Assembly (NCBI GenBank): GCA_965231875.1
Contig: CBDDOM010000002.1
Location: 2,627,942 to 2,691,941 of the forward strand
Direction: 5' to 3'
DNA length: 64,000 nucleotides
DNA from: Alphaproteobacteria bacterium
GTDB lineage: Bacteria > Pseudomonadota > Alphaproteobacteria > MPNO01
Each line of letters starts with the position of its first letter. Position 1 is the first letter of the stretch. Under the pieces are notes generated by a model. It made no database searches, was not told the origin of the DNA, and saw only the letters and a list, made by a program, of their open reading frames with translations. Shown here piece after piece: positions 1-64,000 of the stretch. The position numbers were made by a program, and so were the translations under genes.

Positions 1-98
1 TATGATCAAGGAAGGTTCCGATCTCGGGGATGACGGCATTCCGGACGTCATCGCCGGCGAAAAGGAATGAGAACGCTCGTCGAGCGAGGAGAAGCGCA

Positions 99-174
<76 letters not shown>

Positions 175-180
175 AGATCC

Positions 181-219
181 GGGGCCCGGCCGAAAACGGC
201 CGGGCCCCGTTCGATTTTG
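181..219. terminator. Rho-independent terminator-like hairpin after tRNA-Ala
   Basis: GGGGCCCGGCCG-AAAA-CGGCCGGGCCCC is a perfect 12-bp GC stem, followed by GTTCGATTTTGG. It could also terminate the convergent minus-strand gene that ends at 271. Confidence 0.65.
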
Positions 220-270
220 GGGAAACCGGGATTGTAGACGGGCTGGGCCGATTGTCCGGCGCGCCCGCGC

Positions 271-858
271 TCAACTCAGCGCGTAGGGGACCTGGTTCGG
301 GCCCGAGACCTGCTCGCCGTCGACGCCGTTCTCGTAGCCCTTTTGCCTGAAGGTACCGGTGCGCTGGCTGCGGACGATGAAGGCTATGGTCTTGCGGTCG
401 CCGGCATATTCCGAATGGATCTCGTGCGGAGGCACGATGTCGACGTCCCCCGGGCCGCATTCGATCGACACCGTCTCCTTGAGGCGCCTGGTGCCGTCCC
501 CGTCGGTCGCCACGCCGAAGCGAACGATGCGCTCCTCCCCTTCGAGCAGGCCGTATACCGTCCAGCTCGGACCGTGGTCGTGGATCATCGCCCTGCCGCC
601 CGGATTCTTGATCAGGCCGTTGAGCGCGAAGCCGTAATCGGGGTCTTCGTAGAAGAGGAGGTTATCCACCTTCCTGCCGTCGTATCCGCCGACGGGCCAG
701 GCTTGCGCGTGCGCCTTGAGCTCGGGGTCTTCCAGAAGCCCGGAAAGCAGCTCGCCGCAGCGCCGCCAACGGGCTTCCCCCTCCAGTCCGGCGGCGCAGG
801 CCGCGCGCATTTCCGCCACGAATTTCTCGATTGCGGGCAGCATTTTCGTCCGTTCCAT
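271..858 (-). CDS. Cupin-fold protein, cysteine dioxygenase type I-like
   Basis: 195-aa ORF. A His-rich cupin core (MIHDHGPSWTVYGLLEGEERIVRFG, PPHEIHSEYAGD) resembles bacterial cysteine/3-mercaptopropionate dioxygenases. Family assignment is from memory of motifs, not a search. Confidence 0.5.
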   Translation of the reverse strand: MERTKMLPAIEKFVAEMRAACAAGLEGEARWRRCGELLSGLLEDPELKAHAQAWPVGGYDGRKVDNLLFYEDPDYGFALNGLIKNPGGRAMIHDHGPSWTVYGLLEGEERIVRFGVATDGDGTRRLKETVSIECGPGDVDIVPPHEIHSEYAGDRKTIAFIVRSQRTGTFRQKGYENGVDGEQVSGPNQVPYALS

Positions 859-1049
859 CGGGCCTCTCCCGGTTCCCGCGAACGATACCGCCTGCCGATT
901 TCCCGGTCAAAGCGGCGCGTTGCCAACCGGGCGGCCGGTGCGTAGTGTTCGTTAGCTAGCTAAGCATCGGCGTTCCGCGCCGGATCCGCCGCGCCAAGCA
1001 TGAATCGGGACGAGGAAGTGGACGAGGGTTGACCGTGTCTGAAGGCGAT

Positions 1050-1811
1050 ATGGAAACGATTACGTTGCAGGGCATCGAGGTGCCGTACGTTCGGCGGGGC
1101 AGCGGCCAGACGTTGCTCATGCTCCACGGCGGCGGCGGACCGGTGGCGCCCATGCCCTTCGCCGCGCAGCTGATGGACCGATTCGACGTCGTCGCGCCGA
1201 TCCATCCGGGATTCGCGGGCACCCGGATTCCCGATCACTTCGACAACATCCACGACCTGAAGTTTCTCTATCTCGACTTCATCGACGCGCTGGAAATCGA
1301 GGATGCCGTCGTGATGGGCTTCTCGATGGGCGGCTGGACGGCGGCCGAGCTCGCGGTAATGACGACGGCCCGCTTCTCGAAGTTGATCCTGGTCGATTCC
1401 GTGGGGATCAAGCCCGGCGACCGCGATACACGGGATGTCGCCGACGTGTTCGCGCTGCACCCGGCGGAACTCCTCAAGATTACCTGGCACGACACGTCGA
1501 AGGCGCCCAACCCCGCCGAGATGGACGAAGACGCGCTTGCCGCGATGGCCGGCAACCGGATCGCGCTGGCGCTCTATACCTTCGATCCGTACATGCACAA
1601 CCCGAAGCTTCCGCGGCTCTTGCACCGGATCGACATTCCGACCCTCCTGATCTGGGGCGAGAGCGACGGCCTCGTCACCCCCGAATACGGCGCCGCCTTC
1701 CGGGACATGATCCCCGGCGCCAGAATGGTTGTGATCCCCGAGGCCGGGCACGCGCCGCAGGCCGAGCAGCCCGAGGCCTTCGTCTCCGAAATTCTCGCCT
1801 TCGCGTCCTAA
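1050..1811 (+). CDS. Alpha/beta hydrolase fold protein
   Basis: HGGGG oxyanion motif and GFSMGG nucleophile elbow. An ATG at 1050 is preceded by GAAGG. The ORF track starts at a TTG at 1029, so the start is uncertain. Confidence 0.7.
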   Translation: METITLQGIEVPYVRRGSGQTLLMLHGGGGPVAPMPFAAQLMDRFDVVAPIHPGFAGTRIPDHFDNIHDLKFLYLDFIDALEIEDAVVMGFSMGGWTAAELAVMTTARFSKLILVDSVGIKPGDRDTRDVADVFALHPAELLKITWHDTSKAPNPAEMDEDALAAMAGNRIALALYTFDPYMHNPKLPRLLHRIDIPTLLIWGESDGLVTPEYGAAFRDMIPGARMVVIPEAGHAPQAEQPEAFVSEILAFAS

Positions 1812-1826
1812 CCGAGGAGCCCGACG

Positions 1827-3059
1827 TTGAAGACCTGGTTCTTTACCGAAGACGCCTATCCGTATCTGCCGGACGCGGACAGCTACGAGTCGATCCGCGT
1901 CAACCTGCCCAACAAGCACTACGACCCCGAGATCGGCGCCGACCTCTACCACCGCTATCTCGACATGTGGAGCGCGGCCGACGAAATCGGTCTCGAGATC
2001 ATGCTCAACGAGCACCACCAGACGGCAACCTGCGTGGTGCCCGCCGCGCCTTTGATGCTGTCGATCCTGGCGCGCGAGACCAAACGCGCGCGCCTCCTGA
2101 TCCTCGGCAACCCGATCGGCAACCGGAACACGCCGGTTCGCGTGGCGGAAGAGATGGCGATGGTCGACGTGTTGTCGCGCGGCCGGCTCGAATGCGGCTT
2201 CGTGCGCGGGGTGCCTTACGAATCCGCGCCCGCCAACGTGATCGCGTTCCGCGGCACGGAGCGCCTGTGGGAAGCGCATGATTTGATCATGAAGGCCTGG
2301 ACCCATCATGAGGGTCCGTTCAACTTCGAGGGTCGCTTCTATCATATGCGCCAGGTCAATATCTGGCCCCGCCCCTACCAGCAGCCCCACCCGCCGGTCT
2401 GGGTGACCATCGGCAGCGCCGGCAGCGGCGTGCAGGTGGCGAAGCACAAGCATGTCGGCGCGGTCTTCCTCGCCGGCTATAACGGCATCCGTACGATCTT
2501 CGACGGCTACCGCGGCGGCTACCGCGAGGCCCATGGCAAAGAGGCGCCGCTCGACCGGCTCGCCTATTGCGCGCTGATCCATGTCGGCGAGAACGAGAGC
2601 CGGGCCCGCGAGGGCGCGGAAAAGATCCTCTGGTACATGACCTCCAACAAGGTCGCGGCGCAGTGGAACAACCCGCCCGGCTACCACCCACCGCATGTCG
2701 CCGCGATGATCATGAAGGGCACGCGCGGCGGCGCCGGCGTCCCGCTCAACCCGCAGCTCGACGACCAGATGGCGCGCGGCAACGTGTTCGCCGGCACGCC
2801 CGACAAGGTCTTCGAGCAGATCAAGGCATTCTGGGAGTATTCCGGCGGGTTTGGCCACTTGCTGATGATGGGCCAGGCCGGGTTCCTCAGCTACGGCGAT
2901 ACGCTGACCTCGATGCAGCTCTTCAACGACGAGGTCTATCCGAGGCTGCGCGAACTCACCGAGTCCTACGATCCCGACCGCATGGCCTATCTGCGCAATT
3001 CGCTTCCCGATGTCGAGGCGACCTCGCTCGGCGATCTCGGCTTCGCGTTCGTCCGGTAG
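1827..3059 (+). CDS. LLM-class (luciferase-like) flavin-dependent oxidoreductase
   Basis: 410 aa. The N-terminus (MKTWFFTEDAYPYLP...IMLNEHHQ) and overall pattern are typical of the luciferase-like monooxygenase family. Apparent TTG start with GAGGAG 7 nt upstream. Confidence 0.65.
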   Translation: MKTWFFTEDAYPYLPDADSYESIRVNLPNKHYDPEIGADLYHRYLDMWSAADEIGLEIMLNEHHQTATCVVPAAPLMLSILARETKRARLLILGNPIGNRNTPVRVAEEMAMVDVLSRGRLECGFVRGVPYESAPANVIAFRGTERLWEAHDLIMKAWTHHEGPFNFEGRFYHMRQVNIWPRPYQQPHPPVWVTIGSAGSGVQVAKHKHVGAVFLAGYNGIRTIFDGYRGGYREAHGKEAPLDRLAYCALIHVGENESRAREGAEKILWYMTSNKVAAQWNNPPGYHPPHVAAMIMKGTRGGAGVPLNPQLDDQMARGNVFAGTPDKVFEQIKAFWEYSGGFGHLLMMGQAGFLSYGDTLTSMQLFNDEVYPRLRELTESYDPDRMAYLRNSLPDVEATSLGDLGFAFVR

Positions 3060-3064
3060 CTCCG

Positions 3065-3907
3065 ATGACCGGGATCGCGAGCAAGTATGTCGACGTCGAC
3101 GGCATCCGCACCCACTATCTGGAGGCGGGGGAGGGGCCGACCGTGGTGCTCCTGCATTCGGGCGAATACGGCGGCGCGGCCGAGATCAGCTGGCAGTTCA
3201 CCATCCCGGCGCTGGCCCCCGAATTCCACGTTGTCGCGCCGGACTGGCTCGGCTTCGGGCGCACCGACAAGGTGTTCGACTTCGGCGATGCGCGGAGCCG
3301 CGTCTACCGCCACATGCAGCGTTTTGTCGAGGCGATGGGGATCGAGGAGGCCGATTTCATCGGCAACTCGATGGGCGGCAGCAATCTCGTGCGGATTGCC
3401 GCGACCGAGCCCGACCTCCTGCCGCTGCGTTCGATCGTGCTGTGCAGCGGCGGCGGATTCACCCCCGAGTCCGAGGAGCGCAAGGTCCTGCTCGCCTATG
3501 ACGGCAGCGAGGATGCGATGCGGGCGCTGGTCAAGGCGATGCTGCACGACCCCAAATGGGGCGACGACGATGCGCATATCGCCCGGCGGCAGGAATTCGC
3601 GCTGATGAAGGGCGCCTGGGAGTGCCAGTCGGCGCCGCGCTTGCGGCCGCCGGCGGTGGGGACGGCGGGTTCCGGGTTCGGCACTCCCGACAATACGCCT
3701 TACGAGAACATCGCCGTGCCCGCTTTGATCGTTGCGGGCGCGAACGATCCGCTGCGTGAGCAGGGTTACGCGCCCAAGCTCGCCGAGCGCATCGACGGTG
3801 CCGAGCTGATCGTCTACGAGGATTGTGGGCATTGCCCCAATATCGAGTACGCCGACAAGTTCAACGCGGCGGTGCTCGATTTTCTCCGCCGGGTCAACGC
3901 CGGCTGA
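3065..3907 (+). CDS. Alpha/beta hydrolase (C-C bond / meta-cleavage-product hydrolase-like)
   Basis: An ATG follows the LLM stop by 5 nt. LLHSGEYGG and GNSMGG motifs; about 280 aa. Confidence 0.7.
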   Translation: MTGIASKYVDVDGIRTHYLEAGEGPTVVLLHSGEYGGAAEISWQFTIPALAPEFHVVAPDWLGFGRTDKVFDFGDARSRVYRHMQRFVEAMGIEEADFIGNSMGGSNLVRIAATEPDLLPLRSIVLCSGGGFTPESEERKVLLAYDGSEDAMRALVKAMLHDPKWGDDDAHIARRQEFALMKGAWECQSAPRLRPPAVGTAGSGFGTPDNTPYENIAVPALIVAGANDPLREQGYAPKLAERIDGAELIVYEDCGHCPNIEYADKFNAAVLDFLRRVNAG

Positions 3908-3922
3908 CAGGCGGGAAGCGGG

Positions 3923-5512
3923 TCAGTAAGCCGCCACGGTTCCGTTGCTGCGCGGGTCGGTCGCTCCCGACAGCCGGCCGTCCGGATGGCGGATAACGAC
4001 GCCCGCATGGCCCATCACGTCGCTGTGCGCGGAGACCGTCTCGACTTCGTGCCCGGCGGCGGCGAGCGCCTCCACCACGTCTCGGGCGAATCCCCGTTCG
4101 ATCCTGAGCGATGTCGTCTCTTCTCCCCAGGCGCGCCCCAGCAGCCAGCGCGGCGCGCTCACCGCCGTCTGTGGGTCCATGCCGCAGGTGACGATACGGC
4201 TGTAGAGCGCCGCCTGGGTCTGGGGCTGTCCTTCCCCGCCCATCGTGCCGAACGCCATGACGCGGCCGTCCGCCAGCCGTGCAAGCGGCGGGTTGAGGGT
4301 ATGGAACGGCTTTCGGTCGGGGGCGAGCCGGTTGGGTCCGCTGTCTCCGAGACTCATGCCCGAACCCCGGTTCTGCCAGACCAGCCCGGTATCCGGCAGC
4401 ACCAGGCCCGATCCGAACTCCCAGTACAGGCTCTGGATGAAGCTGACCGCCCGGCCGGCGCTGTCGATCGCGCCCATCCAGATGGTGTCGCCGTCGGGCC
4501 CGGCCTGCGGCCAGAGCGCGGCGGTTTGGCGGTCGATGCCGCGCGCCGTTTCGTCGAGCGTCCCGGGCGTCAGCCAGTCCGCGGCATCGACCTCCATCGT
4601 CGCCGGGTCGCCCAAATGGGCATTGCGCAGCAGGAAGGCACGCTTTGTCGCCTCGACGATGCCGTGGAGATGGGCGAATCCATCCGGTTCCTCGTCTTCC
4701 AGCCCCAGGCGGTCAATGAGTCCCAGGATCATCAGCGCGGTCGCGCCCTGGGTCGGCGGCGGCATGTTGAAGACCGTGCCGGCGGCGAGGTCGACCGATA
4801 GCGGAGCGCATCGCAGCGCCCGGTGGCGAGCGAAATCGTCCGGGCCGACAGGCGCGCCGAGACGGCCGAGATCGGCGGCGATCCGACGCGCCAGCCCGCC
4901 GCGGTAGAAGTCGTCGAGACCGTCGCGCGCGAGGCAGCGCAGCGTTTCGGCAAGCGCCGGATTACGGAACGTATTGCCGGGGGCGGGCGCCGTGCCGTCC
5001 ACCAGAAACGTATCCGCGAAACCCGGAATCGGGGCCAGCTCATCGGCCTTGAGCGCCGTGGTCGCCGCTTGGTTGTCGCTGGCCGGAAACCCGGTTCCCG
5101 CAAGCCAGGTCGCGTCTTCCAGCAGCCGTTCGAGCGGCATCCGCCCGCCCCATTCGGCGGCAATGGCCAGCGCCGCTTCCCACCCCGACACCGTGCCGGC
5201 GACCGTATTGGCGGCGAGCGGACCGCGTGCCGGGATCGCGGTCGCGCCGGCATACAGCGCGGGCGTCGCGGCCGCGCCGGTCGCGCCGCAGGCATCGATC
5301 CCGACCGGCGCGGCGCCGGGGGCCGCGATCAGCCAGAAGCCGTCTCCGCCGAGCCCGTTCATGTGTGGGTAGACCACCGCGACGGTGGCCGCCGCGGCGA
5401 CCATCGCCTCGATCGCGTTGCCGCCTTCCCGCAACACCGCGAGCCCGGCCGACGCGGCGAGCCCGTGCGGCGCGACGACCATCCCGCGGACGCCGTCCGT
5501 CGCCCTCAGCAT
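3923..5512 (-). CDS. ggt: Gamma-glutamyltransferase
   Basis: GGT family motifs: GMVVAPHGLAASAGLAVLREGGNAIEAMVAAAATVAVVYPHMNGLGGDGFWLI, and the PPTQGATAL region holding the catalytic Thr. The long Arg-rich N-terminal extension of the ORF was trimmed to Met148, 530 aa. Confidence 0.8.
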   Translation of the reverse strand: MLRATDGVRGMVVAPHGLAASAGLAVLREGGNAIEAMVAAAATVAVVYPHMNGLGGDGFWLIAAPGAAPVGIDACGATGAAATPALYAGATAIPARGPLAANTVAGTVSGWEAALAIAAEWGGRMPLERLLEDATWLAGTGFPASDNQAATTALKADELAPIPGFADTFLVDGTAPAPGNTFRNPALAETLRCLARDGLDDFYRGGLARRIAADLGRLGAPVGPDDFARHRALRCAPLSVDLAAGTVFNMPPPTQGATALMILGLIDRLGLEDEEPDGFAHLHGIVEATKRAFLLRNAHLGDPATMEVDAADWLTPGTLDETARGIDRQTAALWPQAGPDGDTIWMGAIDSAGRAVSFIQSLYWEFGSGLVLPDTGLVWQNRGSGMSLGDSGPNRLAPDRKPFHTLNPPLARLADGRVMAFGTMGGEGQPQTQAALYSRIVTCGMDPQTAVSAPRWLLGRAWGEETTSLRIERGFARDVVEALAAAGHEVETVSAHSDVMGHAGVVIRHPDGRLSGATDPRSNGTVAAY

Positions 5513-6378
5513 CCGGCGGCACCTGCGCGCGAAATATCGCCCTCGGCGACATGAACCTCGGCGGTCGGGTTGATTCCCTCGATCCAGCTCGGGTGGCGGT
5601 CGAACAGCAACGGGTCGTGGCCCGGGACGATGCGCTCGAAGGCGTCGCCCACCACGGCCCGGATTCGGCGATAGCAGTCGATCAGGTTCCAGGCGTCTCC
5701 CTGGATATAGGCAGGCGGCCACATGCGCTCGATGTTCGAATACCAGTAGACGCAATCGCCGGCGACGACATAGGGCCCGGAACGGGTCGAAACTTCCAGC
5801 CATTGCGAACCGAAGGTGTGCGAATCGCGGGCGAGGTGGGCCAACACGCCGGGCAGAATTTCGCCGTCGCCGTCGAGGAATTCGACGCGATCGTCTGCGA
5901 TCAGCCCCTCCAGCACTTCGAAGTCGTCCGGATTGATCGAGGAAAGCGGCCATTTGCGGGTATCGGACCCCAGCCCGTCGGGCAGCGCGAACACGCCTTG
6001 CCAGCCCATGTACTCCGCGCGCTGGACATGGAAACGGGCATTGGGAAACCGGTCGAGATTGCCGGCGTGGTCGAAATGAAGGTGGGTGAGGATGACGTCT
6101 TCCACGTCTTCCGGCGCGAAGCCGATCTTGGCGAGCGTGGTCTCCGGGTGCTCGACTCCCTCATAAGCTTTCCCGCTCGGCGACCAGCCGCCCTTCATCC
6201 CCGTGTCGATCAAGGCCAGGCGCCTTCTCCCGCCCTCCGGCCCGCCATGGAGGGCGGTGTAGATCATCGGATTGCGGACCATGCCCTGGTTGCTCTCGAG
6301 CAAGGTCCCGCCGAAGAAATCCCGCGGCATGTTCGAACGCGTATAGGCGAAAGCCCAGATCGAATAGTCGGTCCGCAT
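5506..6378 (-). CDS. MBL-fold metallo-hydrolase (lactonase-like HxHxDH)
   Basis: HLHFDHAGN metallo-beta-lactamase motif. The stop is 3 nt upstream of the ggt start, so the two are co-operonic. Confidence 0.7.
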   Translation of the reverse strand: MRTDYSIWAFAYTRSNMPRDFFGGTLLESNQGMVRNPMIYTALHGGPEGGRRRLALIDTGMKGGWSPSGKAYEGVEHPETTLAKIGFAPEDVEDVILTHLHFDHAGNLDRFPNARFHVQRAEYMGWQGVFALPDGLGSDTRKWPLSSINPDDFEVLEGLIADDRVEFLDGDGEILPGVLAHLARDSHTFGSQWLEVSTRSGPYVVAGDCVYWYSNIERMWPPAYIQGDAWNLIDCYRRIRAVVGDAFERIVPGHDPLLFDRHPSWIEGINPTAEVHVAEGDISRAGAAGC

Positions 6379-6422
6379 CCGCTTCGCCCGGTTGCGCGGT
6401 CAGGCGCCTTGCGCCGGCCGGT

Positions 6423-6731
6423 TCAATCGGCGCCCGCGCCCGGCACCATGCTGCGGGCGTAGGTCCGGGCGGCGGCGCTGTCGTTGTGATTGTAGGCGCC
6501 GCCATGGAAAAAGCGGCTCACCTGGGGCAGGAAATAGGGGTGCACGCCGAGTTCGGCGAGCTTGCGGATGTCCACATTCCGGAACGCTTCCTTCTCGGTC
6601 TCGCTCAGCCCGTATTCCTCGAACACGGTCTCTGTGTCCTGGCGGAAGCGCTGGAACAGCCGCATGTCGCGGCGAACCTCGAAGATCATGCGGTTCGACG
6701 GCAAAGTTCGGTCGACATCTGCGATGGGCAT
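6423..6731 (-). CDS. LigA-domain small protein (aromatic ring-opening dioxygenase LigAB alpha-subunit-like), stand-alone
   Basis: 102 aa. The segment QRFRQDTETVFEEYGLSETEKEAFRNVDIRKLAELGVHPYFLPQVSRFF aligns by eye with the LigA core (RERFKADESAYLDEWNLTPAAKAAVLARDYNAMIDEGGNVYFLSKLF). No LigB partner is adjacent. Confidence 0.45.
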   Translation of the reverse strand: MPIADVDRTLPSNRMIFEVRRDMRLFQRFRQDTETVFEEYGLSETEKEAFRNVDIRKLAELGVHPYFLPQVSRFFHGGAYNHNDSAAARTYARSMVPGAGAD

Positions 6732-6794
6732 ACCGGCCTCGCTTCAAGCGGCGGACGTCCAAGCAAACCACGCCCGGCGCGAAGCCGCAACGCC

Positions 6795-7769
6795 TCAACC
6801 GCGGCTGCAGGCACCTCCGCCAAGAACGCAGAACCGGGCGCAGTGAGGATGGTTGAGCTTCACCTCGCCGGACGCCTCGGCAAGGCTGTGGCCCAGATCG
6901 AACTGCGTCTCGTAAGGCAGTAGCGTGCAGGCGACCACGCTCGCCGGCTCTCCCTTGCGCTTGACCACCATGCGTTGGGTCGCGCACATCATCGCGGCCG
7001 GCGAAACGCCGAGAATGCCCCAGCAGGCCTCGGTTATTTCGGGAACATCGGCGGTCTCGTCCATCTCCGGCAGCAATGTCAGCTTGACCGGATCCCCGAC
7101 GTCGAAGTCGATACGGTGCTCCGCGAACAGACGGGCGTAGCCGGCCCTCAGCGACTCTTCGCTCTCGCTCCAGCAAGTGCGGCCGCAGATGTGGACGTTG
7201 AAGCCGTTCTCCACCAGCCAGCCCAAGCCGGCGACGGCGGGCTTCCAGGACCGCTCGCCCCGCTCCATTTCATGCAGCGCCTGCCCGTAATGGTCGAGCG
7301 AGACGCGGATGGCGAGCCGGTCCCCATGGGCTTCTTTGAGCCGGAGAAGCTCCCTGGCACGCGTCATCATCGGGCGCATCGCGTTGGTCAGCACCAGGAC
7401 ACGAAATCCGCGGTCGAGGCAGGTCTCGACGATCGGCGCGATTTCGGGGTTCATGAAGGGTTCGCCGCCGGTCAGCCCGATCTCCCGCGTCGGCAGGCCG
7501 GTTTCGGCAATCTCGTCGAGGAAGCGCACCACGTCGGCGAGCGGCAGGTATGCGAGGCGGTCGTTGGTCGGGCTCGACTCGATATAGCAGTTGCGACACG
7601 TGATGTTGCACAGCGTGCCGGTGTTGAACCACAGGGTCCGGAGCGCGTCGAGCGCGACCGAGGCACGCCGGGCGCCGTCCGCCGTGACATCCGGGTCGCG
7701 AAACTTGGCGCCGTCGAGCGCGGGGGCCTCGATCGAGGCAGGGTCTACCCTCATCTTGCCTGGGCTCAT
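6795..7769 (-). CDS. Radical SAM protein with Cys-rich C-terminus (ArsS/TIGR04167-like?)
   Basis: CNITCRNC is a CxxxCxxC radical SAM cluster motif, followed by GLTGGEPF. The C-terminus ends HCARFCVLGGGAC. The ORF-track start at 7892 is a TTG; the first ATG is at about 7769 or 7754, so the start is uncertain. Confidence 0.6.
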   Translation of the reverse strand: MSPGKMRVDPASIEAPALDGAKFRDPDVTADGARRASVALDALRTLWFNTGTLCNITCRNCYIESSPTNDRLAYLPLADVVRFLDEIAETGLPTREIGLTGGEPFMNPEIAPIVETCLDRGFRVLVLTNAMRPMMTRARELLRLKEAHGDRLAIRVSLDHYGQALHEMERGERSWKPAVAGLGWLVENGFNVHICGRTCWSESEESLRAGYARLFAEHRIDFDVGDPVKLTLLPEMDETADVPEITEACWGILGVSPAAMMCATQRMVVKRKGEPASVVACTLLPYETQFDLGHSLAEASGEVKLNHPHCARFCVLGGGACSRG

Positions 7770-7948
7770 CCTGGAAGGAACGGGATCGTATAGCGAACGC
7801 TTCCCGGCGGCGATAGCCAATATTTCGTGATCGTGCGCGGGGATATGGCCCCGGGCGTCCCCGCGTACTAAGTAGAGCACGAGCGTTTGCAATGCGGGAC
7901 GGGTGGCACGGGTGCCGCGCCACCCCGACTGGATCGAAGGAGGAATTC

Positions 7949-8608
7949 ATGACGCTGCGGATCAACGCGGAAGCCCCCAATTTCACCGCCGAAACGACCG
8001 AGGGGACTATCGATTTCCATGACTGGATCGGCGATGGCTGGGCGATCCTGTTCTCGCATCCCAAGGACTTCACGCCGGTCTGCACGACCGAGCTCGGCTA
8101 CATGGCCGGTCTGGCGTCCGCGTTCGCCGAGCGCAATACCAAGATCCTCGGCCTCAGCGTCGACCCGGTCGGCAACCACAGGAAGTGGTTCAAGGACATC
8201 GAGGAGACCCAGGGCCACGCCGTGACCTATCCGCTGGTCGGCGATCCCGGGCTTGAGGTGGCCAAGCTCTACGACATGCTGCCGGAGGGCGCGGGCGACA
8301 CATCCGAAGGCCGCACCGCGGCCGACAACGCGACCGTTCGTTCGGTCTTCGTCATCGGGCCGGACAAGAAGATCAAGGCGATGCTCACCTATCCGATGAG
8401 CACCGGCCGCAATTTCGACGAAGTGATGCGCCTGCTCGATTCGATCCAGCTCACGGCGAAGCACTCGGTGGCGACGCCGGTCAACTGGAAGGACGGCGAC
8501 GACTGCATCATTCTGCCGGCGGTCTCCGACGATGCCGCGAAGGAGATGTTCCCGGGCGGCTGGGACGCGCCGAGACCCTATCTCCGGATCGTGCCGCAGC
8601 CCGAGTAG
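7949..8608 (+). CDS. Peroxiredoxin (Prx6 / 1-Cys-like)
   Basis: PKDFTPVCTTELG peroxidatic Cys motif. GGAAGGA RBS 6 nt before the ATG. Divergent from the radical SAM operon. Confidence 0.8.
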   Translation: MTLRINAEAPNFTAETTEGTIDFHDWIGDGWAILFSHPKDFTPVCTTELGYMAGLASAFAERNTKILGLSVDPVGNHRKWFKDIEETQGHAVTYPLVGDPGLEVAKLYDMLPEGAGDTSEGRTAADNATVRSVFVIGPDKKIKAMLTYPMSTGRNFDEVMRLLDSIQLTAKHSVATPVNWKDGDDCIILPAVSDDAAKEMFPGGWDAPRPYLRIVPQPE

Positions 8609-8705
8609 AACGCCGCGCGGCGCCGATGCGGCCACCGCACCGCACCGGCGCCCGGCGAACCATCCGGGCCGACCCAGGCAGAGATCGTTGTCCGAAGAAA
8701 AGCAC

Positions 8706-9158
8706 ATGCGCCGGGCGATCGCGCTCTCCTTCGCCATGATGCGCGCCGACCGGGGCGGCCCGTTCGGTGCTGTGATCGTCCGGGACGGGGCGGTGATCGC
8801 CGAGGGCTTCAACAGGGTCACGTCGGATAACGACCCGACGGCACACGCGGAGGTCACCGCCATCCGCGCGGCCTGCGCCGCGCTCGGCACATTCTCGCTC
8901 GAAGGCTGCGAGATCTACACCTCTTGCGAGCCCTGCCCGATGTGCCTCGCGGCGATCTACTGGGCGCGGCTCGACCGGATCTTCTACGCCAACACCCGCC
9001 AGGACGCGGCGCGTATCGGGTTCGACGACGATCACATCTATCGCGAGATCCCGCTTCCTCCCGAGCGCCGGGCGATCCCGATGAGCCGGGTGCTGGCCGA
9101 CGAGGCGGCGGACGCGTTTCGCGAATGGGAAGAAAAACCGGACAAGGTTCCGTATTGA
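8706..9158 (+). CDS. Nucleoside deaminase (CMP/dCMP-deaminase zinc-binding family)
   Basis: HAEVTAI and CEPCPMC zinc-binding motifs. Confidence 0.75.
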   Translation: MRRAIALSFAMMRADRGGPFGAVIVRDGAVIAEGFNRVTSDNDPTAHAEVTAIRAACAALGTFSLEGCEIYTSCEPCPMCLAAIYWARLDRIFYANTRQDAARIGFDDDHIYREIPLPPERRAIPMSRVLADEAADAFREWEEKPDKVPY

Positions 9159-9171
9159 CCGGGGATCGCGC

Positions 9172-10884
9172 ATGACGCTGACGAGGGCGTCGCTCTCAGC
9201 CCGCATCGACCAGGCGCTCGGCCGCCGGCCAGCCGATCTGGTCATCAAGCGCGGCCGCATCCTCAACCTCGCGACCGGCGCGCTGGAGGAAGGCGATGTC
9301 GCCATCGCGGGCGAACTCGTCGTCGGCACGCATGAGACCTATGACGGCAAGGTGACCATCGACGGCCGAGGCGCCGTCGTCGTGCCCGGCTTCATCGACA
9401 CCCATGTCCATGTCGAGAGCAGCGTCGTCACCCCGGCGGAGTTCGACCGCTGCGTCCTCCCCAGGGGAACGACGACGGCGGTTTGCGATCCACACGAGAT
9501 CGTCAACGTACTTGGCGCCGAGGGGCTGGAATATTTCCTCGACTCCGCCGGCGACCTCGCGATGGATCTCAGGGTTCAGCTTTCGAGCTGCGTGCCCTCG
9601 ACTTCGCTGGAGACCGCCGGAGCCCGGCTGGAGGCCGGCGATCTCCTGCGCTACCGCGACCGCGAACCGGTGATCGGCCTCGCCGAGTTCATGAGCTTCG
9701 GCGACATCTTCGCCCATGACGGCCCCACCCTCGACAAGCTCATCGCCTTCGAGGGCGCCCATATCGACGGCCACGCGCCGCTTCTCTCCGGCTACCGGCT
9801 CAACGCCTACGCCGCCTGCGGCATCCACAACTGCCACGAAAGCACCAACGTCGCGGAAGCGGCGGAAAAGCTGAAAAAGGGGTTCCAGGTGCTGATCCGC
9901 GACGGCAGCGCCTGCAAGGACGTGGCTACCCTCGCGCCGCTCCTGACCGATGCGAGCGCACCCTTCATCGCGTTCTGCACGGACGACCGCAACCCGCTCG
10001 ACATCGCCGAGGAGGGTCATCTCGACCATGTGATCCGGACCGCGATCGCCGCCGGCGCGCCGGCGGCCGCAGCCTATCGCTCCGCGACCTGGTCGGCGGC
10101 GAGAGGGTTCGGGCTCAACGACCGCGGGCTGGTCGCGCCGGGCTACCGCGCCGATCTGGTCCTGCTGGACGACCTCGAGAGCTGCAAGGTCCGAAGCGTC
10201 ATCCGCTCCGGCGCGCCGGTCACCGAAAATTCTTTCCCCGACCGGGCCCGGGCGCGAACGCCGGTGGGCTACGACTCGGTCAAGCTCGACCCGGTGGACG
10301 AGGGCGCGTTCGCCATCCCGTCGAGCGGCCCCACCGGCCCGGTGATCGGCCTGGTGCCGGGGACCGTGCTGACCGAGCACCTCACACTAACGCTTCCCTA
10401 TGCCGGCGGGCTCAGGGAGCGCGATCTCGACGCCGATGTGCTGAAGGTCTGCGTGTTCTCGCGGCACGGCAAGAACCGCAATGTCGGGCGCGGCTTCGTC
10501 AAGGGATTCGGGCTCCGCCGCGGCGCGCTCGCCTCCAGCGTCGGCCATGACAGCCACAACGCGATCACCGTCGGCTGCAGCGACGCCGACATGGCGGCGG
10601 CGGTCAACCGCCTGATCGAGATCCAGGGCGGCTTCGTGGCGGTCGCCGACGGACAGGTGGTCGCCGAACTGCCGCTGCCGGTGGCGGGGCTGATGAGCGA
10701 CCGGCCCTTCGAAGAGGTCCGCGACGGCCTGCGCGTGCTGCGCCAGGGGGTCAAGGCGCTCGGCTGTCCGCTCGACGAGCCCTTGCTACAGCTCGCCTTC
10801 CTGCCGCTCCCGGTGATCCCGCATCTCAAGATCACCGATCACGGGCTGGTCGATGTCGACCGGTTCGAGCTGATCGCGGCGTAG
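9172..10884 (+). CDS. ade: Adenine deaminase
   Basis: 570 aa. The N-terminus (DLVIKRGRILN...VVPGFIDTHVHVESS) is typical of adenine deaminase in the amidohydrolase superfamily. Confidence 0.8.
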   Translation: MTLTRASLSARIDQALGRRPADLVIKRGRILNLATGALEEGDVAIAGELVVGTHETYDGKVTIDGRGAVVVPGFIDTHVHVESSVVTPAEFDRCVLPRGTTTAVCDPHEIVNVLGAEGLEYFLDSAGDLAMDLRVQLSSCVPSTSLETAGARLEAGDLLRYRDREPVIGLAEFMSFGDIFAHDGPTLDKLIAFEGAHIDGHAPLLSGYRLNAYAACGIHNCHESTNVAEAAEKLKKGFQVLIRDGSACKDVATLAPLLTDASAPFIAFCTDDRNPLDIAEEGHLDHVIRTAIAAGAPAAAAYRSATWSAARGFGLNDRGLVAPGYRADLVLLDDLESCKVRSVIRSGAPVTENSFPDRARARTPVGYDSVKLDPVDEGAFAIPSSGPTGPVIGLVPGTVLTEHLTLTLPYAGGLRERDLDADVLKVCVFSRHGKNRNVGRGFVKGFGLRRGALASSVGHDSHNAITVGCSDADMAAAVNRLIEIQGGFVAVADGQVVAELPLPVAGLMSDRPFEEVRDGLRVLRQGVKALGCPLDEPLLQLAFLPLPVIPHLKITDHGLVDVDRFELIAA

Positions 10885-11492
10885 CCCTCCGCCAATCCGG
10901 CGGCGAGCGCGCGGGTCTCGATTTCCAGCGCCGCCGCCGGCACCGCCCGCGCGACCAGCCCCATCGCCTGGGCCGCCGCCGCATCGTAGGTGCGGCCTTC
11001 GAGGACGAGTTCGAGGGTCCTGGCGCGGCCGATGACCCCGAGCATGGCGGCGACGAAGCCGGTATCGAGGAACAGCCCGATCGTCCTCGGCGACACCCGG
11101 AACAGGGCGTCCTCCGCGGCGATCCTGAGGTCGCAGCGGCAGGCGATGTCGACACCGCTCCCCATGCAATAGCCCTCGATCATCGCGACCGTGGGCATGG
11201 GAAGTTCGCCGAGCCGGCTCGCCGCCCGCTCGGTCGCTTCGCTGTAGGCGCGCGCCGAAGCGGGGTCGCGACGTTGCTCCGCGAAGCGCGACATGTCGAG
11301 CCCGGTCGAAAAGGCCCGCCCGCCCGCGCCCCGGACGACGACGCAGCCGATCCCACGCGCCGTCTCGATTTCGGCCACGCGCGCTTCGAGCGCCTCCCAG
11401 TCCTCCCGCGCCAGCGCGTTGAAGCGCGACGGCCGGTCGAGCGAGATGGTCGCCACGGCGCCGTCGAGCTCCAGTCCTACGTTCCCGGTCAC
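10839..11492 (-). CDS. Enoyl-CoA hydratase/isomerase (crotonase) family protein
   Basis: LDRPSRFNAL...GAGGRAFSTGLD crotonase signature. It overlaps the ade 3' end convergently by 46 nt. Confidence 0.7.
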   Translation of the reverse strand: MTGNVGLELDGAVATISLDRPSRFNALAREDWEALEARVAEIETARGIGCVVVRGAGGRAFSTGLDMSRFAEQRRDPASARAYSEATERAASRLGELPMPTVAMIEGYCMGSGVDIACRCDLRIAAEDALFRVSPRTIGLFLDTGFVAAMLGVIGRARTLELVLEGRTYDAAAAQAMGLVARAVPAAALEIETRALAAGLAEGYAAISSNRSTSTSP

Positions 11493-11614
11493 GGCCGGAG
11501 GCTAATCGATTTCGGCCTCCGGGCGAACCGATGCGCGACCCACCGGGTCATGATTCTGTCCCCCGCGCCGCAATCGAACTATCATCCCGCCGTGCCAACG
11601 GGAACCGGACCGAC

Positions 11615-12337
11615 ATGCCGTTCGCGCAATACCTCATCGACATCGCGGTCTGCCTCCGGCGGTTGACCTGGCTGCCGCTTCCGGCCGATCCGGCGGAGGA
11701 CGACCGGACGTTCGAGGAGGCCTGCTGGGCCTACCCGCTGGTCGGCGCCGGGATCGGCGGGATTGCGGCCGTCGCCTGGCTCGCGGCTCAGGCCTTCGGT
11801 CTGGCGCACGGGGTCGCGGCGGTTGTCGCGCTGGCTGCATCGATCGCCGTCACAGGGGCGGGGCCGGAGCGCGCGCTGGCACGGGCCGCCGGGTCGCTCG
11901 TCTCGCCGCGCGACGAAGACAACGCGCCCGGAGCGGAACGGACGGCGATCGCGCTGGCCCTGGCGATTCTGTTCCGGGCCACCGCCATCGCCGCGGCGGC
12001 GGGCACCGGGGCGGTGGGCGGCGTCCTGATCGGCGCGGCCGCTATCGCCTATGCCTGTCAGCTCGCCGCCCTCCACGGTGCGCCCGACGACGAGACGGCG
12101 ACGGCGCCCAGGCCGCCTGTCGGGCCCGTCGCCGCCGGGCTCGCCATCGCGGCGGCGGTTTCGCTGCTGGTTCTGCCTCAGGGCTGGCTCGCGGCCGTCA
12201 TCGTCGCGGGCGTTGCCACTGGCGGTATCGTCTTCGCCGCGCGGCGACCCGCCGCGGGCTCTGCCGGCCGGGCGTTGCCGGCGGTGCTTGCCCTCACCGA
12301 AATCCTGGCTCTCCTCGCCGTCATCGCGTCGTGGTGA
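11615..12337 (+). CDS. Hydrophobic membrane protein, divergent CobS-like (adenosylcobinamide-GDP ribazoletransferase family?)
   Basis: The N-terminus (LRRLTWLPLP, then YPLVGAGIGGIA) resembles CobS (SRLPVP...FPFIGLILGG). The conserved HxDGLAD-C/TDG motif is not recognisable, so this may be a degenerate paralog or another family. Confidence 0.3.
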   Translation: MPFAQYLIDIAVCLRRLTWLPLPADPAEDDRTFEEACWAYPLVGAGIGGIAAVAWLAAQAFGLAHGVAAVVALAASIAVTGAGPERALARAAGSLVSPRDEDNAPGAERTAIALALAILFRATAIAAAAGTGAVGGVLIGAAAIAYACQLAALHGAPDDETATAPRPPVGPVAAGLAIAAAVSLLVLPQGWLAAVIVAGVATGGIVFAARRPAAGSAGRALPAVLALTEILALLAVIASW

Positions 12338-14420
12338 CTGCCGCCCCGTCGCCCGCGACGGCGATGGCGAAGGCATAGACCATCGCGACCTCGACCAGCC
12401 GGTCGAACCGGCCCGATGCGCCGCCGTGGCCCGCGTCCATGTTGGTGTGAAGGAGGACCGGAGCGTCGCTCGTATTTAGCCGGCGCAGCCGCGCGACCCA
12501 TTTGGCCGGCTCCCAATAGGTGACCCGAGGGTCGGTGAGCCCGCCGGTCGCGAAGATCGCCGGATAGTCCCGGGCGGCGACGTTGTCGTAGGGCGAATAG
12601 GACGCGATCAGGCGGTAGGCCGCTTCGTCCTCGATCGGATTGCCCCATTCCGGCCATTCCGGCGGAGTCAGGGGCAGGTCCGCGTCGCACATCGTATTGA
12701 GCACGTCGACGAAGGGCACCTCGGCGAGGATGGCGGCGAAGAGGTCCGGCCTCAGATTCGCCACCGCGCCCATCAGCATCCCGCCCGCGCTCCCGCCATG
12801 GGCGGCGATCCGACCCTTCGCGGTATAGCCTTCGGAGGTCAGGCGTTCTCCTGCGGCGATGAAATCGGAAAAGGTATTGGGCTTCTTGTCGCGCTTGCCG
12901 TCGAGATACCAGCGATAGCCGCGATCCGCGCCGCCCCGGATATGCGCAATCGCATAGACGAAGCCGCGGTCGACCAGGCTGAGTCGGTTGGTCGAGAAGG
13001 ACGCGGGCACGGAATGGCCGTAGGCGCCGTAGCCGTAGAGCAGAACCGGCGCGGTGCCGTCCAGCGGGGTGGTGCGGTGGTGGAGGATCGAGATCGGCAC
13101 CCGGGCGCCGTCCTCGGCGGTCGCGGTCAGCCGGCGCGTGACGTAGTCGGCGGGGTCGTGCCCGCTCGGCACTTCCTGCGTCTTGCGCAGCGTCCGTTGC
13201 CGGCTCGCCATGTCGTAGTCGAAAGTCCGGTTCGGCGTCGTCATCGAGCTGTAGACGAAGCGGAGCGTCGGGGTCTCGAACTCGTAACCGGGCAGGAGCG
13301 ACAGGTCGTAGGCTTCCTCGTCGAAGGCGATCTCGTGCGCCTCGGCGCTCGCGAGGTCGGTGACGACGATGCGCGGCAGACCGTCGGCGCGCTCCAGCCG
13401 AACGTGGTGGCCCGCGAAGAGGCGTTGCGAGCGCACATACACCCCGTCTTCGTGGGCCAGCCAGTCGGTCCAGTTCGCGCGCCCGGGTTCGTCGAGCGGC
13501 GCGGTCGCGATCCTGAAGTCCACCGCTCCGTCGGCGTTGGTCCGGATGAACAGGCGGTCGCCGCGATGGGCGACGTCGTACTCGACTCCGGAGTCGCGAG
13601 GCGCGACGAGACGCGACCGGTCTTCGGGGGCATCCGCGTCGATCAGCCGGACCTCGGACGTGGTGTGATCGTGCGCGGAGACGACCACGAACCGCCCGCT
13701 CTCGGACCTGTCGATCCCGACGAAGAAGCCGGGATCGGATTCCTCGTACACGACCGCGTCGCCGCCGTCGCCTATGCGGCGGCGGCGGACCTGCCAGGGT
13801 CGATGGTTGTCGTCGATGACGGTGTAAAACACGGTCGCGCCGTCATTGGCCCAGACCACATCGCCCCTTGCGTCCTCCACCGGCCCGTCGACGATTCCGC
13901 CCGATGCGATGTCGCGCACGAAGATCCGGTATCTCTCGGACCCGTTTACGTCGGTTGCGTAGGCCAGGCGGCGGTGGTCCGGGCTGTGCCGACAGGCCGC
14001 GATCCGGAAATAGCTCTCGCCTTCCGCCTCCCTGTTGCCGTCGAGCAGCACCTCTTCGGCACCCGTGACGCCTTTCCGGGTCCGGCAAAAGACCGGATGC
14101 TCCCCGTTCCCCACGTAGCGGACGTAGTAGAGCCAGCCCCCGTCGGGCGCCGGGACGGTGCTGTCGTCCTCCTTGATGCGCCCGCGCATCTCATCGTAGA
14201 GCGCGGCCCGAAGATCGGCCCAGGGTGCGAGGAACGCATCCTTGTAGTCGTTCTCCGCCTCCAGATAGGCACGGATTCTCGGGTCCAGGACGGCCGGTTC
14301 GCGCATAACGCGCTGCCAGTCGGGGTCCTTGAGCCAAGCGTATTCGTCCTCCCGGGAGATGCCGTGAAGGGTGGTCGAGAGGGGTTTCTGGGCAGCAATG
14401 GGTGGCTGTCGGTCTGGCAT
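12321..14420 (-). CDS. ptrB: Oligopeptidase B (S9 prolyl oligopeptidase family)
   Basis: 700 aa. Beta-propeller N-domain, then GGSAGG nucleophile motif and a C-terminal HGG region. Start at MPDRQPP with GGAGG upstream. The 1214-aa ORF in the track is a read-through artifact. Confidence 0.8.
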   Translation of the reverse strand: MPDRQPPIAAQKPLSTTLHGISREDEYAWLKDPDWQRVMREPAVLDPRIRAYLEAENDYKDAFLAPWADLRAALYDEMRGRIKEDDSTVPAPDGGWLYYVRYVGNGEHPVFCRTRKGVTGAEEVLLDGNREAEGESYFRIAACRHSPDHRRLAYATDVNGSERYRIFVRDIASGGIVDGPVEDARGDVVWANDGATVFYTVIDDNHRPWQVRRRRIGDGGDAVVYEESDPGFFVGIDRSESGRFVVVSAHDHTTSEVRLIDADAPEDRSRLVAPRDSGVEYDVAHRGDRLFIRTNADGAVDFRIATAPLDEPGRANWTDWLAHEDGVYVRSQRLFAGHHVRLERADGLPRIVVTDLASAEAHEIAFDEEAYDLSLLPGYEFETPTLRFVYSSMTTPNRTFDYDMASRQRTLRKTQEVPSGHDPADYVTRRLTATAEDGARVPISILHHRTTPLDGTAPVLLYGYGAYGHSVPASFSTNRLSLVDRGFVYAIAHIRGGADRGYRWYLDGKRDKKPNTFSDFIAAGERLTSEGYTAKGRIAAHGGSAGGMLMGAVANLRPDLFAAILAEVPFVDVLNTMCDADLPLTPPEWPEWGNPIEDEAAYRLIASYSPYDNVAARDYPAIFATGGLTDPRVTYWEPAKWVARLRRLNTSDAPVLLHTNMDAGHGGASGRFDRLVEVAMVYAFAIAVAGDGAAVTTTR

Positions 14421-14486
14421 GAGCTGCGCCTCCTGTAATTGATGTCGGTCGTTGGCCGAAGCGGCGCGCTCGTCCCCCGTCTTTCG

Positions 14487-14589
14487 CCCGTCATGGTCGG
14501 CGCAGGCCGACCATCCAAGAGTTTTTTTCTGTATCAACGGGAACACAAAAAAGCAAAACGTGGATGGTCGGCCTGCGCCGACCGTGACG
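14487..14589. repeat. Family-A REP/BIME-like palindromic element, copy 1
   Basis: Left arm cccgtcATGGTCGGCgcagGCCGACCATccaag and right arm cgtggATGGTCGGCctgcGCCGACCgtgacg are inverted. Each arm is itself a 9-bp-stem hairpin. They flank a conserved spacer with A/T runs. It lies in the ptrB-ispG divergent intergenic region. Confidence 0.8.
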
Positions 14590-14702
14590 AAAAGAAAAAT
14601 CCCGCCCCGCGAAGCCGGGACCGGCCGGAATTTTCTGCGCTTGACCGGGGAAGGCGCGGCGACAACCTTAGGCATGCCGCTGAACAGCCGAGAGGCCAGC
14701 CG

Positions 14703-15935
14703 ATGTCCCGAGGTGACGCGCCGGCGACGCGCCGCAAATCGGTTCCCGTAATCGTGGGCGACGTGTCGATCGGCGGCGACCGTCCGATCGTCGTGCAGTC
14801 GATGACCAACACCGACACCGCCGACGTGGAGGGCACCACGGCCCAGGTGGCGGCGCTCGCCCGCGCCGGATCGGAAATCGTCCGTATCACGGTCGACCGC
14901 GCCGAAGCCGCCGCAGCGGTGCCCCGCATCCGCGAGGCGCTCGACCGGCAGGGCGTGGATGTCCCGCTGGTGGGCGACTTCCACTATATCGGCCACAAGC
15001 TGCTGACCGATTACCCGGCCTGCGCGGAGGCGCTCGCCAAGTACCGGATCAACCCGGGCAATGTCGGCTTCCGCGCCAAGCGGGACACCCAGTTCGCGAC
15101 CATGATCGAGGTCGCGCTGAAATACGACCGCCCGGTCCGCATCGGGGTCAACTGGGGCAGCCTCGACCAGGAGCTTCTGGCGAGCCTGATGGACGAGAAC
15201 GCGCGGCGGTCCGAACCCATGAGCGCGGCCGAAGTCACCCGCGAAGCCCTCGTCGTGTCCGCCGTGGGCAGCGCCGAACGGGCCCGGGAGCTCGGCCTCG
15301 GGGCCGACAAAATCGTGCTTTCCTGCAAGGTTTCGGCAGTGCAGGACCTGATCGCCGTCTATCGCGAACTCGCCCGGCGGTGCGACTACGCGCTGCATCT
15401 CGGCCTCACCGAGGCGGGGATGGGCAGCAAGGGGATCGTCGCTTCGACGGCGGCGCTCGCGGTGCTCCTGCAGGAGGGGATCGGCGACACCATCCGCATC
15501 TCGCTGACGCCCGAGCCCGGCGGCGACCGGACGCGGGAAGTCATCGTGGCGCAGGAGATCCTGCAAACGATGGGCTTGCGGGCCTTCGTGCCGCTGGTCG
15601 CGGCGTGCCCCGGCTGCGGGCGGACCACCAGCACCGTCTTCCAGGAACTCGCCGAGGAGATCCAGGGCTATGTGCGCGGGCGCATGCCGGAATGGAGCGA
15701 GGACTATGTCGGCGTCGAGACGATGAACGTCGCGGTGATGGGCTGCATCGTCAACGGGCCGGGCGAGAGCAAGCACGCCAATATCGGGATCAGCCTGCCC
15801 GGCACCGGCGAGGAGCCCGCCGCGCCGGTCTTCATCGACGGCAAGAAGGCGGTTACGCTGCGCGGCAAGGGCATCGCGCGGGATTTCCAGAAGCTGGTCG
15901 ACGAGTACGTGGAGTCCCACTACGCGCGGCGCTGA
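14703..15935 (+). CDS. ispG: 4-hydroxy-3-methylbut-2-enyl diphosphate synthase
   Basis: GcpE family: [22 protein letters not shown] and the C-terminal CPGCGRT 4Fe-4S ligand motif. Confidence 0.85.
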
Positions 15936-15948
15936 ACGGGAGGCGGCA

Positions 15949-17202
15949 ATGGCAGGCCGAACCAAGCGCTACGATCTGATCCTCCGTGGCGGCCGGGTGA
16001 TCGACCCGGCGTCGGGGCGCAACCGCAAGGCGGACGTAGGGATCGCCAACGGGCGCATCGCGGCGGTCAAGGCGGGGATCAAGGGGGCGAAGCGGGTCAT
16101 CGACGTGAGCGGCGGGCTCGTGCTGCCCGGTCTGATCGACACCCACGCCCATGTCTACCGCCACGTCACCGGGGAATTCGGGCTCGACGCCGATCTCTGC
16201 GGCGTGCGCTCCGGCGTGACCACCGTGGTGGATCAGGGCGGGCCGAGCCTGATGACGCTGCCCGGGTTCCGCAAGTTCATCGTCGAGCCGGCGAAGACGC
16301 GGGTGCTGTGCTTCCTCTCCACCTATACGGTCGGCGGGCTGGAGGGCCACCGCTACCCCTCGCTCTACGGCCCCGAGCAGGTCGACGTGAAGCGCACCGC
16401 CCGGGTCGCCATCGCCAACCGCGACATCGTCAAGGGCATCAAGGCGCATGCGGAGGTGGGCGGCGCCTCGCGCTGGGGCTGCCAGGTGCTCGAACGCGCG
16501 CGCGAGATCGCCCGCGAGGCGAAGATTCCGGTCTACGTCCATCTCGGCCAGCTCTGGCCCACCGAGGGAACGGACGTGGACCCAGACGCGGTGGTCCGCA
16601 AGATGGTGCCGCTGATGCGGAAGGGCGACATCCTCGCCCACCCGTTCACCCGCCATCCCGGCGGCTTCGTCTCGGAGAAGACCGGCAAGCTCCACCCGGT
16701 CGTTAAGAAGGCGATCGCGCGCGGTGTCCGGGTCGATGTCGGGCATGGCTCCCATTTCAGCTTCAAATTGGCCCGCGCCGCGCTCGGTCAGGGCATCCGG
16801 CCGTTCACCCTCGGCGCCGACCTGCACGGCTACAGCATCGCGGTGCCCGAGGCGCTGTCCGAAGAGATCGGGCTGCCCGCCAATGAGCGGGCTCCGTTCG
16901 GGCTGTGCCACGCGATGACCGAACTCCTGGCGCTCGGCATGGATCTGATGGATGTCGTGGCGACCGTCACCTCGAACGCCGCCGAGGCGATCGGCATGGC
17001 GGACGAGATCGGCTCGCTGGCCAGGGGCATGACGGCCGATATCACCGTGGTCGACCTGGTGCCCGGGAAGTGGGAACTGCGCGACAATTCGGGCGAGACG
17101 GTGCGGGCGGAACAGGCCTTCGTGCCCCGCTTCGCGCTCAAGGACGGTGTGCGCTACGACGCGGACTCCCCGCTGCTTCCCGAGCTCGCCGCCGCCGCAT
17201 GA
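15949..17202 (+). CDS. Amidohydrolase-family metallohydrolase (deacetylase/dihydroorotase-like)
   Basis: N-terminal DLILRGGRVIDPASG...VLPGLIDTHAHV metal-binding HxH motif. Confidence 0.65.
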   Translation: MAGRTKRYDLILRGGRVIDPASGRNRKADVGIANGRIAAVKAGIKGAKRVIDVSGGLVLPGLIDTHAHVYRHVTGEFGLDADLCGVRSGVTTVVDQGGPSLMTLPGFRKFIVEPAKTRVLCFLSTYTVGGLEGHRYPSLYGPEQVDVKRTARVAIANRDIVKGIKAHAEVGGASRWGCQVLERAREIAREAKIPVYVHLGQLWPTEGTDVDPDAVVRKMVPLMRKGDILAHPFTRHPGGFVSEKTGKLHPVVKKAIARGVRVDVGHGSHFSFKLARAALGQGIRPFTLGADLHGYSIAVPEALSEEIGLPANERAPFGLCHAMTELLALGMDLMDVVATVTSNAAEAIGMADEIGSLARGMTADITVVDLVPGKWELRDNSGETVRAEQAFVPRFALKDGVRYDADSPLLPELAAAA

Positions 17203-18041
17203 CACCGGAAACCGCGCAGGCCGGCCGCGTCGCCGGCAAGGCGGTGCTGGTGACCGGCGCGGGGTCGATCGGGCCGGGCTGGGGGAACGGCAAGGCGGCC
17301 GCTGTGCTCTACGCCCGCGAGGGGGCGAAGGTGCTCTGCGTCGACCGCCGGCTCGACGCGGCCGAGGAAACCCGCGACATCGTCGCCGGAGAGGACGGCA
17401 GCGCCGTCGCGCACCGGGCGGACGTGACCGACGAGAGCGACATCGCGGCCATGGTCGGCGCCTGCGTCGACGCCTTCGGGCGGATCGACGTCCTGCACAA
17501 CAATGTCGGCGGCTCGGGTCCGGGCGCGGCGCTGATGGACGTGGCGCTGGAGGACTGGAACGACACCCTTGCCCGCAACGTCACCGGCGCCTTCCTCGCC
17601 ATGAAGGCCGCGATTCCGCACATGGAGGAACAGGGCGGCGGGGCGATCGTCAACATCTCATCGATCGCCGGACTCACCCATATCGGCGTGCCCTCGACCA
17701 GCTATTCGGCGGCCAAGGGGGCGCTCAACGAACTGACCAAGAACATCGCGATCCAGTACGCGGCGAAGAACATCCGCGCCAACTGCGTCGCGCCGGGGCT
17801 GATGAAGACCCCCTTCATCCTGCGCGAGAAGGACGGCGTTCCCAACCACATCCGCAAGGGCTACGCGACGCCCGAGGAATACCACGACGCCCGCGGCGCG
17901 ACCGTCCCGATGCGCCGCATGGGCGACGCCTGGGACGTCGCCAAAGCCGCCCTCTTCCTCGCCAGCGACGACGCCGCCTACATCACCGGCCAGTGCCTCG
18001 TGGTGGACGGAGGCCTGACGGCGACCAGCCCGGGGGCGTGA
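17199..18041 (+). CDS. SDR-family oxidoreductase
   Basis: KAVLVTGAGSIGPGWG Rossmann motif and NNVGGS. The start overlaps the upstream stop in an ATGA. Confidence 0.75.
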   Translation: MTPETAQAGRVAGKAVLVTGAGSIGPGWGNGKAAAVLYAREGAKVLCVDRRLDAAEETRDIVAGEDGSAVAHRADVTDESDIAAMVGACVDAFGRIDVLHNNVGGSGPGAALMDVALEDWNDTLARNVTGAFLAMKAAIPHMEEQGGGAIVNISSIAGLTHIGVPSTSYSAAKGALNELTKNIAIQYAAKNIRANCVAPGLMKTPFILREKDGVPNHIRKGYATPEEYHDARGATVPMRRMGDAWDVAKAALFLASDDAAYITGQCLVVDGGLTATSPGA

Positions 18042-18114
18042 AGGGCAGCAGGGTGCGTGGGCGGCCGAACGAAGTGGCCGGACGCCCGGCCATCCGCCGA
18101 TACCGCCAGCGGTC

Positions 18115-18459
18115 CTAACGGCCGAGGACGACGTCGACGCTGGCGAGCAGCAAATCGAGCTTGGCCGACGCGATGCGGCCTGTGCGTTCTTCGAGAAGAG
18201 CCCGGTCGAGAGCGACGATCTGTGTCGCGTTCGCGACGGAGTCTTTCGGCAGACCGGTCATCGCGGCGGTCAACAGCACGTTTCCCGGCGCGTCCGTCCA
18301 CCGCAAATTGCTCGTCAGCGGGACACAGACCGCCGTGGCCAACCGGCTCCGGTTCAGCGCATCGCCCTGGACGACGACGACCGGCCGGCGAAAGCCCGGC
18401 CCCGAACCCGTTGGCTCCGGCAATTCGGCCCAGCACACATCGCCCTGGGAGATCACCAT
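18115..18459 (-). CDS. Type II toxin, MazF/PemK family endoribonuclease
   Basis: 114 aa. GDVCWAELPEPTGSGPGFRRPVVVVQGD is the PemK/MazF signature. It overlaps the upstream small RHH gene by 7 nt. Confidence 0.7.
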   Translation of the reverse strand: MVISQGDVCWAELPEPTGSGPGFRRPVVVVQGDALNRSRLATAVCVPLTSNLRWTDAPGNVLLTAAMTGLPKDSVANATQIVALDRALLEERTGRIASAKLDLLLASVDVVLGR

Positions 18460-18713
18460 TCGGTGTTGGCGAGCACCCGCCTGCCGGCGGCGGCGAGGAA
18501 GGCGTCATCGTTCCCGTCGACCTCGCCGCACACCCGGTTCATTGTTTCGGTAACCTCGTCTTGCGCATGGCGCGCGAGATATTCGCCGAGTGCCGCCGCG
18601 TAGACTTCGCTTCGGGACCGCCGTCCCTGCGAGGCCAGTCGTTCGGCGCGTTCGAAAATGTCGTCGGGGATGGATACGGCTGTCTTCATACCCGCAGTAT
18701 GACCCCGTCCCAT
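18453..18713 (-). CDS. Type II antitoxin (ribbon-helix-helix / MazE-like)
   Basis: The small protein MKTAVSIPDDIFERAERLASQ has an N-terminal beta-strand plus helices typical of CopG/RHH antitoxins. The real start may be the internal Met at about 18689. Confidence 0.55.
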   Translation of the reverse strand: MGRGHTAGMKTAVSIPDDIFERAERLASQGRRSRSEVYAAALGEYLARHAQDEVTETMNRVCGEVDGNDDAFLAAAGRRVLANTEW

Positions 18714-18739
18714 GACCGGCGGTCAAGGGTTTTCCGGAT

Positions 18740-18897
18740 GACGTGCGGTGCGACCGTCCCAATGCGCCGTATGGGCGACGCCTGGGGCGTCACCAGGGCC
18801 GCCCTCTTCCTCGCCAGCGACGATGCCGCCCACATCTCCGGACAGTGCCTCGTCGTCGACGGCGGGTTCACGGCGACCAGCCCCGGGGGCGTGAGGC
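18740..18897 (+). pseudogene. Orphan 3'-terminal fragment of an SDR gene, duplicate of the 17199..18041 C-terminus
   Basis: About 155 nt at 85-88% identity to 17895-18045. It encodes [47 protein letters not shown] against [47 protein letters not shown]. A 1-nt insertion removes the stop. No N-terminal part exists. Confidence 0.7.
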
Positions 18898-19004
18898 CGT
18901 TCCTCAATACGGTCCCTCCCGCAAGCGGGAGGGGGGAAAGTAGGGAGGAGTGGACAAGCCTCCCTTTCCCCCGTGGGGAGAGGGTCGGGGTGAGGGGCCG
19001 TCCC

Positions 19005-19778
19005 CTACGCCAGCACCGTCCCCCCGTCGACCGATATCGTCTGGCCCGTCACGAAGGCGCTGGCATCCGACAGCAACCACATTGCGGTGCCGATCACGTC
19101 GTCCGGGGTCATGCTGCGGCGGATGATCTGGCCGTTCTTGATCACGTCGAGCGCGTTGTCGAGCTTGGCGGCGAAGAATTCGCGCGTGCCCTCGGTGATC
19201 ACCGCGCTCGGCGCCATCGCGTTGACCCGGATGTTGTCGCGGCCGATCTCGCGGGCGAGGCCCCGGGTGAGCCCGACCACCGCCGCCTTCGACGTGGTGT
19301 AGTGGAGCGCGTAGGGCATGCCGAAGCGCGCGGCGAGCGAGGCGATGTTGATCACCGACCCGCCGTCGCTCTCGCGCATCACCGGCACCACGGCCTTGCA
19401 GCAGTTCCAAATCCCCTTGACGTTGACCTCCATCGCGTCGTCCCACTCGCCGGGATCGATCGCCTCGAACCGCCCGCCGGTGAGCGCGCCGTAGAGCGCG
19501 GCGTTGTTGATCAGCCCGTCGATCCCGCCGAACGCTTCCTTCGCGGCGGCGGCCATCGCCGCGGTCGAGGCCTCGTCGCGCACGTCGAGCGGGACGCCGA
19601 TGCATTCGCCGCCCGCTTCCTCCACCGCCGCTACGGTCTCGTCGGTCGGGATCACGTCGGCCGCCACGATGCGCGCCCCGAGTTCCGCCGCGGCGAGCGC
19701 ATAGGCCTGGCCGAGCCCCCGCCCGCCGCCGGTGATCACCACAGTCTTTCCGTCCAGGGCAAACGCCTCGCCCGCCAT
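19005..19778 (-). CDS. SDR-family oxidoreductase
   Basis: KTVVITGGGRGLG Rossmann motif and NAA / YxxxK pattern. Start at MAGEA, with AAGGAG upstream on the minus strand. Confidence 0.75.
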   Translation of the reverse strand: MAGEAFALDGKTVVITGGGRGLGQAYALAAAELGARIVAADVIPTDETVAAVEEAGGECIGVPLDVRDEASTAAMAAAAKEAFGGIDGLINNAALYGALTGGRFEAIDPGEWDDAMEVNVKGIWNCCKAVVPVMRESDGGSVINIASLAARFGMPYALHYTTSKAAVVGLTRGLAREIGRDNIRVNAMAPSAVITEGTREFFAAKLDNALDVIKNGQIIRRSMTPDDVIGTAMWLLSDASAFVTGQTISVDGGTVLA

Positions 19779-19806
19779 CGTCATACTCCTTCGCTTGAGG
19801 TTGTCG

Positions 19807-20859
19807 TCAGTTCTTGAGCGGCGCGACGCCGGTCTGTTCGGCGATCCCGTCCAACTTCGCGCGCAGCGCATCCGGGATCGGTATGCCGTTCTCCTCGCGA
19901 TCCGCCAGGCGCGCCGCGCGGCCGTCTCCGGGCACCCGGACCGCGTCGAACCCCGGCATGACCTCGGAGCCGCGCATCTGGCCGGCCACCCGGTCGACCG
20001 CTTTCCCGATCGCCGCCGCGTCGCCGAACGCCGCGGGGTCGAGGGCGCAGATGAACTGCCCGGTATTGGCGGCGCGGTCGACATCGGCCGCATAGTCGAT
20101 CAGGTCCTCGCCCATCGCCGCGCCGTTGAGCGTGCCCGCGAGCAGCCCGATGACGAGGCCGAGCCCGTAGCCCTTGTAGCCGCCCATCGGCAACAGCAGT
20201 CCTTCCGAGGCGCGCGCCGGATCGGTGAGCGGGGTGCCGTCGCGCGCGACCATCCAGCCCTCGGGCATGGCTTCGCCGCGCTGCGCGACGGTCCTGATCT
20301 TGCCCATCGATGCGACGGTGGTCGCGAAATCCATCACCACCGGGGCGCCGTCCCCGGCCGGGATCGCGACCGCCAGCGGATTGGTGCTGAGCAGCAGGTC
20401 GGTCCCGCCCCAGGGCGGCATCTGGTTGCCGCCGCCGACCGCGCCGTAGATGCCGATCAGGCCGTGCGCGAGCGGCATCGCGGCGTAGACCGAGGCCGCG
20501 CCGGCATGGTTGCCGTTTCGCGTGCCGGCCCAGCCGATGCCGGTCCCGGACGCCTTGCCGATCGCGGCCCGGACGGCGTATTCGACCGCGAGGTGACCCA
20601 TCCCGTTGTCGCCGTCGACGACCGCGACCGAAGCCGTTTCCCGCAAAATTGCGATGTTGGGGGTCTTGTTGATGCCGCCGCTCCGGATGCGCTTCAGGTA
20701 ATCCGCCAGGCGGAAGATCCCGTGCGCATCGAAGCCGGTGCGGTCGGCGGCGACCATCAGCCGCGCCACGTCGGCCGCGTCGCCCCCGGGCAGGCCCTCC
20801 GCCGTCATCACCCCGGCGATGAAGCGTTCGAGCTCGCCGGCCGGGAAGCGCTCGTTCAT
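19807..20859 (-). CDS. Ldh_2-family oxidoreductase (malate/L-lactate dehydrogenase family 2; imino-acid reductase type)
   Basis: 350 aa. The overall pattern (GHLAVEYAVRAAI...GTNPLAVAIP...LPMGGYKGYGL) matches this family. GGAGG RBS. Start overlaps the DMT gene stop as ATGA. Confidence 0.7.
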   Translation of the reverse strand: MNERFPAGELERFIAGVMTAEGLPGGDAADVARLMVAADRTGFDAHGIFRLADYLKRIRSGGINKTPNIAILRETASVAVVDGDNGMGHLAVEYAVRAAIGKASGTGIGWAGTRNGNHAGAASVYAAMPLAHGLIGIYGAVGGGNQMPPWGGTDLLLSTNPLAVAIPAGDGAPVVMDFATTVASMGKIRTVAQRGEAMPEGWMVARDGTPLTDPARASEGLLLPMGGYKGYGLGLVIGLLAGTLNGAAMGEDLIDYAADVDRAANTGQFICALDPAAFGDAAAIGKAVDRVAGQMRGSEVMPGFDAVRVPGDGRAARLADREENGIPIPDALRAKLDGIAEQTGVAPLKN

Positions 20860-21749
20860 CTCGTCCTCCGTGTCTCGCGGTGCCACACATAGAGCCCGCT
20901 GCCGGTGACGATCAAGGCGCCGAGGATGCTGAATTCGTCCGGGAAGTCGCCGAACACCAGGAATCCCAGCGTGGTCGCCCAGATCAGCTGGCTGTAGATG
21001 AAGGGCGAGAGCACCGAGGCGGGCGCGCGCTCCAGCCCCTTGATCAGGAGGTAGTGCCCGAGCCCGAACAGGCACCCGGTCGCCGCCATCATGGCCCAGC
21101 CCAGCGCGTCGGGCGTCGTCCAGTCGAACGGGACGATGACAGACATCACCACGGTGCCGACGGCGGCCGACCAGAACAGGCTGGTCCGCGCGTGGTCGGT
21201 GCGCCCGGCCATCCGGGTCAGCACCTGGTAGAGCGCGTAGCAGACCGCCGTCCCGAGCGGCAGGATCGCCGCCCAGTGCATCACCCCGAGCCCCGGCCGG
21301 ATGATTACCATCACGCCCGCGAAGCCGACCAGGATCGCGATCCAGCGGCGGATTCCCACCTGTTCCTTGAGCATCGGGATCGAGAACGCGGTCACCAGCA
21401 ACGGCGCGAAGAAGTTGATCGCCACCGCGTCGGCCAAAGCGAGGTAACGAAGCGCGCCGAAGAAAAGAAGCGTGCCGAGCAGCAGGATCGCCGAGCGGGA
21501 GAATTGCAGCCAGGGGCGCGTCGTCCGCATCTGCGCGACGATGCCCGAACGCGCGAAGATCGCGAGGAACACGATGGCGTGGAAGACGTACCGTCCCCAG
21601 ACGATCTGCACCGTGTCGTAGTGCCGCGTCAGCAGCTTGACCACGCTCTCGCCGCAGCCGAACAGCGCGGTCCCGCACAGCATCAGGACGATGCCGACCC
21701 GGATGTCCCGCGCCGTGACGCCGCGCGACGGGGCGGTCGGCTCACTCAC
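20856..21749 (-). CDS. DMT-superfamily (EamA-like) transporter
   Basis: 297 aa and polytopic, with duplicated EamA-like halves. Confidence 0.7.
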   Translation of the reverse strand: MSEPTAPSRGVTARDIRVGIVLMLCGTALFGCGESVVKLLTRHYDTVQIVWGRYVFHAIVFLAIFARSGIVAQMRTTRPWLQFSRSAILLLGTLLFFGALRYLALADAVAINFFAPLLVTAFSIPMLKEQVGIRRWIAILVGFAGVMVIIRPGLGVMHWAAILPLGTAVCYALYQVLTRMAGRTDHARTSLFWSAAVGTVVMSVIVPFDWTTPDALGWAMMAATGCLFGLGHYLLIKGLERAPASVLSPFIYSQLIWATTLGFLVFGDFPDEFSILGALIVTGSGLYVWHRETRRTR

Positions 21750-22587
21750 CCCGATCTTGTCCGGGCCATCGAGCCTCTTGTCCCAGCCCCGACCACGCGG
21801 CCGGCGCCGATGCCGCCTCGGCCGCTTCTTCCGGCGCCAATGAGGGATCCCAGCGGACGCCGAGGAAGCGCCGCCCGGTCACCCCGTCCGACCCCCGGTC
21901 GAGCAGCCACCGGATGGGCGCCGCCATCGCCGAGGGCTGGATCATCGCCGCGCGGTCAGGCGAGGAGTCCGGCGGCACCATCGCGGTGTTGGCGGGCCCG
22001 CCGGGGATCAGAACGTTCACCGTGACTCCGGTGCCCTCGAGATCGCCGGCCCAGATCGCCGTGCTCGCTTCCAGCGCCGCCTTGGACGGCCCGTAGGGGG
22101 TCCATCCCGGCCGGGTCATGGTGTCGAGGCTGGTGGTCACGTTGACGATCCGCCCCCAGCCGGCTTCCCTCAGTTGCGGCAGGACCGCCTTGGCGAGCAT
22201 GAAAGGCGCCATCGCGTTGGTCTCCACGATGGTCCGCCAGCGCTCGTCGGTGACCTCCCAGAATTTCACCCGGTCGACGTAGTAGTTGGCACGGATGCTC
22301 GACTGGCCGATGCCGGCGTTGTTGACCAGCGCATGCACCGCGCCGAACTCGGCGACGGCGCGCTCCACGATGCCGGAGCAGGATCCGGCATCGCGGATGT
22401 CGGCCGCATGCGATGCGCTCCGGCCCCTCGGCAGCCTTTCCACGAGGGCGGAGAGCGCATCCTCGTTGACATCGACGGCGAGCACGCGCCCCCCGCCTTC
22501 GACGAGCGCTTCGGTCATCGCGGCGCCGAGGCCGCCGGCCGCGCCGGTCACGATCGCCACGACCTGGGAGAGATTTTCCGGTTTCAT
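21742..22587 (-). CDS. SDR-family oxidoreductase
   Basis: VAIVTGAAGGLG and NNAGIG motifs. Start at MKPENLS. Confidence 0.7.
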   Translation of the reverse strand: MKPENLSQVVAIVTGAAGGLGAAMTEALVEGGGRVLAVDVNEDALSALVERLPRGRSASHAADIRDAGSCSGIVERAVAEFGAVHALVNNAGIGQSSIRANYYVDRVKFWEVTDERWRTIVETNAMAPFMLAKAVLPQLREAGWGRIVNVTTSLDTMTRPGWTPYGPSKAALEASTAIWAGDLEGTGVTVNVLIPGGPANTAMVPPDSSPDRAAMIQPSAMAAPIRWLLDRGSDGVTGRRFLGVRWDPSLAPEEAAEAASAPAAWSGLGQEARWPGQDRGE

Positions 22588-22737
22588 GGTCCTGCTTTCT
22601 GGCCGCCGGGACGGCGGATGGGGCCGCGGGAAACTAGCCGCGCGCACGCCCACGGTCGAGACCTACGGGCGGCCGCGTCTGGACAGGCGGCGCGCCGTAG
22701 ACGATCATCTTCCGGAGGCATGACGGGAGAGGGCGAA

Positions 22738-23454
22738 ATGGCGCTGACTGCGGAAAAGGTGCTGGAACAGATCGACCGGATCCACAAGGCGAAGCCGATC
22801 TACGGCCATCCCCTCTGGGCGGGGATGCTGGACGACAGCCACTCGCTCGAGCAGATCCGCTATTTCTGCAAGCAGCACGGCATCCTGCCGCTCAACAACC
22901 ACAACTATCACGGCCGGCTCTACGTCATCTGCCCGGACCCCGCGTGGCGCGAGGAGATCGCCGAGGTGACCTACGAGGAGGCGACCGGCCGACTCCATGC
23001 GGACGGCGTCTCGCACCACAAGCTCTATCTCAACTACGCCGCCGCGATCGGCCTCTCCAGGGAGGAGATGTACGCGACCAAGTACTGCGCCGGCACGACT
23101 GCCTTCTTCGCCTATTTCTCCTATATCTGCGGCAAGACCTTCCTGGAGGGGGTGGCGTCGCACATGCTGGGCGGCGAGGCGCCGATCCCCGGCACCTACG
23201 GGCGGATCGCCGAACGCCTCAAAGCGCGGTTCGGGCTCGACGACAAGGGTGTCGCCTACTGGCATGTCCACGACACCGCCGACGAGGAGCATTCCGGCGT
23301 CGGCAAGAAGCTGCTCGACCAGTTCGCGACTACCCAGGCGGATCTGGAGCTGGTGATCGACACCGTGCAGACGACGGTCGACGTGATGCATCTGATGTAC
23401 GACGACATCTGGGCGCATATGCAGCGGATCGAGTCGGCAGAGGCGGCGGAATAG
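22738..23454 (+). CDS. PqqC/TenA-like (heme-oxygenase-fold) protein, paralog 1
   Basis: HPLWAGMLDDSHSLEQIRYFCKQHGILPLNNHNYHGRLY resembles the PqqC 'HPF..G.L....W..NRYY' region. GGGAGAGGG RBS before the Met at 22738. Confidence 0.55.
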   Translation: MALTAEKVLEQIDRIHKAKPIYGHPLWAGMLDDSHSLEQIRYFCKQHGILPLNNHNYHGRLYVICPDPAWREEIAEVTYEEATGRLHADGVSHHKLYLNYAAAIGLSREEMYATKYCAGTTAFFAYFSYICGKTFLEGVASHMLGGEAPIPGTYGRIAERLKARFGLDDKGVAYWHVHDTADEEHSGVGKKLLDQFATTQADLELVIDTVQTTVDVMHLMYDDIWAHMQRIESAEAAE

Positions 23455-23465
23455 GAGCGGAAGCG

Positions 23466-23855
23466 ATGGAGCGCGAACACCACAAGGGAACCTGGCAGGA
23501 GAACCGCTCGTTCTCCCCGGTCGTGACCACAACGGGCGGGCGCATGGTCTGGGCCGCCGGCCACGGCGCGCCGGCGGATGCGGACGGCAACTCGCTCGCC
23601 GGCGATTTCGCCGCCCAGACCCGCGAATCCTTCCGCCTGCTCGCGGCGACGCTCGAACGCGCCGGTGCGCGACTGGACGACATGGTGACGATGACCGTGT
23701 TCGTGATCGACTCGCGCTACGGCACCGAATTCACCGAGATCCGCAAGGAATTCTTCACCGACGGCTACCCGGCGAGCGCGCTGATCACCTGCGCCGGTTT
23801 CGCCCAGCCCGAGATGATGGTGGAGATCCAGGGCATCGCCGTGGTGGACGACTGA
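23466..23855 (+). CDS. RidA/YjgF-family enamine/imine deaminase
   Basis: 129 aa. The C-terminal PASALITCAGFAQPEMMVEIQGIAV is typical of RidA. AGGAGCGG RBS. Confidence 0.75.
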   Translation: MEREHHKGTWQENRSFSPVVTTTGGRMVWAAGHGAPADADGNSLAGDFAAQTRESFRLLAATLERAGARLDDMVTMTVFVIDSRYGTEFTEIRKEFFTDGYPASALITCAGFAQPEMMVEIQGIAVVDD

Positions 23856-23867
23856 GGAGGTCGAGAG

Positions 23868-24560
23868 ATGGCAGACAAAACCCCGTTCCGCAAGGAGCTG
23901 GAGGCCGCCGTGCTGGAGCGCCACTGCGCCAACCACCCGATGACCGAGAAATGGGCGAAGGGCGAGCTCGGGCGCCGCGCCTGTATGGGCTGGGCGGTCG
24001 AGCACTGGCACTGGATCTCCAACATGGTCCAGGAGGTCTCGTTCAACATCTGCGCCAAGGCGCCGCCCGACGTGGTCGAGCTGGAGCTCGAGAACTTCCA
24101 CGAGGAGACCGACCCCGAGCATTCGCATCTCGACATCGTGCTCCGCTTTGCCGAGGCGAACGGGGCCGACCTCGCCGCGGTCAGGACGGGGCGCGGCCTG
24201 CCGACGACGCGGTCATGGGTCGCCTGGCTCAAATGGGTCGCCAAGGAGCAGCCCTGGCACTGCGCCGTCTCGGCGATCCGCATCGGCACCGAGTCGCAGT
24301 CGCCGATGCTCTATTCCAAGGTCCTGCCGGCCTTGCGCGAGAACTACAAATATCCCGAGCCGGCGATCGAGCATTTCTGGCTCCACGCCGAGGTCGATAT
24401 CGAGCACGGCGACCGCGGCTTCGCGGCGCTGGAGCGCCACTGCACGACGCGCGAGATGAAGGACGAGGCGATCCACTGGGCGCGCGAGAGCGCGGCGATG
24501 CGCTGGTTCTATTTCGACGGAATCTTCCTGCACTACGAGAACGACTACGCGCTGGCTTGA
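23868..24560 (+). CDS. PqqC/TenA-like (heme-oxygenase-fold) protein, paralog 2
   Basis: HPMTEKWAKGELGRRACMGWAVEHWHWI in a PqqC-like pattern. ENFHEETDPEHSH holds an ExxH-like motif that paralog 1 lacks (it has EVTYEE there). GAGGAGG RBS. Confidence 0.55.
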   Translation: MADKTPFRKELEAAVLERHCANHPMTEKWAKGELGRRACMGWAVEHWHWISNMVQEVSFNICAKAPPDVVELELENFHEETDPEHSHLDIVLRFAEANGADLAAVRTGRGLPTTRSWVAWLKWVAKEQPWHCAVSAIRIGTESQSPMLYSKVLPALRENYKYPEPAIEHFWLHAEVDIEHGDRGFAALERHCTTREMKDEAIHWARESAAMRWFYFDGIFLHYENDYALA

Positions 24561-24561
24561 G

Positions 24562-24652
24562 CCCTTCGATACGCGGCTTCGCCGCTACTCAGGATGAGGG
24601 TCTTCCGTTGTTTCCTCATCCCGAGTAGGCGCGACAGCGCCGTATCGAGGGA
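24562..24652. repeat. Family-B long imperfect palindrome, copy 1
   Basis: cccttcgatacgcggcttcgccgctactcaggatgaggg...cctcatcccgagtaggcgcgacagcgccgtatcgaggga. The arms are near-perfect reverse complements. It fills the gap between two convergent stop codons (24560 and 24663). Confidence 0.75.
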
Positions 24653-24662
24653 TGTGCGCGCC

Positions 24663-25976
24663 CTACAGCAGCGCCAGGCTGAGCACCGGGTAGGCGATGA
24701 TCAGGATCAGCACCAGCAGCATGATGAAGGCGAAGGGGAAGGCGCCGGTGAAGATGTGCGCGAGCGTGATCGACCGGTCCTGAATCGTGCTCTTGATGGT
24801 GAAGCAGGAGATGCCGAGCGGCGGGGTGAGCAGCCCGATCTCCGCGCCGATCACGGTGACGATGCCGAACCAGACGATGTTGCCGCCGAGCGCCTCGACC
24901 GAGCTCAGGAACAGCGGCACCACGATGAGGATGATGGAGGCGGTTTCGATGATGGTCCCGAGCAGCACCATCAGGATGACGTAAATCACCATCAGCCCGA
25001 CCATGTCGAAATTCATGCTGGCGAGCCAGTCGCTGAACTGGGTCGGCAGCGCGGCGACGCCGAGCATCCGGCTGTACATCGAGGCGGCGATGATCAGGAA
25101 CAGGATGGCGGCGGTGATCTGGCCGGTCTCGACCAGCACCCGCCAGAAGCCGCGCCAGGTCAGCCGCCGCTTCAAGACGCCGATGGCGAGCGCCCCGGCC
25201 GAGCCCGCCGCGCCCGCCTCCTCGGGCGAGAACCAGCCGGTGTAGATCCCGCCCAGCACGAGCACGACCAGGAACGCGACCGGGAGCAGCAGCCAGAACG
25301 TCTCCCAGAGGCCGATCGTCTCGCCCTCCTCGACGACCGCCGTGAGCTCCTTCTCGCTGATGAATTTCGGCATGACGCGGGCCATCAGGACGATGCCGAG
25401 GATGAAGGCGGTGGCGAGGATGATGCCCGGTATGAACCCGGCGATGAACATGTGGCCGACCGACACTTCGGCGACGATGGCGTAGATGATCAGCATCGAG
25501 GACGGCGGAATCAGCATGCCGAGCACGGACGAGCCCGCGACCACGCCGACCGAGAACTGCCGCGTGTAGCCGAAGCGGCGCATCTCCGGCACCGCGATGC
25601 GGGTGAACACCGAGGCCGAGGCGATCGACGAGCCGGTGATCGAGGCGAACAGCGCATTCGCCGCCACCGTCGCCATGCCGAGCCCGCCGCGCACCCGGCG
25701 GAACATCTGGTCGGCGACCTTGTAGACGTCGGCGCCGAGCCCGATCTCGCTGGCGACGATCCCCATCAGCGCGAAGAGCGGGATATTGGCGAACACGGCG
25801 TGCGCGATGGTGTCGTGGGTGGCCGCGGCCAGCAGGCTGATCGCGATGTCGATCGAGTCGCGGTAGATCCAGACCCCGATGAAGGAGACCAGGCCGAGCG
25901 CCACGGCGACGTGGATGCCGGCATAGATCAGGACGAGGATGGCGACGACCGACGCGATCCCGACTTCGACGCCCAC
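24663..25976 (-). CDS. dctM: TRAP transporter large permease subunit
   Basis: 437 aa and polytopic, in the DctM family pattern. Co-operonic with the Q and P subunits. Confidence 0.8.
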   Translation of the reverse strand: MGVEVGIASVVAILVLIYAGIHVAVALGLVSFIGVWIYRDSIDIAISLLAAATHDTIAHAVFANIPLFALMGIVASEIGLGADVYKVADQMFRRVRGGLGMATVAANALFASITGSSIASASVFTRIAVPEMRRFGYTRQFSVGVVAGSSVLGMLIPPSSMLIIYAIVAEVSVGHMFIAGFIPGIILATAFILGIVLMARVMPKFISEKELTAVVEEGETIGLWETFWLLLPVAFLVVLVLGGIYTGWFSPEEAGAAGSAGALAIGVLKRRLTWRGFWRVLVETGQITAAILFLIIAASMYSRMLGVAALPTQFSDWLASMNFDMVGLMVIYVILMVLLGTIIETASIILIVVPLFLSSVEALGGNIVWFGIVTVIGAEIGLLTPPLGISCFTIKSTIQDRSITLAHIFTGAFPFAFIMLLVLILIIAYPVLSLALL

Positions 25977-25982
25977 CGCGGC

Positions 25983-26537
25983 TCAGCCCTCCGCCGGGCC
26001 GGTCATGGAACGCCAGTGGTCGGCAAGCATGATCGCGAACTGCACCATGGTGACCACCACCGCGATGACGATGATCAGCGCGACCGGCCAGACCGGGGCG
26101 GTGAACATGCCCTCGACGCCGACATAGTAGTCGTTCTCCCAGGACTCGATGAAGAAAGGCACGCTGCCCCAGATGATCAGCCCCATGAAGACGGTGCCGA
26201 GGAGGAAGGTGGCCACGGCCATCCCGTGACCGGCCCTGGGGCTGCGCCGCATCACCTGGTTGAACAGCCCGTCCGAGCGGGTCAGCACGCCCTGGCGCAG
26301 CGAATCCGCGAGCTGCATGAAGACGATGCCGATGATCGAGATCTCGATCATCTCGATGACGCCGATGATCGGCGCGTTGAATGCCGAGCGGCTGATCGCC
26401 TCGGCGTTGATCAGCAACATCAGCACCACGATCCAGCACGAGCCGGCGGCGTTCATGCCGCCGACCAGCGAGGTGAAGGCGCGGACCGCCGCGTTCCGGG
26501 GACGGACGTCCCCGGTGCGCGGCGCGCTATCGGTCAA
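25983..26537 (-). CDS. dctQ: TRAP transporter small permease subunit
   Basis: 184-aa four-TM protein between dctP and dctM. Confidence 0.65.
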   Translation of the reverse strand: MTDSAPRTGDVRPRNAAVRAFTSLVGGMNAAGSCWIVVLMLLINAEAISRSAFNAPIIGVIEMIEISIIGIVFMQLADSLRQGVLTRSDGLFNQVMRRSPRAGHGMAVATFLLGTVFMGLIIWGSVPFFIESWENDYYVGVEGMFTAPVWPVALIIVIAVVVTMVQFAIMLADHWRSMTGPAEG

Positions 26538-26540
26538 ACG

Positions 26541-27620
26541 CTACTCCTTGTCCCAGTGCCGGATGATGGGCTGTTTGGCGGCCCGCATCTTGTCCATGTA
26601 GGCGGTCATCAGCTTGGTGCCGGGAAGCCCCTGTTTGTCGAGTTTGCCGGCCCAGTCCTTGGCGATATTGGGCATCGTCTTGGCCCAGTTCTCGCGCGCC
26701 GCCTGCGACATCTGGATGATCTCGCCGCCCTTCGCCTTGTAATTGGCGTAGGCCTTTTCGGCGTCGTCGATCGCCTGCTGCGCAGTATGGTCGCGGTAAT
26801 CGGCGGAGACCGCGTGGATCACGTCGCGCACCGCCGCGGGCAGCCGCTTGTAAGCCTTCACGTTCATCGTCAGCGCCTTGGAATTCGCCGTGCCGATATC
26901 GGCCTTGAGCATGAACTTCGCGCCCTCGACCAGCTTGAAGGCCACCGCCGCGTCGGTCCACAGCATCGAGCCGTCGATCGCCCCGGTCTTGAACTTGTTG
27001 TAGTAGTGGACCATCGAGCCGATCACCGGCGTCGCGCCGGTCCCCGTGAGGTAGCGCATGTTGATCCCGGCGCCGGCGATCTTGAGCCCCTTGAACTGCT
27101 CCAGCTTGGTGATCCGGTCGCGGAAGAACATCTGGTAGGTGTCGATCACCGAGAAGCTCGACAGCAGGACCTGGTTGTATTTCATCCAGGCCTCTTTCAT
27201 CGCCGGAAACTGCTCGGCGAGCTCGTCGACGGTGCGCGACAGCAGCACCGGATCGGCGGTCACGAACGGCGTCACATAGGCGACGGCCTGCATCGGCACC
27301 TTGTCCTGGTGGAACACGCTGGTGACGACGCCGATGTCGCCGAGCCCCTTCTGCATGCCGGTCATGACGTGGCGGACCTTGACGATCTGCCCGGCGAACG
27401 CCTTGTTCCAGTTGATCTTGTATTCGCCCGACTTGGCGAGCCGCTTGTCGACCTCCGGAATCAGGTAGGCGAGGAACGTCCTCACCTGGAGCGCGCGCGG
27501 CGGGTAGCCATCGACCGCGGTGAGCGAGATCGTCTTCTGGGCGTGGGCGGCGGGCGCCGCGAGCAGGATGGTCAGCGCCGCGCCCGCGAGCGCCGCCGTC
27601 CCGGTATTGCCGAAACGCAT
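26541..27620 (-). CDS. dctP: TRAP transporter substrate-binding protein
   Basis: MRFGNTGTAALAGAALTILLAAPAAHA signal peptide on a roughly 330-aa DctP-like domain. GGGAGA RBS. The long Arg-rich N-terminal extension of the ORF was trimmed. Confidence 0.75.
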   Translation of the reverse strand: MRFGNTGTAALAGAALTILLAAPAAHAQKTISLTAVDGYPPRALQVRTFLAYLIPEVDKRLAKSGEYKINWNKAFAGQIVKVRHVMTGMQKGLGDIGVVTSVFHQDKVPMQAVAYVTPFVTADPVLLSRTVDELAEQFPAMKEAWMKYNQVLLSSFSVIDTYQMFFRDRITKLEQFKGLKIAGAGINMRYLTGTGATPVIGSMVHYYNKFKTGAIDGSMLWTDAAVAFKLVEGAKFMLKADIGTANSKALTMNVKAYKRLPAAVRDVIHAVSADYRDHTAQQAIDDAEKAYANYKAKGGEIIQMSQAARENWAKTMPNIAKDWAGKLDKQGLPGTKLMTAYMDKMRAAKQPIIRHWDKE

Positions 27621-27724
27621 GATTCTTCTCCCTGTAGAACGCCGGCAATCCGAAACCCACCGGCCTGGTCGCGAAAGTTTAGCGGACCCCGAACCGCGCG
27701 AACAGGCGCGCGCCTGTTCGGGCG

Positions 27725-28099
27725 CTACTCCGCGGCGGAATCGAGCACGCTCTGCGGCGTGGAAGAGACGATCTCCGCGTAGGTCGGCACGAACGCGCCC
27801 TGCTCCAGGTCCTCGATCAGGGTGACGAATTCGAGGTTCATCGCGGCGAGCTGCTGGCGGATCTTCGCGTGCACCTCGATGTCCGACCATTCGCCGATCA
27901 GATAGAAATGGTCCGGATCCTCGGTGTCGCGGCACAGCACCCCGTCCTTCACCTGGGCCGGCGATTTGTGCATCGGGTTACCGTCGGAATAGTCGAACTC
28001 GTCGAACTTCTCGATGAATTCGTCCCCGGCGCCCGGCTTTACCCGGAAATCGTAGACGTGGAAGTAGTTCCCCTTGGCGGCAAGCGCGACCAGCGGCAT
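27725..28099 (-). CDS. ABM-domain (antibiotic-biosynthesis-monooxygenase-like) small protein
   Basis: 124 aa. YFHVYDFRVKPGAGDEF...HFYLIGEWSDIEVHAKI is a ferredoxin-like ABM pattern. Strong GGGGAGAAGG RBS. First gene of the TRAP operon. Confidence 0.5.
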   Translation of the reverse strand: MPLVALAAKGNYFHVYDFRVKPGAGDEFIEKFDEFDYSDGNPMHKSPAQVKDGVLCRDTEDPDHFYLIGEWSDIEVHAKIRQQLAAMNLEFVTLIEDLEQGAFVPTYAEIVSSTPQSVLDSAAE

Positions 28100-28409
28100 G
28101 GCCTTCTCCCCTATGGCGGCAGTTTCCGGTGCGAGACTAGCCCATTTTCGCGCCGGGTCGAACCGGGGCGGCGCAACCGTCATTTCGACCGGAGCGCAGC
28201 GAGCGGAGAAATCTTCCCGCCGCGACGCTGCATCGGGCGTGACAGATATCTCCGCTCCGCCTCCCTCCGGTCGGCTCCGGTCGATATGACGACGGGGAGA
28301 TCGGATCGGTGCGACAAGAGGAGGTTGGGGGTTTGACTAGGCCCGCTTGTTGACACTCCCGACAGGTCGCCCCTAGGGTTTCCGCGCGTATTGGCACGGG
28401 GGAAGCACG

Positions 28410-29462
28410 GTGCTGCTCAGGAACCAATGGTACGTCGCAGCCTGGTCTGAGGATGTCGGCCGGACGCCGCTCGGCCGGGTGCTGCTGAACGAGTACGTCG
28501 TGCTTTTCCGCGGGCTGGATGGGACGGTCGTCGCGCTGGAGAACCGCTGCGCGCACCGCAACCTGCCGCTGTCCGAGGGGCGGCTGATCGGCGACGAGGT
28601 CGAATGCGGCTATCACGGGCTGGTGTTCGGCCGCGACGGTGTCTGCACCCACGTTCCGGGACAGGAGGACGTGCCGGGCTGGGCAAGGGTCAAGTCCTAT
28701 CCCGTGGCCGAACGCGACCGCTGGGTGTTCGTCTGGATGGGCGACCCGGAAGACGCCGACCCCGCCCTGGTTCCGGACTACCACGCGAAGCTCGCCGATC
28801 CCGACTGGTACGCGGTCACCGGCCAGACGCTGGTCAAGGGCGGCTACCGGCTGGTGCTCGACAACCTGCTCGACCTCTCGCACCTCACCTACGTCCATTC
28901 GTCCACCACCGGGAACCGAGCCCTGGCGGAGGAGGCGACGCTGATCGTCGAGACCGGGGACGATTTCGTCCGCGTCACCCGCTGGATGGAGGGGATCCCG
29001 CCGGCGCCGGCCTTCATCCAGTACACCGGCGACGACGGGCCGATCGACCGCTGGCAGGTCTCGAAATACATCCCGCCGTCCTACATCGACATCTGCAACG
29101 GCTCGACCGCGGCGGGCGAGGGGCTGCCGCAGGAAGAACGGCCCGGGAGCCAGGGGCGCTGGGGCTTCGTCGTCTACCACGCGCTGACGCCCGAGACCGA
29201 GACCGCCACTCACCAGTTCTACGCGGTGGCGGGCCACCGCTCGATGGTGCCCTCCCACATGGAGGCGCTGTTCACCGAGCAGATGATGGGGGTGCTCGCC
29301 GAGGACCTCGTGGTCTACGAGGCCCAGCAGCGCGCGATCGACCTCGACCCGGAGATGAAGGGCGAGGACGTCAACCCGCGCGGCACCATCCCGGCCGACG
29401 ACCCCCTGCTCCGCATGCGGCGCATGATCCGCCGGCTGCACGGCGAGGAGCAGCGGGCATGA
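28410..29462 (+). CDS. Rieske [2Fe-2S] non-heme-iron oxygenase, VanA/GbcA-like alpha subunit (single-component type)
   Basis: CAHRNLPLSEG...CGYHG Rieske CxH...CxxH motif and a C-terminal mononuclear-iron domain. Apparent GTG start. Confidence 0.75.
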   Translation: MLLRNQWYVAAWSEDVGRTPLGRVLLNEYVVLFRGLDGTVVALENRCAHRNLPLSEGRLIGDEVECGYHGLVFGRDGVCTHVPGQEDVPGWARVKSYPVAERDRWVFVWMGDPEDADPALVPDYHAKLADPDWYAVTGQTLVKGGYRLVLDNLLDLSHLTYVHSSTTGNRALAEEATLIVETGDDFVRVTRWMEGIPPAPAFIQYTGDDGPIDRWQVSKYIPPSYIDICNGSTAAGEGLPQEERPGSQGRWGFVVYHALTPETETATHQFYAVAGHRSMVPSHMEALFTEQMMGVLAEDLVVYEAQQRAIDLDPEMKGEDVNPRGTIPADDPLLRMRRMIRRLHGEEQRA

Positions 29463-29481
29463 CGAGACGCGCCGGCCGGCC

Positions 29482-29967
29482 GTGACGCAGGACCTTCCCG
29501 AACTCGACCACGAGCGCTTCCTGCGCCTGACCTTCGCGCTCGCCGAGAGGTCGCGGCGCGAGGGCAACCATCCCTTCGCCGCGATCCTGGTCGGACCCGA
29601 CGGCGATATCCTGATGGAGGCGATGAACGCCTTCGGGGTCGAGGGCGACTCCACCGGCCACGCCGAGCGCACGCTGATGACGCGGGCCTCTATCGCCTAC
29701 GGAGCCGATTTCCTCTCCCGCTGCACCATGTACGCGAATGCCGAGCCCTGCGCGATGTGCGCCGGCGCGGCCTACTGGGCCGGAATAGGACGGGTGGTCC
29801 ACGGGATGAGCGAGAAGGCGCTCAAGGCGCTGATCGGCCCGCACCCCGAAAACCTCACCCTCGATCTCCCATGCCGCGAGGTATTCGCCGCCGGACAGCG
29901 GAAGGTCGAAGTCGTCGGGCCGTTGCTGGCGGAGGAGTCCGCCAAGGCTCACGAGGGGTTCTGGTAG
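29482..29967 (+). CDS. Nucleoside deaminase (CMP/dCMP-deaminase zinc-binding family), paralog 2
   Basis: HAERTLM and EPCAMC zinc-binding motifs. GTG start 20 nt after the Rieske gene stop. Confidence 0.7.
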   Translation: MTQDLPELDHERFLRLTFALAERSRREGNHPFAAILVGPDGDILMEAMNAFGVEGDSTGHAERTLMTRASIAYGADFLSRCTMYANAEPCAMCAGAAYWAGIGRVVHGMSEKALKALIGPHPENLTLDLPCREVFAAGQRKVEVVGPLLAEESAKAHEGFW

Positions 29968-30017
29968 GGGTGCGAATCCCGCCCGGCGTGTTGAATGTCA
30001 CGGACGTCTGACTTAGG

Positions 30018-30221
30018 TTGAACGGCATGGTGGAGAAGAGGAAAGCGGCGGTTCCGCCTCCGGACAAGCCTCGCCGGCCGGATGACTGGCGCGAGCAGAT
30101 CAAGGCCGACTTGGCGGCACAGCTTGAGGCCGGCGCGACTCTCTACGGCGTTCGCTCGGACGGCGCCTATATCGCGCGAACCAAGCACGGCGACCGGGTT
30201 GTCTCGCTGCCCGTCGATTAG
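30018..30221 (+). CDS. Small hypothetical protein (possible partner/antitoxin of the downstream zeta-like kinase)
   Basis: 67-aa ORF immediately upstream of the P-loop kinase pseudogene. No recognisable motif. Confidence 0.3.
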   Translation: MNGMVEKRKAAVPPPDKPRRPDDWREQIKADLAAQLEAGATLYGVRSDGAYIARTKHGDRVVSLPVD

Positions 30222-30254
30222 ACCGCCCGATTTTTCTAACAGGCGTTTCCCGCC

Positions 30255-30856
30255 ATGCCGACGCTTGTCGTTGTCGCCGGTCCCAACGGTTGCGGCAAAT
30301 CCACCCTGACGCGTACGAGGTGGTTCCATGGGGTGGAGGTGATCGACCCCGACGCGATAGGTGCGCGGCACTCTCGCGGAGGCGGGACGGGAAGCGGTGC
30401 GGCGGCGTCGGAGTGCGCTTGCGGCCCGCAGGACGCTCTTGGTGGAAACCACCCTTGCAGGCAACGGCGTACTCCGCCTGATGGAGGACGCGCGTACAAC
30501 CGGCTATTGGATCGAACTGCACTACGTGTGCCTGGGTTCGCCGGCGCAGGCGCTCAACCGCGTTCGCACCCGCGTCACGATGGGCGGGCACGATGTTCCG
30601 GAAGCGGACCTACGGCGTCGCTTTGTACGGTCGCTGGCCAACCTGCCGGCGGGCGATCGGGCGGTCCGACGAGGTGCGCCTGTACGACAACAGCGATCCT
30701 GACTTGCCTCACCGCGAGGTCGCGATCCTCACGGCCGATACATGGTGGAACGCCGAAATTCTTCCGGACTGGGCCGCGACGGCGATCGGACACGTCGCGC
30801 CGCCGCGCGGGCGACCGGGCCTCGCGATGTCTTCTCCACAACAAACGGAACGATAG
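30255..30856 (+). pseudogene. Zeta-toxin-like P-loop NTPase (about 190-aa family), disrupted by two +1 frameshifts
   Basis: Frame 0 carries the Walker A motif MPTLVVVAGPNGCGKST (30255-~30360). Frame +1 carries LVETTLAG...YWIELHYVCLGSPAQALNRVRTRVTMGGHDVPEADLRRRF (~30361-30645). Frame +2 carries RLYDNSDPDLPHREVAIL (~30645-30856). Together these reconstitute the usual single-ORF architecture of the family. Confidence 0.6.
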
Positions 30857-30864
30857 GAACCAGG

Positions 30865-31632
30865 ATGACTTTGCTCGAAGGACACCGCGCGGCGGTCACC
30901 GGCGGAGGATCGGGGATCGGGCGCGCGATCGCGCTGGGCTATGCGGAGCAGGGCGCTGAAATCGTCGTACTCGACATCGACGGCGAAGCGGCCAAGGCGG
31001 TGCGCGACGAGATCGCGGGTGCCGGACATGCCGCGCACGCGGTTACGTTGGATGTACGCGACCGCGCGGCCTGCGTCGCGGCCGCCGGCGACATCGAAAG
31101 CTCCATCGGCGCGATCTCGATCCTCGTCAACAACGCCGGGATCAACCGCCGCAATCCGGTCACCGGCGACGCGGAGACCGTGGCGGGCGACTGGGACGAC
31201 ATCATGAGCGTCAACCTCGACGGCGTGTTCAACGTCACCCGGGCTTTCCTCGATCAGCTCCGCGCCAGCCGGGGGCGGGTGGTCAATATCGGCTCGATCC
31301 AGTCCTTCCTGCATGTCAGGACGCCCAACAGCATCGCCTATACGACCTCCAAGCACGGCGTGCTCGGCTTCACCCGCGCGCTCGCCGCCGAGCTCGGCAA
31401 GGACGGGGTGCGGGTCAACGCGGTCGGCCCCGGACTGATCGAGACCCCGCTCAACGCCGCCGCGAGAGCCCGCAACCCGGAGCTCGTGCAACTCTTCCTC
31501 GACCACACGCCGCTCGGGCGGACCGGCAAGCCCGAAGACATCGTGGGGCCGGCCATCTTCCTCGCCTCCGACCTCGCCGGCTACGTGACCGGGGGCATCG
31601 TCATGGCCGACGGGGGGTATCGGGCGATCTAG
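30865..31632 (+). CDS. SDR-family oxidoreductase
   Basis: AAVTGGGSGIGRA, NNAGI and the YTTSK catalytic motif. Confidence 0.75.
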   Translation: MTLLEGHRAAVTGGGSGIGRAIALGYAEQGAEIVVLDIDGEAAKAVRDEIAGAGHAAHAVTLDVRDRAACVAAAGDIESSIGAISILVNNAGINRRNPVTGDAETVAGDWDDIMSVNLDGVFNVTRAFLDQLRASRGRVVNIGSIQSFLHVRTPNSIAYTTSKHGVLGFTRALAAELGKDGVRVNAVGPGLIETPLNAAARARNPELVQLFLDHTPLGRTGKPEDIVGPAIFLASDLAGYVTGGIVMADGGYRAI

Positions 31633-31683
31633 GACCTGTCCGGTCCAGGTTTCGCCCCTTCGTCATTTCGACGGGAGCCGGCC

Positions 31684-32340
31684 CTAGAGGATGGGAGACC
31701 GTCGGCGGCCGAGTCCGGCGGGGGTACGGAACGGTTCGGAGAGCCGGTCCGATACCCTCGCCGCGCCTGCGCGCAGTTTCCGGATCCTCAGCACGTCGGA
31801 GAGCCGGCGCCGGAGGAAGTCATGCACGACCTCGCCGCCCGCGGAGCGGTCTTCGAGCCAAACCAGTGTCGTGGTGCCGAGCACGCCGGCAAGCAGCGCA
31901 CGCTTGGTATAGAAGCTGAAATCGTGCGAGCGGTCCCCGGCGGCGCGCCACATGCGGTCGACGGTGCAGCCGTAGCAGGCGAGGCCGAGCGCCGCGTTCT
32001 GCGGCAACCCCGCGAAGGCGACGCCGCGCCGAACGGAATCGCGATAGGGCTCAAGCGCCTCGAACCGCGCCAGCACCGCCCTCTCCACCCGTTCGCCAAG
32101 ACGCAGGCTGTGGGCGCCGCCGGTATCCAGCGCTCCGGCCATGCGGGCATCCGCCCAGTCGTTGAAGGCCCGGAACAGCTCGCGAGGTCCGCCCCGCAGA
32201 ATCCTCCTCGCCTCGACCTCGTCGATGCCAACATCCGCCGCGCCGGCCCGGATCGCCGCCGGGACCCATCCGTCGGACGCAGCATGCCGAACGGCGGCGA
32301 GAACCAGCCGGTCACGGAGGTCGTCGCTAACTTCCGCCAT
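31684..32340 (-). CDS. COQ9-family protein (rpsU-divergently-transcribed-protein-like)
   Basis: About 218 aa. LRDRLVLAAVRHAASDGW and a C-terminal YTKRALLAGVLGTTTLVWLED match the COQ9 pattern. 8 nt upstream of def, so the two are co-operonic. Confidence 0.6.
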   Translation of the reverse strand: MAEVSDDLRDRLVLAAVRHAASDGWVPAAIRAGAADVGIDEVEARRILRGGPRELFRAFNDWADARMAGALDTGGAHSLRLGERVERAVLARFEALEPYRDSVRRGVAFAGLPQNAALGLACYGCTVDRMWRAAGDRSHDFSFYTKRALLAGVLGTTTLVWLEDRSAGGEVVHDFLRRRLSDVLRIRKLRAGAARVSDRLSEPFRTPAGLGRRRSPIL

Positions 32341-32348
32341 GGAAACGT

Positions 32349-32897
32349 TCAGGCATCGCCTCGGGCCGCCTCGGCGAAATGGCGCATCTCGTCCGAGAAG
32401 GTCAACATGCGGAGGTCGTCCATCCGCATCGTGTAGAGAATACCGTCGAGATGGTCGATCTCGTGCTGAACGACGCGGGCGTGGAAACCGCGCGCCTCGC
32501 GCTCTACCGCCCGCCCGTCGGGCGCGGTACCGCGATAGCGGATGCATGCGTGGCGCGGCACCGCGCCGGTAAGACCGGGGATCGAAAGGCACCCCTCCCA
32601 GCCCAGCTCGATATCGTCTCCGACCGGCTCGAAGACCGGATTAACCAGGGCGGTAAGCGGCGTCTCGGCGTCCTCGGATCCGTCCTGGCCCGCTCGCTCG
32701 GCGGGCGCCTTGAAGACGATCACCCGGCGGCCGACATGCACCTGCGGCGCGGCCAGACCGACGCCGTTGGCATCTTCCATGGTCTCGACCATGTCGTCGA
32801 CCAGGCGGCGGATCTCGCGCGAAGTCGGATCGACGACCGGCTCGGCCTGCCCGAGCAGCACGGGATGGCCCATGCGGGCGATCTTCAACAGCGTCAT
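32349..32897 (-). CDS. def: Peptide deformylase
   Basis: GVGLAAPQV, EGCLSIPG and QHEIDHLDG metal-binding motifs. 182 aa. Confidence 0.85.
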   Translation of the reverse strand: MTLLKIARMGHPVLLGQAEPVVDPTSREIRRLVDDMVETMEDANGVGLAAPQVHVGRRVIVFKAPAERAGQDGSEDAETPLTALVNPVFEPVGDDIELGWEGCLSIPGLTGAVPRHACIRYRGTAPDGRAVEREARGFHARVVQHEIDHLDGILYTMRMDDLRMLTFSDEMRHFAEAARGDA

Positions 32898-32975
32898 GTG
32901 CCTAGTATCGTTCCGCCGGGCGTCAAGGTAAACCGCCGCCGGTCGCAGGGAGCCCGGTGGGGCCGGCCGGCTCGG

Positions 32976-33004
32976 TTGACGCGGCGACGCGGGCAGGCTA
33001 CAAG
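32976..33004 (+). promoter_or_regulatory. Putative sigma70-type promoter of rpsT
   Basis: TTGACG, 17 bp, TACAAG, about 36 nt upstream of the rpsT ATG. Sequence pattern only. Confidence 0.4.
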
Positions 33005-33039
33005 CCGTTCCCCGTCCGAACAGGCAACGGATTCGACCG

Positions 33040-33303
33040 ATGGCAAACATAAAATCGGCCAAGAAGCGGACGCGCCGCAACGCCCGCCGCGCCGATATCA
33101 ACGGCGCCCGCCGCGGCCGTGTCCGTACCTATGTGAAGAAGGTCGAAGCCGCGCTCGACGAGGGCAACAAGACCGCGGCGGAAGAGGCTCTCAAAGCCGC
33201 CCAGCCCGAGCTGATGCGCGGCGTATCCAAGGGCATCCTTCACCGCAACATGGCCGCCCGGAAGGTCGCGCGGCTGAACGCGAGGCTCAAGGCTCTCGGC
33301 TAG
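33040..33303 (+). CDS. rpsT: 30S ribosomal protein S20
   Basis: [17 protein letters not shown]... is the S20 signature. 87 aa. Confidence 0.9.
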
Positions 33304-33913
33304 AGCCTGTCCGACTCCGGAGAAACCGTTCCCGCCGCCATCCCGAATCCAACACGGCCGGCGGCGGCGGGGAACTGGAGGCGCTGCAAACTATCCCCGA
33401 TTTCCACAGCGGGACTAATGGCCGACGGAAGCCGCGCTGTCCTTCGCTTTGCGCGCTTCTCGCGCCGACCGAGCCGCCCGGCGGGCGACTTTTTTTCGCA
33501 ATAATTCGTCCGACCGGCCACGCCGGCGTTGCAAGTCTCTCCCGGGGCAGCTACTGTTTTGCAGTTGGGCAGCGTGGGGATGTCCTCGAAACAATAAAAA
33601 AACAGGCAAGACATTCTCTCTACTTGCGAAATCCGCGCAATACTATCGCAACACGGGACGAATACCTGACGATCGGTGTCGTTTTATTTCCTCAAAATGA
33701 GGACGGGCTAGCTTTGGGGCCAAGGTGAGCGGGTTGGAATCGCTGATACGAAACGGGCCTTGGGCCGGTCCGACGTGCATCGGATCGATGTTGGGCCGGC
33801 GGTCGCCGGCCGGTAACAAAGGCGCGGCGGCTATCGATGTGAATCGTTCGGCGAACGGTCGCGCGCTCGTCCTGTTTCCCACGAACGAATCCTGATTCCG
33901 GCGGGCGCGAAGC
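33304..33913. promoter_or_regulatory. dnaA upstream region: candidate oriC / dnaA autoregulatory region
   Basis: A 610-bp non-coding gap in an otherwise densely packed region. It has a locally AT-rich stretch (about 33585-33700: ...gaaacaataaaaaaacagg...tcgttttatttcctcaaaatgagg...). Only weak DnaA-box-like 7/9 matches, for example atttccaca at about 33405. Confidence 0.3.
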
Positions 33914-35326
33914 ATGGACTCGCGGATATCTGCGCAATGGGCACGGGTCAGGGGCTTGCTTCGCGCCGAAGTCGGCGACTCGTCCTATCGCAGTTGGCTC
34001 AAGCCGCTGACGCTGCTCGGCGTCGACGGGCATGTGGTGCGCGTCGGAACGCCGACCCGTTTCATGCGGGACTACGTGAACGAGAATTTCGCCAAGCGCA
34101 TCCTTGAGCTCTGGATCGACGAGAACGACGCGATCGAGAAGCTGGACGTCGAGATCCAGGTCGAGCCGGCCAAGCGTGAGCGCAAGCGTTTGGCGGCGAC
34201 GCCGGCCCAACCGCCGGCACAGAGCCCCAATCCGACCGATAGCGCAGCTGTTGCCGCCGCGGCCAGACCCAACGGCAACGCGGACGACGGCAACGGGGGA
34301 GAAATCGGCGGTCCGCTCGATCCGCGTTTCGTCTTCGGGAACTTCGTGGTCGGCAAGCCCAACGAACTCGCCTATGCGGCGGCGCGCCGGGTCGCCGAGT
34401 CGCCGACCGCGACCTACAACCCGCTCTTCCTCTATGGCGGGGTGGGGCTCGGCAAGACGCATCTCATGCACGCCATCGGCTGGCACATCCGCAAATGGCA
34501 TTCCAACCGCCGGGTGGTCTACCTGTCGGCCGAGAAGTTCATGAACGAGTTCATCCGGGCGTTGCGTTTTCGGGACACGATGGCGTTCAAGGAGCGGTTC
34601 CGGTCGGTCGATGTGCTGATGATCGACGACGTCCAGTTCATCAACGGCAAGGAAAGCACCCAGGAAGAATTCTTCCATACTTTCAACGACTTGGTCGGAA
34701 ACAACCGGCAGGTGGTGGTGTCGGCCGACAAGTCGCCTTCCGATCTGGAAGGCATGGAGGAGCGGCTTCGCTCGCGGCTCGGCTGGGGGCTGGTGGCCGA
34801 TATCCATGCGACGACCTGCGAATTGAGGGTCGGCATCCTGCAGTCCAAGGCGGAGCATCTCGGTGTCGAGGTATCGCCCAAGGTGCTCGAATTCCTCGCC
34901 CACAAGATCACCACCTCGGTGCGCGAGCTGGAAGGTGCGCTCAACCGGATCGTCGCCCACTCGACGCTGGTCGGGCGCGACATCACGCTCGAAACCTGTC
35001 AAGAGGTGCTGCAGGACCTCCTGCGCGCGCATGAGCGCCGCGTGACGATCGAGGAAATCCAGAAACGGGTGGCGGAATATTTCAACATCCGTTTCACCGA
35101 CATGCATTCGGCGCGCAGGTCGCGCGCCGTCGCCCGGCCCCGCCAGGTGGCGATGTATCTCTCCAAGATGCTCACCCCGCGGTCCCTCCCCGAGATCGGC
35201 CGCAAGTTCGGCGGGCGCGATCACACGACCGTCATGTACGCCGTCCGCAAGGTCGAGGACCTTCGGCAATCCGACCCGAGCTTCGACGAGGACGTGGAAC
35301 TGATCCGCCGAATGCTCGAAGCGTAG
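33914..35326 (+). CDS. dnaA: Chromosomal replication initiator protein DnaA
   Basis: AAA+ Walker A (GGVGLGKTHL). The C-terminal DNA-binding domain reads MYLSKMLTPRSLPEIGRKFGGRDHTTVMYAVRKV. 470 aa. Confidence 0.95.
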   Translation: MDSRISAQWARVRGLLRAEVGDSSYRSWLKPLTLLGVDGHVVRVGTPTRFMRDYVNENFAKRILELWIDENDAIEKLDVEIQVEPAKRERKRLAATPAQPPAQSPNPTDSAAVAAAARPNGNADDGNGGEIGGPLDPRFVFGNFVVGKPNELAYAAARRVAESPTATYNPLFLYGGVGLGKTHLMHAIGWHIRKWHSNRRVVYLSAEKFMNEFIRALRFRDTMAFKERFRSVDVLMIDDVQFINGKESTQEEFFHTFNDLVGNNRQVVVSADKSPSDLEGMEERLRSRLGWGLVADIHATTCELRVGILQSKAEHLGVEVSPKVLEFLAHKITTSVRELEGALNRIVAHSTLVGRDITLETCQEVLQDLLRAHERRVTIEEIQKRVAEYFNIRFTDMHSARRSRAVARPRQVAMYLSKMLTPRSLPEIGRKFGGRDHTTVMYAVRKVEDLRQSDPSFDEDVELIRRMLEA

Positions 35327-35527
35327 TACGGCGGTCGTTTCCGGCATCCGGGCATGCCGCGCGGAACGCGTGATACTTCCCATTGCAGCAACAGGTTCTG
35401 CTATAGTGGCTCCGGTGCGCGCGGCGCTTCGTTCGGGGCGCAATCGAGGTGCCGGACGCCACCCGCCGGTTCGGCGGAACACGCCTGATCCGGACGGAGA
35501 TTTTCCTCAAACGGGGATCCCGGGACG

Positions 35528-36646
35528 ATGAAGCTCACGATCGAACGCGGGGCATTGTTGCGGTCGCTGCAGCACGCTCAGGGCGTCATTGAGCGACGCA
35601 CGACGATACCGATCCTGTCGAACGTATTGCTCAATGCCGACGGGGCGACGCTCTCGCTGACCGCCACGGACATGGATATCGCCATCGTCGAGCGGGTGCC
35701 CTGCACGGTGGCCCAGCCGGGTGCGACGACGGTGCCCGCGCAAACCCTCTTCGACGTGGTGCGCAAGCTGCCGGAGGGCGCCGAGCTGGAGATCGCGAGC
35801 GGCGGCGAACAGAACCAGCTCGTCGTGCGCTGCGGGCGCTCGCGGATATCGCTCGCCACCCTGCCGAGCGAGGACTTCCCGGTGATGAGCGAGGGCGACC
35901 TGCCCCACGCGTTCACCGTCGACGCGAAGGCGCTGCGCGAGATCATCGACCGGACCCGCTTCGCAATGTCGTCCGAAGAGACCCGCTACTACCTCAACGG
36001 CGTCTATGTCCATCCCGCCGAGGGCGAGGAGGAGCCGAAGCTCCGGATCGTAGCCACCGACGGCCACCGACTCGCGCGGGTGGAGCTGGCGCTCCCCGAA
36101 GGAGCGGCGGGGATGCCAGGCGTAATCGTTCCGCGCAAGACGGTCGGCGAGGTCCGGAAACTTATCGACGACGGCGAGGAAGAGGTCGCGATAACCCTGT
36201 CGGACACCAAGATTCGCATCGCCGTCGAGTCGACGGTTCTGACCTCCAAGCTGATCGACGGCACGTTCCCGGACTACGACCGCGTCATCCCGTTCGCCAA
36301 CGACAAGGCGTTGCAGGTCGATCCAAGGAATTTCGCAAAGGCGGTCGACCTGGTCTCGACCATCGCGACGGAGAAAACCCGGGCGATCAAGCTCAGCCTC
36401 GACAACGGATCGCTGGTGCTGTCGGCCTCGAGTCCGGAGGCGGGCAGCGCGGAAGAGCAGCTCGAGGTCGAATACGCGGACGGACCGCTGGAGATCGGCT
36501 TCAACTCGCGCTACCTGCTCGACATCGCCCAACTCATCGGCGATGACGGTGCCAGGTTCATGCTCTCGGACGGGACCTCGCCGACGCTGGTCCGCGACAA
36601 TGCGGATCCCGGCGCGCTTTACGTCCTGATGCCGATGCGCGTTTGA
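35528..36646 (+). CDS. dnaN: DNA polymerase III beta subunit (sliding clamp)
   Basis: 372 aa. N-terminal MKLTIERGALLRSLQHAQGVIERRTTIPILSNVLL. Lies between dnaA and recF. Confidence 0.9.
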   Translation: MKLTIERGALLRSLQHAQGVIERRTTIPILSNVLLNADGATLSLTATDMDIAIVERVPCTVAQPGATTVPAQTLFDVVRKLPEGAELEIASGGEQNQLVVRCGRSRISLATLPSEDFPVMSEGDLPHAFTVDAKALREIIDRTRFAMSSEETRYYLNGVYVHPAEGEEEPKLRIVATDGHRLARVELALPEGAAGMPGVIVPRKTVGEVRKLIDDGEEEVAITLSDTKIRIAVESTVLTSKLIDGTFPDYDRVIPFANDKALQVDPRNFAKAVDLVSTIATEKTRAIKLSLDNGSLVLSASSPEAGSAEEQLEVEYADGPLEIGFNSRYLLDIAQLIGDDGARFMLSDGTSPTLVRDNADPGALYVLMPMRV

Positions 36647-36696
36647 CCCTCCGAGCGCAGGAAACCCGGGAGAACGCATACGCGGGGGCGACGGCC

Positions 36697-40833
<4,137 letters not shown>

Positions 40834-40850
<17 letters not shown>

Positions 40851-42705
40851 GTTCGAGCGCCTCGGCGGCAGCGAACCAGTCGCCTTCGGCGGCCGATTCC
40901 GCCCGTTTCGCCTCCGCCAGTTCCCTGCTCAACGCAGCGATCCGGGTGGCGTTATCTTCTCTCGCGGCCAGGGCAAGCGCCGCGTGCAGACTCCGTTGGG
41001 CTTCCTGGGCGCGCGCGATCCGGTTCTCCGCCGCGGCCACGGCGTCCCTGAAAGGCTTCTCCCTGTCGCGACCGGCCGCCGCCGCCCGTCGGGCGGCCCT
41101 GCGGCCGGAGTACGACCGGGCGCGACCATCCGTCTGCCGCGAGCCGGGGCGATCGAGTATTTCGGCCCGGTAATCGGCAAGATCGCCGTCATAGGGCCGC
41201 ACCGTCCCGCCCTGCACGAGCCACAACCGATCGGCCACGAGCTGGACCAGATGCATGTCGTGCGTGATCAGGACGACCGCGCCGCCATAGCCCTGGAGCG
41301 CCTCGACGAGCGCGCGACGGCTCTCGATATCGAGATGGTTGGTCGGCTCGTCGAGCACCAGCAATTGCGGGGCCCGGCCGGTGACCAGCGCGAGGTTGAG
41401 CCGCGCCTTCTCCCCGCCGGAAAGCGCGGCGACCGGCACATCCGCCTTCTCTCCGCTGAAGCCGAAGGCGCCGAGCCGGGCCCGTACGCGTTCGGGCAAG
41501 GCGTCGGGCATCAGGGGCGCAAGATGGCCGAAGGCCGTGCCGTCCGGTCGCAGCGTATCGATCTGATGCTGCGCGAAATAGCCGACCGCGAGGTTGCGCG
41601 CCCGCGTCACCCTGCCCCGCTCGGACGGCAGCAGATCCGCCAGGAGCCTCGCGAAAGTGGTCTTGCCGTTGCCGTTGGCGCCGAGAAGCGCGACCCGTTC
41701 ATCCGGGTCGATCCGCAGGTTCAGGTTCCGCAGCACGGGACGTCCGGGCTCGTAACCGACGGCGACGTTGTCGAAGGTTATGAGCGGCGGGGCGAGTCCG
41801 GCGGGCTCGGGAAACGTCAACCCGGTCGTGTGCTCGTCCGCCGCGACGGGCAGATCGGCGAGCTTCGCGAGGGCCTTCACGCGGCTCTGCGCCTGACGCG
41901 CCTTGCTCGCGTTGTAGCGGAACCGGTCGACGAAACCCCGGAGCTGGCGCCTTCTTTCGTCGATACGGGCCTGCTGTGCCCTTGTGGCCGCGAGACGCTC
42001 GGCATGAGCCTTCTCGAAGCGCGTGTAGTTGCCGGGATAGAGGGTCAGGCCGCGACCCGCCATATGGAGGATGCCGTCCGGCACGGCATCGAGCAGGTCC
42101 CGGTCATGGCTCACCACCACGAGCGCCCGGGGATAGCGCTTCAAATGGGACTCCAGCCACACCGCGGCCTCGAGATCGAGATGGTTCGTCGGCTCGTCGA
42201 GCAGAAGCAGGTCGGGCTCGGCGAAGAGCGCGGCGGCGAGCGCGACCCGCATGCGCCAGCCGCCGGAGAGATTCGCAAGCGGCATCCGCTGCATCGCCTC
42301 GTCGATGCCGAGACCGGCGAGCAGCCGCGCGGCGCGCGCCGGAGCCGCGTGCGCGCCGATTTCCGCGAGCCGGGCCTCGATCTCCGCGCGCCGCGCGCCC
42401 TCGGCGTTCTCCGCCTCGGCGACCAGGCCGGCGCGTTGTTCGTCCGCGGCAAGCACCGCGGCGCGCGGCGTTTCCGGGCCTCCCGGCACCTCCTGATCGG
42501 CCAGCCTGACCGAAAGGCCGCGGGCGCGGACGATCCTGCCTTCGTCGGACTCGGTCCGGCCCGCGATGAGGCGGAGCAGGGTCGTCTTGCCGCATCCGTT
42601 GCGTCCGACCAGCCCAAGCTTGCGGCGTGCGCCGATCTGCGCGTTCACGCCCCCGAAGAGGGGGCGCCCGTCGATGCGATAGGCGATGTTCTCAAGGGTC
42701 AGCAT
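40834..42705 (-). CDS. ABC-F family ATPase (Uup/EttA-like, two ABC domains)
   Basis: Two Walker A motifs (GRNGCGKTT, GANGNGKTT) and two LSGG signatures. The C-terminus is Arg/Ala-rich and coiled-coil. 623 aa. Confidence 0.8.
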
Positions 42706-42930
42706 GGCCGGACCGATAACGGACGACGAACGGCATGGAGAAGTCCGGATTTGTCATAGTGGCTGCGAAGCGGGCGAACAAGATGTCGGCCGTAGGGAGG
42801 ATTCGACATAGACCGGCACGCCGGCCCGTCTATGTCCTATGGTTCCGGCGGATCCAATTCCTGCGCCGGATGTCCCCGCGGTCTTGCGCCGCTTCCCGGG
42901 TCTTCGGTCCGCGGGCGGAACACGGTCGGA

Positions 42931-44775
42931 ATGGCACGGCGCCAAACCAGGAAGCGGAGCGGAAAGAGCGTCGCGAACCGTAAAGCCGGCAAGGCCGCGA
43001 AGCCCGGCGGTCGCGGGCGTGCTCGACGCGGGTGGGTGGCGAGGCTCGCCCGCTGGACCCTGGTAGCCGGTATCTGGGTCGGCGTCGCGGTCGCGGGCGC
43101 GGTCGCCTGGTACGCCTGGGACCTGCCCGACCTGTCGAGGCTGGAGACGCCGACCCGCCGCCCGGCGGTGCTGCTCAGGACCGACGACGGCGCGATGCTC
43201 GCGCGCTACGGCCAGCTCTATGGCGGCGCGGTCGGCTTCGACGACCTTCCGGGCTATCTCGTCCAGGCCGTAAGCTCGATCGAGGACCGGCGCTTCTTCG
43301 AGCATCCGGGGATCGATGTCTGGGGCATCCTGCGCGCGGCGGTCGCCAATATCCGGGCCGGGAAGATCCGCCAGGGCGGCAGCACGCTGACCCAGCAGCT
43401 CGCCAAGAACCTGTTCCTCACGCCGGAGAGGACGGTCAGGCGAAAGATCCAGGAGGCCATCGTCGCCCTCTGGCTCGAAGCCCGGTTCTCCAAGCGTCAG
43501 ATCTTCGAGATCTACATCAACCGGGTCTATTTCGGTTCCGGCGCCTACGGCGTCGCCGCAGCCGCGCGGCGCTATTTCGGCGGATCGGTGCGGGATCTTT
43601 CGCTTTTCGAGGCGGCGGTGCTGGCGGGGCTTCTGAAGGCGCCGTCGCGCTATTCGCCGGTGCGGGACGCGGGAGCGGCGAAAGAGCGCGGGCTCCGCGT
43701 GCTGCGGGCGATGGTGGATGCCGGGAAACTGACCGAAGCCGAAGCAAGGGCGGCGCAGCGGACGCCGCTCCGCCTCCGCGCGGAGACCGGAACCGGCGCG
43801 CGCTATTTTGCCGACTGGGCGTTGGAGCGGGCGGTCGGATATATCGGACGGACTTCGCAGGATGTCGAGATCCGCACCACGATGGACGCGCGGCTGCAGC
43901 GCATCGCGGAGCGGCACGTCCACGCCCTGCTGGCAAAGGAGGAGAAGACCCGGCGCGTTTCGCAGGCCGCGCTGGTGGCGATGTCGCCCGACGGCGCGGT
44001 CCGGGCGATGGTGGGCGGGCGCGTCTATTCGGCGAGCCAGTTCAATCGCGCCACCCAGGCGCGCCGCCAGCCGGGTTCGGCGTTCAAACTGTTCGTCTAT
44101 CTCGCGGGACTCGAAGCCGGGCTCACGCCGGACAGCATTTTCGTCGACAAGCCGGTCAGCGTCGCGGGCTGGCGGCCGCGCAACTACGACGGCCGGTTCC
44201 ACGGCGCGATGCCGCTCATCCGCGCCTTCGCCAGGTCGATCAACACCGTCGCGGTGCAGGTGAGCGAGCGCGTCGGGCGCCGCCGGGTGATCGATGCCGC
44301 GCGCCGCCTCGGCATCACCACGCCGATCGCCCCCCATCCCTCGCTCGCGCTCGGCGCCAGCGAGGTCACGCTGATTGAGCTCACCGCGGCCTATGCCGCC
44401 GTCGCCAATGGCGGGGTCGCGGTGTGGCCCTACGGCATCGCGTCGGTGGAAGCGGCGGGCGGAAAACGGCTCTACCGGCGGACCGGCGGACCGCAGACCC
44501 GGGTGATCGGGGAGGACAAGGCGCGCGCGCTCAGACGCATGCTGAGGGAGGTCGTCCGCGGCGGCACCGGCCGCGCGGCGCGGCTGGGCGGGTCCGAAGC
44601 CGGCAAGACGGGCACCAGCCAGAGCTTCCGGGACGCCTGGTTCGTCGGGTTCGCGGGAAACCTGGTCGCGGGGGTCTGGGTCGGCAACGACGACGACAAG
44701 CCCATGGCGAAGGTGACGGGCGGCGGTCTCCCGGCGCGCATCTGGCGCGCGTTCATGCGGGACGCCGCTTCCTGA
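42931..44775 (+). CDS. PBP1A-family bifunctional peptidoglycan glycosyltransferase/transpeptidase
   Basis: GT51 motifs (EDRRFFEHPGID, RQGGSTLTQQLAKN), a TM anchor, and a transpeptidase domain with the SxxK-type region (QPGSAFK). Start assumed at MARRQTRK. Confidence 0.75.
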   Translation: MARRQTRKRSGKSVANRKAGKAAKPGGRGRARRGWVARLARWTLVAGIWVGVAVAGAVAWYAWDLPDLSRLETPTRRPAVLLRTDDGAMLARYGQLYGGAVGFDDLPGYLVQAVSSIEDRRFFEHPGIDVWGILRAAVANIRAGKIRQGGSTLTQQLAKNLFLTPERTVRRKIQEAIVALWLEARFSKRQIFEIYINRVYFGSGAYGVAAAARRYFGGSVRDLSLFEAAVLAGLLKAPSRYSPVRDAGAAKERGLRVLRAMVDAGKLTEAEARAAQRTPLRLRAETGTGARYFADWALERAVGYIGRTSQDVEIRTTMDARLQRIAERHVHALLAKEEKTRRVSQAALVAMSPDGAVRAMVGGRVYSASQFNRATQARRQPGSAFKLFVYLAGLEAGLTPDSIFVDKPVSVAGWRPRNYDGRFHGAMPLIRAFARSINTVAVQVSERVGRRRVIDAARRLGITTPIAPHPSLALGASEVTLIELTAAYAAVANGGVAVWPYGIASVEAAGGKRLYRRTGGPQTRVIGEDKARALRRMLREVVRGGTGRAARLGGSEAGKTGTSQSFRDAWFVGFAGNLVAGVWVGNDDDKPMAKVTGGGLPARIWRAFMRDAAS

Positions 44776-44886
44776 GCACCGGGTTTATCGGGATCGGGCC
44801 GGCGGAGCTTCCCATAGCCGCGCGGAATCCCCATCTTATCGGCAAGATAACAGGGCCGGGCGGAAGCGCCGCCCGGGAAGAGCTTC

Positions 44887-47800
44887 ATGGAACTGGCGCA
44901 AGTCACGCTCGACGACAAGTACACCCTTGAGTCCGGCCGGGTTTACCTGACCGGCACCCAGGCGCTGGTCCGCCTTCCGCTGATGCAGAGGAAGCGCGAC
45001 GCGGCGGCAGGGCTCAACACGGCCGGCTTCATCTCGGGCTATCGGGGCTCGCCGCTCGCCGGCTACGACACCGCGCTCTGGCGTGCCAAGGGGTTCCTCG
45101 AGGAACACCGCATCCATTTCGAGCCGGGGCTCAACGAGGACCTCGCGGCGACCTCCGTCTGGGGCTCGCAGCAGGTCAACCTGTTCCAGGGCGGGCGCTA
45201 TGACGGCGTGTTCGCGATCTGGTACGGCAAGGGGCCGGGGCTCGACCGGTCGATGGACGCGATGCGCCACGCGAGCGCCGCCGGCACGTCGCTCCATGGC
45301 GGAGTCCTCGCGCTGGTGGGCGACGACCACGGCGCCGTTTCCTCGACCCTGCCGACCCAGTCGGAGCACAACTTCTCGGCCCTGATGATGCCGGTTCTCC
45401 ATCCGGCCTCGGTGCAGGAATATCTCGATTTCGGCCTGCTCGGCTGGGCGATGTCGCGCTATTGCGGCACCTGGATCGGCTTCAAGTGCCTGACCGAGAC
45501 GGTCGAGAGCTCGGCCAGCGTGACCGTCGACCCCGACCGCCTCGACATCATCGTCCCCGAAGACGAGGAGCCGACCGATGCCGCGATCCGGCTGGGCGAG
45601 GACCGCCTCCAGATCGAGGCGCGGCTGCAGGAAGACAAGGTCTATGCGGCGCTCCGCTTCGCGCGGGAGAACCGGATCGACCGCACGGTCTGGGACAGCC
45701 CAGGCGCGCGCCTCGGCATCCTGACGGCGGGCAAGTCCTATCTCGACGTGCGCCAGGCCCTCGACGATCTGGGGATCGACGAGGCGGGCGCGGCGGAGCT
45801 CGGCATCAGGATCTACAAGGCGGGGATGGTCTGGCCGCTGGAGCGCAGAGGCGCGCGTGCCTTCGCCGACGGGCTGGAGGAGATTCTCGTCGTCGAGGAA
45901 AAGCGCGCGGTGATGGAGAACCAGCTCCGCGCCGAGCTGTACAACTGGAAGGAAAGCGCGAGGCCCAGGATCGTCGGCAAGTTCGACGAGGAGCGGAACT
46001 GGCTGCTGCCGGCGGCCGGCGAACTCACCCCCGCCACGATCGCCCGGGCGATCGCCGGACGCATCGGGCGCTACCGTTCGAGCCCCAGGATCGCCGACCG
46101 GCTGGACGAGATCGAGGCCAAGGAACGCGCGCTTTCGGGCTATACGCCCGAGCTCCAGCGCACCCCTTATTTTTGTTCCGGCTGCCCGCACAATACCTCG
46201 ACGAAAGTCCCGGAGGGCAGCCGCGCCGAGGCGGGTATCGGCTGCCACTGGATGGCGCTGCTGATGAACCGCTCGGCCGCGACCTACTCCCATATGGGTG
46301 GCGAGGGCGCAAACTGGATCGGCCAGGCGCCGTTCACCGACCAGAACCACGTCTTCGTCAATCTGGGCGACGGCACCTATCACCATTCCGGCATCCTGGC
46401 GATCCGCGCCGCCGTGCTCGCCGGCGTCAATGTCACCTACAAGGTGCTCTACAACGACGCCGTGGCGATGACCGGGGGCCAGCCCCAGCCCGTCACCCCG
46501 CAACAGATCGCGGCCCAGGTTCTCGCCGAGGGCGTCTCCAGGGTCGTCGTGGTCGCCGACCACCCCGGCAAGTACACCGGCCGGGCCCGCTTCCCCGGCA
46601 GGCTCAAGATCCATCGCCGCGACGAGCTCGACGGCCTCCAGCGTTCGCTGCGCGAGACCGAGGGCGTCAGCGTGCTGATCTACGACCAGACCTGCGCGGC
46701 GGAGCTCCGCCGGCGCCGCAAGCGCGGCACCGCGCCCGACCCGGACGTGCGGGTCTTCATCAACGAGGCGGTGTGCGAGGGGTGCGGCGACTGCTCGGTC
46801 AAGTCGAACTGCGTCTCGATCGAGGCGCTGGAGACCAGATACGGCCGCAAGCGGCGGATCAACCAGTCCTCGTGCAACAAGGACCTGTCCTGCGTCAACG
46901 GCTTCTGCCCGAGCTTCGTGACGCTCACCGGCGCCCGGATCCGCCGCGCGCGCGCCGGCGGCGACGCCCTGCCCGGACTGCTCGCGGACCTGCCCGAGCC
47001 GGACCGGCCCGACCTCGACGAGCCCTGGGACATCCTGGTCACCGGGATCGGCGGCACCGGCGTGGTGACCATCGGCGCGATTCTCGGCATGGCGGCCCAT
47101 CTGGAGAACAAGGGCGTGACGGTGCTCGACCAGTCGGGACTCGCCCAGAAGAACGGCGCGGTGGTCAGCCATATACGCATCGCCGACGCGCCGGAAGACC
47201 TGCACGCGGTCCGCATCGCGGCGGGCAAGGCGCGGCTGCTGCTGGGCTGCGACGCGGTGACGGCGGGCGGCGCGGACGCGCTGGGGAAGCTGGGCCGGGG
47301 GCGGACGCGGGCGGTGGTCAACCGGGACGTGGCGCCGACCGCGGCCTTCACTCTCGACGGCGACATGGTTTTCGACCACCCCGCGCTGTTCGACGCGATC
47401 CGCGAGGCGGCGGGCCACAACCTGACCGAACTCGTCGGAGCCACCCGGACGGCGACGGCGCTCATGGGCGATGCCATCGCGACCAACATGTTCATGGTGG
47501 GCTACGCGGCCCAGCGCGGGCTGATCCCGGTATCGCTCGCGGCGCTCGAACGCGCGATCGAGCTCAACGGCGTCGCAATTGAGGCCAACAAGGAGGCGCT
47601 CGGCTGGGGCCGCGTCCAGGCCGCCCGGCCGGAGGAGGTCCAGGCCGTCCTCGACCGCGCGGGCGCGGCGCCGGAGCCCGAGCCCGTCGCCGAGACCTTC
47701 GAAGAGATCGTCGAAGACCGGACCGCACTGCTCACCGCGTACCAGGATGCCGCCTACGCCGAGCGCTACCGCGCCCTCGTCGCGCGGGCGGAGGCGGCCG

Positions 47801-48381
47801 ACCGGGCACCGGGCGATCCGTCGCCCGGTTTCGCCGGCGCGGTCGCGCGCCATGCCGCGAAGCTGATGGCCTACAAGGACGAGTACGAGGTCGCGAGGCT
47901 CTACACCGATCCCGCGTTCATGGAAGGTTTGAAGGCGCAGTTCGAGGGCGACTTCAGGCTTTCCTTCCACCTCGCCCTTCCTCTCCTGCGCCGCCCCGAC
48001 CCGACCACGGGCGAGCCCGGAAAGCGCGGCTTCGGACCGTGGACGATGGCGGCCTTCCGCGTGCTCGCGCGTATGAAACGCCTGCGCGGCGGGCCGTTCG
48101 ATGTCTTCGCGCGGAGCCCGGACCGGCGTCTCGAACGGGGCCTGATCGACTGGTATTTCGCCCTCGTGGAAGAGCTCGCAGACGGGTTGACCGAAGCGAA
48201 CTACGAGACGGCGGTCGCGCTCGCGGGCCTGCCGGAGAAGATCCGGGGCTACGGGCCGGTCAAGGCGCGGAGCGTGGACGAGGCCCGCCGCGAGGAGGAC
48301 AGGCTGCGCCGGTCGTGGCCGGTCCCGCCGGCGCGCGAGCAAGCCCGGGAACCGGCGGAAGAGCTCATTCCGGCCAGGTGA
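44887..48381 (+). CDS. Indolepyruvate ferredoxin oxidoreductase family protein (fused IorA/IorB, about 1160 aa)
   Basis: The N-terminus ([19 protein letters not shown]), TPP-binding region, 4Fe-4S CxxCxxC motifs (CEGCGDC) and the C-terminal IorB-like domain match the single-polypeptide Ior family. Confidence 0.8.
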
Positions 48382-48802
48382 CGATGCGGTCCTCGGGGTC
48401 GTCGCCTCGGCGTTCCGGCACGACGCGGCCGCGCACCGAGATGCCGGCCTTGTGCACGGTCTCCGGATCGCCGGAGACCAGCGGGTGCCACCAGGCGAGG
48501 TCCCGGCCTTCGGCGACCAGACGGTAGGCGCAGGTCGACGGCAGCCAGTCGAGCCCGCGCACCTGCTCCGGCGTCAGGTCGACGCATTCCGGCACCAGCC
48601 GCAGCCGCTGGCGGTAGCGCGTGCAGCGGCAGGTGCCGAGGTCGAGCAGGCGGCAGGCGATGTCGGTATAGGCGATCTCGCCGGTATCGGCGTCCTCGAG
48701 CTTCAGGAGGCAGCACCGCGCGCAGCCGTCGCAGAGCGCCTCCCATTCCTCGCGCGTCATCTCCTCGAGCGTCTTGGTCCGCCAGTACGGCGCGTCCGCC
48801 AT
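48365..48802 (-). CDS. YcgN-like (UPF0260) Cys-cluster protein
   Basis: 145 aa. [11 protein letters not shown]...[11 protein letters not shown] Cys pattern. Trimmed from a 271-aa ORF to Met127. Confidence 0.6.
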
Positions 48803-48810
48803 CGCGCGGC

Positions 48811-49401
48811 TCAGGACACCAGATCGCGCAGGCGCTTCGCCATCGTGTCCGGCGCGGTGCCGTGGCTGAAATGGGTGAGATAGCGCCCGTCCGGGTCCAT
48901 CAGGTAGATCACCGACGAATGGTCCATCAGGTAGTTCTCGCCCGCCTCGGGGTCGTCGACCTTGGCGTAGTAGACCCGGTAGGCACGCGCCGCGTTGCTG
49001 ACCTGGGCGGCGCTGCCGGAAAGCCCGATCAGCCGGGGGTGGAAGTTGGGGACGTAGTCCTTCAGCACCGCCGGCGTGTCGCGGTCGGGGTCGATGGTGA
49101 TGAAGACCGGCTGCACCCGGGCGGCGTCGGGGCCGAGCTCGTCGAGCGCGATCAGCATGTCGGCGAGCGCCGTCGGGCACACGTCGGGGCAGAAGCTGTA
49201 GCCGAAATAGATCAGCGCGTGCCGCCCCTTGAGGTCGGCCTCGGTGCGCTCCGCCCCGGTGTGATCGACCAGGACGAACGGCCCGCCGATCCTGGCGATC
49301 CCGCCGCCGTCGTCGCGCCAGACATAGACCGCCACGATCGCCGCCACCGCGACCGTCATGAACAGCGTGGCGAGGATGATCGTGACCTTGCGATCGGACA
49401 T
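48811..49401 (-). CDS. SCO1/SenC-family copper chaperone (thioredoxin fold)
   Basis: N-terminal TM segment and the [11 protein letters not shown] CxxxC motif. 196 aa. Confidence 0.75.
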
Positions 49402-49488
49402 GGGGGCGCTCGCGGTGGGTGGGGCTCTCAGAGACTGAATTTAGGGCGGACGGGGCGGATTGGCCACCAGAGGTAGCGCCGGTTCCTT

Positions 49489-49586
49489 CCCGTCATGGTG
49501 GGCGGAGGCCCACCATCCACGAGTTTTTCTGTGCGGACGGCACAACAAAATAAGACGTGGATGGTCCGCCTGCGCCGACCATGACG
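49489..49586. repeat. Family-A REP/BIME-like palindromic element, copy 2
   Basis: Same architecture and spacer as copy 1. The left hairpin reads ATGGTGGGCggagGCCCACCAT. That is a compensatory double change (C->G in one stem strand, G->C in the other) relative to ATGGTCGGC...GCCGACCAT. Confidence 0.8.
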
Positions 49587-49606
49587 TTTCGTGAGTCCGG
49601 CCCCGA

Positions 49607-50545
49607 TCAAAACGCCCGGTGGATCAGCTCCTCCCCGGCGAGGAAGCGTTTCAGGTTTTCCAGCCAGATCTCGCCCACGCGCACGGTGTAGAGCGGCGTC
49701 ATGCAGGCGGCGTGGGGGGAAATGAACAGGTTGGGGATGTCCCAGAGGTCGCTGTCGGCGGGCAGGGGCTCGGTGGGCAGCACGTCGACGAAGGCCTGGG
49801 CGATGCCGCCGGTGGCGAGCGCGCCCTGGAGCGCCTCGATATCGACCAGCGCGCCGCGCCCGACATTGACCAGCGTCGCGGTGGGCTTCATCCGGGCGAG
49901 CGCCTCGGCCCCGATCATGCCGGCGGTCTCGCCGGTGTTGGGGACGGCGAGGACCACGAAATCCGCCTCCGGCAGGAACGCGGCAAGGTCGTCGAGCGTC
50001 CCCTGCCGGTCGAGCCCGGGCACCGGATCGGGCGACCGGCGGATGCCGTGCACCGTCATCCCGAACGCGCCCGCATAGGCCGCGACGCGGCTGCCGATGG
50101 CGCCGAGCCCGACGACGAGGACGGTGGACGCGCTCAGCCCGGCCTGCTTGAGCTGGTGCCACTCATGCGCGCGTTGCAGGTCGCGGAACTCAGCCAGCCG
50201 CTTCGCCCCCCACATCACGCCGGCGAAGGCGAACTCCGCGACCTCGGGCGCGTTGGCGCCGGGGCTGTGGGTGACCGCCACCCCCTTGGCCCGCATGTCG
50301 TCATAGAACCGCCCGTCGATCCCCGCATCCTCGGTATGCGCCCATCTGGGCGGGGAGATGGAGATCGCGGTGTCGACGAAGGCGTCGGTGTAGGCGTCGC
50401 CGGCGTAGATCACGACATCGGAGCCCTCGGGCGAGACGGTCCAGTTGCTCCCGCGGTCTGTCAATGCCCATTCGATGCCGGGGCAGAACGCCTCGGCTTG
50501 CGCCGCCACCTCGTCGTGGAAATCGTGCGCCGCCGCGATTTTCAT
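49607..50545 (-). CDS. D-isomer-specific 2-hydroxyacid dehydrogenase family protein
   Basis: NAD-binding VGLGAIGSRVA motif. Catalytic-domain layout. Start at MKIAAAHDF. Confidence 0.75.
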   Translation of the reverse strand: MKIAAAHDFHDEVAAQAEAFCPGIEWALTDRGSNWTVSPEGSDVVIYAGDAYTDAFVDTAISISPPRWAHTEDAGIDGRFYDDMRAKGVAVTHSPGANAPEVAEFAFAGVMWGAKRLAEFRDLQRAHEWHQLKQAGLSASTVLVVGLGAIGSRVAAYAGAFGMTVHGIRRSPDPVPGLDRQGTLDDLAAFLPEADFVVLAVPNTGETAGMIGAEALARMKPTATLVNVGRGALVDIEALQGALATGGIAQAFVDVLPTEPLPADSDLWDIPNLFISPHAACMTPLYTVRVGEIWLENLKRFLAGEELIHRAF

Positions 50546-50684
50546 GGTGATGACTCCGTCTTCCCCGACCGCAAACCGCGCGGACCGTTTGTTGGGCCCG
50601 TATTGTACCGACGACGGACGCCGGTTGCGCGGCCGGGGCACGGCCCTATACTGTGACTACATTGGTTACAAACGGGGATCGCCG

Positions 50685-50927
50685 ATGCGACAGGTCCAGC
50701 TGCGCGAGGCCAAGGCGAGGCTGTCCGCCCTGGTCGACGGGGCGGCGGAGGGGGAGGCGACGATCGTCACGCGCCACGGCAAGCCGCGGGCCGTGATCGT
50801 CGGGATCGACGAATGGAACCGCCTCAGCAACGTCCCGTCCTTCGGCCGCCTGCTGCTCGCTTCGGAACTGGAGGACGGGGACCTGCCCCCGCGCGACACC
50901 GCCCCGCCGCGCGAGGCCGGGCTATAG
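50685..50927 (+). CDS. Type II antitoxin, Phd/YefM family
   Basis: 80 aa. MRQVQLREAKARLSALVDGAAEGEATIVTRHGKPRAVIVGIDEW is the canonical Phd/YefM N-domain. Confidence 0.7.
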   Translation: MRQVQLREAKARLSALVDGAAEGEATIVTRHGKPRAVIVGIDEWNRLSNVPSFGRLLLASELEDGDLPPRDTAPPREAGL

Positions 50928-50967
50928 AACGCATCCGTTTCAGGCGGAACCGCGTCCGCTGTTTCTG

Positions 50968-51079
50968 CCCGTCATGGTCGGCGTAGGCCGACCATCCACG
51001 TTTTCTCTTTTGTTGTTCTCCATCTGCATACCGGGCGAGAAAAAAACTCGTGGATGGTCGGCCTACGCCGACCATGACG
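50968..51079. repeat. Family-A REP/BIME-like palindromic element, copy 3 (inverted orientation, longer spacer)
   Basis: Hairpins read ATGGTCGGCgtagGCCGACCAT. The spacer is the reverse complement of the copy-1/2 spacer, with an 18-bp insertion. It sits between the Phd antitoxin gene and the VapC toxin gene. Confidence 0.8.
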
Positions 51080-51138
51080 GTGGGGGTGCGCCAGCCCGAC
51101 CGGTTCCGACCGAACCGGACACGCTCTAGGACCGCGTC

Positions 51139-51576
51139 GTGTACCTGGCCGACACCGATGTTCTGTCGACCGATGCGCCCGGCCGGCGGGAACGCTCCGC
51201 GGCCCTGGTCGACTGGATGGACGCGCGGTCGGACGCCTTGTTCCTGTCCACGATCACCGTCGCCGAAATCCGGCACGGCATCGCCAAGCTGGAACGGACC
51301 GGCGCCGCAGACAGGGCGGCGCGCCTCGGCGACTGGCTCGAACTCGTGCTCCATCTCTATGGCGACCGGGTAATCCCGTTCGACATAGAAGCCGCCAACG
51401 CCGCGGGGCCGCTGATGGACAAGGCGCGCGCGACGGGCCAGTCGCCCGGCTTCGCCGACCTCGCCATCGCCGCGACGGCAGACAGCCGGAACCTGACGGT
51501 GCTAACGCGCAACCTGCGTCACTTTGAGCCGCTGGATATCCAAGCGGTAAATCCGTTCGAAGCGTCGCCGGACTAA
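51139..51576 (+). CDS. Type II toxin, VapC (PIN-domain ribonuclease)
   Basis: YLADTDVLS...STITVAEIRHGIA...DLAIAATADSRNLTVLTRNLRHF is a PIN/VapC signature with intact acidic residues. Apparent GTG start with no obvious RBS. A stop codon lies 3 codons upstream in frame. Confidence 0.7.
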   Translation: MYLADTDVLSTDAPGRRERSAALVDWMDARSDALFLSTITVAEIRHGIAKLERTGAADRAARLGDWLELVLHLYGDRVIPFDIEAANAAGPLMDKARATGQSPGFADLAIAATADSRNLTVLTRNLRHFEPLDIQAVNPFEASPD

Positions 51577-51686
51577 GCGTGGTCCCGAGAAAGGGCCTCC
51601 TCCTCACATCCTCTCCGCGTTTAATGACCCCGTTGCTGAACCAAGGCCGCCAAAGCCGTATCTGGGCATTACATTCCACTTTATCC

Positions 51687-51716
51687 TTGACATTAGTCGT
51701 TCTCTGCAGCATAAGT
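51687..51716 (+). promoter_or_regulatory. Putative sigma70-like promoter of the AT-rich island gene
   Basis: TTGACA, 18 bp, ATAAGT, about 78 nt upstream of the ATG. A strong AAAGGAGAG RBS sits before the start. Confidence 0.4.
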
Positions 51717-51793
51717 TGTCGTCTGCCTCGTGGATTCGAGGACAGATGGTCGGCAATCAAGCTGCTGGATGGCGGCATTGAAAGGAGAGATAG

Positions 51794-52990
51794 ATGCTTC
51801 GTAAGTTCAGTTTCGCGCCGGAATTTGCTCGGCGCATACCCGATCCCAACTTCAAGTCCCAGTCTAACGCCGAACGACACCTATTTGTGATGGGTGTCAA
51901 ATCGATTCCTGCTGGCATCGGCCTAGATCCGAACGCGCGTCGGCCCAACATCTCGAAGCGCGTTTATCGAAAAGTTGAGGCCAGTTTGCTACAGCAGGAC
52001 GAGAGTCCCAGAGGGACTTTTCATCTGAAGAACAAAGGCATCACGATAATCGCTTCGTCGGTCAAGCAGTCGGGAGACCGAAAATACGAAATTGCTTTGG
52101 AGTCTGGTGTCCATGGTATCGTTGACGGTGGACACACTTATGAACTCATCATAAACAATCAAGAAAATCCAGAGCTGGCGGACGACCAATATGTGAACGT
52201 TGAAGTCCGCGTTGGAATTCCAGATCAGTGGATTCCTGAAATTGCGGGCGGCCTCAATACTTCAGTGCAGGTTCACGACATGAGTTTGGACCATCTCGCT
52301 GGACGCTTTGAGTGGCTGAAGGATTTGCTCAAGAAAGAAGAGTATTACGACACGATCGCTTGGTCGGAGAACGACAAAGGTGAATATGACGCCCGCGATA
52401 TCATAAGCATGATGCTGTGTTTCAACGTTGCTCTTTTCCCCAATGTTAAAGAGGATCACCCGATCGCCGCCTACGAAAAGAAGTCGACAGCCTTGAAGTT
52501 GTTTGAAGATAACGATGGTAGCTTCAAGCGCATGAGGCCGATACTCAAGGACATTTTGCGTTTCCATGATATCGTCGGAAAACAGGGCCGTGAGCTGTAT
52601 AATAAGTTGCCGAATACAAAAGGTGGAACTCTGGCGTTTGTCGATCAGCGCAAGCGGGGAAAGTATCGATTTCAATTCATCGGTGACGAAGACGATTATC
52701 GCCTTGCTCCCGGTGCGCTGTACCCGATGATGGCTGCATTCCGCTGGTACATTGAAGAAGACCCAATGTCGGGAAACATGAAATGGCGTGGCGGGTTCGC
52801 GAGCGTGCTAACGGCTTGGAATGAACTCGGAGGCGAACTAATGCGCGCCACGATGCAAACCAGTAACGAGTTGGGCCGAAATCCTCAATCTATCGGTAAG
52901 AGCCGCAATCACTGGTCGAACCTGCATTCTCGAGTCATTAAACATGACCTGATGAGCCAGAAGCGCCCAAACGCCGGCGCTGCTGAGTAA
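51794..52990 (+). CDS. Hypothetical protein in low-GC island; AIPR-like (abortive-infection phage-resistance) candidate
   Basis: 398-aa ORF in a segment with clearly lower GC and different codon usage than its surroundings. It has its own promoter and strong RBS. N-terminal KNKGITIIA and HGIVDGGHTYELII resemble the 'NNGITI ... IVNGxQT' core I associate with the AIPR family. That is an unverified recollection. Confidence 0.45.
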   Translation: MLRKFSFAPEFARRIPDPNFKSQSNAERHLFVMGVKSIPAGIGLDPNARRPNISKRVYRKVEASLLQQDESPRGTFHLKNKGITIIASSVKQSGDRKYEIALESGVHGIVDGGHTYELIINNQENPELADDQYVNVEVRVGIPDQWIPEIAGGLNTSVQVHDMSLDHLAGRFEWLKDLLKKEEYYDTIAWSENDKGEYDARDIISMMLCFNVALFPNVKEDHPIAAYEKKSTALKLFEDNDGSFKRMRPILKDILRFHDIVGKQGRELYNKLPNTKGGTLAFVDQRKRGKYRFQFIGDEDDYRLAPGALYPMMAAFRWYIEEDPMSGNMKWRGGFASVLTAWNELGGELMRATMQTSNELGRNPQSIGKSRNHWSNLHSRVIKHDLMSQKRPNAGAAE

Positions 52991-53042
52991 GAGGAAACCA
53001 CCGACTCGGGGGGCGACCGCCGACAAAGCGCGCTCCCGCCCC

Positions 53043-53930
53043 CTACCTCTGCACCCCCGCCAGCCCTTCCAGCACCGCACACACACTCGCCGTGTCCTCC
53101 GCCACTCGCCCCTGCGCCAGGGCGGCGTTGTAGATCTGTCCCGAGGCCGCGAAGCAGGGGGCGGCGCAGCCGACCTCCGCGAGGAAGTCGCCGATGACCT
53201 TCATGTCCTTGAGCTGCATGTCGATCGACGCCGAGGCGTTGGAATAATCCCCCGCGACCATCTGCGGGCCGCGCACCTCGAAGATGCGGGAGGTGGCGGC
53301 GCTGTTGGAGATCACCTCGTAAATCGTCTCCGGGTCGAGCCCCGCCTTGATGCCGAGCGCGAAGGCCTCGCCGGTGGCGACGTTGTGGATCGCGACCAGG
53401 AGATTGGCGACGAACTTCATCCGGCTGCCGTTGCCGAATTCGCCGAGGTCGTAATGGGCGCGGGAGAACCCCTCGAACACCTCGGTCAGGGACGCGATGG
53501 CCTGGCTGTCGCCGCTCGCATAGACCACGAGATCGCCGGCCGCGGCCTGGGTGCTGGTGCCGCTGAGCGGCACGTCGAGCAGGATCTTGCCGGTCTCGGC
53601 CAGCGTCGCGCGGCCGGCTTCCTTGATCGCGATGGGGAGCGTCGAGGTGTCGAAGGCGACGAGGCCGGGCTTTTCGGCGGCGCCGATCCCGTCCGCGCCC
53701 CCGATCACGTCCTCGAACGCCGCGATGGTGGGGAGCGAGGTCATCACGCAATCCGCGGCTTCCGCCACCGCGCGCGGGCTGTCGGCCACGCTGCCGCCCA
53801 TTGCCGCAAGGGCCTCGGCGCGCGCCGGGTCGGGATCCCGCCCCACCACCTGGAATCCGGCGGCGATCAGGTTCTTCGCCATCGCCCCGCCCATCCGGCC
53901 CAGCCCCACGATTCCGACCGTCTTCGCCAT
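53043..53930 (-). CDS. NAD(P)-dependent oxidoreductase, 3-hydroxyisobutyrate/6-phosphogluconate dehydrogenase-like
   Basis: N-terminal GIVGLGRMGGAMAKNL Rossmann motif and a C-terminal 6PGDH-like helical domain. GGGAGAGGGA RBS. Confidence 0.75.
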   Translation of the reverse strand: MAKTVGIVGLGRMGGAMAKNLIAAGFQVVGRDPDPARAEALAAMGGSVADSPRAVAEAADCVMTSLPTIAAFEDVIGGADGIGAAEKPGLVAFDTSTLPIAIKEAGRATLAETGKILLDVPLSGTSTQAAAGDLVVYASGDSQAIASLTEVFEGFSRAHYDLGEFGNGSRMKFVANLLVAIHNVATGEAFALGIKAGLDPETIYEVISNSAATSRIFEVRGPQMVAGDYSNASASIDMQLKDMKVIGDFLAEVGCAAPCFAASGQIYNAALAQGRVAEDTASVCAVLEGLAGVQR

Positions 53931-54007
53931 CGTCCCTCTCCCGCGCCGCGAGGCGCCCTGTGCTATAAGAACCGCCGCGCAACATAGCGGCTCGGGGAAG
54001 GCGGGGC

Positions 54008-56347
54008 ATGGCAAATCAGGGGGTGGGCGCGTCGATCGCGCGCAAGGAGGACGACCGCCTGATGCGCGGCCGCGGCCGTTTCGTGGGCGATTTCGGCCTC
54101 GCCGGCCAGCTCGAGGCGGCCTTCGTCCGGAGCCCCGTCGCGCATGCCCTGATCGGGGGGATCGACATCCCGGACGACATCCGTTCGCGCGTCTTCACCC
54201 ATGCCGACATGAAAGGCGTCAGGCCGATCCGCGCGGTCTCCGCCCTGCCGGGGTTCAAGCCCTCGTCCCAGCCGGCGCTGGCGTCGGAAAAGGTGCGCCA
54301 GGTGGGCGAGACGATCGCGATCTGCGTCGCCGACACCCGCGCCGAGGCCGAGGACATGGCCGACCGCGTCGCGGTCGATTTCGAGATCCTGCCGGCGATC
54401 TCCGACATGCTGACCGCCCGCGATCCGGACGCGCCGCTGATCCATGAGTCATGGGGCGACAACGTCTTCCTGGAGACCGATGTCGACGACGACATCGAGG
54501 CGGTCGCCGCCCGCGCCGCGGTCAAGGTGACGCGCGAGGTCCGCACCGCGCGGCAGTGCATGGCGCCGATCGAGGGCAAGGGGGTGCTCGCCGAGTGGGA
54601 TCCGAGGCTCCGCCAGCTCACCGTGACCTCGGCGGCCCAGCTCCCCCATATCGTCCGCAACGGGCTCGCCGAATGTCTCGGCATGGACCTCGCCAGCGTC
54701 CGGGTGATCGCGCCCGATGTCGGCGGCGGTTTCGGCTACAAGGGGATCCTCGCGCCGGAGGAGGTCTGCATCGCCTGGCTCGCCAGACGCCTGGAACGCC
54801 CGGTGCGCTGGCTGGAGGACCGGCGCGAGCACCTGACCGCCAACGCCAATTGCCGCGAGCACCACTACGTCGTCACCGGCTATGCCGACGCGGAGGGAAG
54901 GCTGCTCGGGCTGGAGGCGGAGGCGACGGTCGATGCCGGCGCCTATTCGGCCTACCCGTTCTCGGCCTGTCTCGAAGCCGCCCAGGTCGCCTCGATCCTG
55001 CCCGGGCCCTACCTCATGGACGCGTTCCGCTGCCGCACCTGGTCGATCGCCTCCAACAAGCCGCCGATCCTGCCCTTCCGCGGGGTGGCGCGGCCCGGCG
55101 TCTGCTTCGCGCTGGAACTCGTGATCGACGCCATCGCCCGCGAGGTCGGGCGCGAGCCGCACGAGGTCCGGCTGGACAACCTGGTGAAGCCCGAGCAGAT
55201 GCCGTTCGACAACATCACCGCCAAGCATTACGACAGCGGCGACTATCCGGAGAGCATCCGCCGCGCGGCCGAGGCGATCGACGTCGCCGGGGTCCGAGCG
55301 CGGCAGGCGCGCGGCGAGCCGGACGGGCGGCGCGTCGGGGTCGGGTTCTCGATCTTCTGCGAACAGGCCGGGCACGGGACGGCGGTCTATTCCGGCTGGG
55401 GGATCCCGATGATCCCGGGCTTCGAGCAGGCCGGCGCGCGGCTTACGCCGGACGGCGCGCTGGAACTCCGCGTCGGGGTCCACAGCCACGGCCAGGGGCT
55501 GGAGACCAGCCTCGCCCAGGTGGCGCACGAGGTGCTCGGCATCGACACCGACGACGTGCGGGTGGTGCTGGGCGATACCGCCTACACCCCCTACTCGACC
55601 GGGACGTGGGGATCGCGCTGCATGATCATGGCGGGTGGCGCGACGGCGGAGGCCTGCAGGCTGCTTGCCGAACGGATCCGCCAGATCGGCGCCGGGCTGC
55701 TGCAGGTCGATCCCGCCTCGGTGCGGCTGGAGGACGGAAGGGTGGCCGGCCCGTCCGGCAGCGTGACACTGCAGGAGGTCGGGCGCACCTGGTACCTGCG
55801 CCCGCAGGACCTGACCGCCGACGTCGACCGGCAGGGGCTGGAGGTCATCGGCGGCTACAAGCCCGAGCGCGATTCCGGCACCTTCAGCTATGCCTGCCAC
55901 GCCGCATTCGTCGCCGTCGACACCGCGACCGGCGAGGTCGAGATCCTGGATTACGTCGTGGTCGAGGACGGCGGGGTGCTGGTCAACCCGATGATCGTCG
56001 ACGGCCAGGTCTATGGCGGCACCGGGCAGGGCATCGGCACCGCGCTCTACGAGGAGATGCCCTACGCGGAGGACGGCCAGCCGCTCGCGCCCACGCTGGC
56101 CGACTACCTCTTGCCGGGGCCGACCGAGATCCCCTCGATCCGGGTCGACCACATGGAGACCCCCTCGCCCTACACCACCTTCGGGCAGAAGGGGATCGGC
56201 GAGGGCGGGGCTATCGGCCCGCCGGCGGCGATCGGCAACGCGATCAACGACGCGCTTGCGCCGCTCGGGGTCGAGGTCTCCGAGTGCCCGATCACGCCGC
56301 GCCGGCTGCTCGCCGCCATCGCCGCGGCGGGAGACGCCGGCAGGTGA
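54008..56347 (+). CDS. Xanthine dehydrogenase-family molybdopterin-binding subunit (CoxL/aldehyde-oxidase-like, stand-alone large subunit)
   Basis: 779 aa. N-terminal IARKEDDRLMRGRGRFVGD, with the Mo-cofactor binding domains following the family pattern. Confidence 0.8.
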   Translation: MANQGVGASIARKEDDRLMRGRGRFVGDFGLAGQLEAAFVRSPVAHALIGGIDIPDDIRSRVFTHADMKGVRPIRAVSALPGFKPSSQPALASEKVRQVGETIAICVADTRAEAEDMADRVAVDFEILPAISDMLTARDPDAPLIHESWGDNVFLETDVDDDIEAVAARAAVKVTREVRTARQCMAPIEGKGVLAEWDPRLRQLTVTSAAQLPHIVRNGLAECLGMDLASVRVIAPDVGGGFGYKGILAPEEVCIAWLARRLERPVRWLEDRREHLTANANCREHHYVVTGYADAEGRLLGLEAEATVDAGAYSAYPFSACLEAAQVASILPGPYLMDAFRCRTWSIASNKPPILPFRGVARPGVCFALELVIDAIAREVGREPHEVRLDNLVKPEQMPFDNITAKHYDSGDYPESIRRAAEAIDVAGVRARQARGEPDGRRVGVGFSIFCEQAGHGTAVYSGWGIPMIPGFEQAGARLTPDGALELRVGVHSHGQGLETSLAQVAHEVLGIDTDDVRVVLGDTAYTPYSTGTWGSRCMIMAGGATAEACRLLAERIRQIGAGLLQVDPASVRLEDGRVAGPSGSVTLQEVGRTWYLRPQDLTADVDRQGLEVIGGYKPERDSGTFSYACHAAFVAVDTATGEVEILDYVVVEDGGVLVNPMIVDGQVYGGTGQGIGTALYEEMPYAEDGQPLAPTLADYLLPGPTEIPSIRVDHMETPSPYTTFGQKGIGEGGAIGPPAAIGNAINDALAPLGVEVSECPITPRRLLAAIAAAGDAGR

Positions 56348-57303
56348 CCGCTCCGCCCTGTTCCGGCGTGGAGACCGGGCGGGAGCCCGCCGGGTTCGTC
56401 CTGCCCGAGCCCTCCGCGATCCTCGACCTCGTCATGGACGACGGCGCGCCGATCCGCGTCCTGCGCCACGGCAACCGGTCCGGCCCGCGCGTCGTGCTGA
56501 GCCACGGCAACGGCTTCGCGAGCGACACCTATTTCCCGTTCTGGCGGTCGATGCTGGAGCGCTTCGACCTCGCCCTGTTCGATTTCCGCAATTGCGGGCG
56601 CAACCCGTTCCACGCGGCGAAGCCGTTCGACTATCCGCGTTTCGCGCGGGACGGCGCGGCGGTGCACGGCGCCATCGCGGACGCGTGGGGCGCGAAGACC
56701 ACGATCGGCGTCTTCCATTCGATGTCGGCGACGACGGCGCTGTGCGAGGTCGTCGAGGGCATCTGGCACTGGGACGCGCTGGTACTGTTCGACCCGCCGG
56801 TGATGCCGCCGGAAGGCAACCCGCTGCGCGCCCGATTGATGGCCGAGGGCGAGGCGCTGCGCGACGCCGCCCTGATCCGCAAGAACCGGTTCCCCGACTC
56901 CGACGAGCTGGCCGACGTGTTCCGGTACCTGCACCGGTTCCGGCGTCTGCGCAAGGGGGTGGCGGAACTGATCGCGGGCTCGACGCTGCGCTTCGATGCC
57001 GCCTCTGGCGAGTGGCTGCTCTGCTGCCCGGGCCCGGTGGAGGCCGGACTCTATATCGAGGTCGGCAAGCTGCCCCTCTGGCGAAAGGCCGGCCCGCCGG
57101 CGCGCCCGCTGCTGATCGTGGGCGCCGACCCGGAGCCCGACGACGCGCCCCGGACCGCGCGCTGTTGCGAGGCGTTCTGCGGAACCTTCGGCATCGACTA
57201 TGCCTTCGTGCCCGATACCAGCCACCTCCTGCAGCTCGAAGAGCCGGAGCAATGTTTCGCCCTGCTGGAGGGTTTCCTCGCCGAAAACGGGATCGCCGCA
57301 TGA
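56344..57303 (+). CDS. Alpha/beta hydrolase, paralog 1 (non-canonical HS-x-SA nucleophile elbow)
   Basis: HGNGFASDTYFPFW ... GVFHSMSATTA. Apparent GTG start overlapping the upstream stop as GTGA. About 45% identical to the next gene. Confidence 0.6.
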   Translation: MTAPPCSGVETGREPAGFVLPEPSAILDLVMDDGAPIRVLRHGNRSGPRVVLSHGNGFASDTYFPFWRSMLERFDLALFDFRNCGRNPFHAAKPFDYPRFARDGAAVHGAIADAWGAKTTIGVFHSMSATTALCEVVEGIWHWDALVLFDPPVMPPEGNPLRARLMAEGEALRDAALIRKNRFPDSDELADVFRYLHRFRRLRKGVAELIAGSTLRFDAASGEWLLCCPGPVEAGLYIEVGKLPLWRKAGPPARPLLIVGADPEPDDAPRTARCCEAFCGTFGIDYAFVPDTSHLLQLEEPEQCFALLEGFLAENGIAA

Positions 57304-58226
57304 ACGCACCGCCGGATATCTTCCGTGTCCCCCAGCCGATCGAGAGCTTCGACGCCGAGATGGAGGACGGCGCCGTCATCCGCGTCCGCCGCCACGGCAA
57401 CCCGGACGGGCCCAGGCTGACGATGGCGCACGGCAACGGCTTCGCCATCGACGCCTATTACCCGTTCTGGCGGCTGCTGACCGACCGCTACGACCTCGCG
57501 ATCTACGACCAGCGCAACCACGGCCAGAACCCGCGCCACGACGCGGAGCGCCACGACGTTCCCGCCTTCGTCGCCGACATGGACCGGCTGATCGACCTCA
57601 TCTCCGAGCGTTTCGGCCCCAAGCCGACGGTCGGCGTGTTCCATTCGATCTCGGCGGTCACCGCGATCCGGCATGCGCTGGAGCATGGCTGGCGCTGGGA
57701 CGCGCTGGCGCTGTTCGACCCGCCGCTGATCCCCTCGCCCGGCCACCAGGCGCACGAGGTCGCGCGGACGTTCGAGCTGGGCCTCGCGGACTGGGCGGCG
57801 GCGCGGCCGGACCGTTTCTCGACCGCGATGGATCTCGCCGCCCGCTTCGCCCGGTCGAAGAGCCTCGCGCGCTGGGTGGAAGGCGGGCATGCCCTGATGG
57901 CGCGCTCGATCGTCCGCGAGGACCCGGAGACCGGGGAGTTCGTGCTGTGCTGCCCGCGCGAGGGGGAATCACGGGTCTACCGCACCAATGCCGGGATGGA
58001 CCTCTGCCCGCGCCTCGGCGAGCTCAAGGGACCGCTGGTCTTCATCTCGTCCGACCCCGACGCGCCGGGCGCGCTGGCTCCCGGCAAGGTCGGCCGCGCG
58101 ATGCAGGAAGACCACGGCATCGCGTGGACCCCGATCGAAAACACCAGCCACCTGCTCCAGATCGAACGCCCCGACGCCTGTCACACGGCGCTGGAAGCGT
58201 TCCTGGCGCGGCAGTCCCTGGGCTAG
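57300..58226 (+). CDS. Alpha/beta hydrolase, paralog 2 (non-canonical HS-x-SA nucleophile elbow)
   Basis: HGNGFAIDAYYPFW ... GVFHSISAVTA. The start overlaps the paralog-1 stop as ATGA. Confidence 0.65.
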   Translation: MNAPPDIFRVPQPIESFDAEMEDGAVIRVRRHGNPDGPRLTMAHGNGFAIDAYYPFWRLLTDRYDLAIYDQRNHGQNPRHDAERHDVPAFVADMDRLIDLISERFGPKPTVGVFHSISAVTAIRHALEHGWRWDALALFDPPLIPSPGHQAHEVARTFELGLADWAAARPDRFSTAMDLAARFARSKSLARWVEGGHALMARSIVREDPETGEFVLCCPREGESRVYRTNAGMDLCPRLGELKGPLVFISSDPDAPGALAPGKVGRAMQEDHGIAWTPIENTSHLLQIERPDACHTALEAFLARQSLG

Positions 58227-58267
58227 AGACTGTCCGATTCACTTGGAGCCGCCGCGCGAGCGGGGCG

Positions 58268-58370
58268 CCCTTCGATACGCGGCTTCGCCGCTACTCAGGG
58301 TGAGGGATGGGCTGTCGACGGCCAAAAAGTCTCCTCATCCCGAGTAGGCGCGAAGCGCCGTATCGAGGGA
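58268..58370. repeat. Family-B long imperfect palindrome, copy 2
   Basis: cccttcgatacgcggcttcgccgctactcagggtgaggg...cctcatcccgagtaggcgcgaagcgccgtatcgaggga. The arms are nearly identical to copy 1 and the spacer is different. It lies about 40 nt after the hydrolase stop. Confidence 0.75.
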
Positions 58371-58453
58371 CGCCACGTCGGCACGGTTCCATCCAACACG
58401 GATAGACCCCTGAGCGCCCCCGGAGATCCGAAAATAGTCCCGTTTCGGGACAA

Positions 58454-58469
58454 TGTTTCACGTGAAACA
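58454..58469. other. parS site 1 (perfect match to canonical ParB-binding centromere sequence)
   Basis: TGTTTCACGTGAAACA is a perfect 16-bp palindrome, identical to the canonical parS consensus TGTTNCACGTGAAACA. Confidence 0.75.
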
Positions 58470-58490
58470 ATGGTCAACAATGCTGACCTA

Positions 58491-58506
58491 TGTTTCACGT
58501 GAAACA
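58491..58506. other. parS site 2 (perfect match), 21 bp from site 1
   Basis: A second exact TGTTTCACGTGAAACA. The 21-bp gap between the sites holds the small palindrome GGTCA-acaatgc-TGACC. Confidence 0.75.
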
Positions 58507-58528
58507 TTAGGCGCGGTTCCCGGCGGCG

Positions 58529-59620
58529 TCAGCGGCCCTCGACCCGCATGTCCTCGGGCACGATGCGGCCGCTGTCGACGATGGTCTCGTTGTCGAGGGT
58601 GAGCGAACAGCCCTTGAGCGGGATGTCGATATGGCACAGCGTGTCGTTGTCGCCGCCGACCTCGGTATTGGGGCCGGTCGAGAACAGGACGTTGCCGTAG
58701 AAGGCGCGTCCGTCCTGGCCGGTGGAGTCCGCCGCCGCCGGGTCGGTGCCCATGAAGTCCCAGCGCGCCCTCGGATCGAGCCCCCAGCCGATATGCGAGA
58801 CCGCGTAGGCGCGCGGATCGTCGTAGCTCGCCATGAAGCTCCGCAACAGCTCGGCATCAAGTCCGGGGCCGGCGATGTCGGTGATCATGCCGCTTTCGAC
58901 GGTGAGCGTGATCGGGTCGGTGACGTAGCGCATCGACGGCAGCAGCAGCTGGTCGCCGGTGTCGATAACCACCTTTCCGTCGACGCCGTCCTCCACCGCC
59001 GCGGTGTACAGGAACACGCCCGGCCAGTGGTCCCAGCGGCCCGGCTCATCGGTGTAGCCGTACTGCTCGCCGATCCGGTAGCCGCCGAAACGGTAGGTGA
59101 CGTCGGTGCCGCCGGGCGAGGTGATGCGCATCTCCTTCGCCTTCGCCAGCCTGGCCGATGCGGCCTCGATGCGGCGCCGGTCGCCGGGGTTCGACACCAT
59201 CCGCTTGAGCACGTCGATCGGCTCGATGATCAGCAGCATGCGCGGCCCGGCATCGGTGATCTCGGTCTGCTCCTTCGACCAGAGCAGCCCGACCAGGTCG
59301 ACCACCATGTCGACGCTCTTGAGCGCCGCCTTCGCGGGCTCGTTGCCCTGCAGCGAATTGCCCGGCCCGAAGAAGCTGCCCGGCTTCTTCCTGATATTGA
59401 CCTGGAACGCATCCGCTTCGAGCTCGGCCGCGGCGGCGAGACACGCCGTCGCGTGCTCGGTCCGCACGTCGTCTTCCGAGAGCACGGCGACGCTGGTCCC
59501 CTGGCCCACGTCGCAAAGATCGAGCTGCTTCCTGAACAACGCGACTGTTTCGGCATCCGCAACCATCGTTCCCTCCGCCTTTTGCCGCCCGTCCCGGGCG
59601 CGTTGTGAAAACGCTATCAC
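58529..59620 (-). CDS. M29-peptidase-fold protein, 2,5-dihydroxypyridine dioxygenase (NicX)-like / aminopeptidase-T-like
   Basis: 363 aa. HIGWGLDP and a C-terminal CHIDIPL...TLDNETIVDSGRI match the His/His-x-Asp metal-site pattern of the M29/NicX family. Recalled, not searched. Confidence 0.5.
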   Translation of the reverse strand: MIAFSQRARDGRQKAEGTMVADAETVALFRKQLDLCDVGQGTSVAVLSEDDVRTEHATACLAAAAELEADAFQVNIRKKPGSFFGPGNSLQGNEPAKAALKSVDMVVDLVGLLWSKEQTEITDAGPRMLLIIEPIDVLKRMVSNPGDRRRIEAASARLAKAKEMRITSPGGTDVTYRFGGYRIGEQYGYTDEPGRWDHWPGVFLYTAAVEDGVDGKVVIDTGDQLLLPSMRYVTDPITLTVESGMITDIAGPGLDAELLRSFMASYDDPRAYAVSHIGWGLDPRARWDFMGTDPAAADSTGQDGRAFYGNVLFSTGPNTEVGGDNDTLCHIDIPLKGCSLTLDNETIVDSGRIVPEDMRVEGR

Positions 59621-59651
59621 CCGCCGTTCGAGGCGGCAAGAAAAGCGGGCG

Positions 59652-60122
59652 TCAGACCGGCTTTGCGAGCAGGGTCGGGATCGAGAAGGTGTCGAGCACG
59701 ACGACCCGCTCGACCAATTTGAGCGCGCCGCCGAAGCGCCCCATCGTGTCGCGGTAGCAGCCGACCGCGAACAGGCGCGACACGCCGTCTACGTCGGTCT
59801 GGTAGAGCGCGTAGTTCGTCTCGACCTCGATCCGGTCGTCCCGGTCGGCGACGATGCGGGGCGGACCGGCGATATGCCGCGTGGTGTGCGGGTTGAAGGT
59901 GTTGGCCCTGAGCAGCGAGACGATCCGGTCGCTCAGCGCCTTCTTGGTCTCGCACAGCATGACGCTGCCGGGCAGGCCCTGCTGGACGTTCTCCAGCGGC
60001 ACGATTCGGTAGGCGCACTCGTCGTGGAAGAGGTCGAGCCAGGCCTGCCAGTCCTCGTTGTCGAGCGCTGCGGAGGACTCGGCGATCAGGGCTTCGACAC
60101 GCGCCCGGAGCCCGGTGTCCAC
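59652..60122 (-). CDS. Aromatic ring-hydroxylating dioxygenase beta (small) subunit
   Basis: 156 aa, NTF2-like. WQAWLDLFHDECAYRIV...NYALYQTD is the typical beta-subunit pattern. It follows the alpha subunit after 3 nt. Confidence 0.7.
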   Translation of the reverse strand: MDTGLRARVEALIAESSAALDNEDWQAWLDLFHDECAYRIVPLENVQQGLPGSVMLCETKKALSDRIVSLLRANTFNPHTTRHIAGPPRIVADRDDRIEVETNYALYQTDVDGVSRLFAVGCYRDTMGRFGGALKLVERVVVLDTFSIPTLLAKPV

Positions 60123-60125
60123 GCG

Positions 60126-61382
60126 TCAGCCCCCGCCCGGGTCGAGGCCCATGATGTCGCAGTAATAGGACCAGAAACCGCGGATCATCACGTCGTCGAG
60201 CTTTTCGTCGCCGTCCCGGATGGGCCCGCGCCCGCCCATCTCGACCACCGACGCATCGCTCCCGCCCGCGCGGTGGCCGGACTGGCAGGATTCGAGGGCC
60301 TCGGCGTCCTCCAGCGAGACATAGCCGGCGGGGCCGGCCATGTTGGCCTGCCGGAGCCGGTGCGCGGTCATCTCCTCGCTGTCGTCCTGGTAGCCGAAGA
60401 TCGTGAAGACGAGGTCGAACGCGCCCGGGCCCCTGGGCCGGATCTGGCGCGCCGCGAGCGCGTTCCGGATCTGCTGGAAGGTGCTGTTGGGAAAGATCGA
60501 GCACATCGTGGTCGACCGGTCGTCCTCGAACTCGCGCTCGAAGCGGAGCAAGGCCGGGTCCTGGAGCGCCAGCCTCGCCCCGTCGGCCGCCTCGGCGAGG
60601 GGGCGCAGACGCGCGGCGCTATCGATGCCCGGCGCGGGAGCGTTCTCGTATTCCTCGCGCGGCTGGCGGACGAAGAGGAGGCTGTGCCGGCCTTCCGGAT
60701 CCATCCGCGAGCCGCAGTCGTGGGTCGAGCGGTTGATCCCGAAGGTGCTCTGGAATCCGTGCAGGAGCGCGCCGTGATAGTGGTCGCGGACGTTCTCCAG
60801 ATAGGCCTTCCAGTTGCTGCGCACCGCCTGGCGCTGGTAGCCGAGAACCCGGACCGGCGCCCGGAACAGGCGTTCCAGATGGGCGACATGCGTCGGGCCG
60901 AGATAGTCGCGCAGCGGCTCGACGGTCTCGGAGAAGGTCGCGAACAGGGCGCCGTTCACGCGGTCCACGCGGAGCTTCCTGAGCCCGTGGCAGGCCATGT
61001 CGAAGTCGTCCGGCATGCCCGGGCTGCCGCCGACGCCATGGCGGTGGGGAACCGCGACCAGATCGCCCGCGAGGTCGTAGGTCCAGCTGTGATAGAGGCA
61101 GACATGGGCGGAGACGTTGCCGAAATTCTCGCGCTGGATCAGCGCGCCCCGATGCGAGCAGCGGTTGACGAAAGCGTGGACCCGCCCGTCCCCGGCACGG
61201 TTGTAGACGACCGGCGCCTCGCCGACGAAAGTCCGGCGGAAATCGCCCGGCTCCGGGACTTCGGCTTCGAGCCCGAGGAACGACCAGGTCTCCCCCTCGA
61301 AGATGCGCTCGATCTCCAGCCGGTAGAGCGCCTCGTCGTGATACCAAGCGTAGGGGATGCGATCGAAACCGGAACGATCCAT
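60126..61382 (-). CDS. Aromatic ring-hydroxylating dioxygenase alpha subunit (Rieske 2Fe-2S)
   Basis: CSHRGALIQ...CLYHSWTY Rieske CxH-x17-CxxH motif. About 418 aa with a C-terminal catalytic domain. Confidence 0.8.
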   Translation of the reverse strand: MDRSGFDRIPYAWYHDEALYRLEIERIFEGETWSFLGLEAEVPEPGDFRRTFVGEAPVVYNRAGDGRVHAFVNRCSHRGALIQRENFGNVSAHVCLYHSWTYDLAGDLVAVPHRHGVGGSPGMPDDFDMACHGLRKLRVDRVNGALFATFSETVEPLRDYLGPTHVAHLERLFRAPVRVLGYQRQAVRSNWKAYLENVRDHYHGALLHGFQSTFGINRSTHDCGSRMDPEGRHSLLFVRQPREEYENAPAPGIDSAARLRPLAEAADGARLALQDPALLRFEREFEDDRSTTMCSIFPNSTFQQIRNALAARQIRPRGPGAFDLVFTIFGYQDDSEEMTAHRLRQANMAGPAGYVSLEDAEALESCQSGHRAGGSDASVVEMGGRGPIRDGDEKLDDVMIRGFWSYYCDIMGLDPGGG

Positions 61383-61457
61383 CGTCGGCCCCCTTCTTGC
61401 TCCCTGAGTTTCGACTCTATCGGTTCCAGGGGGAACGCGCCAAGCGCGGGGTGCCGC

Positions 61458-62255
61458 TCAGAGGCACTCCGCGATTGCGTCCTCGGTGAGCACCTCGATC
61501 AGATGCGCGCGGTAGGCGGCGGTGCCATGGAGGTCGTCGGTCAGACCGTCTGGCGGCACCGACAGTCCCGCGAGCGAATCGGGGTGGAACGAGCGTTCGA
61601 GCGCGCGCTCGAACGCCTCCACCCGGAACACGCAGGAACCCGCCCCGGTGACCGCGACCCTGACACCGCCGTCGGCGAAGCGGGCGAGGAAGACCCCGAC
61701 GATGGAGAACCGCGACGCCGGGTTGGGAAATTTCCGGTAGCTCGCGGCGGTGGGGACCGGGAAGCGCACCTCGACGATCAGCTCGCCGGGTGCCAGCGCG
61801 GTCTCGAACATCCCGAGGAAAAAGTCCCCGGCCGGGATTGGGCGCTTTGTCGTGACGATCTCCGCGCCGAGCGCGAGCACCGCCGAGGGGTAGCAGGCGG
61901 CGGGGTCGTTGTTGGCGAGCGAGCCGCCGACGGTCCCCCGGTTGCGCACCAGCGGATCGCCGATCCCGCCGGCCAGCGCGGCGATGGCGGGGATGGCCCT
62001 CTTCACCGTCCCGGACGCCGCCACCGCCGCGTGCGGCGTCATCGCCCGGATTACGAGCACGCCGGGTTCGGCGGAGACGCCCACAAGTTCGCCGAGCCCC
62101 GCGAGGTCCACGAGGTCGGACGGCGACGCCAGACGATGCTTCATCACCGGGATCAGGCTCATCCCGCCGGCCAGCGGGCGTCCGTCTTCCCCGGAGACAA
62201 GCAGCTGTTCGGCGTCGGCGATCGTGCCCGGCCGGTGGTAGCGGTAGGGGTACAT
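61458..62255 (-). CDS. Xanthine-dehydrogenase-family FAD-binding subunit (CoxM/XdhB-like)
   Basis: 265 aa. MYPYRYHRPGTIADAEQLL...AGGMSLIPVMK...GTVGGSLANNDPAACYP FAD-binding-5 motifs. Confidence 0.75.
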   Translation of the reverse strand: MYPYRYHRPGTIADAEQLLVSGEDGRPLAGGMSLIPVMKHRLASPSDLVDLAGLGELVGVSAEPGVLVIRAMTPHAAVAASGTVKRAIPAIAALAGGIGDPLVRNRGTVGGSLANNDPAACYPSAVLALGAEIVTTKRPIPAGDFFLGMFETALAPGELIVEVRFPVPTAASYRKFPNPASRFSIVGVFLARFADGGVRVAVTGAGSCVFRVEAFERALERSFHPDSLAGLSVPPDGLTDDLHGTAAYRAHLIEVLTEDAIAECL

Positions 62256-62725
62256 CAGACCTCCGCCATCGCCGCCGCGCCGGCAAGAATCGCCGCGACG
62301 ATATTCTGGTAGCCCGTGCAGCGGCAGAGATTGCCTTCCAGACCCGCCCGGACCGAGTCCGCGTCCGTCGCGCCGCCGCGCCGGATCATGTCGAGCGCGC
62401 TCATGATCATGCCGGGCGTGCAGAACCCGCATTGCAGCGCGTGGTGCTCCTTGAAAGCGGCTTGCAGCGGGTTGAGCCCGTCCGCCGGCGAGACCCCTTC
62501 GATGGTGGTCACCGCTTGCCCCTCGGCCTGGGCGGCGAAGACGGTGCAGGACTTCACCGCGATCCCGTCGAGATGGACGGTGCAGGCGCCGCACTGGCTG
62601 GTATCGCACCCGACATGGGTGCCGGTGAGCCCAGCCTGGCGGCGGATGAACTCGACCAGCAGCATTCTCGGGTCGATTTCCGCCCGGCGCTCGCGGCCGT
62701 TGATGTCGAGCGCGACGGGGATCAT
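62255..62725 (-). CDS. Xanthine-dehydrogenase-family (2Fe-2S)-binding subunit (CoxS-like)
   Basis: CGACTVHLDG, then CGFCTPG and CRCTGY, are two [2Fe-2S] Cys clusters. Start at MIPVALDINGRE, overlapping the upstream stop as ATGA. Confidence 0.8.
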   Translation of the reverse strand: MIPVALDINGRERRAEIDPRMLLVEFIRRQAGLTGTHVGCDTSQCGACTVHLDGIAVKSCTVFAAQAEGQAVTTIEGVSPADGLNPLQAAFKEHHALQCGFCTPGMIMSALDMIRRGGATDADSVRAGLEGNLCRCTGYQNIVAAILAGAAAMAEV

Positions 62726-64000
62726 CCGGCCCGGGCCTCCTCGATCGCCCGCCACACGGCGTCGGGCGTGTAGGGCTGACGCACATGGCGGACGCCGAGA
62801 TCCCAGAGCGCATCGACGATCGCGTTGCCGATCGCCGCCGGAGCCCCGATGGTGCCGGTCTCGCTGCCGCCCTTGACGCCGAGCGGGTTGGACGGCGCCG
62901 GCGTCTCCTGGAAGGTCATGCCGACATCCGGCATGTCGGAGGCGCGCGGCAGCGCGTAGTCCATCAGGGTGCCGGAGAAGAGCTGCCCCGCGCCGCCGCC
63001 GTCATAGACCACGCGTTCCATCAGCGCCTGGCCGAGCCCCTGGGCGAGCCCGCCGACGACCTGTCCCTCGACGATCAGCGGGTTGATTATCTTGCCGCAA
63101 TCGTCGGCCGTGAAGTAGTCGCGCACCGTCGCCTTGCCGGAGCGGGGTTCCACGAGGACCACCGCGAGATGCATCGCCTGCGGGTCGTTGGTGTCGGGCG
63201 GCTCATAGAAGACGGTTTCCTCCAGCCCCGGCTCCATCGACCCGTCGGCCGGCAGCACCGCGCCGTGATAGGCGGCGTCGGCCACGTCCTCGAAGCTGAG
63301 TTCGCGGTCGGTGCCGCGCACCGAAAAGACCGAATTCCCGTAGACCAGGTCTTCCTCGGCGCATTCGAGCATGTGGGAGGCCAGGCGCCTAGCCTTGTCG
63401 ATCACCCTGTCGGCCGCCTTCATGATCGCGATACCGCCGACCGAGAGCGAGCGCGACCCCCAGGTGCCGTTGCCGAACGGCACGCTCCCGGTATCGCCCT
63501 CGACCAGCGCGATGTCCTCGATGGGCAAGCCGAGACGGTCGGCGGCGATCTGGCAAAACGTGGTGTCGTGGCCTTGGCCGTGGCTGTGCGAGCCGACGAA
63601 GACGGTCGCCTTGCCGTCCGAATGGACGCGCACGATGGCGCTCTCGTAGCCGCCGTGAAGGCCGCCGCGGCTGGCCAGGTTACGGCTCGATCCGGTGCCC
63701 GACTTGTCGAGGAAGCAGGCGATGCCGATTCCCATCCGCACACCGTCTTCACGGAGCCGCTTCTGCTCCGCGCGCAGGGCGTCGTAATCGGCAATCTTCA
63801 GCAGCTTGTCGAACAGCGCCGGCGGATCGCCGCAATCGTAGGGGCGCCCGACCGGGGTCGTGTAGGGGAAGGCCTCCGCCGGGATCAGGTTGCGGCGGCG
63901 GATCTCGGTCACGTCGATGCCGAGCTCGCGCGCGCCGTTCTCCAGCAGCCGCTCGTTGACGAAGGTCGCCTCGGGCCGGCCGGAGCCGCGATAGGCGTCG
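62722..64000 (-). CDS. Xanthine-dehydrogenase-family molybdopterin-binding subunit (CoxL-like). 3' part only; the 5' end lies beyond the window edge.
   Basis: The C-terminal half of a Mo-binding large subunit (GIGIACFL...GSHSHGQGHDTTFCQIAA...). The reading frame stays open to position 64000. Confidence 0.75.
   Translation of the reverse strand, partial: DAYRGSGRPEATFVNERLLENGARELGIDVTEIRRRNLIPAEAFPYTTPVGRPYDCGDPPALFDKLLKIADYDALRAEQKRLREDGVRMGIGIACFLDKSGTGSSRNLASRGGLHGGYESAIVRVHSDGKATVFVGSHSHGQGHDTTFCQIAADRLGLPIEDIALVEGDTGSVPFGNGTWGSRSLSVGGIAIMKAADRVIDKARRLASHMLECAEEDLVYGNSVFSVRGTDRELSFEDVADAAYHGAVLPADGSMEPGLEETVFYEPPDTNDPQAMHLAVVLVEPRSGKATVRDYFTADDCGKIINPLIVEGQVVGGLAQGLGQALMERVVYDGGGAGQLFSGTLMDYALPRASDMPDVGMTFQETPAPSNPLGVKGGSETGTIGAPAAIGNAIVDALWDLGVRHVRQPYTPDAVWRAIEEARAG

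Follow-up and report, generated by a model that had tools for sequence, protein, structure and literature searches.

The pic cluster of Alcaligenes faecalis JQ135 comprises PicA1A2A3, PicB1-4, PicC, PicD, PicE, PicF and PicG, and within it PicA (a CoxLMS-like molybdenum hydroxylase), PicB (an AndA/NagG-like Rieske oxygenase) and PicD (a NicX-like enzyme) act in series (bioRxiv 10.1101/530550). The substrate of the characterised NicX-family enzymes NicX, Hpo and PicD is 2,5-dihydroxypyridine. NicX-type ring cleavage is also part of the Hpo/Nfo system of Pseudomonas putida S16 and of the nic system of P. putida KT2440, where the molybdenum (Mo) enzyme NicAB has two subunits. In the quinoline pathway of P. 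putida 86, the Mo hydroxylase Qor is followed by a Rieske 2-oxoquinoline 8-monooxygenase, which is an alpha-only enzyme, and NicX-type cleavage is absent.

The locus described here, from an uncultured Defluviicoccus-like bacterium, lies at the end of the window, which is the whole stretch of 64,000 nucleotides analysed. Compared by enzyme type, it and pic both combine a Mo hydroxylase of the three-subunit CoxLMS kind with a Rieske alpha/beta oxygenase of the AndA/NagG kind, a dioxygenase like NicX and hydrolases of the alpha/beta fold, and in both cases the Mo hydroxylase adjoins the Rieske genes. The preliminary description had regarded a Rieske enzyme in place of a flavin monooxygenase as a new organization; since the published pic pathway already runs a Mo hydroxylase, a Rieske enzyme and a NicX-type enzyme in that order, this step is not a new substitution. 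What sets the locus apart from pic is an orphan second Mo subunit and an uncharacterised hydrolase pair that would replace the usual downstream enzymes; a beta-hydroxyacid dehydrogenase is a further extra gene. The catabolic role in N-heterocycle degradation proposed earlier remains the best reading: with slightly better than even confidence, the locus is taken to be a chromosomal, lineage-specific cluster that would catabolise a pyridine-carboxylic acid of the picolinate/nicotinate type, or a close N-heteroaromatic carboxylate, following the logic of pic.

Gene content and organization of the locus

Third-position GC framing and translation gave ten intact genes (CoxL1 being present as its C-terminal part), whose labels were consistent with Pfam and NCBIfam domains. 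They are listed here with the intergenic insert:

53043-53933, minus strand: beta-hydroxyacid dehydrogenase-like protein, 296 aa, HIBADH/tartronate-semialdehyde reductase family
54008-56347, plus strand: CoxL2, xanthine-dehydrogenase-family Mo-binding subunit, 779 aa, adjacent FAD/FeS subunits absent
56344-57303, plus strand: Hyd1, alpha/beta hydrolase, 319 aa, Pfam Abhydrolase_6
57300-58226, plus strand: Hyd2, alpha/beta hydrolase by Pfam, 308 aa
58227-58528, no strand: intergenic insert, 302 nt, highly structured, between the converging operons
58529-59572, minus strand: NicX-like protein, 347 aa, predicted NicX-family non-haem Fe(II) ring-cleavage dioxygenase
59652-60122, minus strand: Rieske beta (small) subunit, 156 aa, Pfam Ring_hydroxyl_B and SnoaL_4
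60126-61382, minus strand: Rieske alpha subunit, 418 aa, Pfam Rieske and Ring_hydroxyl_A
61458-62255, minus strand: CoxM-like FAD-binding subunit, 265 aa, Pfam FAD_binding_5
62255-62725, minus strand: CoxS-like iron-sulphur subunit (two [2Fe-2S] clusters), 156 aa, Pfam Fer2 and Fer2_2
62722 to beyond 64000, minus strand: CoxL1, Mo-binding subunit, C-terminal 425 aa, Pfam MoCoBD_1 (end) and MoCoBD_2

The minus-strand operon runs from CoxL1 (partial) through CoxS, CoxM, Rieske alpha and Rieske beta to the NicX-like gene, and the plus-strand operon of CoxL2, Hyd1 and Hyd2 converges on it. These analyses bore out the gene inventory and the convergent layout given previously; the earlier start at position 53043 proved to be the end of the dehydrogenase gene, which had been left out. 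The ATGA overlaps reported earlier were found at the CoxL1/CoxS and Hyd1/Hyd2 junctions only. The CoxL2/Hyd1 overlap is GTGA, in which the GTG start of Hyd1 overlaps the CoxL2 stop, CoxS and CoxM overlap by 1 nt (TGATG), the Rieske alpha and beta genes are 3 nt apart, and gaps of 75 and 79 nt separate CoxM from Rieske alpha and Rieske beta from NicX, respectively.

The dehydrogenase gene and CoxL2 point away from each other on either side of a 74-bp gap, and synteny of the dehydrogenase gene is kept in all relatives. The protein carries the Pfam domains NAD_binding_2 and NAD_binding_11. All of its best NCBIfam models scored under cut-off, and its top PDB matches, with near-equal scores, were tartronate semialdehyde reductase, 3PDU and 2-hydroxymethylglutarate dehydrogenase.

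The Mo hydroxylase, Rieske oxygenase and ring-cleavage dioxygenase

Unlike NicAB, the Mo enzyme encoded in the minus-strand operon is of the three-subunit CoxLSM type. Full-length CoxL1 orthologues have 788-805 aa (L018, L006), and the complete CoxL1 is estimated at about 790-805 aa. Its best PDB matches were CoxL, CutL and then QorL, and its best NCBIfam matches were likewise large subunits of aerobic CO dehydrogenases, as expected if CoxLSM were a form II-type carbon-monoxide or small-molecule dehydrogenase with incidental oxygenase neighbours. However, the NCBIfam scores were all far under cut-off, and the accessory genes coxDEFG are absent. The active-site motif of CoxL is AYRCSFR, containing the Cu-binding cysteine; CoxL1 reads AYRGSGR and CoxL2 PFRGVAR at this loop, so that the cysteine is missing from both. 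The gene order L-S-M and the continuation of the operon into the Rieske and NicX genes also speak against a CO dehydrogenase, which is thus considered very improbable.

The Rieske alpha subunit contains the CxH-x17-CxxH motif, and alignment mapped its Fe ligands to H203, H208 and D359 and equated R312 with R309 of TPADO and R323 of NagG, the carboxylate-anchoring arginine of the subfamily. Its best matches were terephthalate dioxygenase, salicylate 5-hydroxylase and AndAc, with the PDB entries 7VJU, 7C8Z and 7Q04 each matching at about E 1e-94. By these similarities it belongs to the aryl-carboxylate subfamily of TphA2, NagG, AndAc and hydroxypicolinate 3-monooxygenase (PicB), whose conserved arginine it keeps. 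The characterised members of this subfamily, among them the alpha subunit of hydroxypicolinate 3-monooxygenase, all act on aryl carboxylates. The enzyme is of the alpha/beta type, in contrast to the Rieske component of the quinoline pathway.

The NicX-like protein matched PDB 7CN3 over its full length (E 7e-82, 43% identity), in agreement with the NicX homology suggested earlier. Alignment revealed that the metal site, here H260, S298, H314 and D316, keeps all four Fe ligands of NicX (H265, S302, H318 and D320) and is identical to that of the nic and Hpo enzymes. At the substrate-contact positions, W98 and Q170 differ from H105 and E177 of NicX, while H182 corresponds to H189; the NicX variants H105F and H105M are still active. 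The nearest outgroup clade (62-66% identity; L025, L032) occurs together with HpaB, a NicD-like hydrolase and a NicF-like isochorismatase, and because of these canonical contexts the W/Q signature would be compatible with 2,5-dihydroxypyridine cleavage. The M29 label used in the preliminary description, in turn, found no support. Some databases list homologues under the name leucyl aminopeptidase, and an ordinary M29 aminopeptidase would make the heterocycle reading collapse, but neither Pfam M29 (local copy) nor the M29 peptidase structures matched at E <= 10, whereas the precomputed family PF26233 (NicX) is present on homologues. Given also the complete His, Ser, His, Asp site and the match to 7CN3, the aminopeptidase was rejected as having a next to negligible probability, and the protein is, judging from its sequence, a true NicX-family dioxygenase.

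A Rieske gene lies directly upstream of the NicX orthologue in L013, L016 and L020. The last of these has a second NicX paralogue adjoining an Amidohydro_2 gene, which hints at different substrates for the two copies.

The hydrolase pair and the orphan Mo subunit

Hyd1 and Hyd2 share 40% identity, and the N-terminal extension of Hyd1 is homologous to Hyd2 and to orthologues. Their nucleophile elbows read TIGVFHSMSA (GVFHS at nt 56707-56721) and TVGVFHSISA (GVFHS at nt 57633-57647), respectively, which confirms the motif GVFHS(M/I)SA noted earlier as non-canonical. It is nevertheless conserved across the family, also away from NicX, and G-x-F-H-S-I-S-A is the signature of a large, widespread and uncharacterised family and not a local peculiarity. 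Members with 60-71% identity occur without NicX or Mo enzyme, as a tandem pair alone (L029) or as a single gene (L022). Across 45 homologues, neither the predicted triad of Hyd2 (S116, D140 and H284) nor its HGNGF loop varies, and in the AF2 model (pLDDT 95.6) S116 lies between strand 110-115 and helix 117-129.

Foldseek ranked E-2-(acetamidomethylene)succinate hydrolase (3KXP; TM 0.75/0.85) first for the Hyd2 model, with the N-formylmaleamate deformylase Nfo (PDB 4L0C) at rank 35, in a ranking that is shallow among alpha/beta hydrolases and places many unrelated esterases and haloperoxidases nearly equal. The enzyme 3KXP, from pyridoxine degradation, and Nfo are both hydrolases of N-acyl compounds that form when a pyridine ring is cleaved. 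The alpha/beta-hydrolase fold is common to the model and both enzymes, but sequence identity is only 16-17%, and the elbow motif and HGNGF loop are specific to the Hyd family. No significant sequence similarity was detectable between Hyd1 or Hyd2 and Nfo. The Ser-to-Asp spacing of +24 is common to the hydrolase here, NicD (S101, D125) and Nfo (S94, D118), whereas NicD and Nfo are shorter than Hyd1 and Hyd2 by about 40-50 residues. Canonical NicD-like proteins (265-270 aa) adjoin NicX homologues elsewhere; they have a GHSMG elbow, as opposed to FHSxS in Hyd1 and Hyd2, and about 26-30% identity to them over only part of the length. The analogy with NicD drawn previously was therefore rejected, and the pair is likewise not of the PicE type.

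CoxL2 carries the Pfam domains Ald_Xan_dh_C, MoCoBD_1 and MoCoBD_2, and its best PDB match was the large subunit of quinoline 2-oxidoreductase, QorL (1T3Q, E 3e-138). It had been described as a stand-alone subunit, and indeed no FAD or FeS gene is adjacent; this condition is, however, derived through loss of the partners, since orthologues with 67% identity are encoded in Mo-FAD-FeS operons beside their own FAD and FeS subunits. Such an operon, apparently uncharacterised, consists of MarR, amidohydrolase/deacetylase, in part an HGGYW-type hydrolase, Mo, FAD, FeS and ABC transporter genes in Methylobacterium radiotolerans (pMRAD01), Azospirillum brasilense, Geminicoccaceae and Paraburkholderia. 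In contrast, the lineage of the window keeps the Mo subunit alone, joined in an operon with the Hyd pair, and lacks the amidohydrolase, the FAD and FeS subunits, the transporter and MarR; the hydrolase of that operon comes from another family than Hyd1 and Hyd2.

Conservation, proposed pathway and alternatives

Synteny of the entire block extends to 11 genome loci and to additional metagenome contigs, with amino-acid identities of 71-95%; about 12 Defluviicoccus-like MAGs conserve the block. Every gene is under purifying selection (dN/dS 0.10-0.36), and the arrangement is thus beyond chance. Synteny from one shallow lineage is weak evidence of functional coupling. A link between the operons is suggested by the more distant contig L030, which holds orthologues of CoxL1 (77%), CoxL2 (75%) and Hyd2 (65%) within 18 kb, adjoining a TRZ/ATZ-type heterocycle deaminase, and by an Agrobacterium plasmid with an operon of Mo, FAD, FeS, cupin, hydrolase and Hyd-family genes.

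From the gene identities and catalytic residues observed, we infer the following reactions and type of substrate. CoxL1-CoxS-CoxM would hydroxylate the carbon adjoining the ring nitrogen with oxygen from water, and Rieske alpha/beta, with Arg312 gripping the hydroxylated carboxylate, would add a second hydroxyl to give a 2,5-dihydroxypyridine-type compound. The NicX-family Fe(II) dioxygenase may then cleave this between C5 and C6 into an N-acyl-maleamate-type product. Downstream hydrolysis would be provided by the convergent operon, in which Hyd1 and Hyd2 are putative Ser-Asp-His hydrolases, likely acting on N-acyl or amide bonds in place of NicD and possibly also of NicF. CoxL2 could be a second substrate-specific Mo subunit that would have to borrow its FeS and FAD partners, in the simplest case CoxS and CoxM 6 kb off, and the divergent dehydrogenase may act on a semialdehyde or hydroxy-acid product. 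NicF and NicE of the nic pathway are missing here, as is its flavin monooxygenase NicC. Neither the scanned part of the window (outside 3060-5500 and 12321-14400) nor the 10-kb flanks of the relatives contained a PicC (Amidohydro_2) decarboxylase, a PicF amidase, a NicF-type isochorismatase, a maleate isomerase (PicG), a ferredoxin or reductase as in PicB, a transporter or a regulator; for regulator and reductase this agrees with the earlier observation. The pathway as encoded here is thus incomplete: genes for the Rieske ferredoxin and reductase, any decarboxylase, the maleamate amidase and the maleate isomerase must lie elsewhere, unless these proteins are dispensable.

The coupling of the two operons, which we infer from gene context, is the point on which a different reading turns: CoxL1SM-Rieske-NicX would be a heterocycle pathway of its own, and CoxL2-Hyd1-Hyd2 with the dehydrogenase the remnant of an unrelated Mo-hydroxylase pathway, for instance for a lactam or amino-heterocycle, whose hydrolases would act on something other than the product of NicX. 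The separate, widely conserved operon of the CoxL2 orthologues, which lacks NicX and Rieske genes, is consistent with this, as are the Hyd genes that occur without NicX, the use of NicD-like and isochorismatase enzymes in canonical NicX contexts, and the meeting of two separate transcription units at a variable spacer. On the other hand, L030 bridges the presumed boundary by bringing a CoxL1-like gene together with CoxL2-like and Hyd-like ones, CoxS and CoxM are the only FeS and FAD candidates for CoxL2 in the window, the block stays intact across relatives while flanks and spacer vary, and the NicX operon would end at an unprocessed N-acyl amide. Two unrelated modules are accordingly regarded as somewhat unlikely. 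A role in tryptophan, kynurenine or anthranilate catabolism, in which the Rieske enzyme would oxygenate anthranilate or a hydroxy-aminobenzoate and the NicX-like protein would cleave an aminophenol-type intermediate instead of a pyridine, appears decidedly unlikely. Among the NCBIfam models, AndAc and AndAd scored highest for the Rieske subunits, but their scores (429 and 128 bits) are far under the cut-offs (750 and 230 bits), and the enzyme is equally near to those for terephthalate and salicylate. In L010, genes for tryptophan 2,3-dioxygenase and kynureninase precede the NicX orthologue (86% identity) in the same orientation, with no Mo or Rieske gene; this arrangement was seen only once, and it is equally consistent with picolinate or quinolinate, end products of the kynurenine pathway, as substrates. 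Moreover, the co-transcribed Mo hydroxylase would be needless for anthranilate degradation, and the substrate common to NicX, Hpo and PicD also speaks against this role.

The spacer between the converging operons contains two copies of the perfect 16-bp palindrome TGTTTCACGTGAAACA (58454-58469 and 58491-58506), found nowhere else in the window (chance expectation 0). Its predicted RNA fold has an energy of -169 kcal/mol (z = -12.3), and Rfam gave no match for 58227-58528. The palindrome pair is also present in L009, L018 and L019, while in the relatives L002 and L003 the gap at this position is just 9 bp long.

Gene content and chromosomal setting

The G+C content of the window is ~68%, so that spurious frames crowd raw ORF lists; genes were resolved by third-position GC (~0.9 in real genes) together with translation. 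Ten intact genes were resolved between 53043 and 64000, and every gene label was backed by both Pfam and NCBIfam, with the exception of the NicX-like protein.

Features of the cluster (evidence a: third-position GC, translation and Pfam/NCBIfam)
53043-53933, minus strand, divergent from CoxL2: beta-hydroxyacid dehydrogenase, absent from the preliminary description (a)
54008-56347, plus strand: CoxL2, second, orphan molybdenum (Mo) subunit (a)
56344-57303, plus strand: Hyd1, alpha/beta hydrolase (a)
57300-58226, plus strand: Hyd2, paralogous alpha/beta hydrolase (a)
58529-59572, minus strand: NicX-like protein (match to PDB 7CN3 and precomputed PF26233)
59652-60122, minus strand: Rieske beta (a)
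60126-61382, minus strand: Rieske alpha (a)
61458-62255, minus strand: CoxM, FAD subunit (a)
62255-62725, minus strand: CoxS, FeS subunit (a)
62722 to window end, minus strand: CoxL1, Mo subunit, C-terminal 425 residues (a)

The gene content given in the preliminary description of this region was confirmed, and its interpretation was supported in part. The ATGA overlaps that it reported are found at two junctions; the others comprise one GTGA, one 1-nt TGATG overlap and three short gaps. For the dehydrogenase, a PDB search did not single out a specifically 2-(hydroxymethyl)glutarate dehydrogenase-like identity, the ranking being non-discriminating.

The source of the window is a Defluviicoccus-like alphaproteobacterial MAG. 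Synteny of the 11-kb block extends to 11 genome loci and several metagenome contigs, with identities of 71-95%, and all ten genes have dN/dS of 0.10-0.36; the extra loci returned by a metagenome scan were all from the same lineage. Judging from relatives with 93-95% identity, the rest of CoxL1, a GFA-domain gene, dapF, mtaB, ftsY and a NUDIX gene would lie beyond base 64000, and upstream of CoxL1 the operon of the relatives contains no further catabolic genes, reductase or regulator. As first described, neither a regulator nor a reductase was found among the window genes scanned (those outside 3060-5500 and 12321-14400), and the same holds for the 10-kb flanks of the relatives. Within the same scanned ranges, no Amidohydro_2, isochorismatase, maleate isomerase, ferredoxin, ferredoxin reductase or transcription factor gene lies near the cluster, and promoter and terminator scans gave signals at background level.

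The remainder of the window holds housekeeping genes (dnaA, dnaN, recF, gyrB, a PBP and an ABC-F protein) and unrelated enzymes. The presence of dnaA, dnaN, recF and gyrB, located at 33914-40294, indicates that the window spans the chromosomal replication-origin region, and the catabolic cluster begins ~13 kb from gyrB. Positions 50445-52990, which lie between a conserved 2-hydroxyacid dehydrogenase gene and the cluster, encode a PIN toxin with a Phd/YefM antitoxin and hold an AIPR abortive-infection gene of low GC (GC3 ~0.55 vs ~0.9 elsewhere); at the same spot, relatives carry a reverse transcriptase and an IS1595 transposase, or KilA-N genes. This interval is a variable defence and mobile-element hot spot.

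The converging operons are separated by a 302-nt spacer (58227-58528) between the stops of Hyd2 and the NicX-like gene, with an RNA fold of -169 kcal/mol (z = -12.3). A perfect 16-bp palindrome, TGTTTCACGTGAAACA, occurs in it twice, at a distance of 37 bp. The same pair occupies the same place in three other loci (L009, L018 and L019), and two relatives (L002 and L003) have only a 9-bp gap at this position. An Rfam search of 50000-64000, including the spacer, gave no match; the spacer resembles either an inserted element of the MITE/REP type or a bidirectional terminator.

The NicX-like dioxygenase and the Rieske oxygenase

Alignment of the NicX-like protein with crystallised NicX (PDB 7CN3) covered residues 4-343 on 3-348, with 43% identity (E 7e-82). 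The protein had no Pfam match because the Pfam copy used has no NicX model, and the family call was made via the PDB search and the precomputed PF26233 assignment. The Fe ligands of NicX are His265, Ser302, His318 and Asp320, its substrate contacts are Leu104, His105, Glu177 and His189, and the variants H105F and H105M are active (PMC7910607). All four Fe ligands are conserved, as H260, S298, H314 and D316, and are kept in 117 of 118 aligned homologues, the exception (P0011) lying on a low-coverage contig. The preliminary description had proposed checking this metal site in what it called an M29 protein, a plain aminopeptidase being expected to lack the triad; since the ligands are retained, no such loss has occurred. 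Neither the Pfam M29 profile nor any M29 peptidase chain in the PDB matched the protein at E <= 10, and on this result and the motifs an M29 aminopeptidase of the AmpS/AmpT type was rejected. By homology, the protein is a NicX-family (PF26233) dioxygenase, for which ring cleavage of 2,5-dihydroxypyridine to N-formylmaleamate is predicted.

At the contact positions, W98 stands for NicX His105, Q170 for Glu177 and H182 for His189, so that of these three only His189 is kept, and Gly occupies the positions of NicX Cys76 and Val175. A reading of W98 and Q170 as signs of a new substrate specificity lost support through the nearest outgroup clade (62-66% identity), which carries W/Q/Ala and includes the loci L025 (Lichenifustis) and L032. 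Their NicX homologues adjoin an HpaB-type monooxygenase, a 265-aa NicD-like hydrolase and an isochorismatase, which is the canonical context for conversion of 2,5-dihydroxypyridine to maleamate and then maleate. Because H105F and H105M are active and the W/Q/A clade occurs in canonical NicD/NicF contexts, the contact changes do not establish a new substrate.

A plasmid collection, searched for the same cluster in cultured organisms, did not contain it: homologues reached at most 49% identity for NicX, 48% for Rieske alpha and 49% for CoxL1, and those whose contexts were inspected lay in canonical maleamate pathways or in clusters for aromatic meta-cleavage. A related MAG locus (L020, 1-16728), around the same dapF-mtaB-ftsY neighbourhood, holds a NicX orthologue (75% identity) and a second NicX paralogue (44%) that adjoins an Amidohydro_2 gene, whereas the orthologue follows an alpha-only Rieske gene. 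Given this coexistence, the window-type enzyme may be something other than simply the enzyme coupled to a PicC-type decarboxylase.

In the MAG jk18x9bins.50 (L010, 7706-11038), the genes for tryptophan 2,3-dioxygenase and kynureninase are followed on the same strand by a NicX orthologue with 86% identity, an arrangement seen only once. Mo-hydroxylase, AndAc-type Rieske and Hyd genes were absent within 10 kb, and the ORFs scanned at this locus included no kynurenine formamidase gene. Picolinate and quinolinate are end products of the kynurenine pathway, and the link fits either of them as physiological substrate; it also keeps alive an anthranilate-related substrate.

Sequence analysis of the Rieske alpha subunit revealed the CxH-x17-CxxH cluster motif and, by alignment, the mononuclear-iron ligands H203, H208 and D359. 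Among solved structures it comes closest to NagG, a salicylate 5-hydroxylase, and to two terephthalate dioxygenases (7VJU and 7Q04), all near E 1e-94. The best NCBIfam model was AndAc, but both subunits scored below the equivalog cut-offs for the anthranilate 1,2-dioxygenase AndAcAd (AndAc 429 vs 750 bits; AndAd 128 vs 230). The characterised subfamily members (TphA2, NagG, AndAc, AhdA1c and hydroxypicolinate 3-monooxygenase) all use aryl carboxylates, and they share one Arg (TPADO R309, NagG R323) that forms a salt bridge to the substrate carboxylate (PMC9060491). With the numbering calibrated on the Fe ligands, this arginine is conserved as R312 (equivalent to TPADO R309), and the oxygenase probably points to a carboxylated substrate.

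Molybdenum subunits and the hydrolase pair

Both CoxL1 and CoxL2, which share ~35% identity, contain a hammerhead and two MoCo-binding domains. In PDB searches, CoxL1 was closest to CoxL and CutL and then to QorL, and CoxL2 to the large subunit of quinoline 2-oxidoreductase, while all NCBIfam equivalog models scored far below cut-off. The form I CoxL loop reads VAYRCSFR, with a Cu-binding Cys. The corresponding loops are AYRGSGR in CoxL1 and PFRGVAR in CoxL2; as both are devoid of Cys, and the NCBIfam CODH models fell far below cut-off, an aerobic Mo-Cu CO dehydrogenase was rejected.

Orthologues of CoxL2 with 67% identity in cultured Methylobacterium, Azospirillum, Geminicoccaceae and Paraburkholderia are always followed by their own FAD and FeS subunits, indicating that the stand-alone state of CoxL2 is derived. 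They lie in a conserved operon (L045 6841-13420, L046 8983-12634, L047 7840-14453 and L048 8750-13718) of MarR, an amidohydrolase/deacetylase metallohydrolase, an optional HGGYW-type hydrolase, the Mo, FAD and FeS subunits and a branched-chain-type ABC transporter, to which, to our knowledge, no substrate has been assigned. The Azospirillum operon adjoins amidase, HpxZ and DUF1116 genes of the oxalurate/oxamate type. Within the window, CoxS and CoxM of the convergent operon are the only possible partners of CoxL2. At L020, two stand-alone CoxL genes have no FeS or FAD subunits nearby, and orphan Mo subunits seem common in the lineage of the window.

Hyd1 and Hyd2 are paralogues (40% identity) of a large family (1261 matches at E <= 1e-3). 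Their nucleophile elbows are exactly as first read, GVFHSMSA in Hyd1 and GVFHSISA in Hyd2, and the canonical G-x-S-x-G elbow is absent. The F-H-S-[IMV]-S elbow (G-x-F-H-S-[IV]-S-[AG]) and an HGNGF loop occur in 119 of 120 homologues, and S116, D140 and H284 are invariant (45/45 sequences). In the AlphaFold (AF2) model (pLDDT 95.6), S116 is located at a strand-turn-helix elbow, between strand 110-115 and helix 117-129. The model and the alignments are consistent with alpha/beta-hydrolase-fold proteins having a predicted Ser-Asp-His triad, and the Ser-to-Asp spacing of +24 is that of NicD (S101, D125) and Nfo (S94, D118). The NicD-like protein beside a Variovorax NicX has a GHSMGA elbow and 26-30% identity to Hyd1 and Hyd2 over partial length only, and no sequence match to Nfo was obtained. 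On these grounds, NicD orthology of the pair was rejected. Foldseek placed E-2-(acetamidomethylene)succinate hydrolase of pyridoxine degradation 1st and Nfo 35th, in a shallow ranking.

Xanthine-dehydrogenase-family enzymes were present in three of five independent contexts of the family. At L030, a Hyd homologue (65%) accompanies orthologues of CoxL1 (77%) and CoxL2 (75%) and a TRZ/ATZ-type deaminase. On the Agrobacterium tumefaciens plasmid pAt15-1187-1-2a1 (L050, 3281-9873), an operon encodes Mo (1003 aa), FAD and FeS subunits, a cupin, a PcaD-like hydrolase and a Hyd-family member with a GIFHSMSA elbow, 39% identical to Hyd2, which was the only cultured-organism member in the plasmid collection at this similarity level. 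A marine Rhodospirillaceae member (60% identity) has M24 peptidase and sulfatase genes as neighbours, and a tandem Hyd1-like and Hyd2-like pair was found elsewhere among PhyH, thiolase and ECH genes. NCBIfam naming of the context proteins (amidohydrolase, HGGYW-type hydrolase, CMD, cupin) returned generic names only.

Relation to the picolinate pathway and candidate routes

In the pic cluster of Alcaligenes faecalis JQ135, the CoxLMS-like PicA forms 6-hydroxypicolinate, and PicB, a four-component Rieske oxygenase likened to AndA and NagGH, forms 3,6-dihydroxypicolinate; the decarboxylase PicC then yields 2,5-dihydroxypyridine, whose ring is opened by the NicX-like PicD, and the deformylase PicE, the amidase PicF and the isomerase PicG finish the route (bioRxiv 10.1101/530550). 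The minus-strand operon contains the PicA, PicB large- and small-subunit and PicD types in order of action. CoxL1-CoxS-CoxM has the domain architecture of the PicA-type three-subunit Mo/FAD/FeS hydroxylase, and the Rieske alpha and beta subunits correspond to PicB large and small, with R312 kept as in hydroxypicolinate 3-monooxygenase. Since the operon reproduces these components, its Rieske step is an already described solution, and the proposal that a Rieske enzyme in place of a flavin monooxygenase made this a differently organised pathway did not hold.

The differences concern the remaining steps. Neither the scanned genes of the window nor the 10-kb flanks of the relatives contain the PicB ferredoxin and reductase, the PicF amidohydrolase, the PicG isomerase or a MarR-type regulator. 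A PicC-type Amidohydro_2 is likewise missing among the scanned window genes and in the syntenic relatives, the only one lying beside the other NicX paralogue of L020. Compared with PicE, the two Hyd proteins have a Ser-Asp-His triad with NicD-like spacing, but the elbow differs and identity to NicD-like proteins is partial, at 26-30%. In place of the downstream half of pic, the window has the orphan Mo subunit, the Hyd pair and a semialdehyde-reductase-type dehydrogenase. The cluster, with all its reaction steps predicted from homology, is a lineage-specific variant of a known pathway type, which leaves three features unaccounted for: the orphan Mo subunit, the tandem hydrolases with a non-canonical elbow, and the missing electron-transfer and downstream enzymes.

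Most likely, hydroxylation would be sequential, by the Mo enzyme and then the Rieske oxygenase, followed by NicX-type 5,6-cleavage; Hyd1 and Hyd2 would process the cleavage product hydrolytically, and CoxL2 may widen or extend the substrate range via CoxS and CoxM. The carboxyl group could be handled as in pic, with a decarboxylase encoded elsewhere, or by a decarboxylating hydroxylation by the Rieske oxygenase, of the kind performed by AhdA1c and AndAc, or by a NicX-like enzyme accepting a carboxylated diol. A self-contained route requiring neither a decarboxylase nor NicF can also be imagined, but we consider it improbable. Here the NicX-like enzyme of the window clade, which has a Trp/Gln pocket and carries Gly where NicX has Cys76 and Val175, would cleave a carboxylated 2,5-dihydroxypyridine such as 3,6-dihydroxypicolinate to an N-oxalyl-maleamate-type compound, which the tandem F-H-S-x-S hydrolases, possibly as a heteromer, would split in two steps. 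One CoxS/CoxM electron module would serve both CoxL1 and the orphan CoxL2, and the electrons abstracted might through this module also reach the Rieske oxygenase, which lacks its own reductase.

A lineage-specific variant of the pic type would not overturn current understanding, its core enzyme logic being that of the published pathway. Picolinate, nicotinate and quinolinate arise naturally in tryptophan/NAD metabolism and are common industrial N-heterocycles, and Defluviicoccus-type glycogen-accumulating bacteria are abundant in wastewater plants and sponges; if the prediction is true, these bacteria could mineralise pyridine-carboxylate compounds. It would also provide the first functional context for the large uncharacterised F-H-S-I-S/HGNGF hydrolase family, which repeatedly accompanies xanthine-dehydrogenase-family enzymes, and a naturally occurring orphan Mo subunit whose FeS and FAD partners have been lost, making Mo-hydroxylase subunit sharing testable.

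Elsewhere in the window, at 24663-29462, a TRAP transporter (DctP, DctQ, DctM) adjoins genes for a 350-aa Rieske oxygenase of the VanA type and a cytidine/dCMP-deaminase-like protein, all of which may form a separate small unit for aromatic/heterocycle uptake and demethylation, unrelated to the cluster.

Follow-up and report, generated by a model that had tools for sequence, protein, structure and literature searches.

Why should two perfect copies of a centromere-type palindrome lie between the 3' ends of two convergent operons, in a stretch of chromosome that carries no partition genes? The window, i.e. the whole 64-kb stretch of DNA analysed here, has a G+C content of 68.0% (0.680), and within it a 16-bp palindrome of only 37.5% G+C, TGTTTCACGTGAAACA, occurs twice and exactly, at 58454-58469 and 58491-58506, with a start-to-start distance of 37 bp. 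Both copies fall within the 302 bp that separate the convergent gene ends at 58226 (plus strand) and 58529 (minus strand), and the pair is 23.1 kb from the end and 24.5 kb from the start of dnaA. The features at and around it are:

58454 to 58469, unstranded: parS site 1, an exact palindrome TGTTTCACGTGAAACA, equal to the consensus in PMC7022226.
58470 to 58490, unstranded: the 21-bp spacer ATGGTCAACAATGCTGACCTA, with the arms GGTCA (58472-58476) and TGACC (58484-58488) around a 7-nt centre.
58491 to 58506, unstranded: parS site 2, again an exact palindrome TGTTTCACGTGAAACA.
57300 to 58226, plus strand: an alpha/beta-hydrolase gene (Pfam Abhydrolase_6, Hydrolase_4), the 3' end of which faces the cassette.
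58529 to 59569, minus strand: a NicX-type 2,5-dihydroxypyridine 5,6-dioxygenase gene (PDB 7CN3, E = 8e-82), with 58529 to 59620 as the extent of its 363-aa ORF.
33042 to 33304: rpsT.
33914 to 40294, plus strand: dnaA-dnaN-recF-gyrB (Pfam), the only origin marker in the window.
33914 to 35326, plus strand: dnaA (Pfam).

The initial annotation had described two perfect parS-type 16-mers, 21 bp apart, in the non-coding gap between 58226 and 58529, had equated them with the ParB-binding parS consensus and had judged a chance origin of the pair to be very unlikely. The sites and their position are confirmed by the sequence and by a pattern search, and the match to the consensus TGTTNCACGTGAAACA (PMC7022226, in which ParABS systems are reviewed) is exact. 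With up to three mismatches allowed, no further match to TGTTTCACGTGAAACA was found in the 64-kb window beyond the two; dinucleotide-preserving shuffles gave a mean of 0.02 such matches, and two or more in none of 100 shuffles. On base composition only, the chance of an exact TGTTTCACGTGAAACA is about 1e-6 per window (0.16^10 x 0.34^6 x 64,000). Half-sites (GTTTCAC) number six in the window against 3.2 expected, four of the six lying inside the two parS sites, and no extra half-site zones were found there. Near-palindromic symmetry extends to the spacer (GGTCAAC-AAT-GCTGACC), and across 58452-58508 two 28-nt arms are 89% complementary.

Partition genes were looked for in two ways. Pfam searches of the ORFs and tblastn with the ParA, ParB and MnmG of a relative both found no parA, parB or mnmG in the window, and about 50 further window ORFs scanned with Pfam included no ParA or ParB; the absence of parAB that had been noted before thus stands, and the cognate ParB is known from relatives only. 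Equally borne out is the earlier placement of rpsT-dnaA-dnaN-recF-gyrB near 33-40 kb, by Pfam for dnaA-dnaN-recF-gyrB and with rpsT at 33042-33304. The conclusion previously drawn from this gene order, that the window is origin-proximal, stands in its dnaA linkage and not in more than that. No DnaA-box cluster was found in the window with TTATCCACA (at most one mismatch), TTWTNCACA or TGATCCNCA, and nothing of the kind lies between rpsT and dnaA. GC skew, which had been proposed as a check, has a broad cumulative minimum near 23 kb and then climbs to about 53 kb; this is compatible with a strand switch inside the window but is weakly informative and not decisive. With no DnaA-box cluster and such a skew, origin proximity has the dnaA linkage as its single line of evidence and is only weakly shown.

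The distances in relatives bear on how far such linkage can be trusted. In three relatives dnaA and parAB are 149, 516 and 873 kb apart, with dnaA and parB separated by 516 kb on a 1.93-Mb contig and by 873 kb on a 1.97-Mb contig. On the latter (L137), three stretches with a total of 55.5 kb were analysed and contained no parS other than the pair 873 kb from dnaA; linkage to dnaA is therefore an unreliable proxy for the centromere zone in this lineage. As to the DNA upstream of dnaA in the window, its most A+T-rich non-coding stretch (33581-33700) is found there, covered by a block (33505-33737) that is kept in relatives (83% over 233 nt against L127, 78% over 88 nt against L007) and contains no consensus DnaA boxes; this block could represent the promoter of dnaA or else an origin element of unusual type.

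The window DnaA is 90% identical to a DnaA named Defluviicoccus sp., which places the window in a Defluviicoccus-like lineage. To set the pair in a wider frame, two perfect parS sites 5-35 bp apart were sought in one genome per species. Closely spaced perfect pairs are common and widespread, with at least 120 loci in many phyla, and have no universal spacing: among the matches listed the spacers are 6-35 bp long, the commonest being 23, 30 and 21 bp, with the 23-bp class inflated by many Collinsella genomes. Among these same matches, a spacer of the form GGTCA-N7-TGACC was found only in L007, an alphaproteobacterial complete chromosome (OY763326.1, 5.68 Mb), and in L010, a metagenome-assembled Defluviicoccus genome, both from the Defluviicoccus-like lineage. 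A metagenome scan with the cassette pattern added 4 more contigs, and further loci were obtained from homologues of ParB, DnaA and NicX. Outside the lineage, the survey also contained parS arrays of fixed period, i.e. a 46-bp-period array of at least six sites in L081 (1014-1337), parS in 44-bp units in L106 (2905-2992) and, in Collinsella (e.g. L021, L026, L037), triplets 39 bp apart that are kept across species; such arrays may be more widespread than their description so far would suggest.

Comparison within the lineage gives the pair a more definite form than the initial annotation had recognised: it is a cassette peculiar to the lineage, its spacer is conserved, and it was apparently gained at this junction. 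The lineage unit is 37 bp long and consists of the 16-bp site and a 21-bp spacer, WWGGTCA-N7-TGACCWW, with the consensus WWGGTCAACAATGCTGACCTW. All of more than 25 lineage sites are perfect 16-mers, and every adjacent pair is exactly 37 bp apart from start to start; L130 has three consecutive sites, for which Tandem Repeats Finder gives a period of 37 and 2.5 units. L122 has the 53-bp core of the window unchanged, and in L133/L134 and at 8 other loci both sites are perfect amid diverging flanks, so that conservation of parS in relatives exceeds that of the surrounding non-coding DNA.

The spacer is more strongly conserved in its arms than in its centre: among 9 independent lineage spacers, 2 of 90 arm positions (GGTCA/TGACC) and 10 of 63 positions of the 7-nt centre deviate (Fisher p = 0.004). 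Both arm changes lack a compensating change in the opposite arm, which gives no evidence of selection for pairing. The exact motif GGTCA-N7-TGACC was not found without flanking parS in 196 kb of lineage DNA, nor elsewhere in the window, and since the motif has no copy outside the cassette in either set, an independent regulator with spacer-motif targets of its own was rejected. With respect to the outer flank, the spacer is not oriented alike at all loci (GGTCAAC...GCTGACC versus GGTCAGC...GTTGACC; compared at 58470-58490 in the window, 2760-2780 in L007 and 6609-6629 in L125). Both orientations would be expected if recombination between the two flanking palindromes inverts the spacer, and this variation suggests spacer inversion via recombination between the two palindromic parS.

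Outside the sites themselves, two flanking elements recur:

58417 to 58453, minus strand: a conserved flank, a degenerate copy of GTCCCCGGGGGAC-NCG-AAAATAGTCCCGTTTCGGGACAA, identified by alignment and blastn.
58507 to 58511, unstranded: the outer TTAGG flank, which recurs on the unflanked side, giving CCTAA-parS...parS-TTAGG.

The longer of the two, a flank of about 40 bp (GTCCCCGGGGGAC...AAAATAGTCCCGTTTCGGGACAA), is common to 5 independent loci including the window. It is missing from the mnmG and purK/COQ9 copies and is therefore not needed to define the cassette. A possible origin of this left flank as a copy of the region downstream of rpsT was dropped, the similarity extending over only 17 nt (E = 0.26). 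Both the conserved spacer and the flank are unexplained by ParB recognition of a 16-bp site.

A link between the cassette and chromosome partitioning comes from its position in relatives. In four assemblies, a cassette with the same spacer and at least two sites lies 26-57 bp upstream of mnmG-rsmG-parA-parB:

L121/L123, metagenome contigs: two sites upstream of mnmG.
L125, OY763326.1: two sites upstream of mnmG.
L130, a 1.93-Mb contig: three sites upstream of mnmG.
L137, a 1.97-Mb contig: two sites upstream of mnmG.

The ParB encoded beside the cassette in these relatives is canonical, with ParB_N, HTH_ParB and ParB_C domains. In L137, the most distant of the parAB-linked genomes, spacer-like DNA is found on both outer sides of the pair. 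L121/L123, L125 and L130 each have one extra perfect parS about 2 kb downstream of the cassette. This extra site is single, has no spacer and lies at the mnmG-rsmG boundary (L125 8610-8625; L130 8592-8607; L121 6108-6123), inside rsmG (gidB) as called in L125 and between mnmG and rsmG in L130, in sequence that is conserved across the three relatives. OY763326.1 has one cassette at mnmG-parAB and another, 149 kb away, about 0.4 kb upstream of dnaA, and across relatives the neighbours of the cassette include dnaA, mnmG, polA, purK and a tsaB-like gene. The mnmG-parAB position is the most widely shared, on which ground we suggest that the array just upstream of mnmG-rsmG-parA-parB is probably ancestral. 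The earlier proposal that the window pair represents parS sites away from parAB is supported by the consensus match, by the presence of the same cassette by mnmG-parAB in relatives, by the perfect copies kept amid diverging DNA and by the lack of parA, parB and mnmG in the window.

How the cassette came to the NicX/hydrolase junction can be followed by comparing relatives in which the same two genes converge:

L122, 94% DNA identity to the window: cassette present at the NicX/hydrolase junction, 53-bp core identical.
L133/L134, NicX 87% identical: cassette present at the NicX/hydrolase junction.
L132, NicX 88% identical: junction without cassette, 9-bp gap.
L135, NicX 80% identical: junction without cassette, 21-bp gap.

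The gene order of L132 and L135 is that of the window. The NicX gene of the L135 genome is 18 kb from dnaA, much as in the window, and no parS was found within 10 kb of dnaA in that genome. Two more convergent junctions, polA/DUF1192 and purK/COQ9, hold the cassette in L127 and are a 9-bp gap and a 4-bp overlap, respectively, in L136. Filled and empty junctions with the same gene order thus make the cassette look gained by insertion at convergent gene ends. Insertion at tight convergent gene ends is the simplest reading of these alignments and is fairly well supported by them; neither a target-site duplication nor defined ends beyond parS were found at the compared junctions. L127 also has a 79-nt repeat (91% identity, with a 38-nt core at 100%) in three gaps around dnaA (551-629, 7595-7672 and 9410-9447), and two of these three gaps hold the parS cassette as well, which indicates that such gaps accumulate small repeats.

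A second small element occupies the same gap in the window:

58252 to 58386, unstranded: a MITE-like inverted-repeat element with 54-nt arms, 76% complementary, separate from the cassette.

A second copy of this element (24561-24652, 97.5% identical) lies in another convergent intergenic gap. The element at 58252-58386 is absent from the 94%-identical L122 and is therefore a recent insertion beside the parS cassette.

The genes around the pair belong to a pyridine-ring (nitrogen-heterocycle) degradation cluster at 53043-63912, which contains the NicX-type dioxygenase, an AndAc-like Rieske dioxygenase with its beta subunit, two molybdenum hydroxylase sets and two alpha/beta hydrolases; a relative with an 83%-identical DnaA has this cluster in synteny, at a distance of about 18 kb from dnaA. 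The 363-aa NicX-type ORF had no match in the Pfam release used or in NCBIfam, and homologues of the protein carry PF26233 NicX. Between the core genes and this cluster, an islet of low G+C content (50445-52990; 0.55 against 0.68 for the window) encodes a Phd/YefM antitoxin, a PIN-domain toxin and an AIPR (abortive-infection) protein, and probably represents a small module for defence or addiction that was acquired. A search for RNA families with Rfam at gathering thresholds gave tRNA-Ala only.

Combining the motif, the lineage comparison and the link to parAB, we suggest that the two 16-mers are very probably chromosomal parS sites organised in a fixed 37-bp unit, two-unit copies of which would have been inserted at convergent junctions including that of the NicX and hydrolase genes. 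Three other explanations have to be weighed against this one.

The first takes the palindromic block for a bidirectional terminator, or a hairpin that stabilises 3' ends, for the convergent NicX/hydrolase operons, with the parS match incidental. The block does sit between convergent gene ends, and a transcript of the NicX-type gene, on the minus strand, would run into the cassette. There are three terminator-like matches against 0.5 expected, one of them, on the minus strand, being GTCCCGAAACGGGAC followed by TATTTTCGG; on this strand, 58451-58437 in the conserved flank is a 6-bp hairpin with TATTTTCGG after it. The minus-strand RNA is predicted to fold with -67 kcal/mol (z = -10), and the single-stranded DNA to form a 25-bp hairpin of -24.1 kcal/mol (z = -8.7). 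However, structure alone would tolerate compensatory changes, whereas all of the more than 25 copies keep parS exactly and the two arm changes in the spacers are uncompensated. Moreover, at mnmG and dnaA the cassette is found upstream of the gene, on its promoter side, a position in which a terminator would be pointless; the flank hairpin is not kept in L007/L126 or L127, and the relatives that have the same convergent genes without the cassette make do with gaps of 9-21 bp. We therefore regard this explanation as very unlikely; the stable folds and terminator-like matches nevertheless allow a secondary role of the block for the minus-strand operon.

Alternatively, the cassette could be a selfish mobile repeat of the MITE or REP type, with parS-like palindromes, that spreads without benefit to the host. 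Filled and empty sites at three convergent junctions would fit such an element, as would the additional conserved flank of about 40 bp at 5 loci and the collection of other small repeats by the same gaps (the 58252-58386 element in the window and the 79-nt repeat in three gaps of L127). It lacks, however, a target-site duplication and defined ends beyond parS, it is present in only one copy in the 64-kb window and in 1-4 copies in the analysed stretches of the relatives' genomes, and its most widely shared and probably oldest position adjoins parAB, as that of a functional centromere should. Spread without host benefit is on these grounds highly improbable. Mobility as such may account for the origin of the cassette and is compatible with ParB binding, so that the selfish-repeat explanation concerns the origin of the cassette more than it offers a true rival to its identity as parS.

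Finally, that the palindromes are operators of another dimeric DNA-binding regulator, e.g. of the pyridine-ring degradation genes, could be argued from their perfect symmetry and from the second palindrome, GGTCA-N7-TGACC, between them inside a catabolic cluster, but is extremely unlikely given that both operons have the sites at their 3' ends, with no sigma-70-like promoter found in 57900-58900, that the cassette stands beside unrelated genes in relatives (those named above, from dnaA to the tsaB-like gene) and that homologous catabolic clusters (L132, L135) are without it.

The interpretation as chromosomal parS invites comparison with known systems. Chromosomal parS sites as described for Bacillus subtilis (the Spo0J sites), Caulobacter crescentus (a cluster) and Hyphomonas neptunium (two sites) resemble those analysed here in that the window 16-mer equals both the consensus TGTTNCACGTGAAACA and the H. 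neptunium sites (PMC7022226), and in that several sites per chromosome are clustered and linked to dnaA and parAB. Caulobacter has 7 parS sites and tolerates new sites near existing ones (PMC5815017). The lineage differs from these cases by its fixed 37-bp unit with a conserved spacer and by the presence of two-unit cassettes at several junctions. In the literature searched, coverage of which was incomplete, chromosomal parS was not found described with a conserved spacer or as spreading cassette by cassette.

A closer formal parallel is sopC of the F plasmid, which is built of 12 direct 43-bp repeats, and in which SopB binds a 16-bp inverted repeat within each unit (PMC3177203). In both cases a 16-bp palindromic site of the ParB family is embedded in a direct repeat of fixed length, here with a period of 37 bp and with two units in the window and up to three in a relative. 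In contrast to sopC, the cassette is chromosomal (in a dnaA-dnaN-recF-gyrB context), has no par genes in the window and carries the chromosomal parS motif rather than the SopB motif; its arrays are very short and its copies dispersed, whereas sopC is one array beside the partition genes. The parS arrays of other phyla (Collinsella, L081, L106 and Streptomyces pairs) share perfect sites 6-35 bp apart, and their spacers likewise repeat, within the L081 and L106 arrays and across Collinsella assemblies, but their spacer lengths and sequences are unlike those of the lineage cassette.

ParB dimers recognise the parS palindrome through helix-turn-helix domains, and parS-bound ParB binds CTP, closes into a clamp and slides to neighbouring DNA. 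The resulting partition complex is moved by ParA and loads SMC. If the window pair is used in this manner, a ParB dimer would load at each of the two palindromes and slide outwards, and the two adjacent sites would double the loading points at the locus. The 37-bp spacing corresponds to about 3.5 helical turns and would thus place two bound dimers on opposite faces of the helix. Occupancy of the pair by ParB, the loading of clamps there and any influence on segregation are inferred here from what is known of ParABS systems in general, including CTP-dependent clamp loading (PMC8494293). With respect to history, we suggest a scheme in which (i) the array upstream of mnmG-rsmG-parA-parB came first, (ii) two-unit copies were later inserted at tight convergent junctions elsewhere and (iii) the NicX/hydrolase junction, about 24 kb from dnaA, would be one such place of insertion.

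A bolder reading gives the whole 37-bp unit a function: it would be a composite centromere module in which the strictly conserved spacer arms (GGTCA/TGACC) and the invariant 37-bp spacing are read by a second factor or by a second surface of ParB, and the lineage would enlarge its centromere zone by the insertion of complete two-site cassettes at convergent junctions. The P1 parS, with its box A and box B organisation, offers a comparison for such a module. We consider this reading unlikely as a whole; of its parts, the insertion of cassettes is fairly well supported and the function of the spacer conjectural.

The parS pair itself is ordinary in kind; what is modestly curious about it is that the spacer is conserved and that the cassette has spread. 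Taken alone, the pair marks a probable ParB loading place in an uncultured Defluviicoccus-like bacterium and matters little. If the composite reading were true, the module and its insertion as a cassette would constitute a natural example of the expansion of a bacterial centromere region, and how such regions expand is posed as an open question in PMC5815017, on which the filled and empty sites bear. Whether the loading of ParB depends on spacing and on the sequence of the spacer could be studied in the cassette as a simple case, and the comparison of filled with empty sites at three convergent junctions gives direct evidence of how additional parS sites are gained near genes of replication and segregation.
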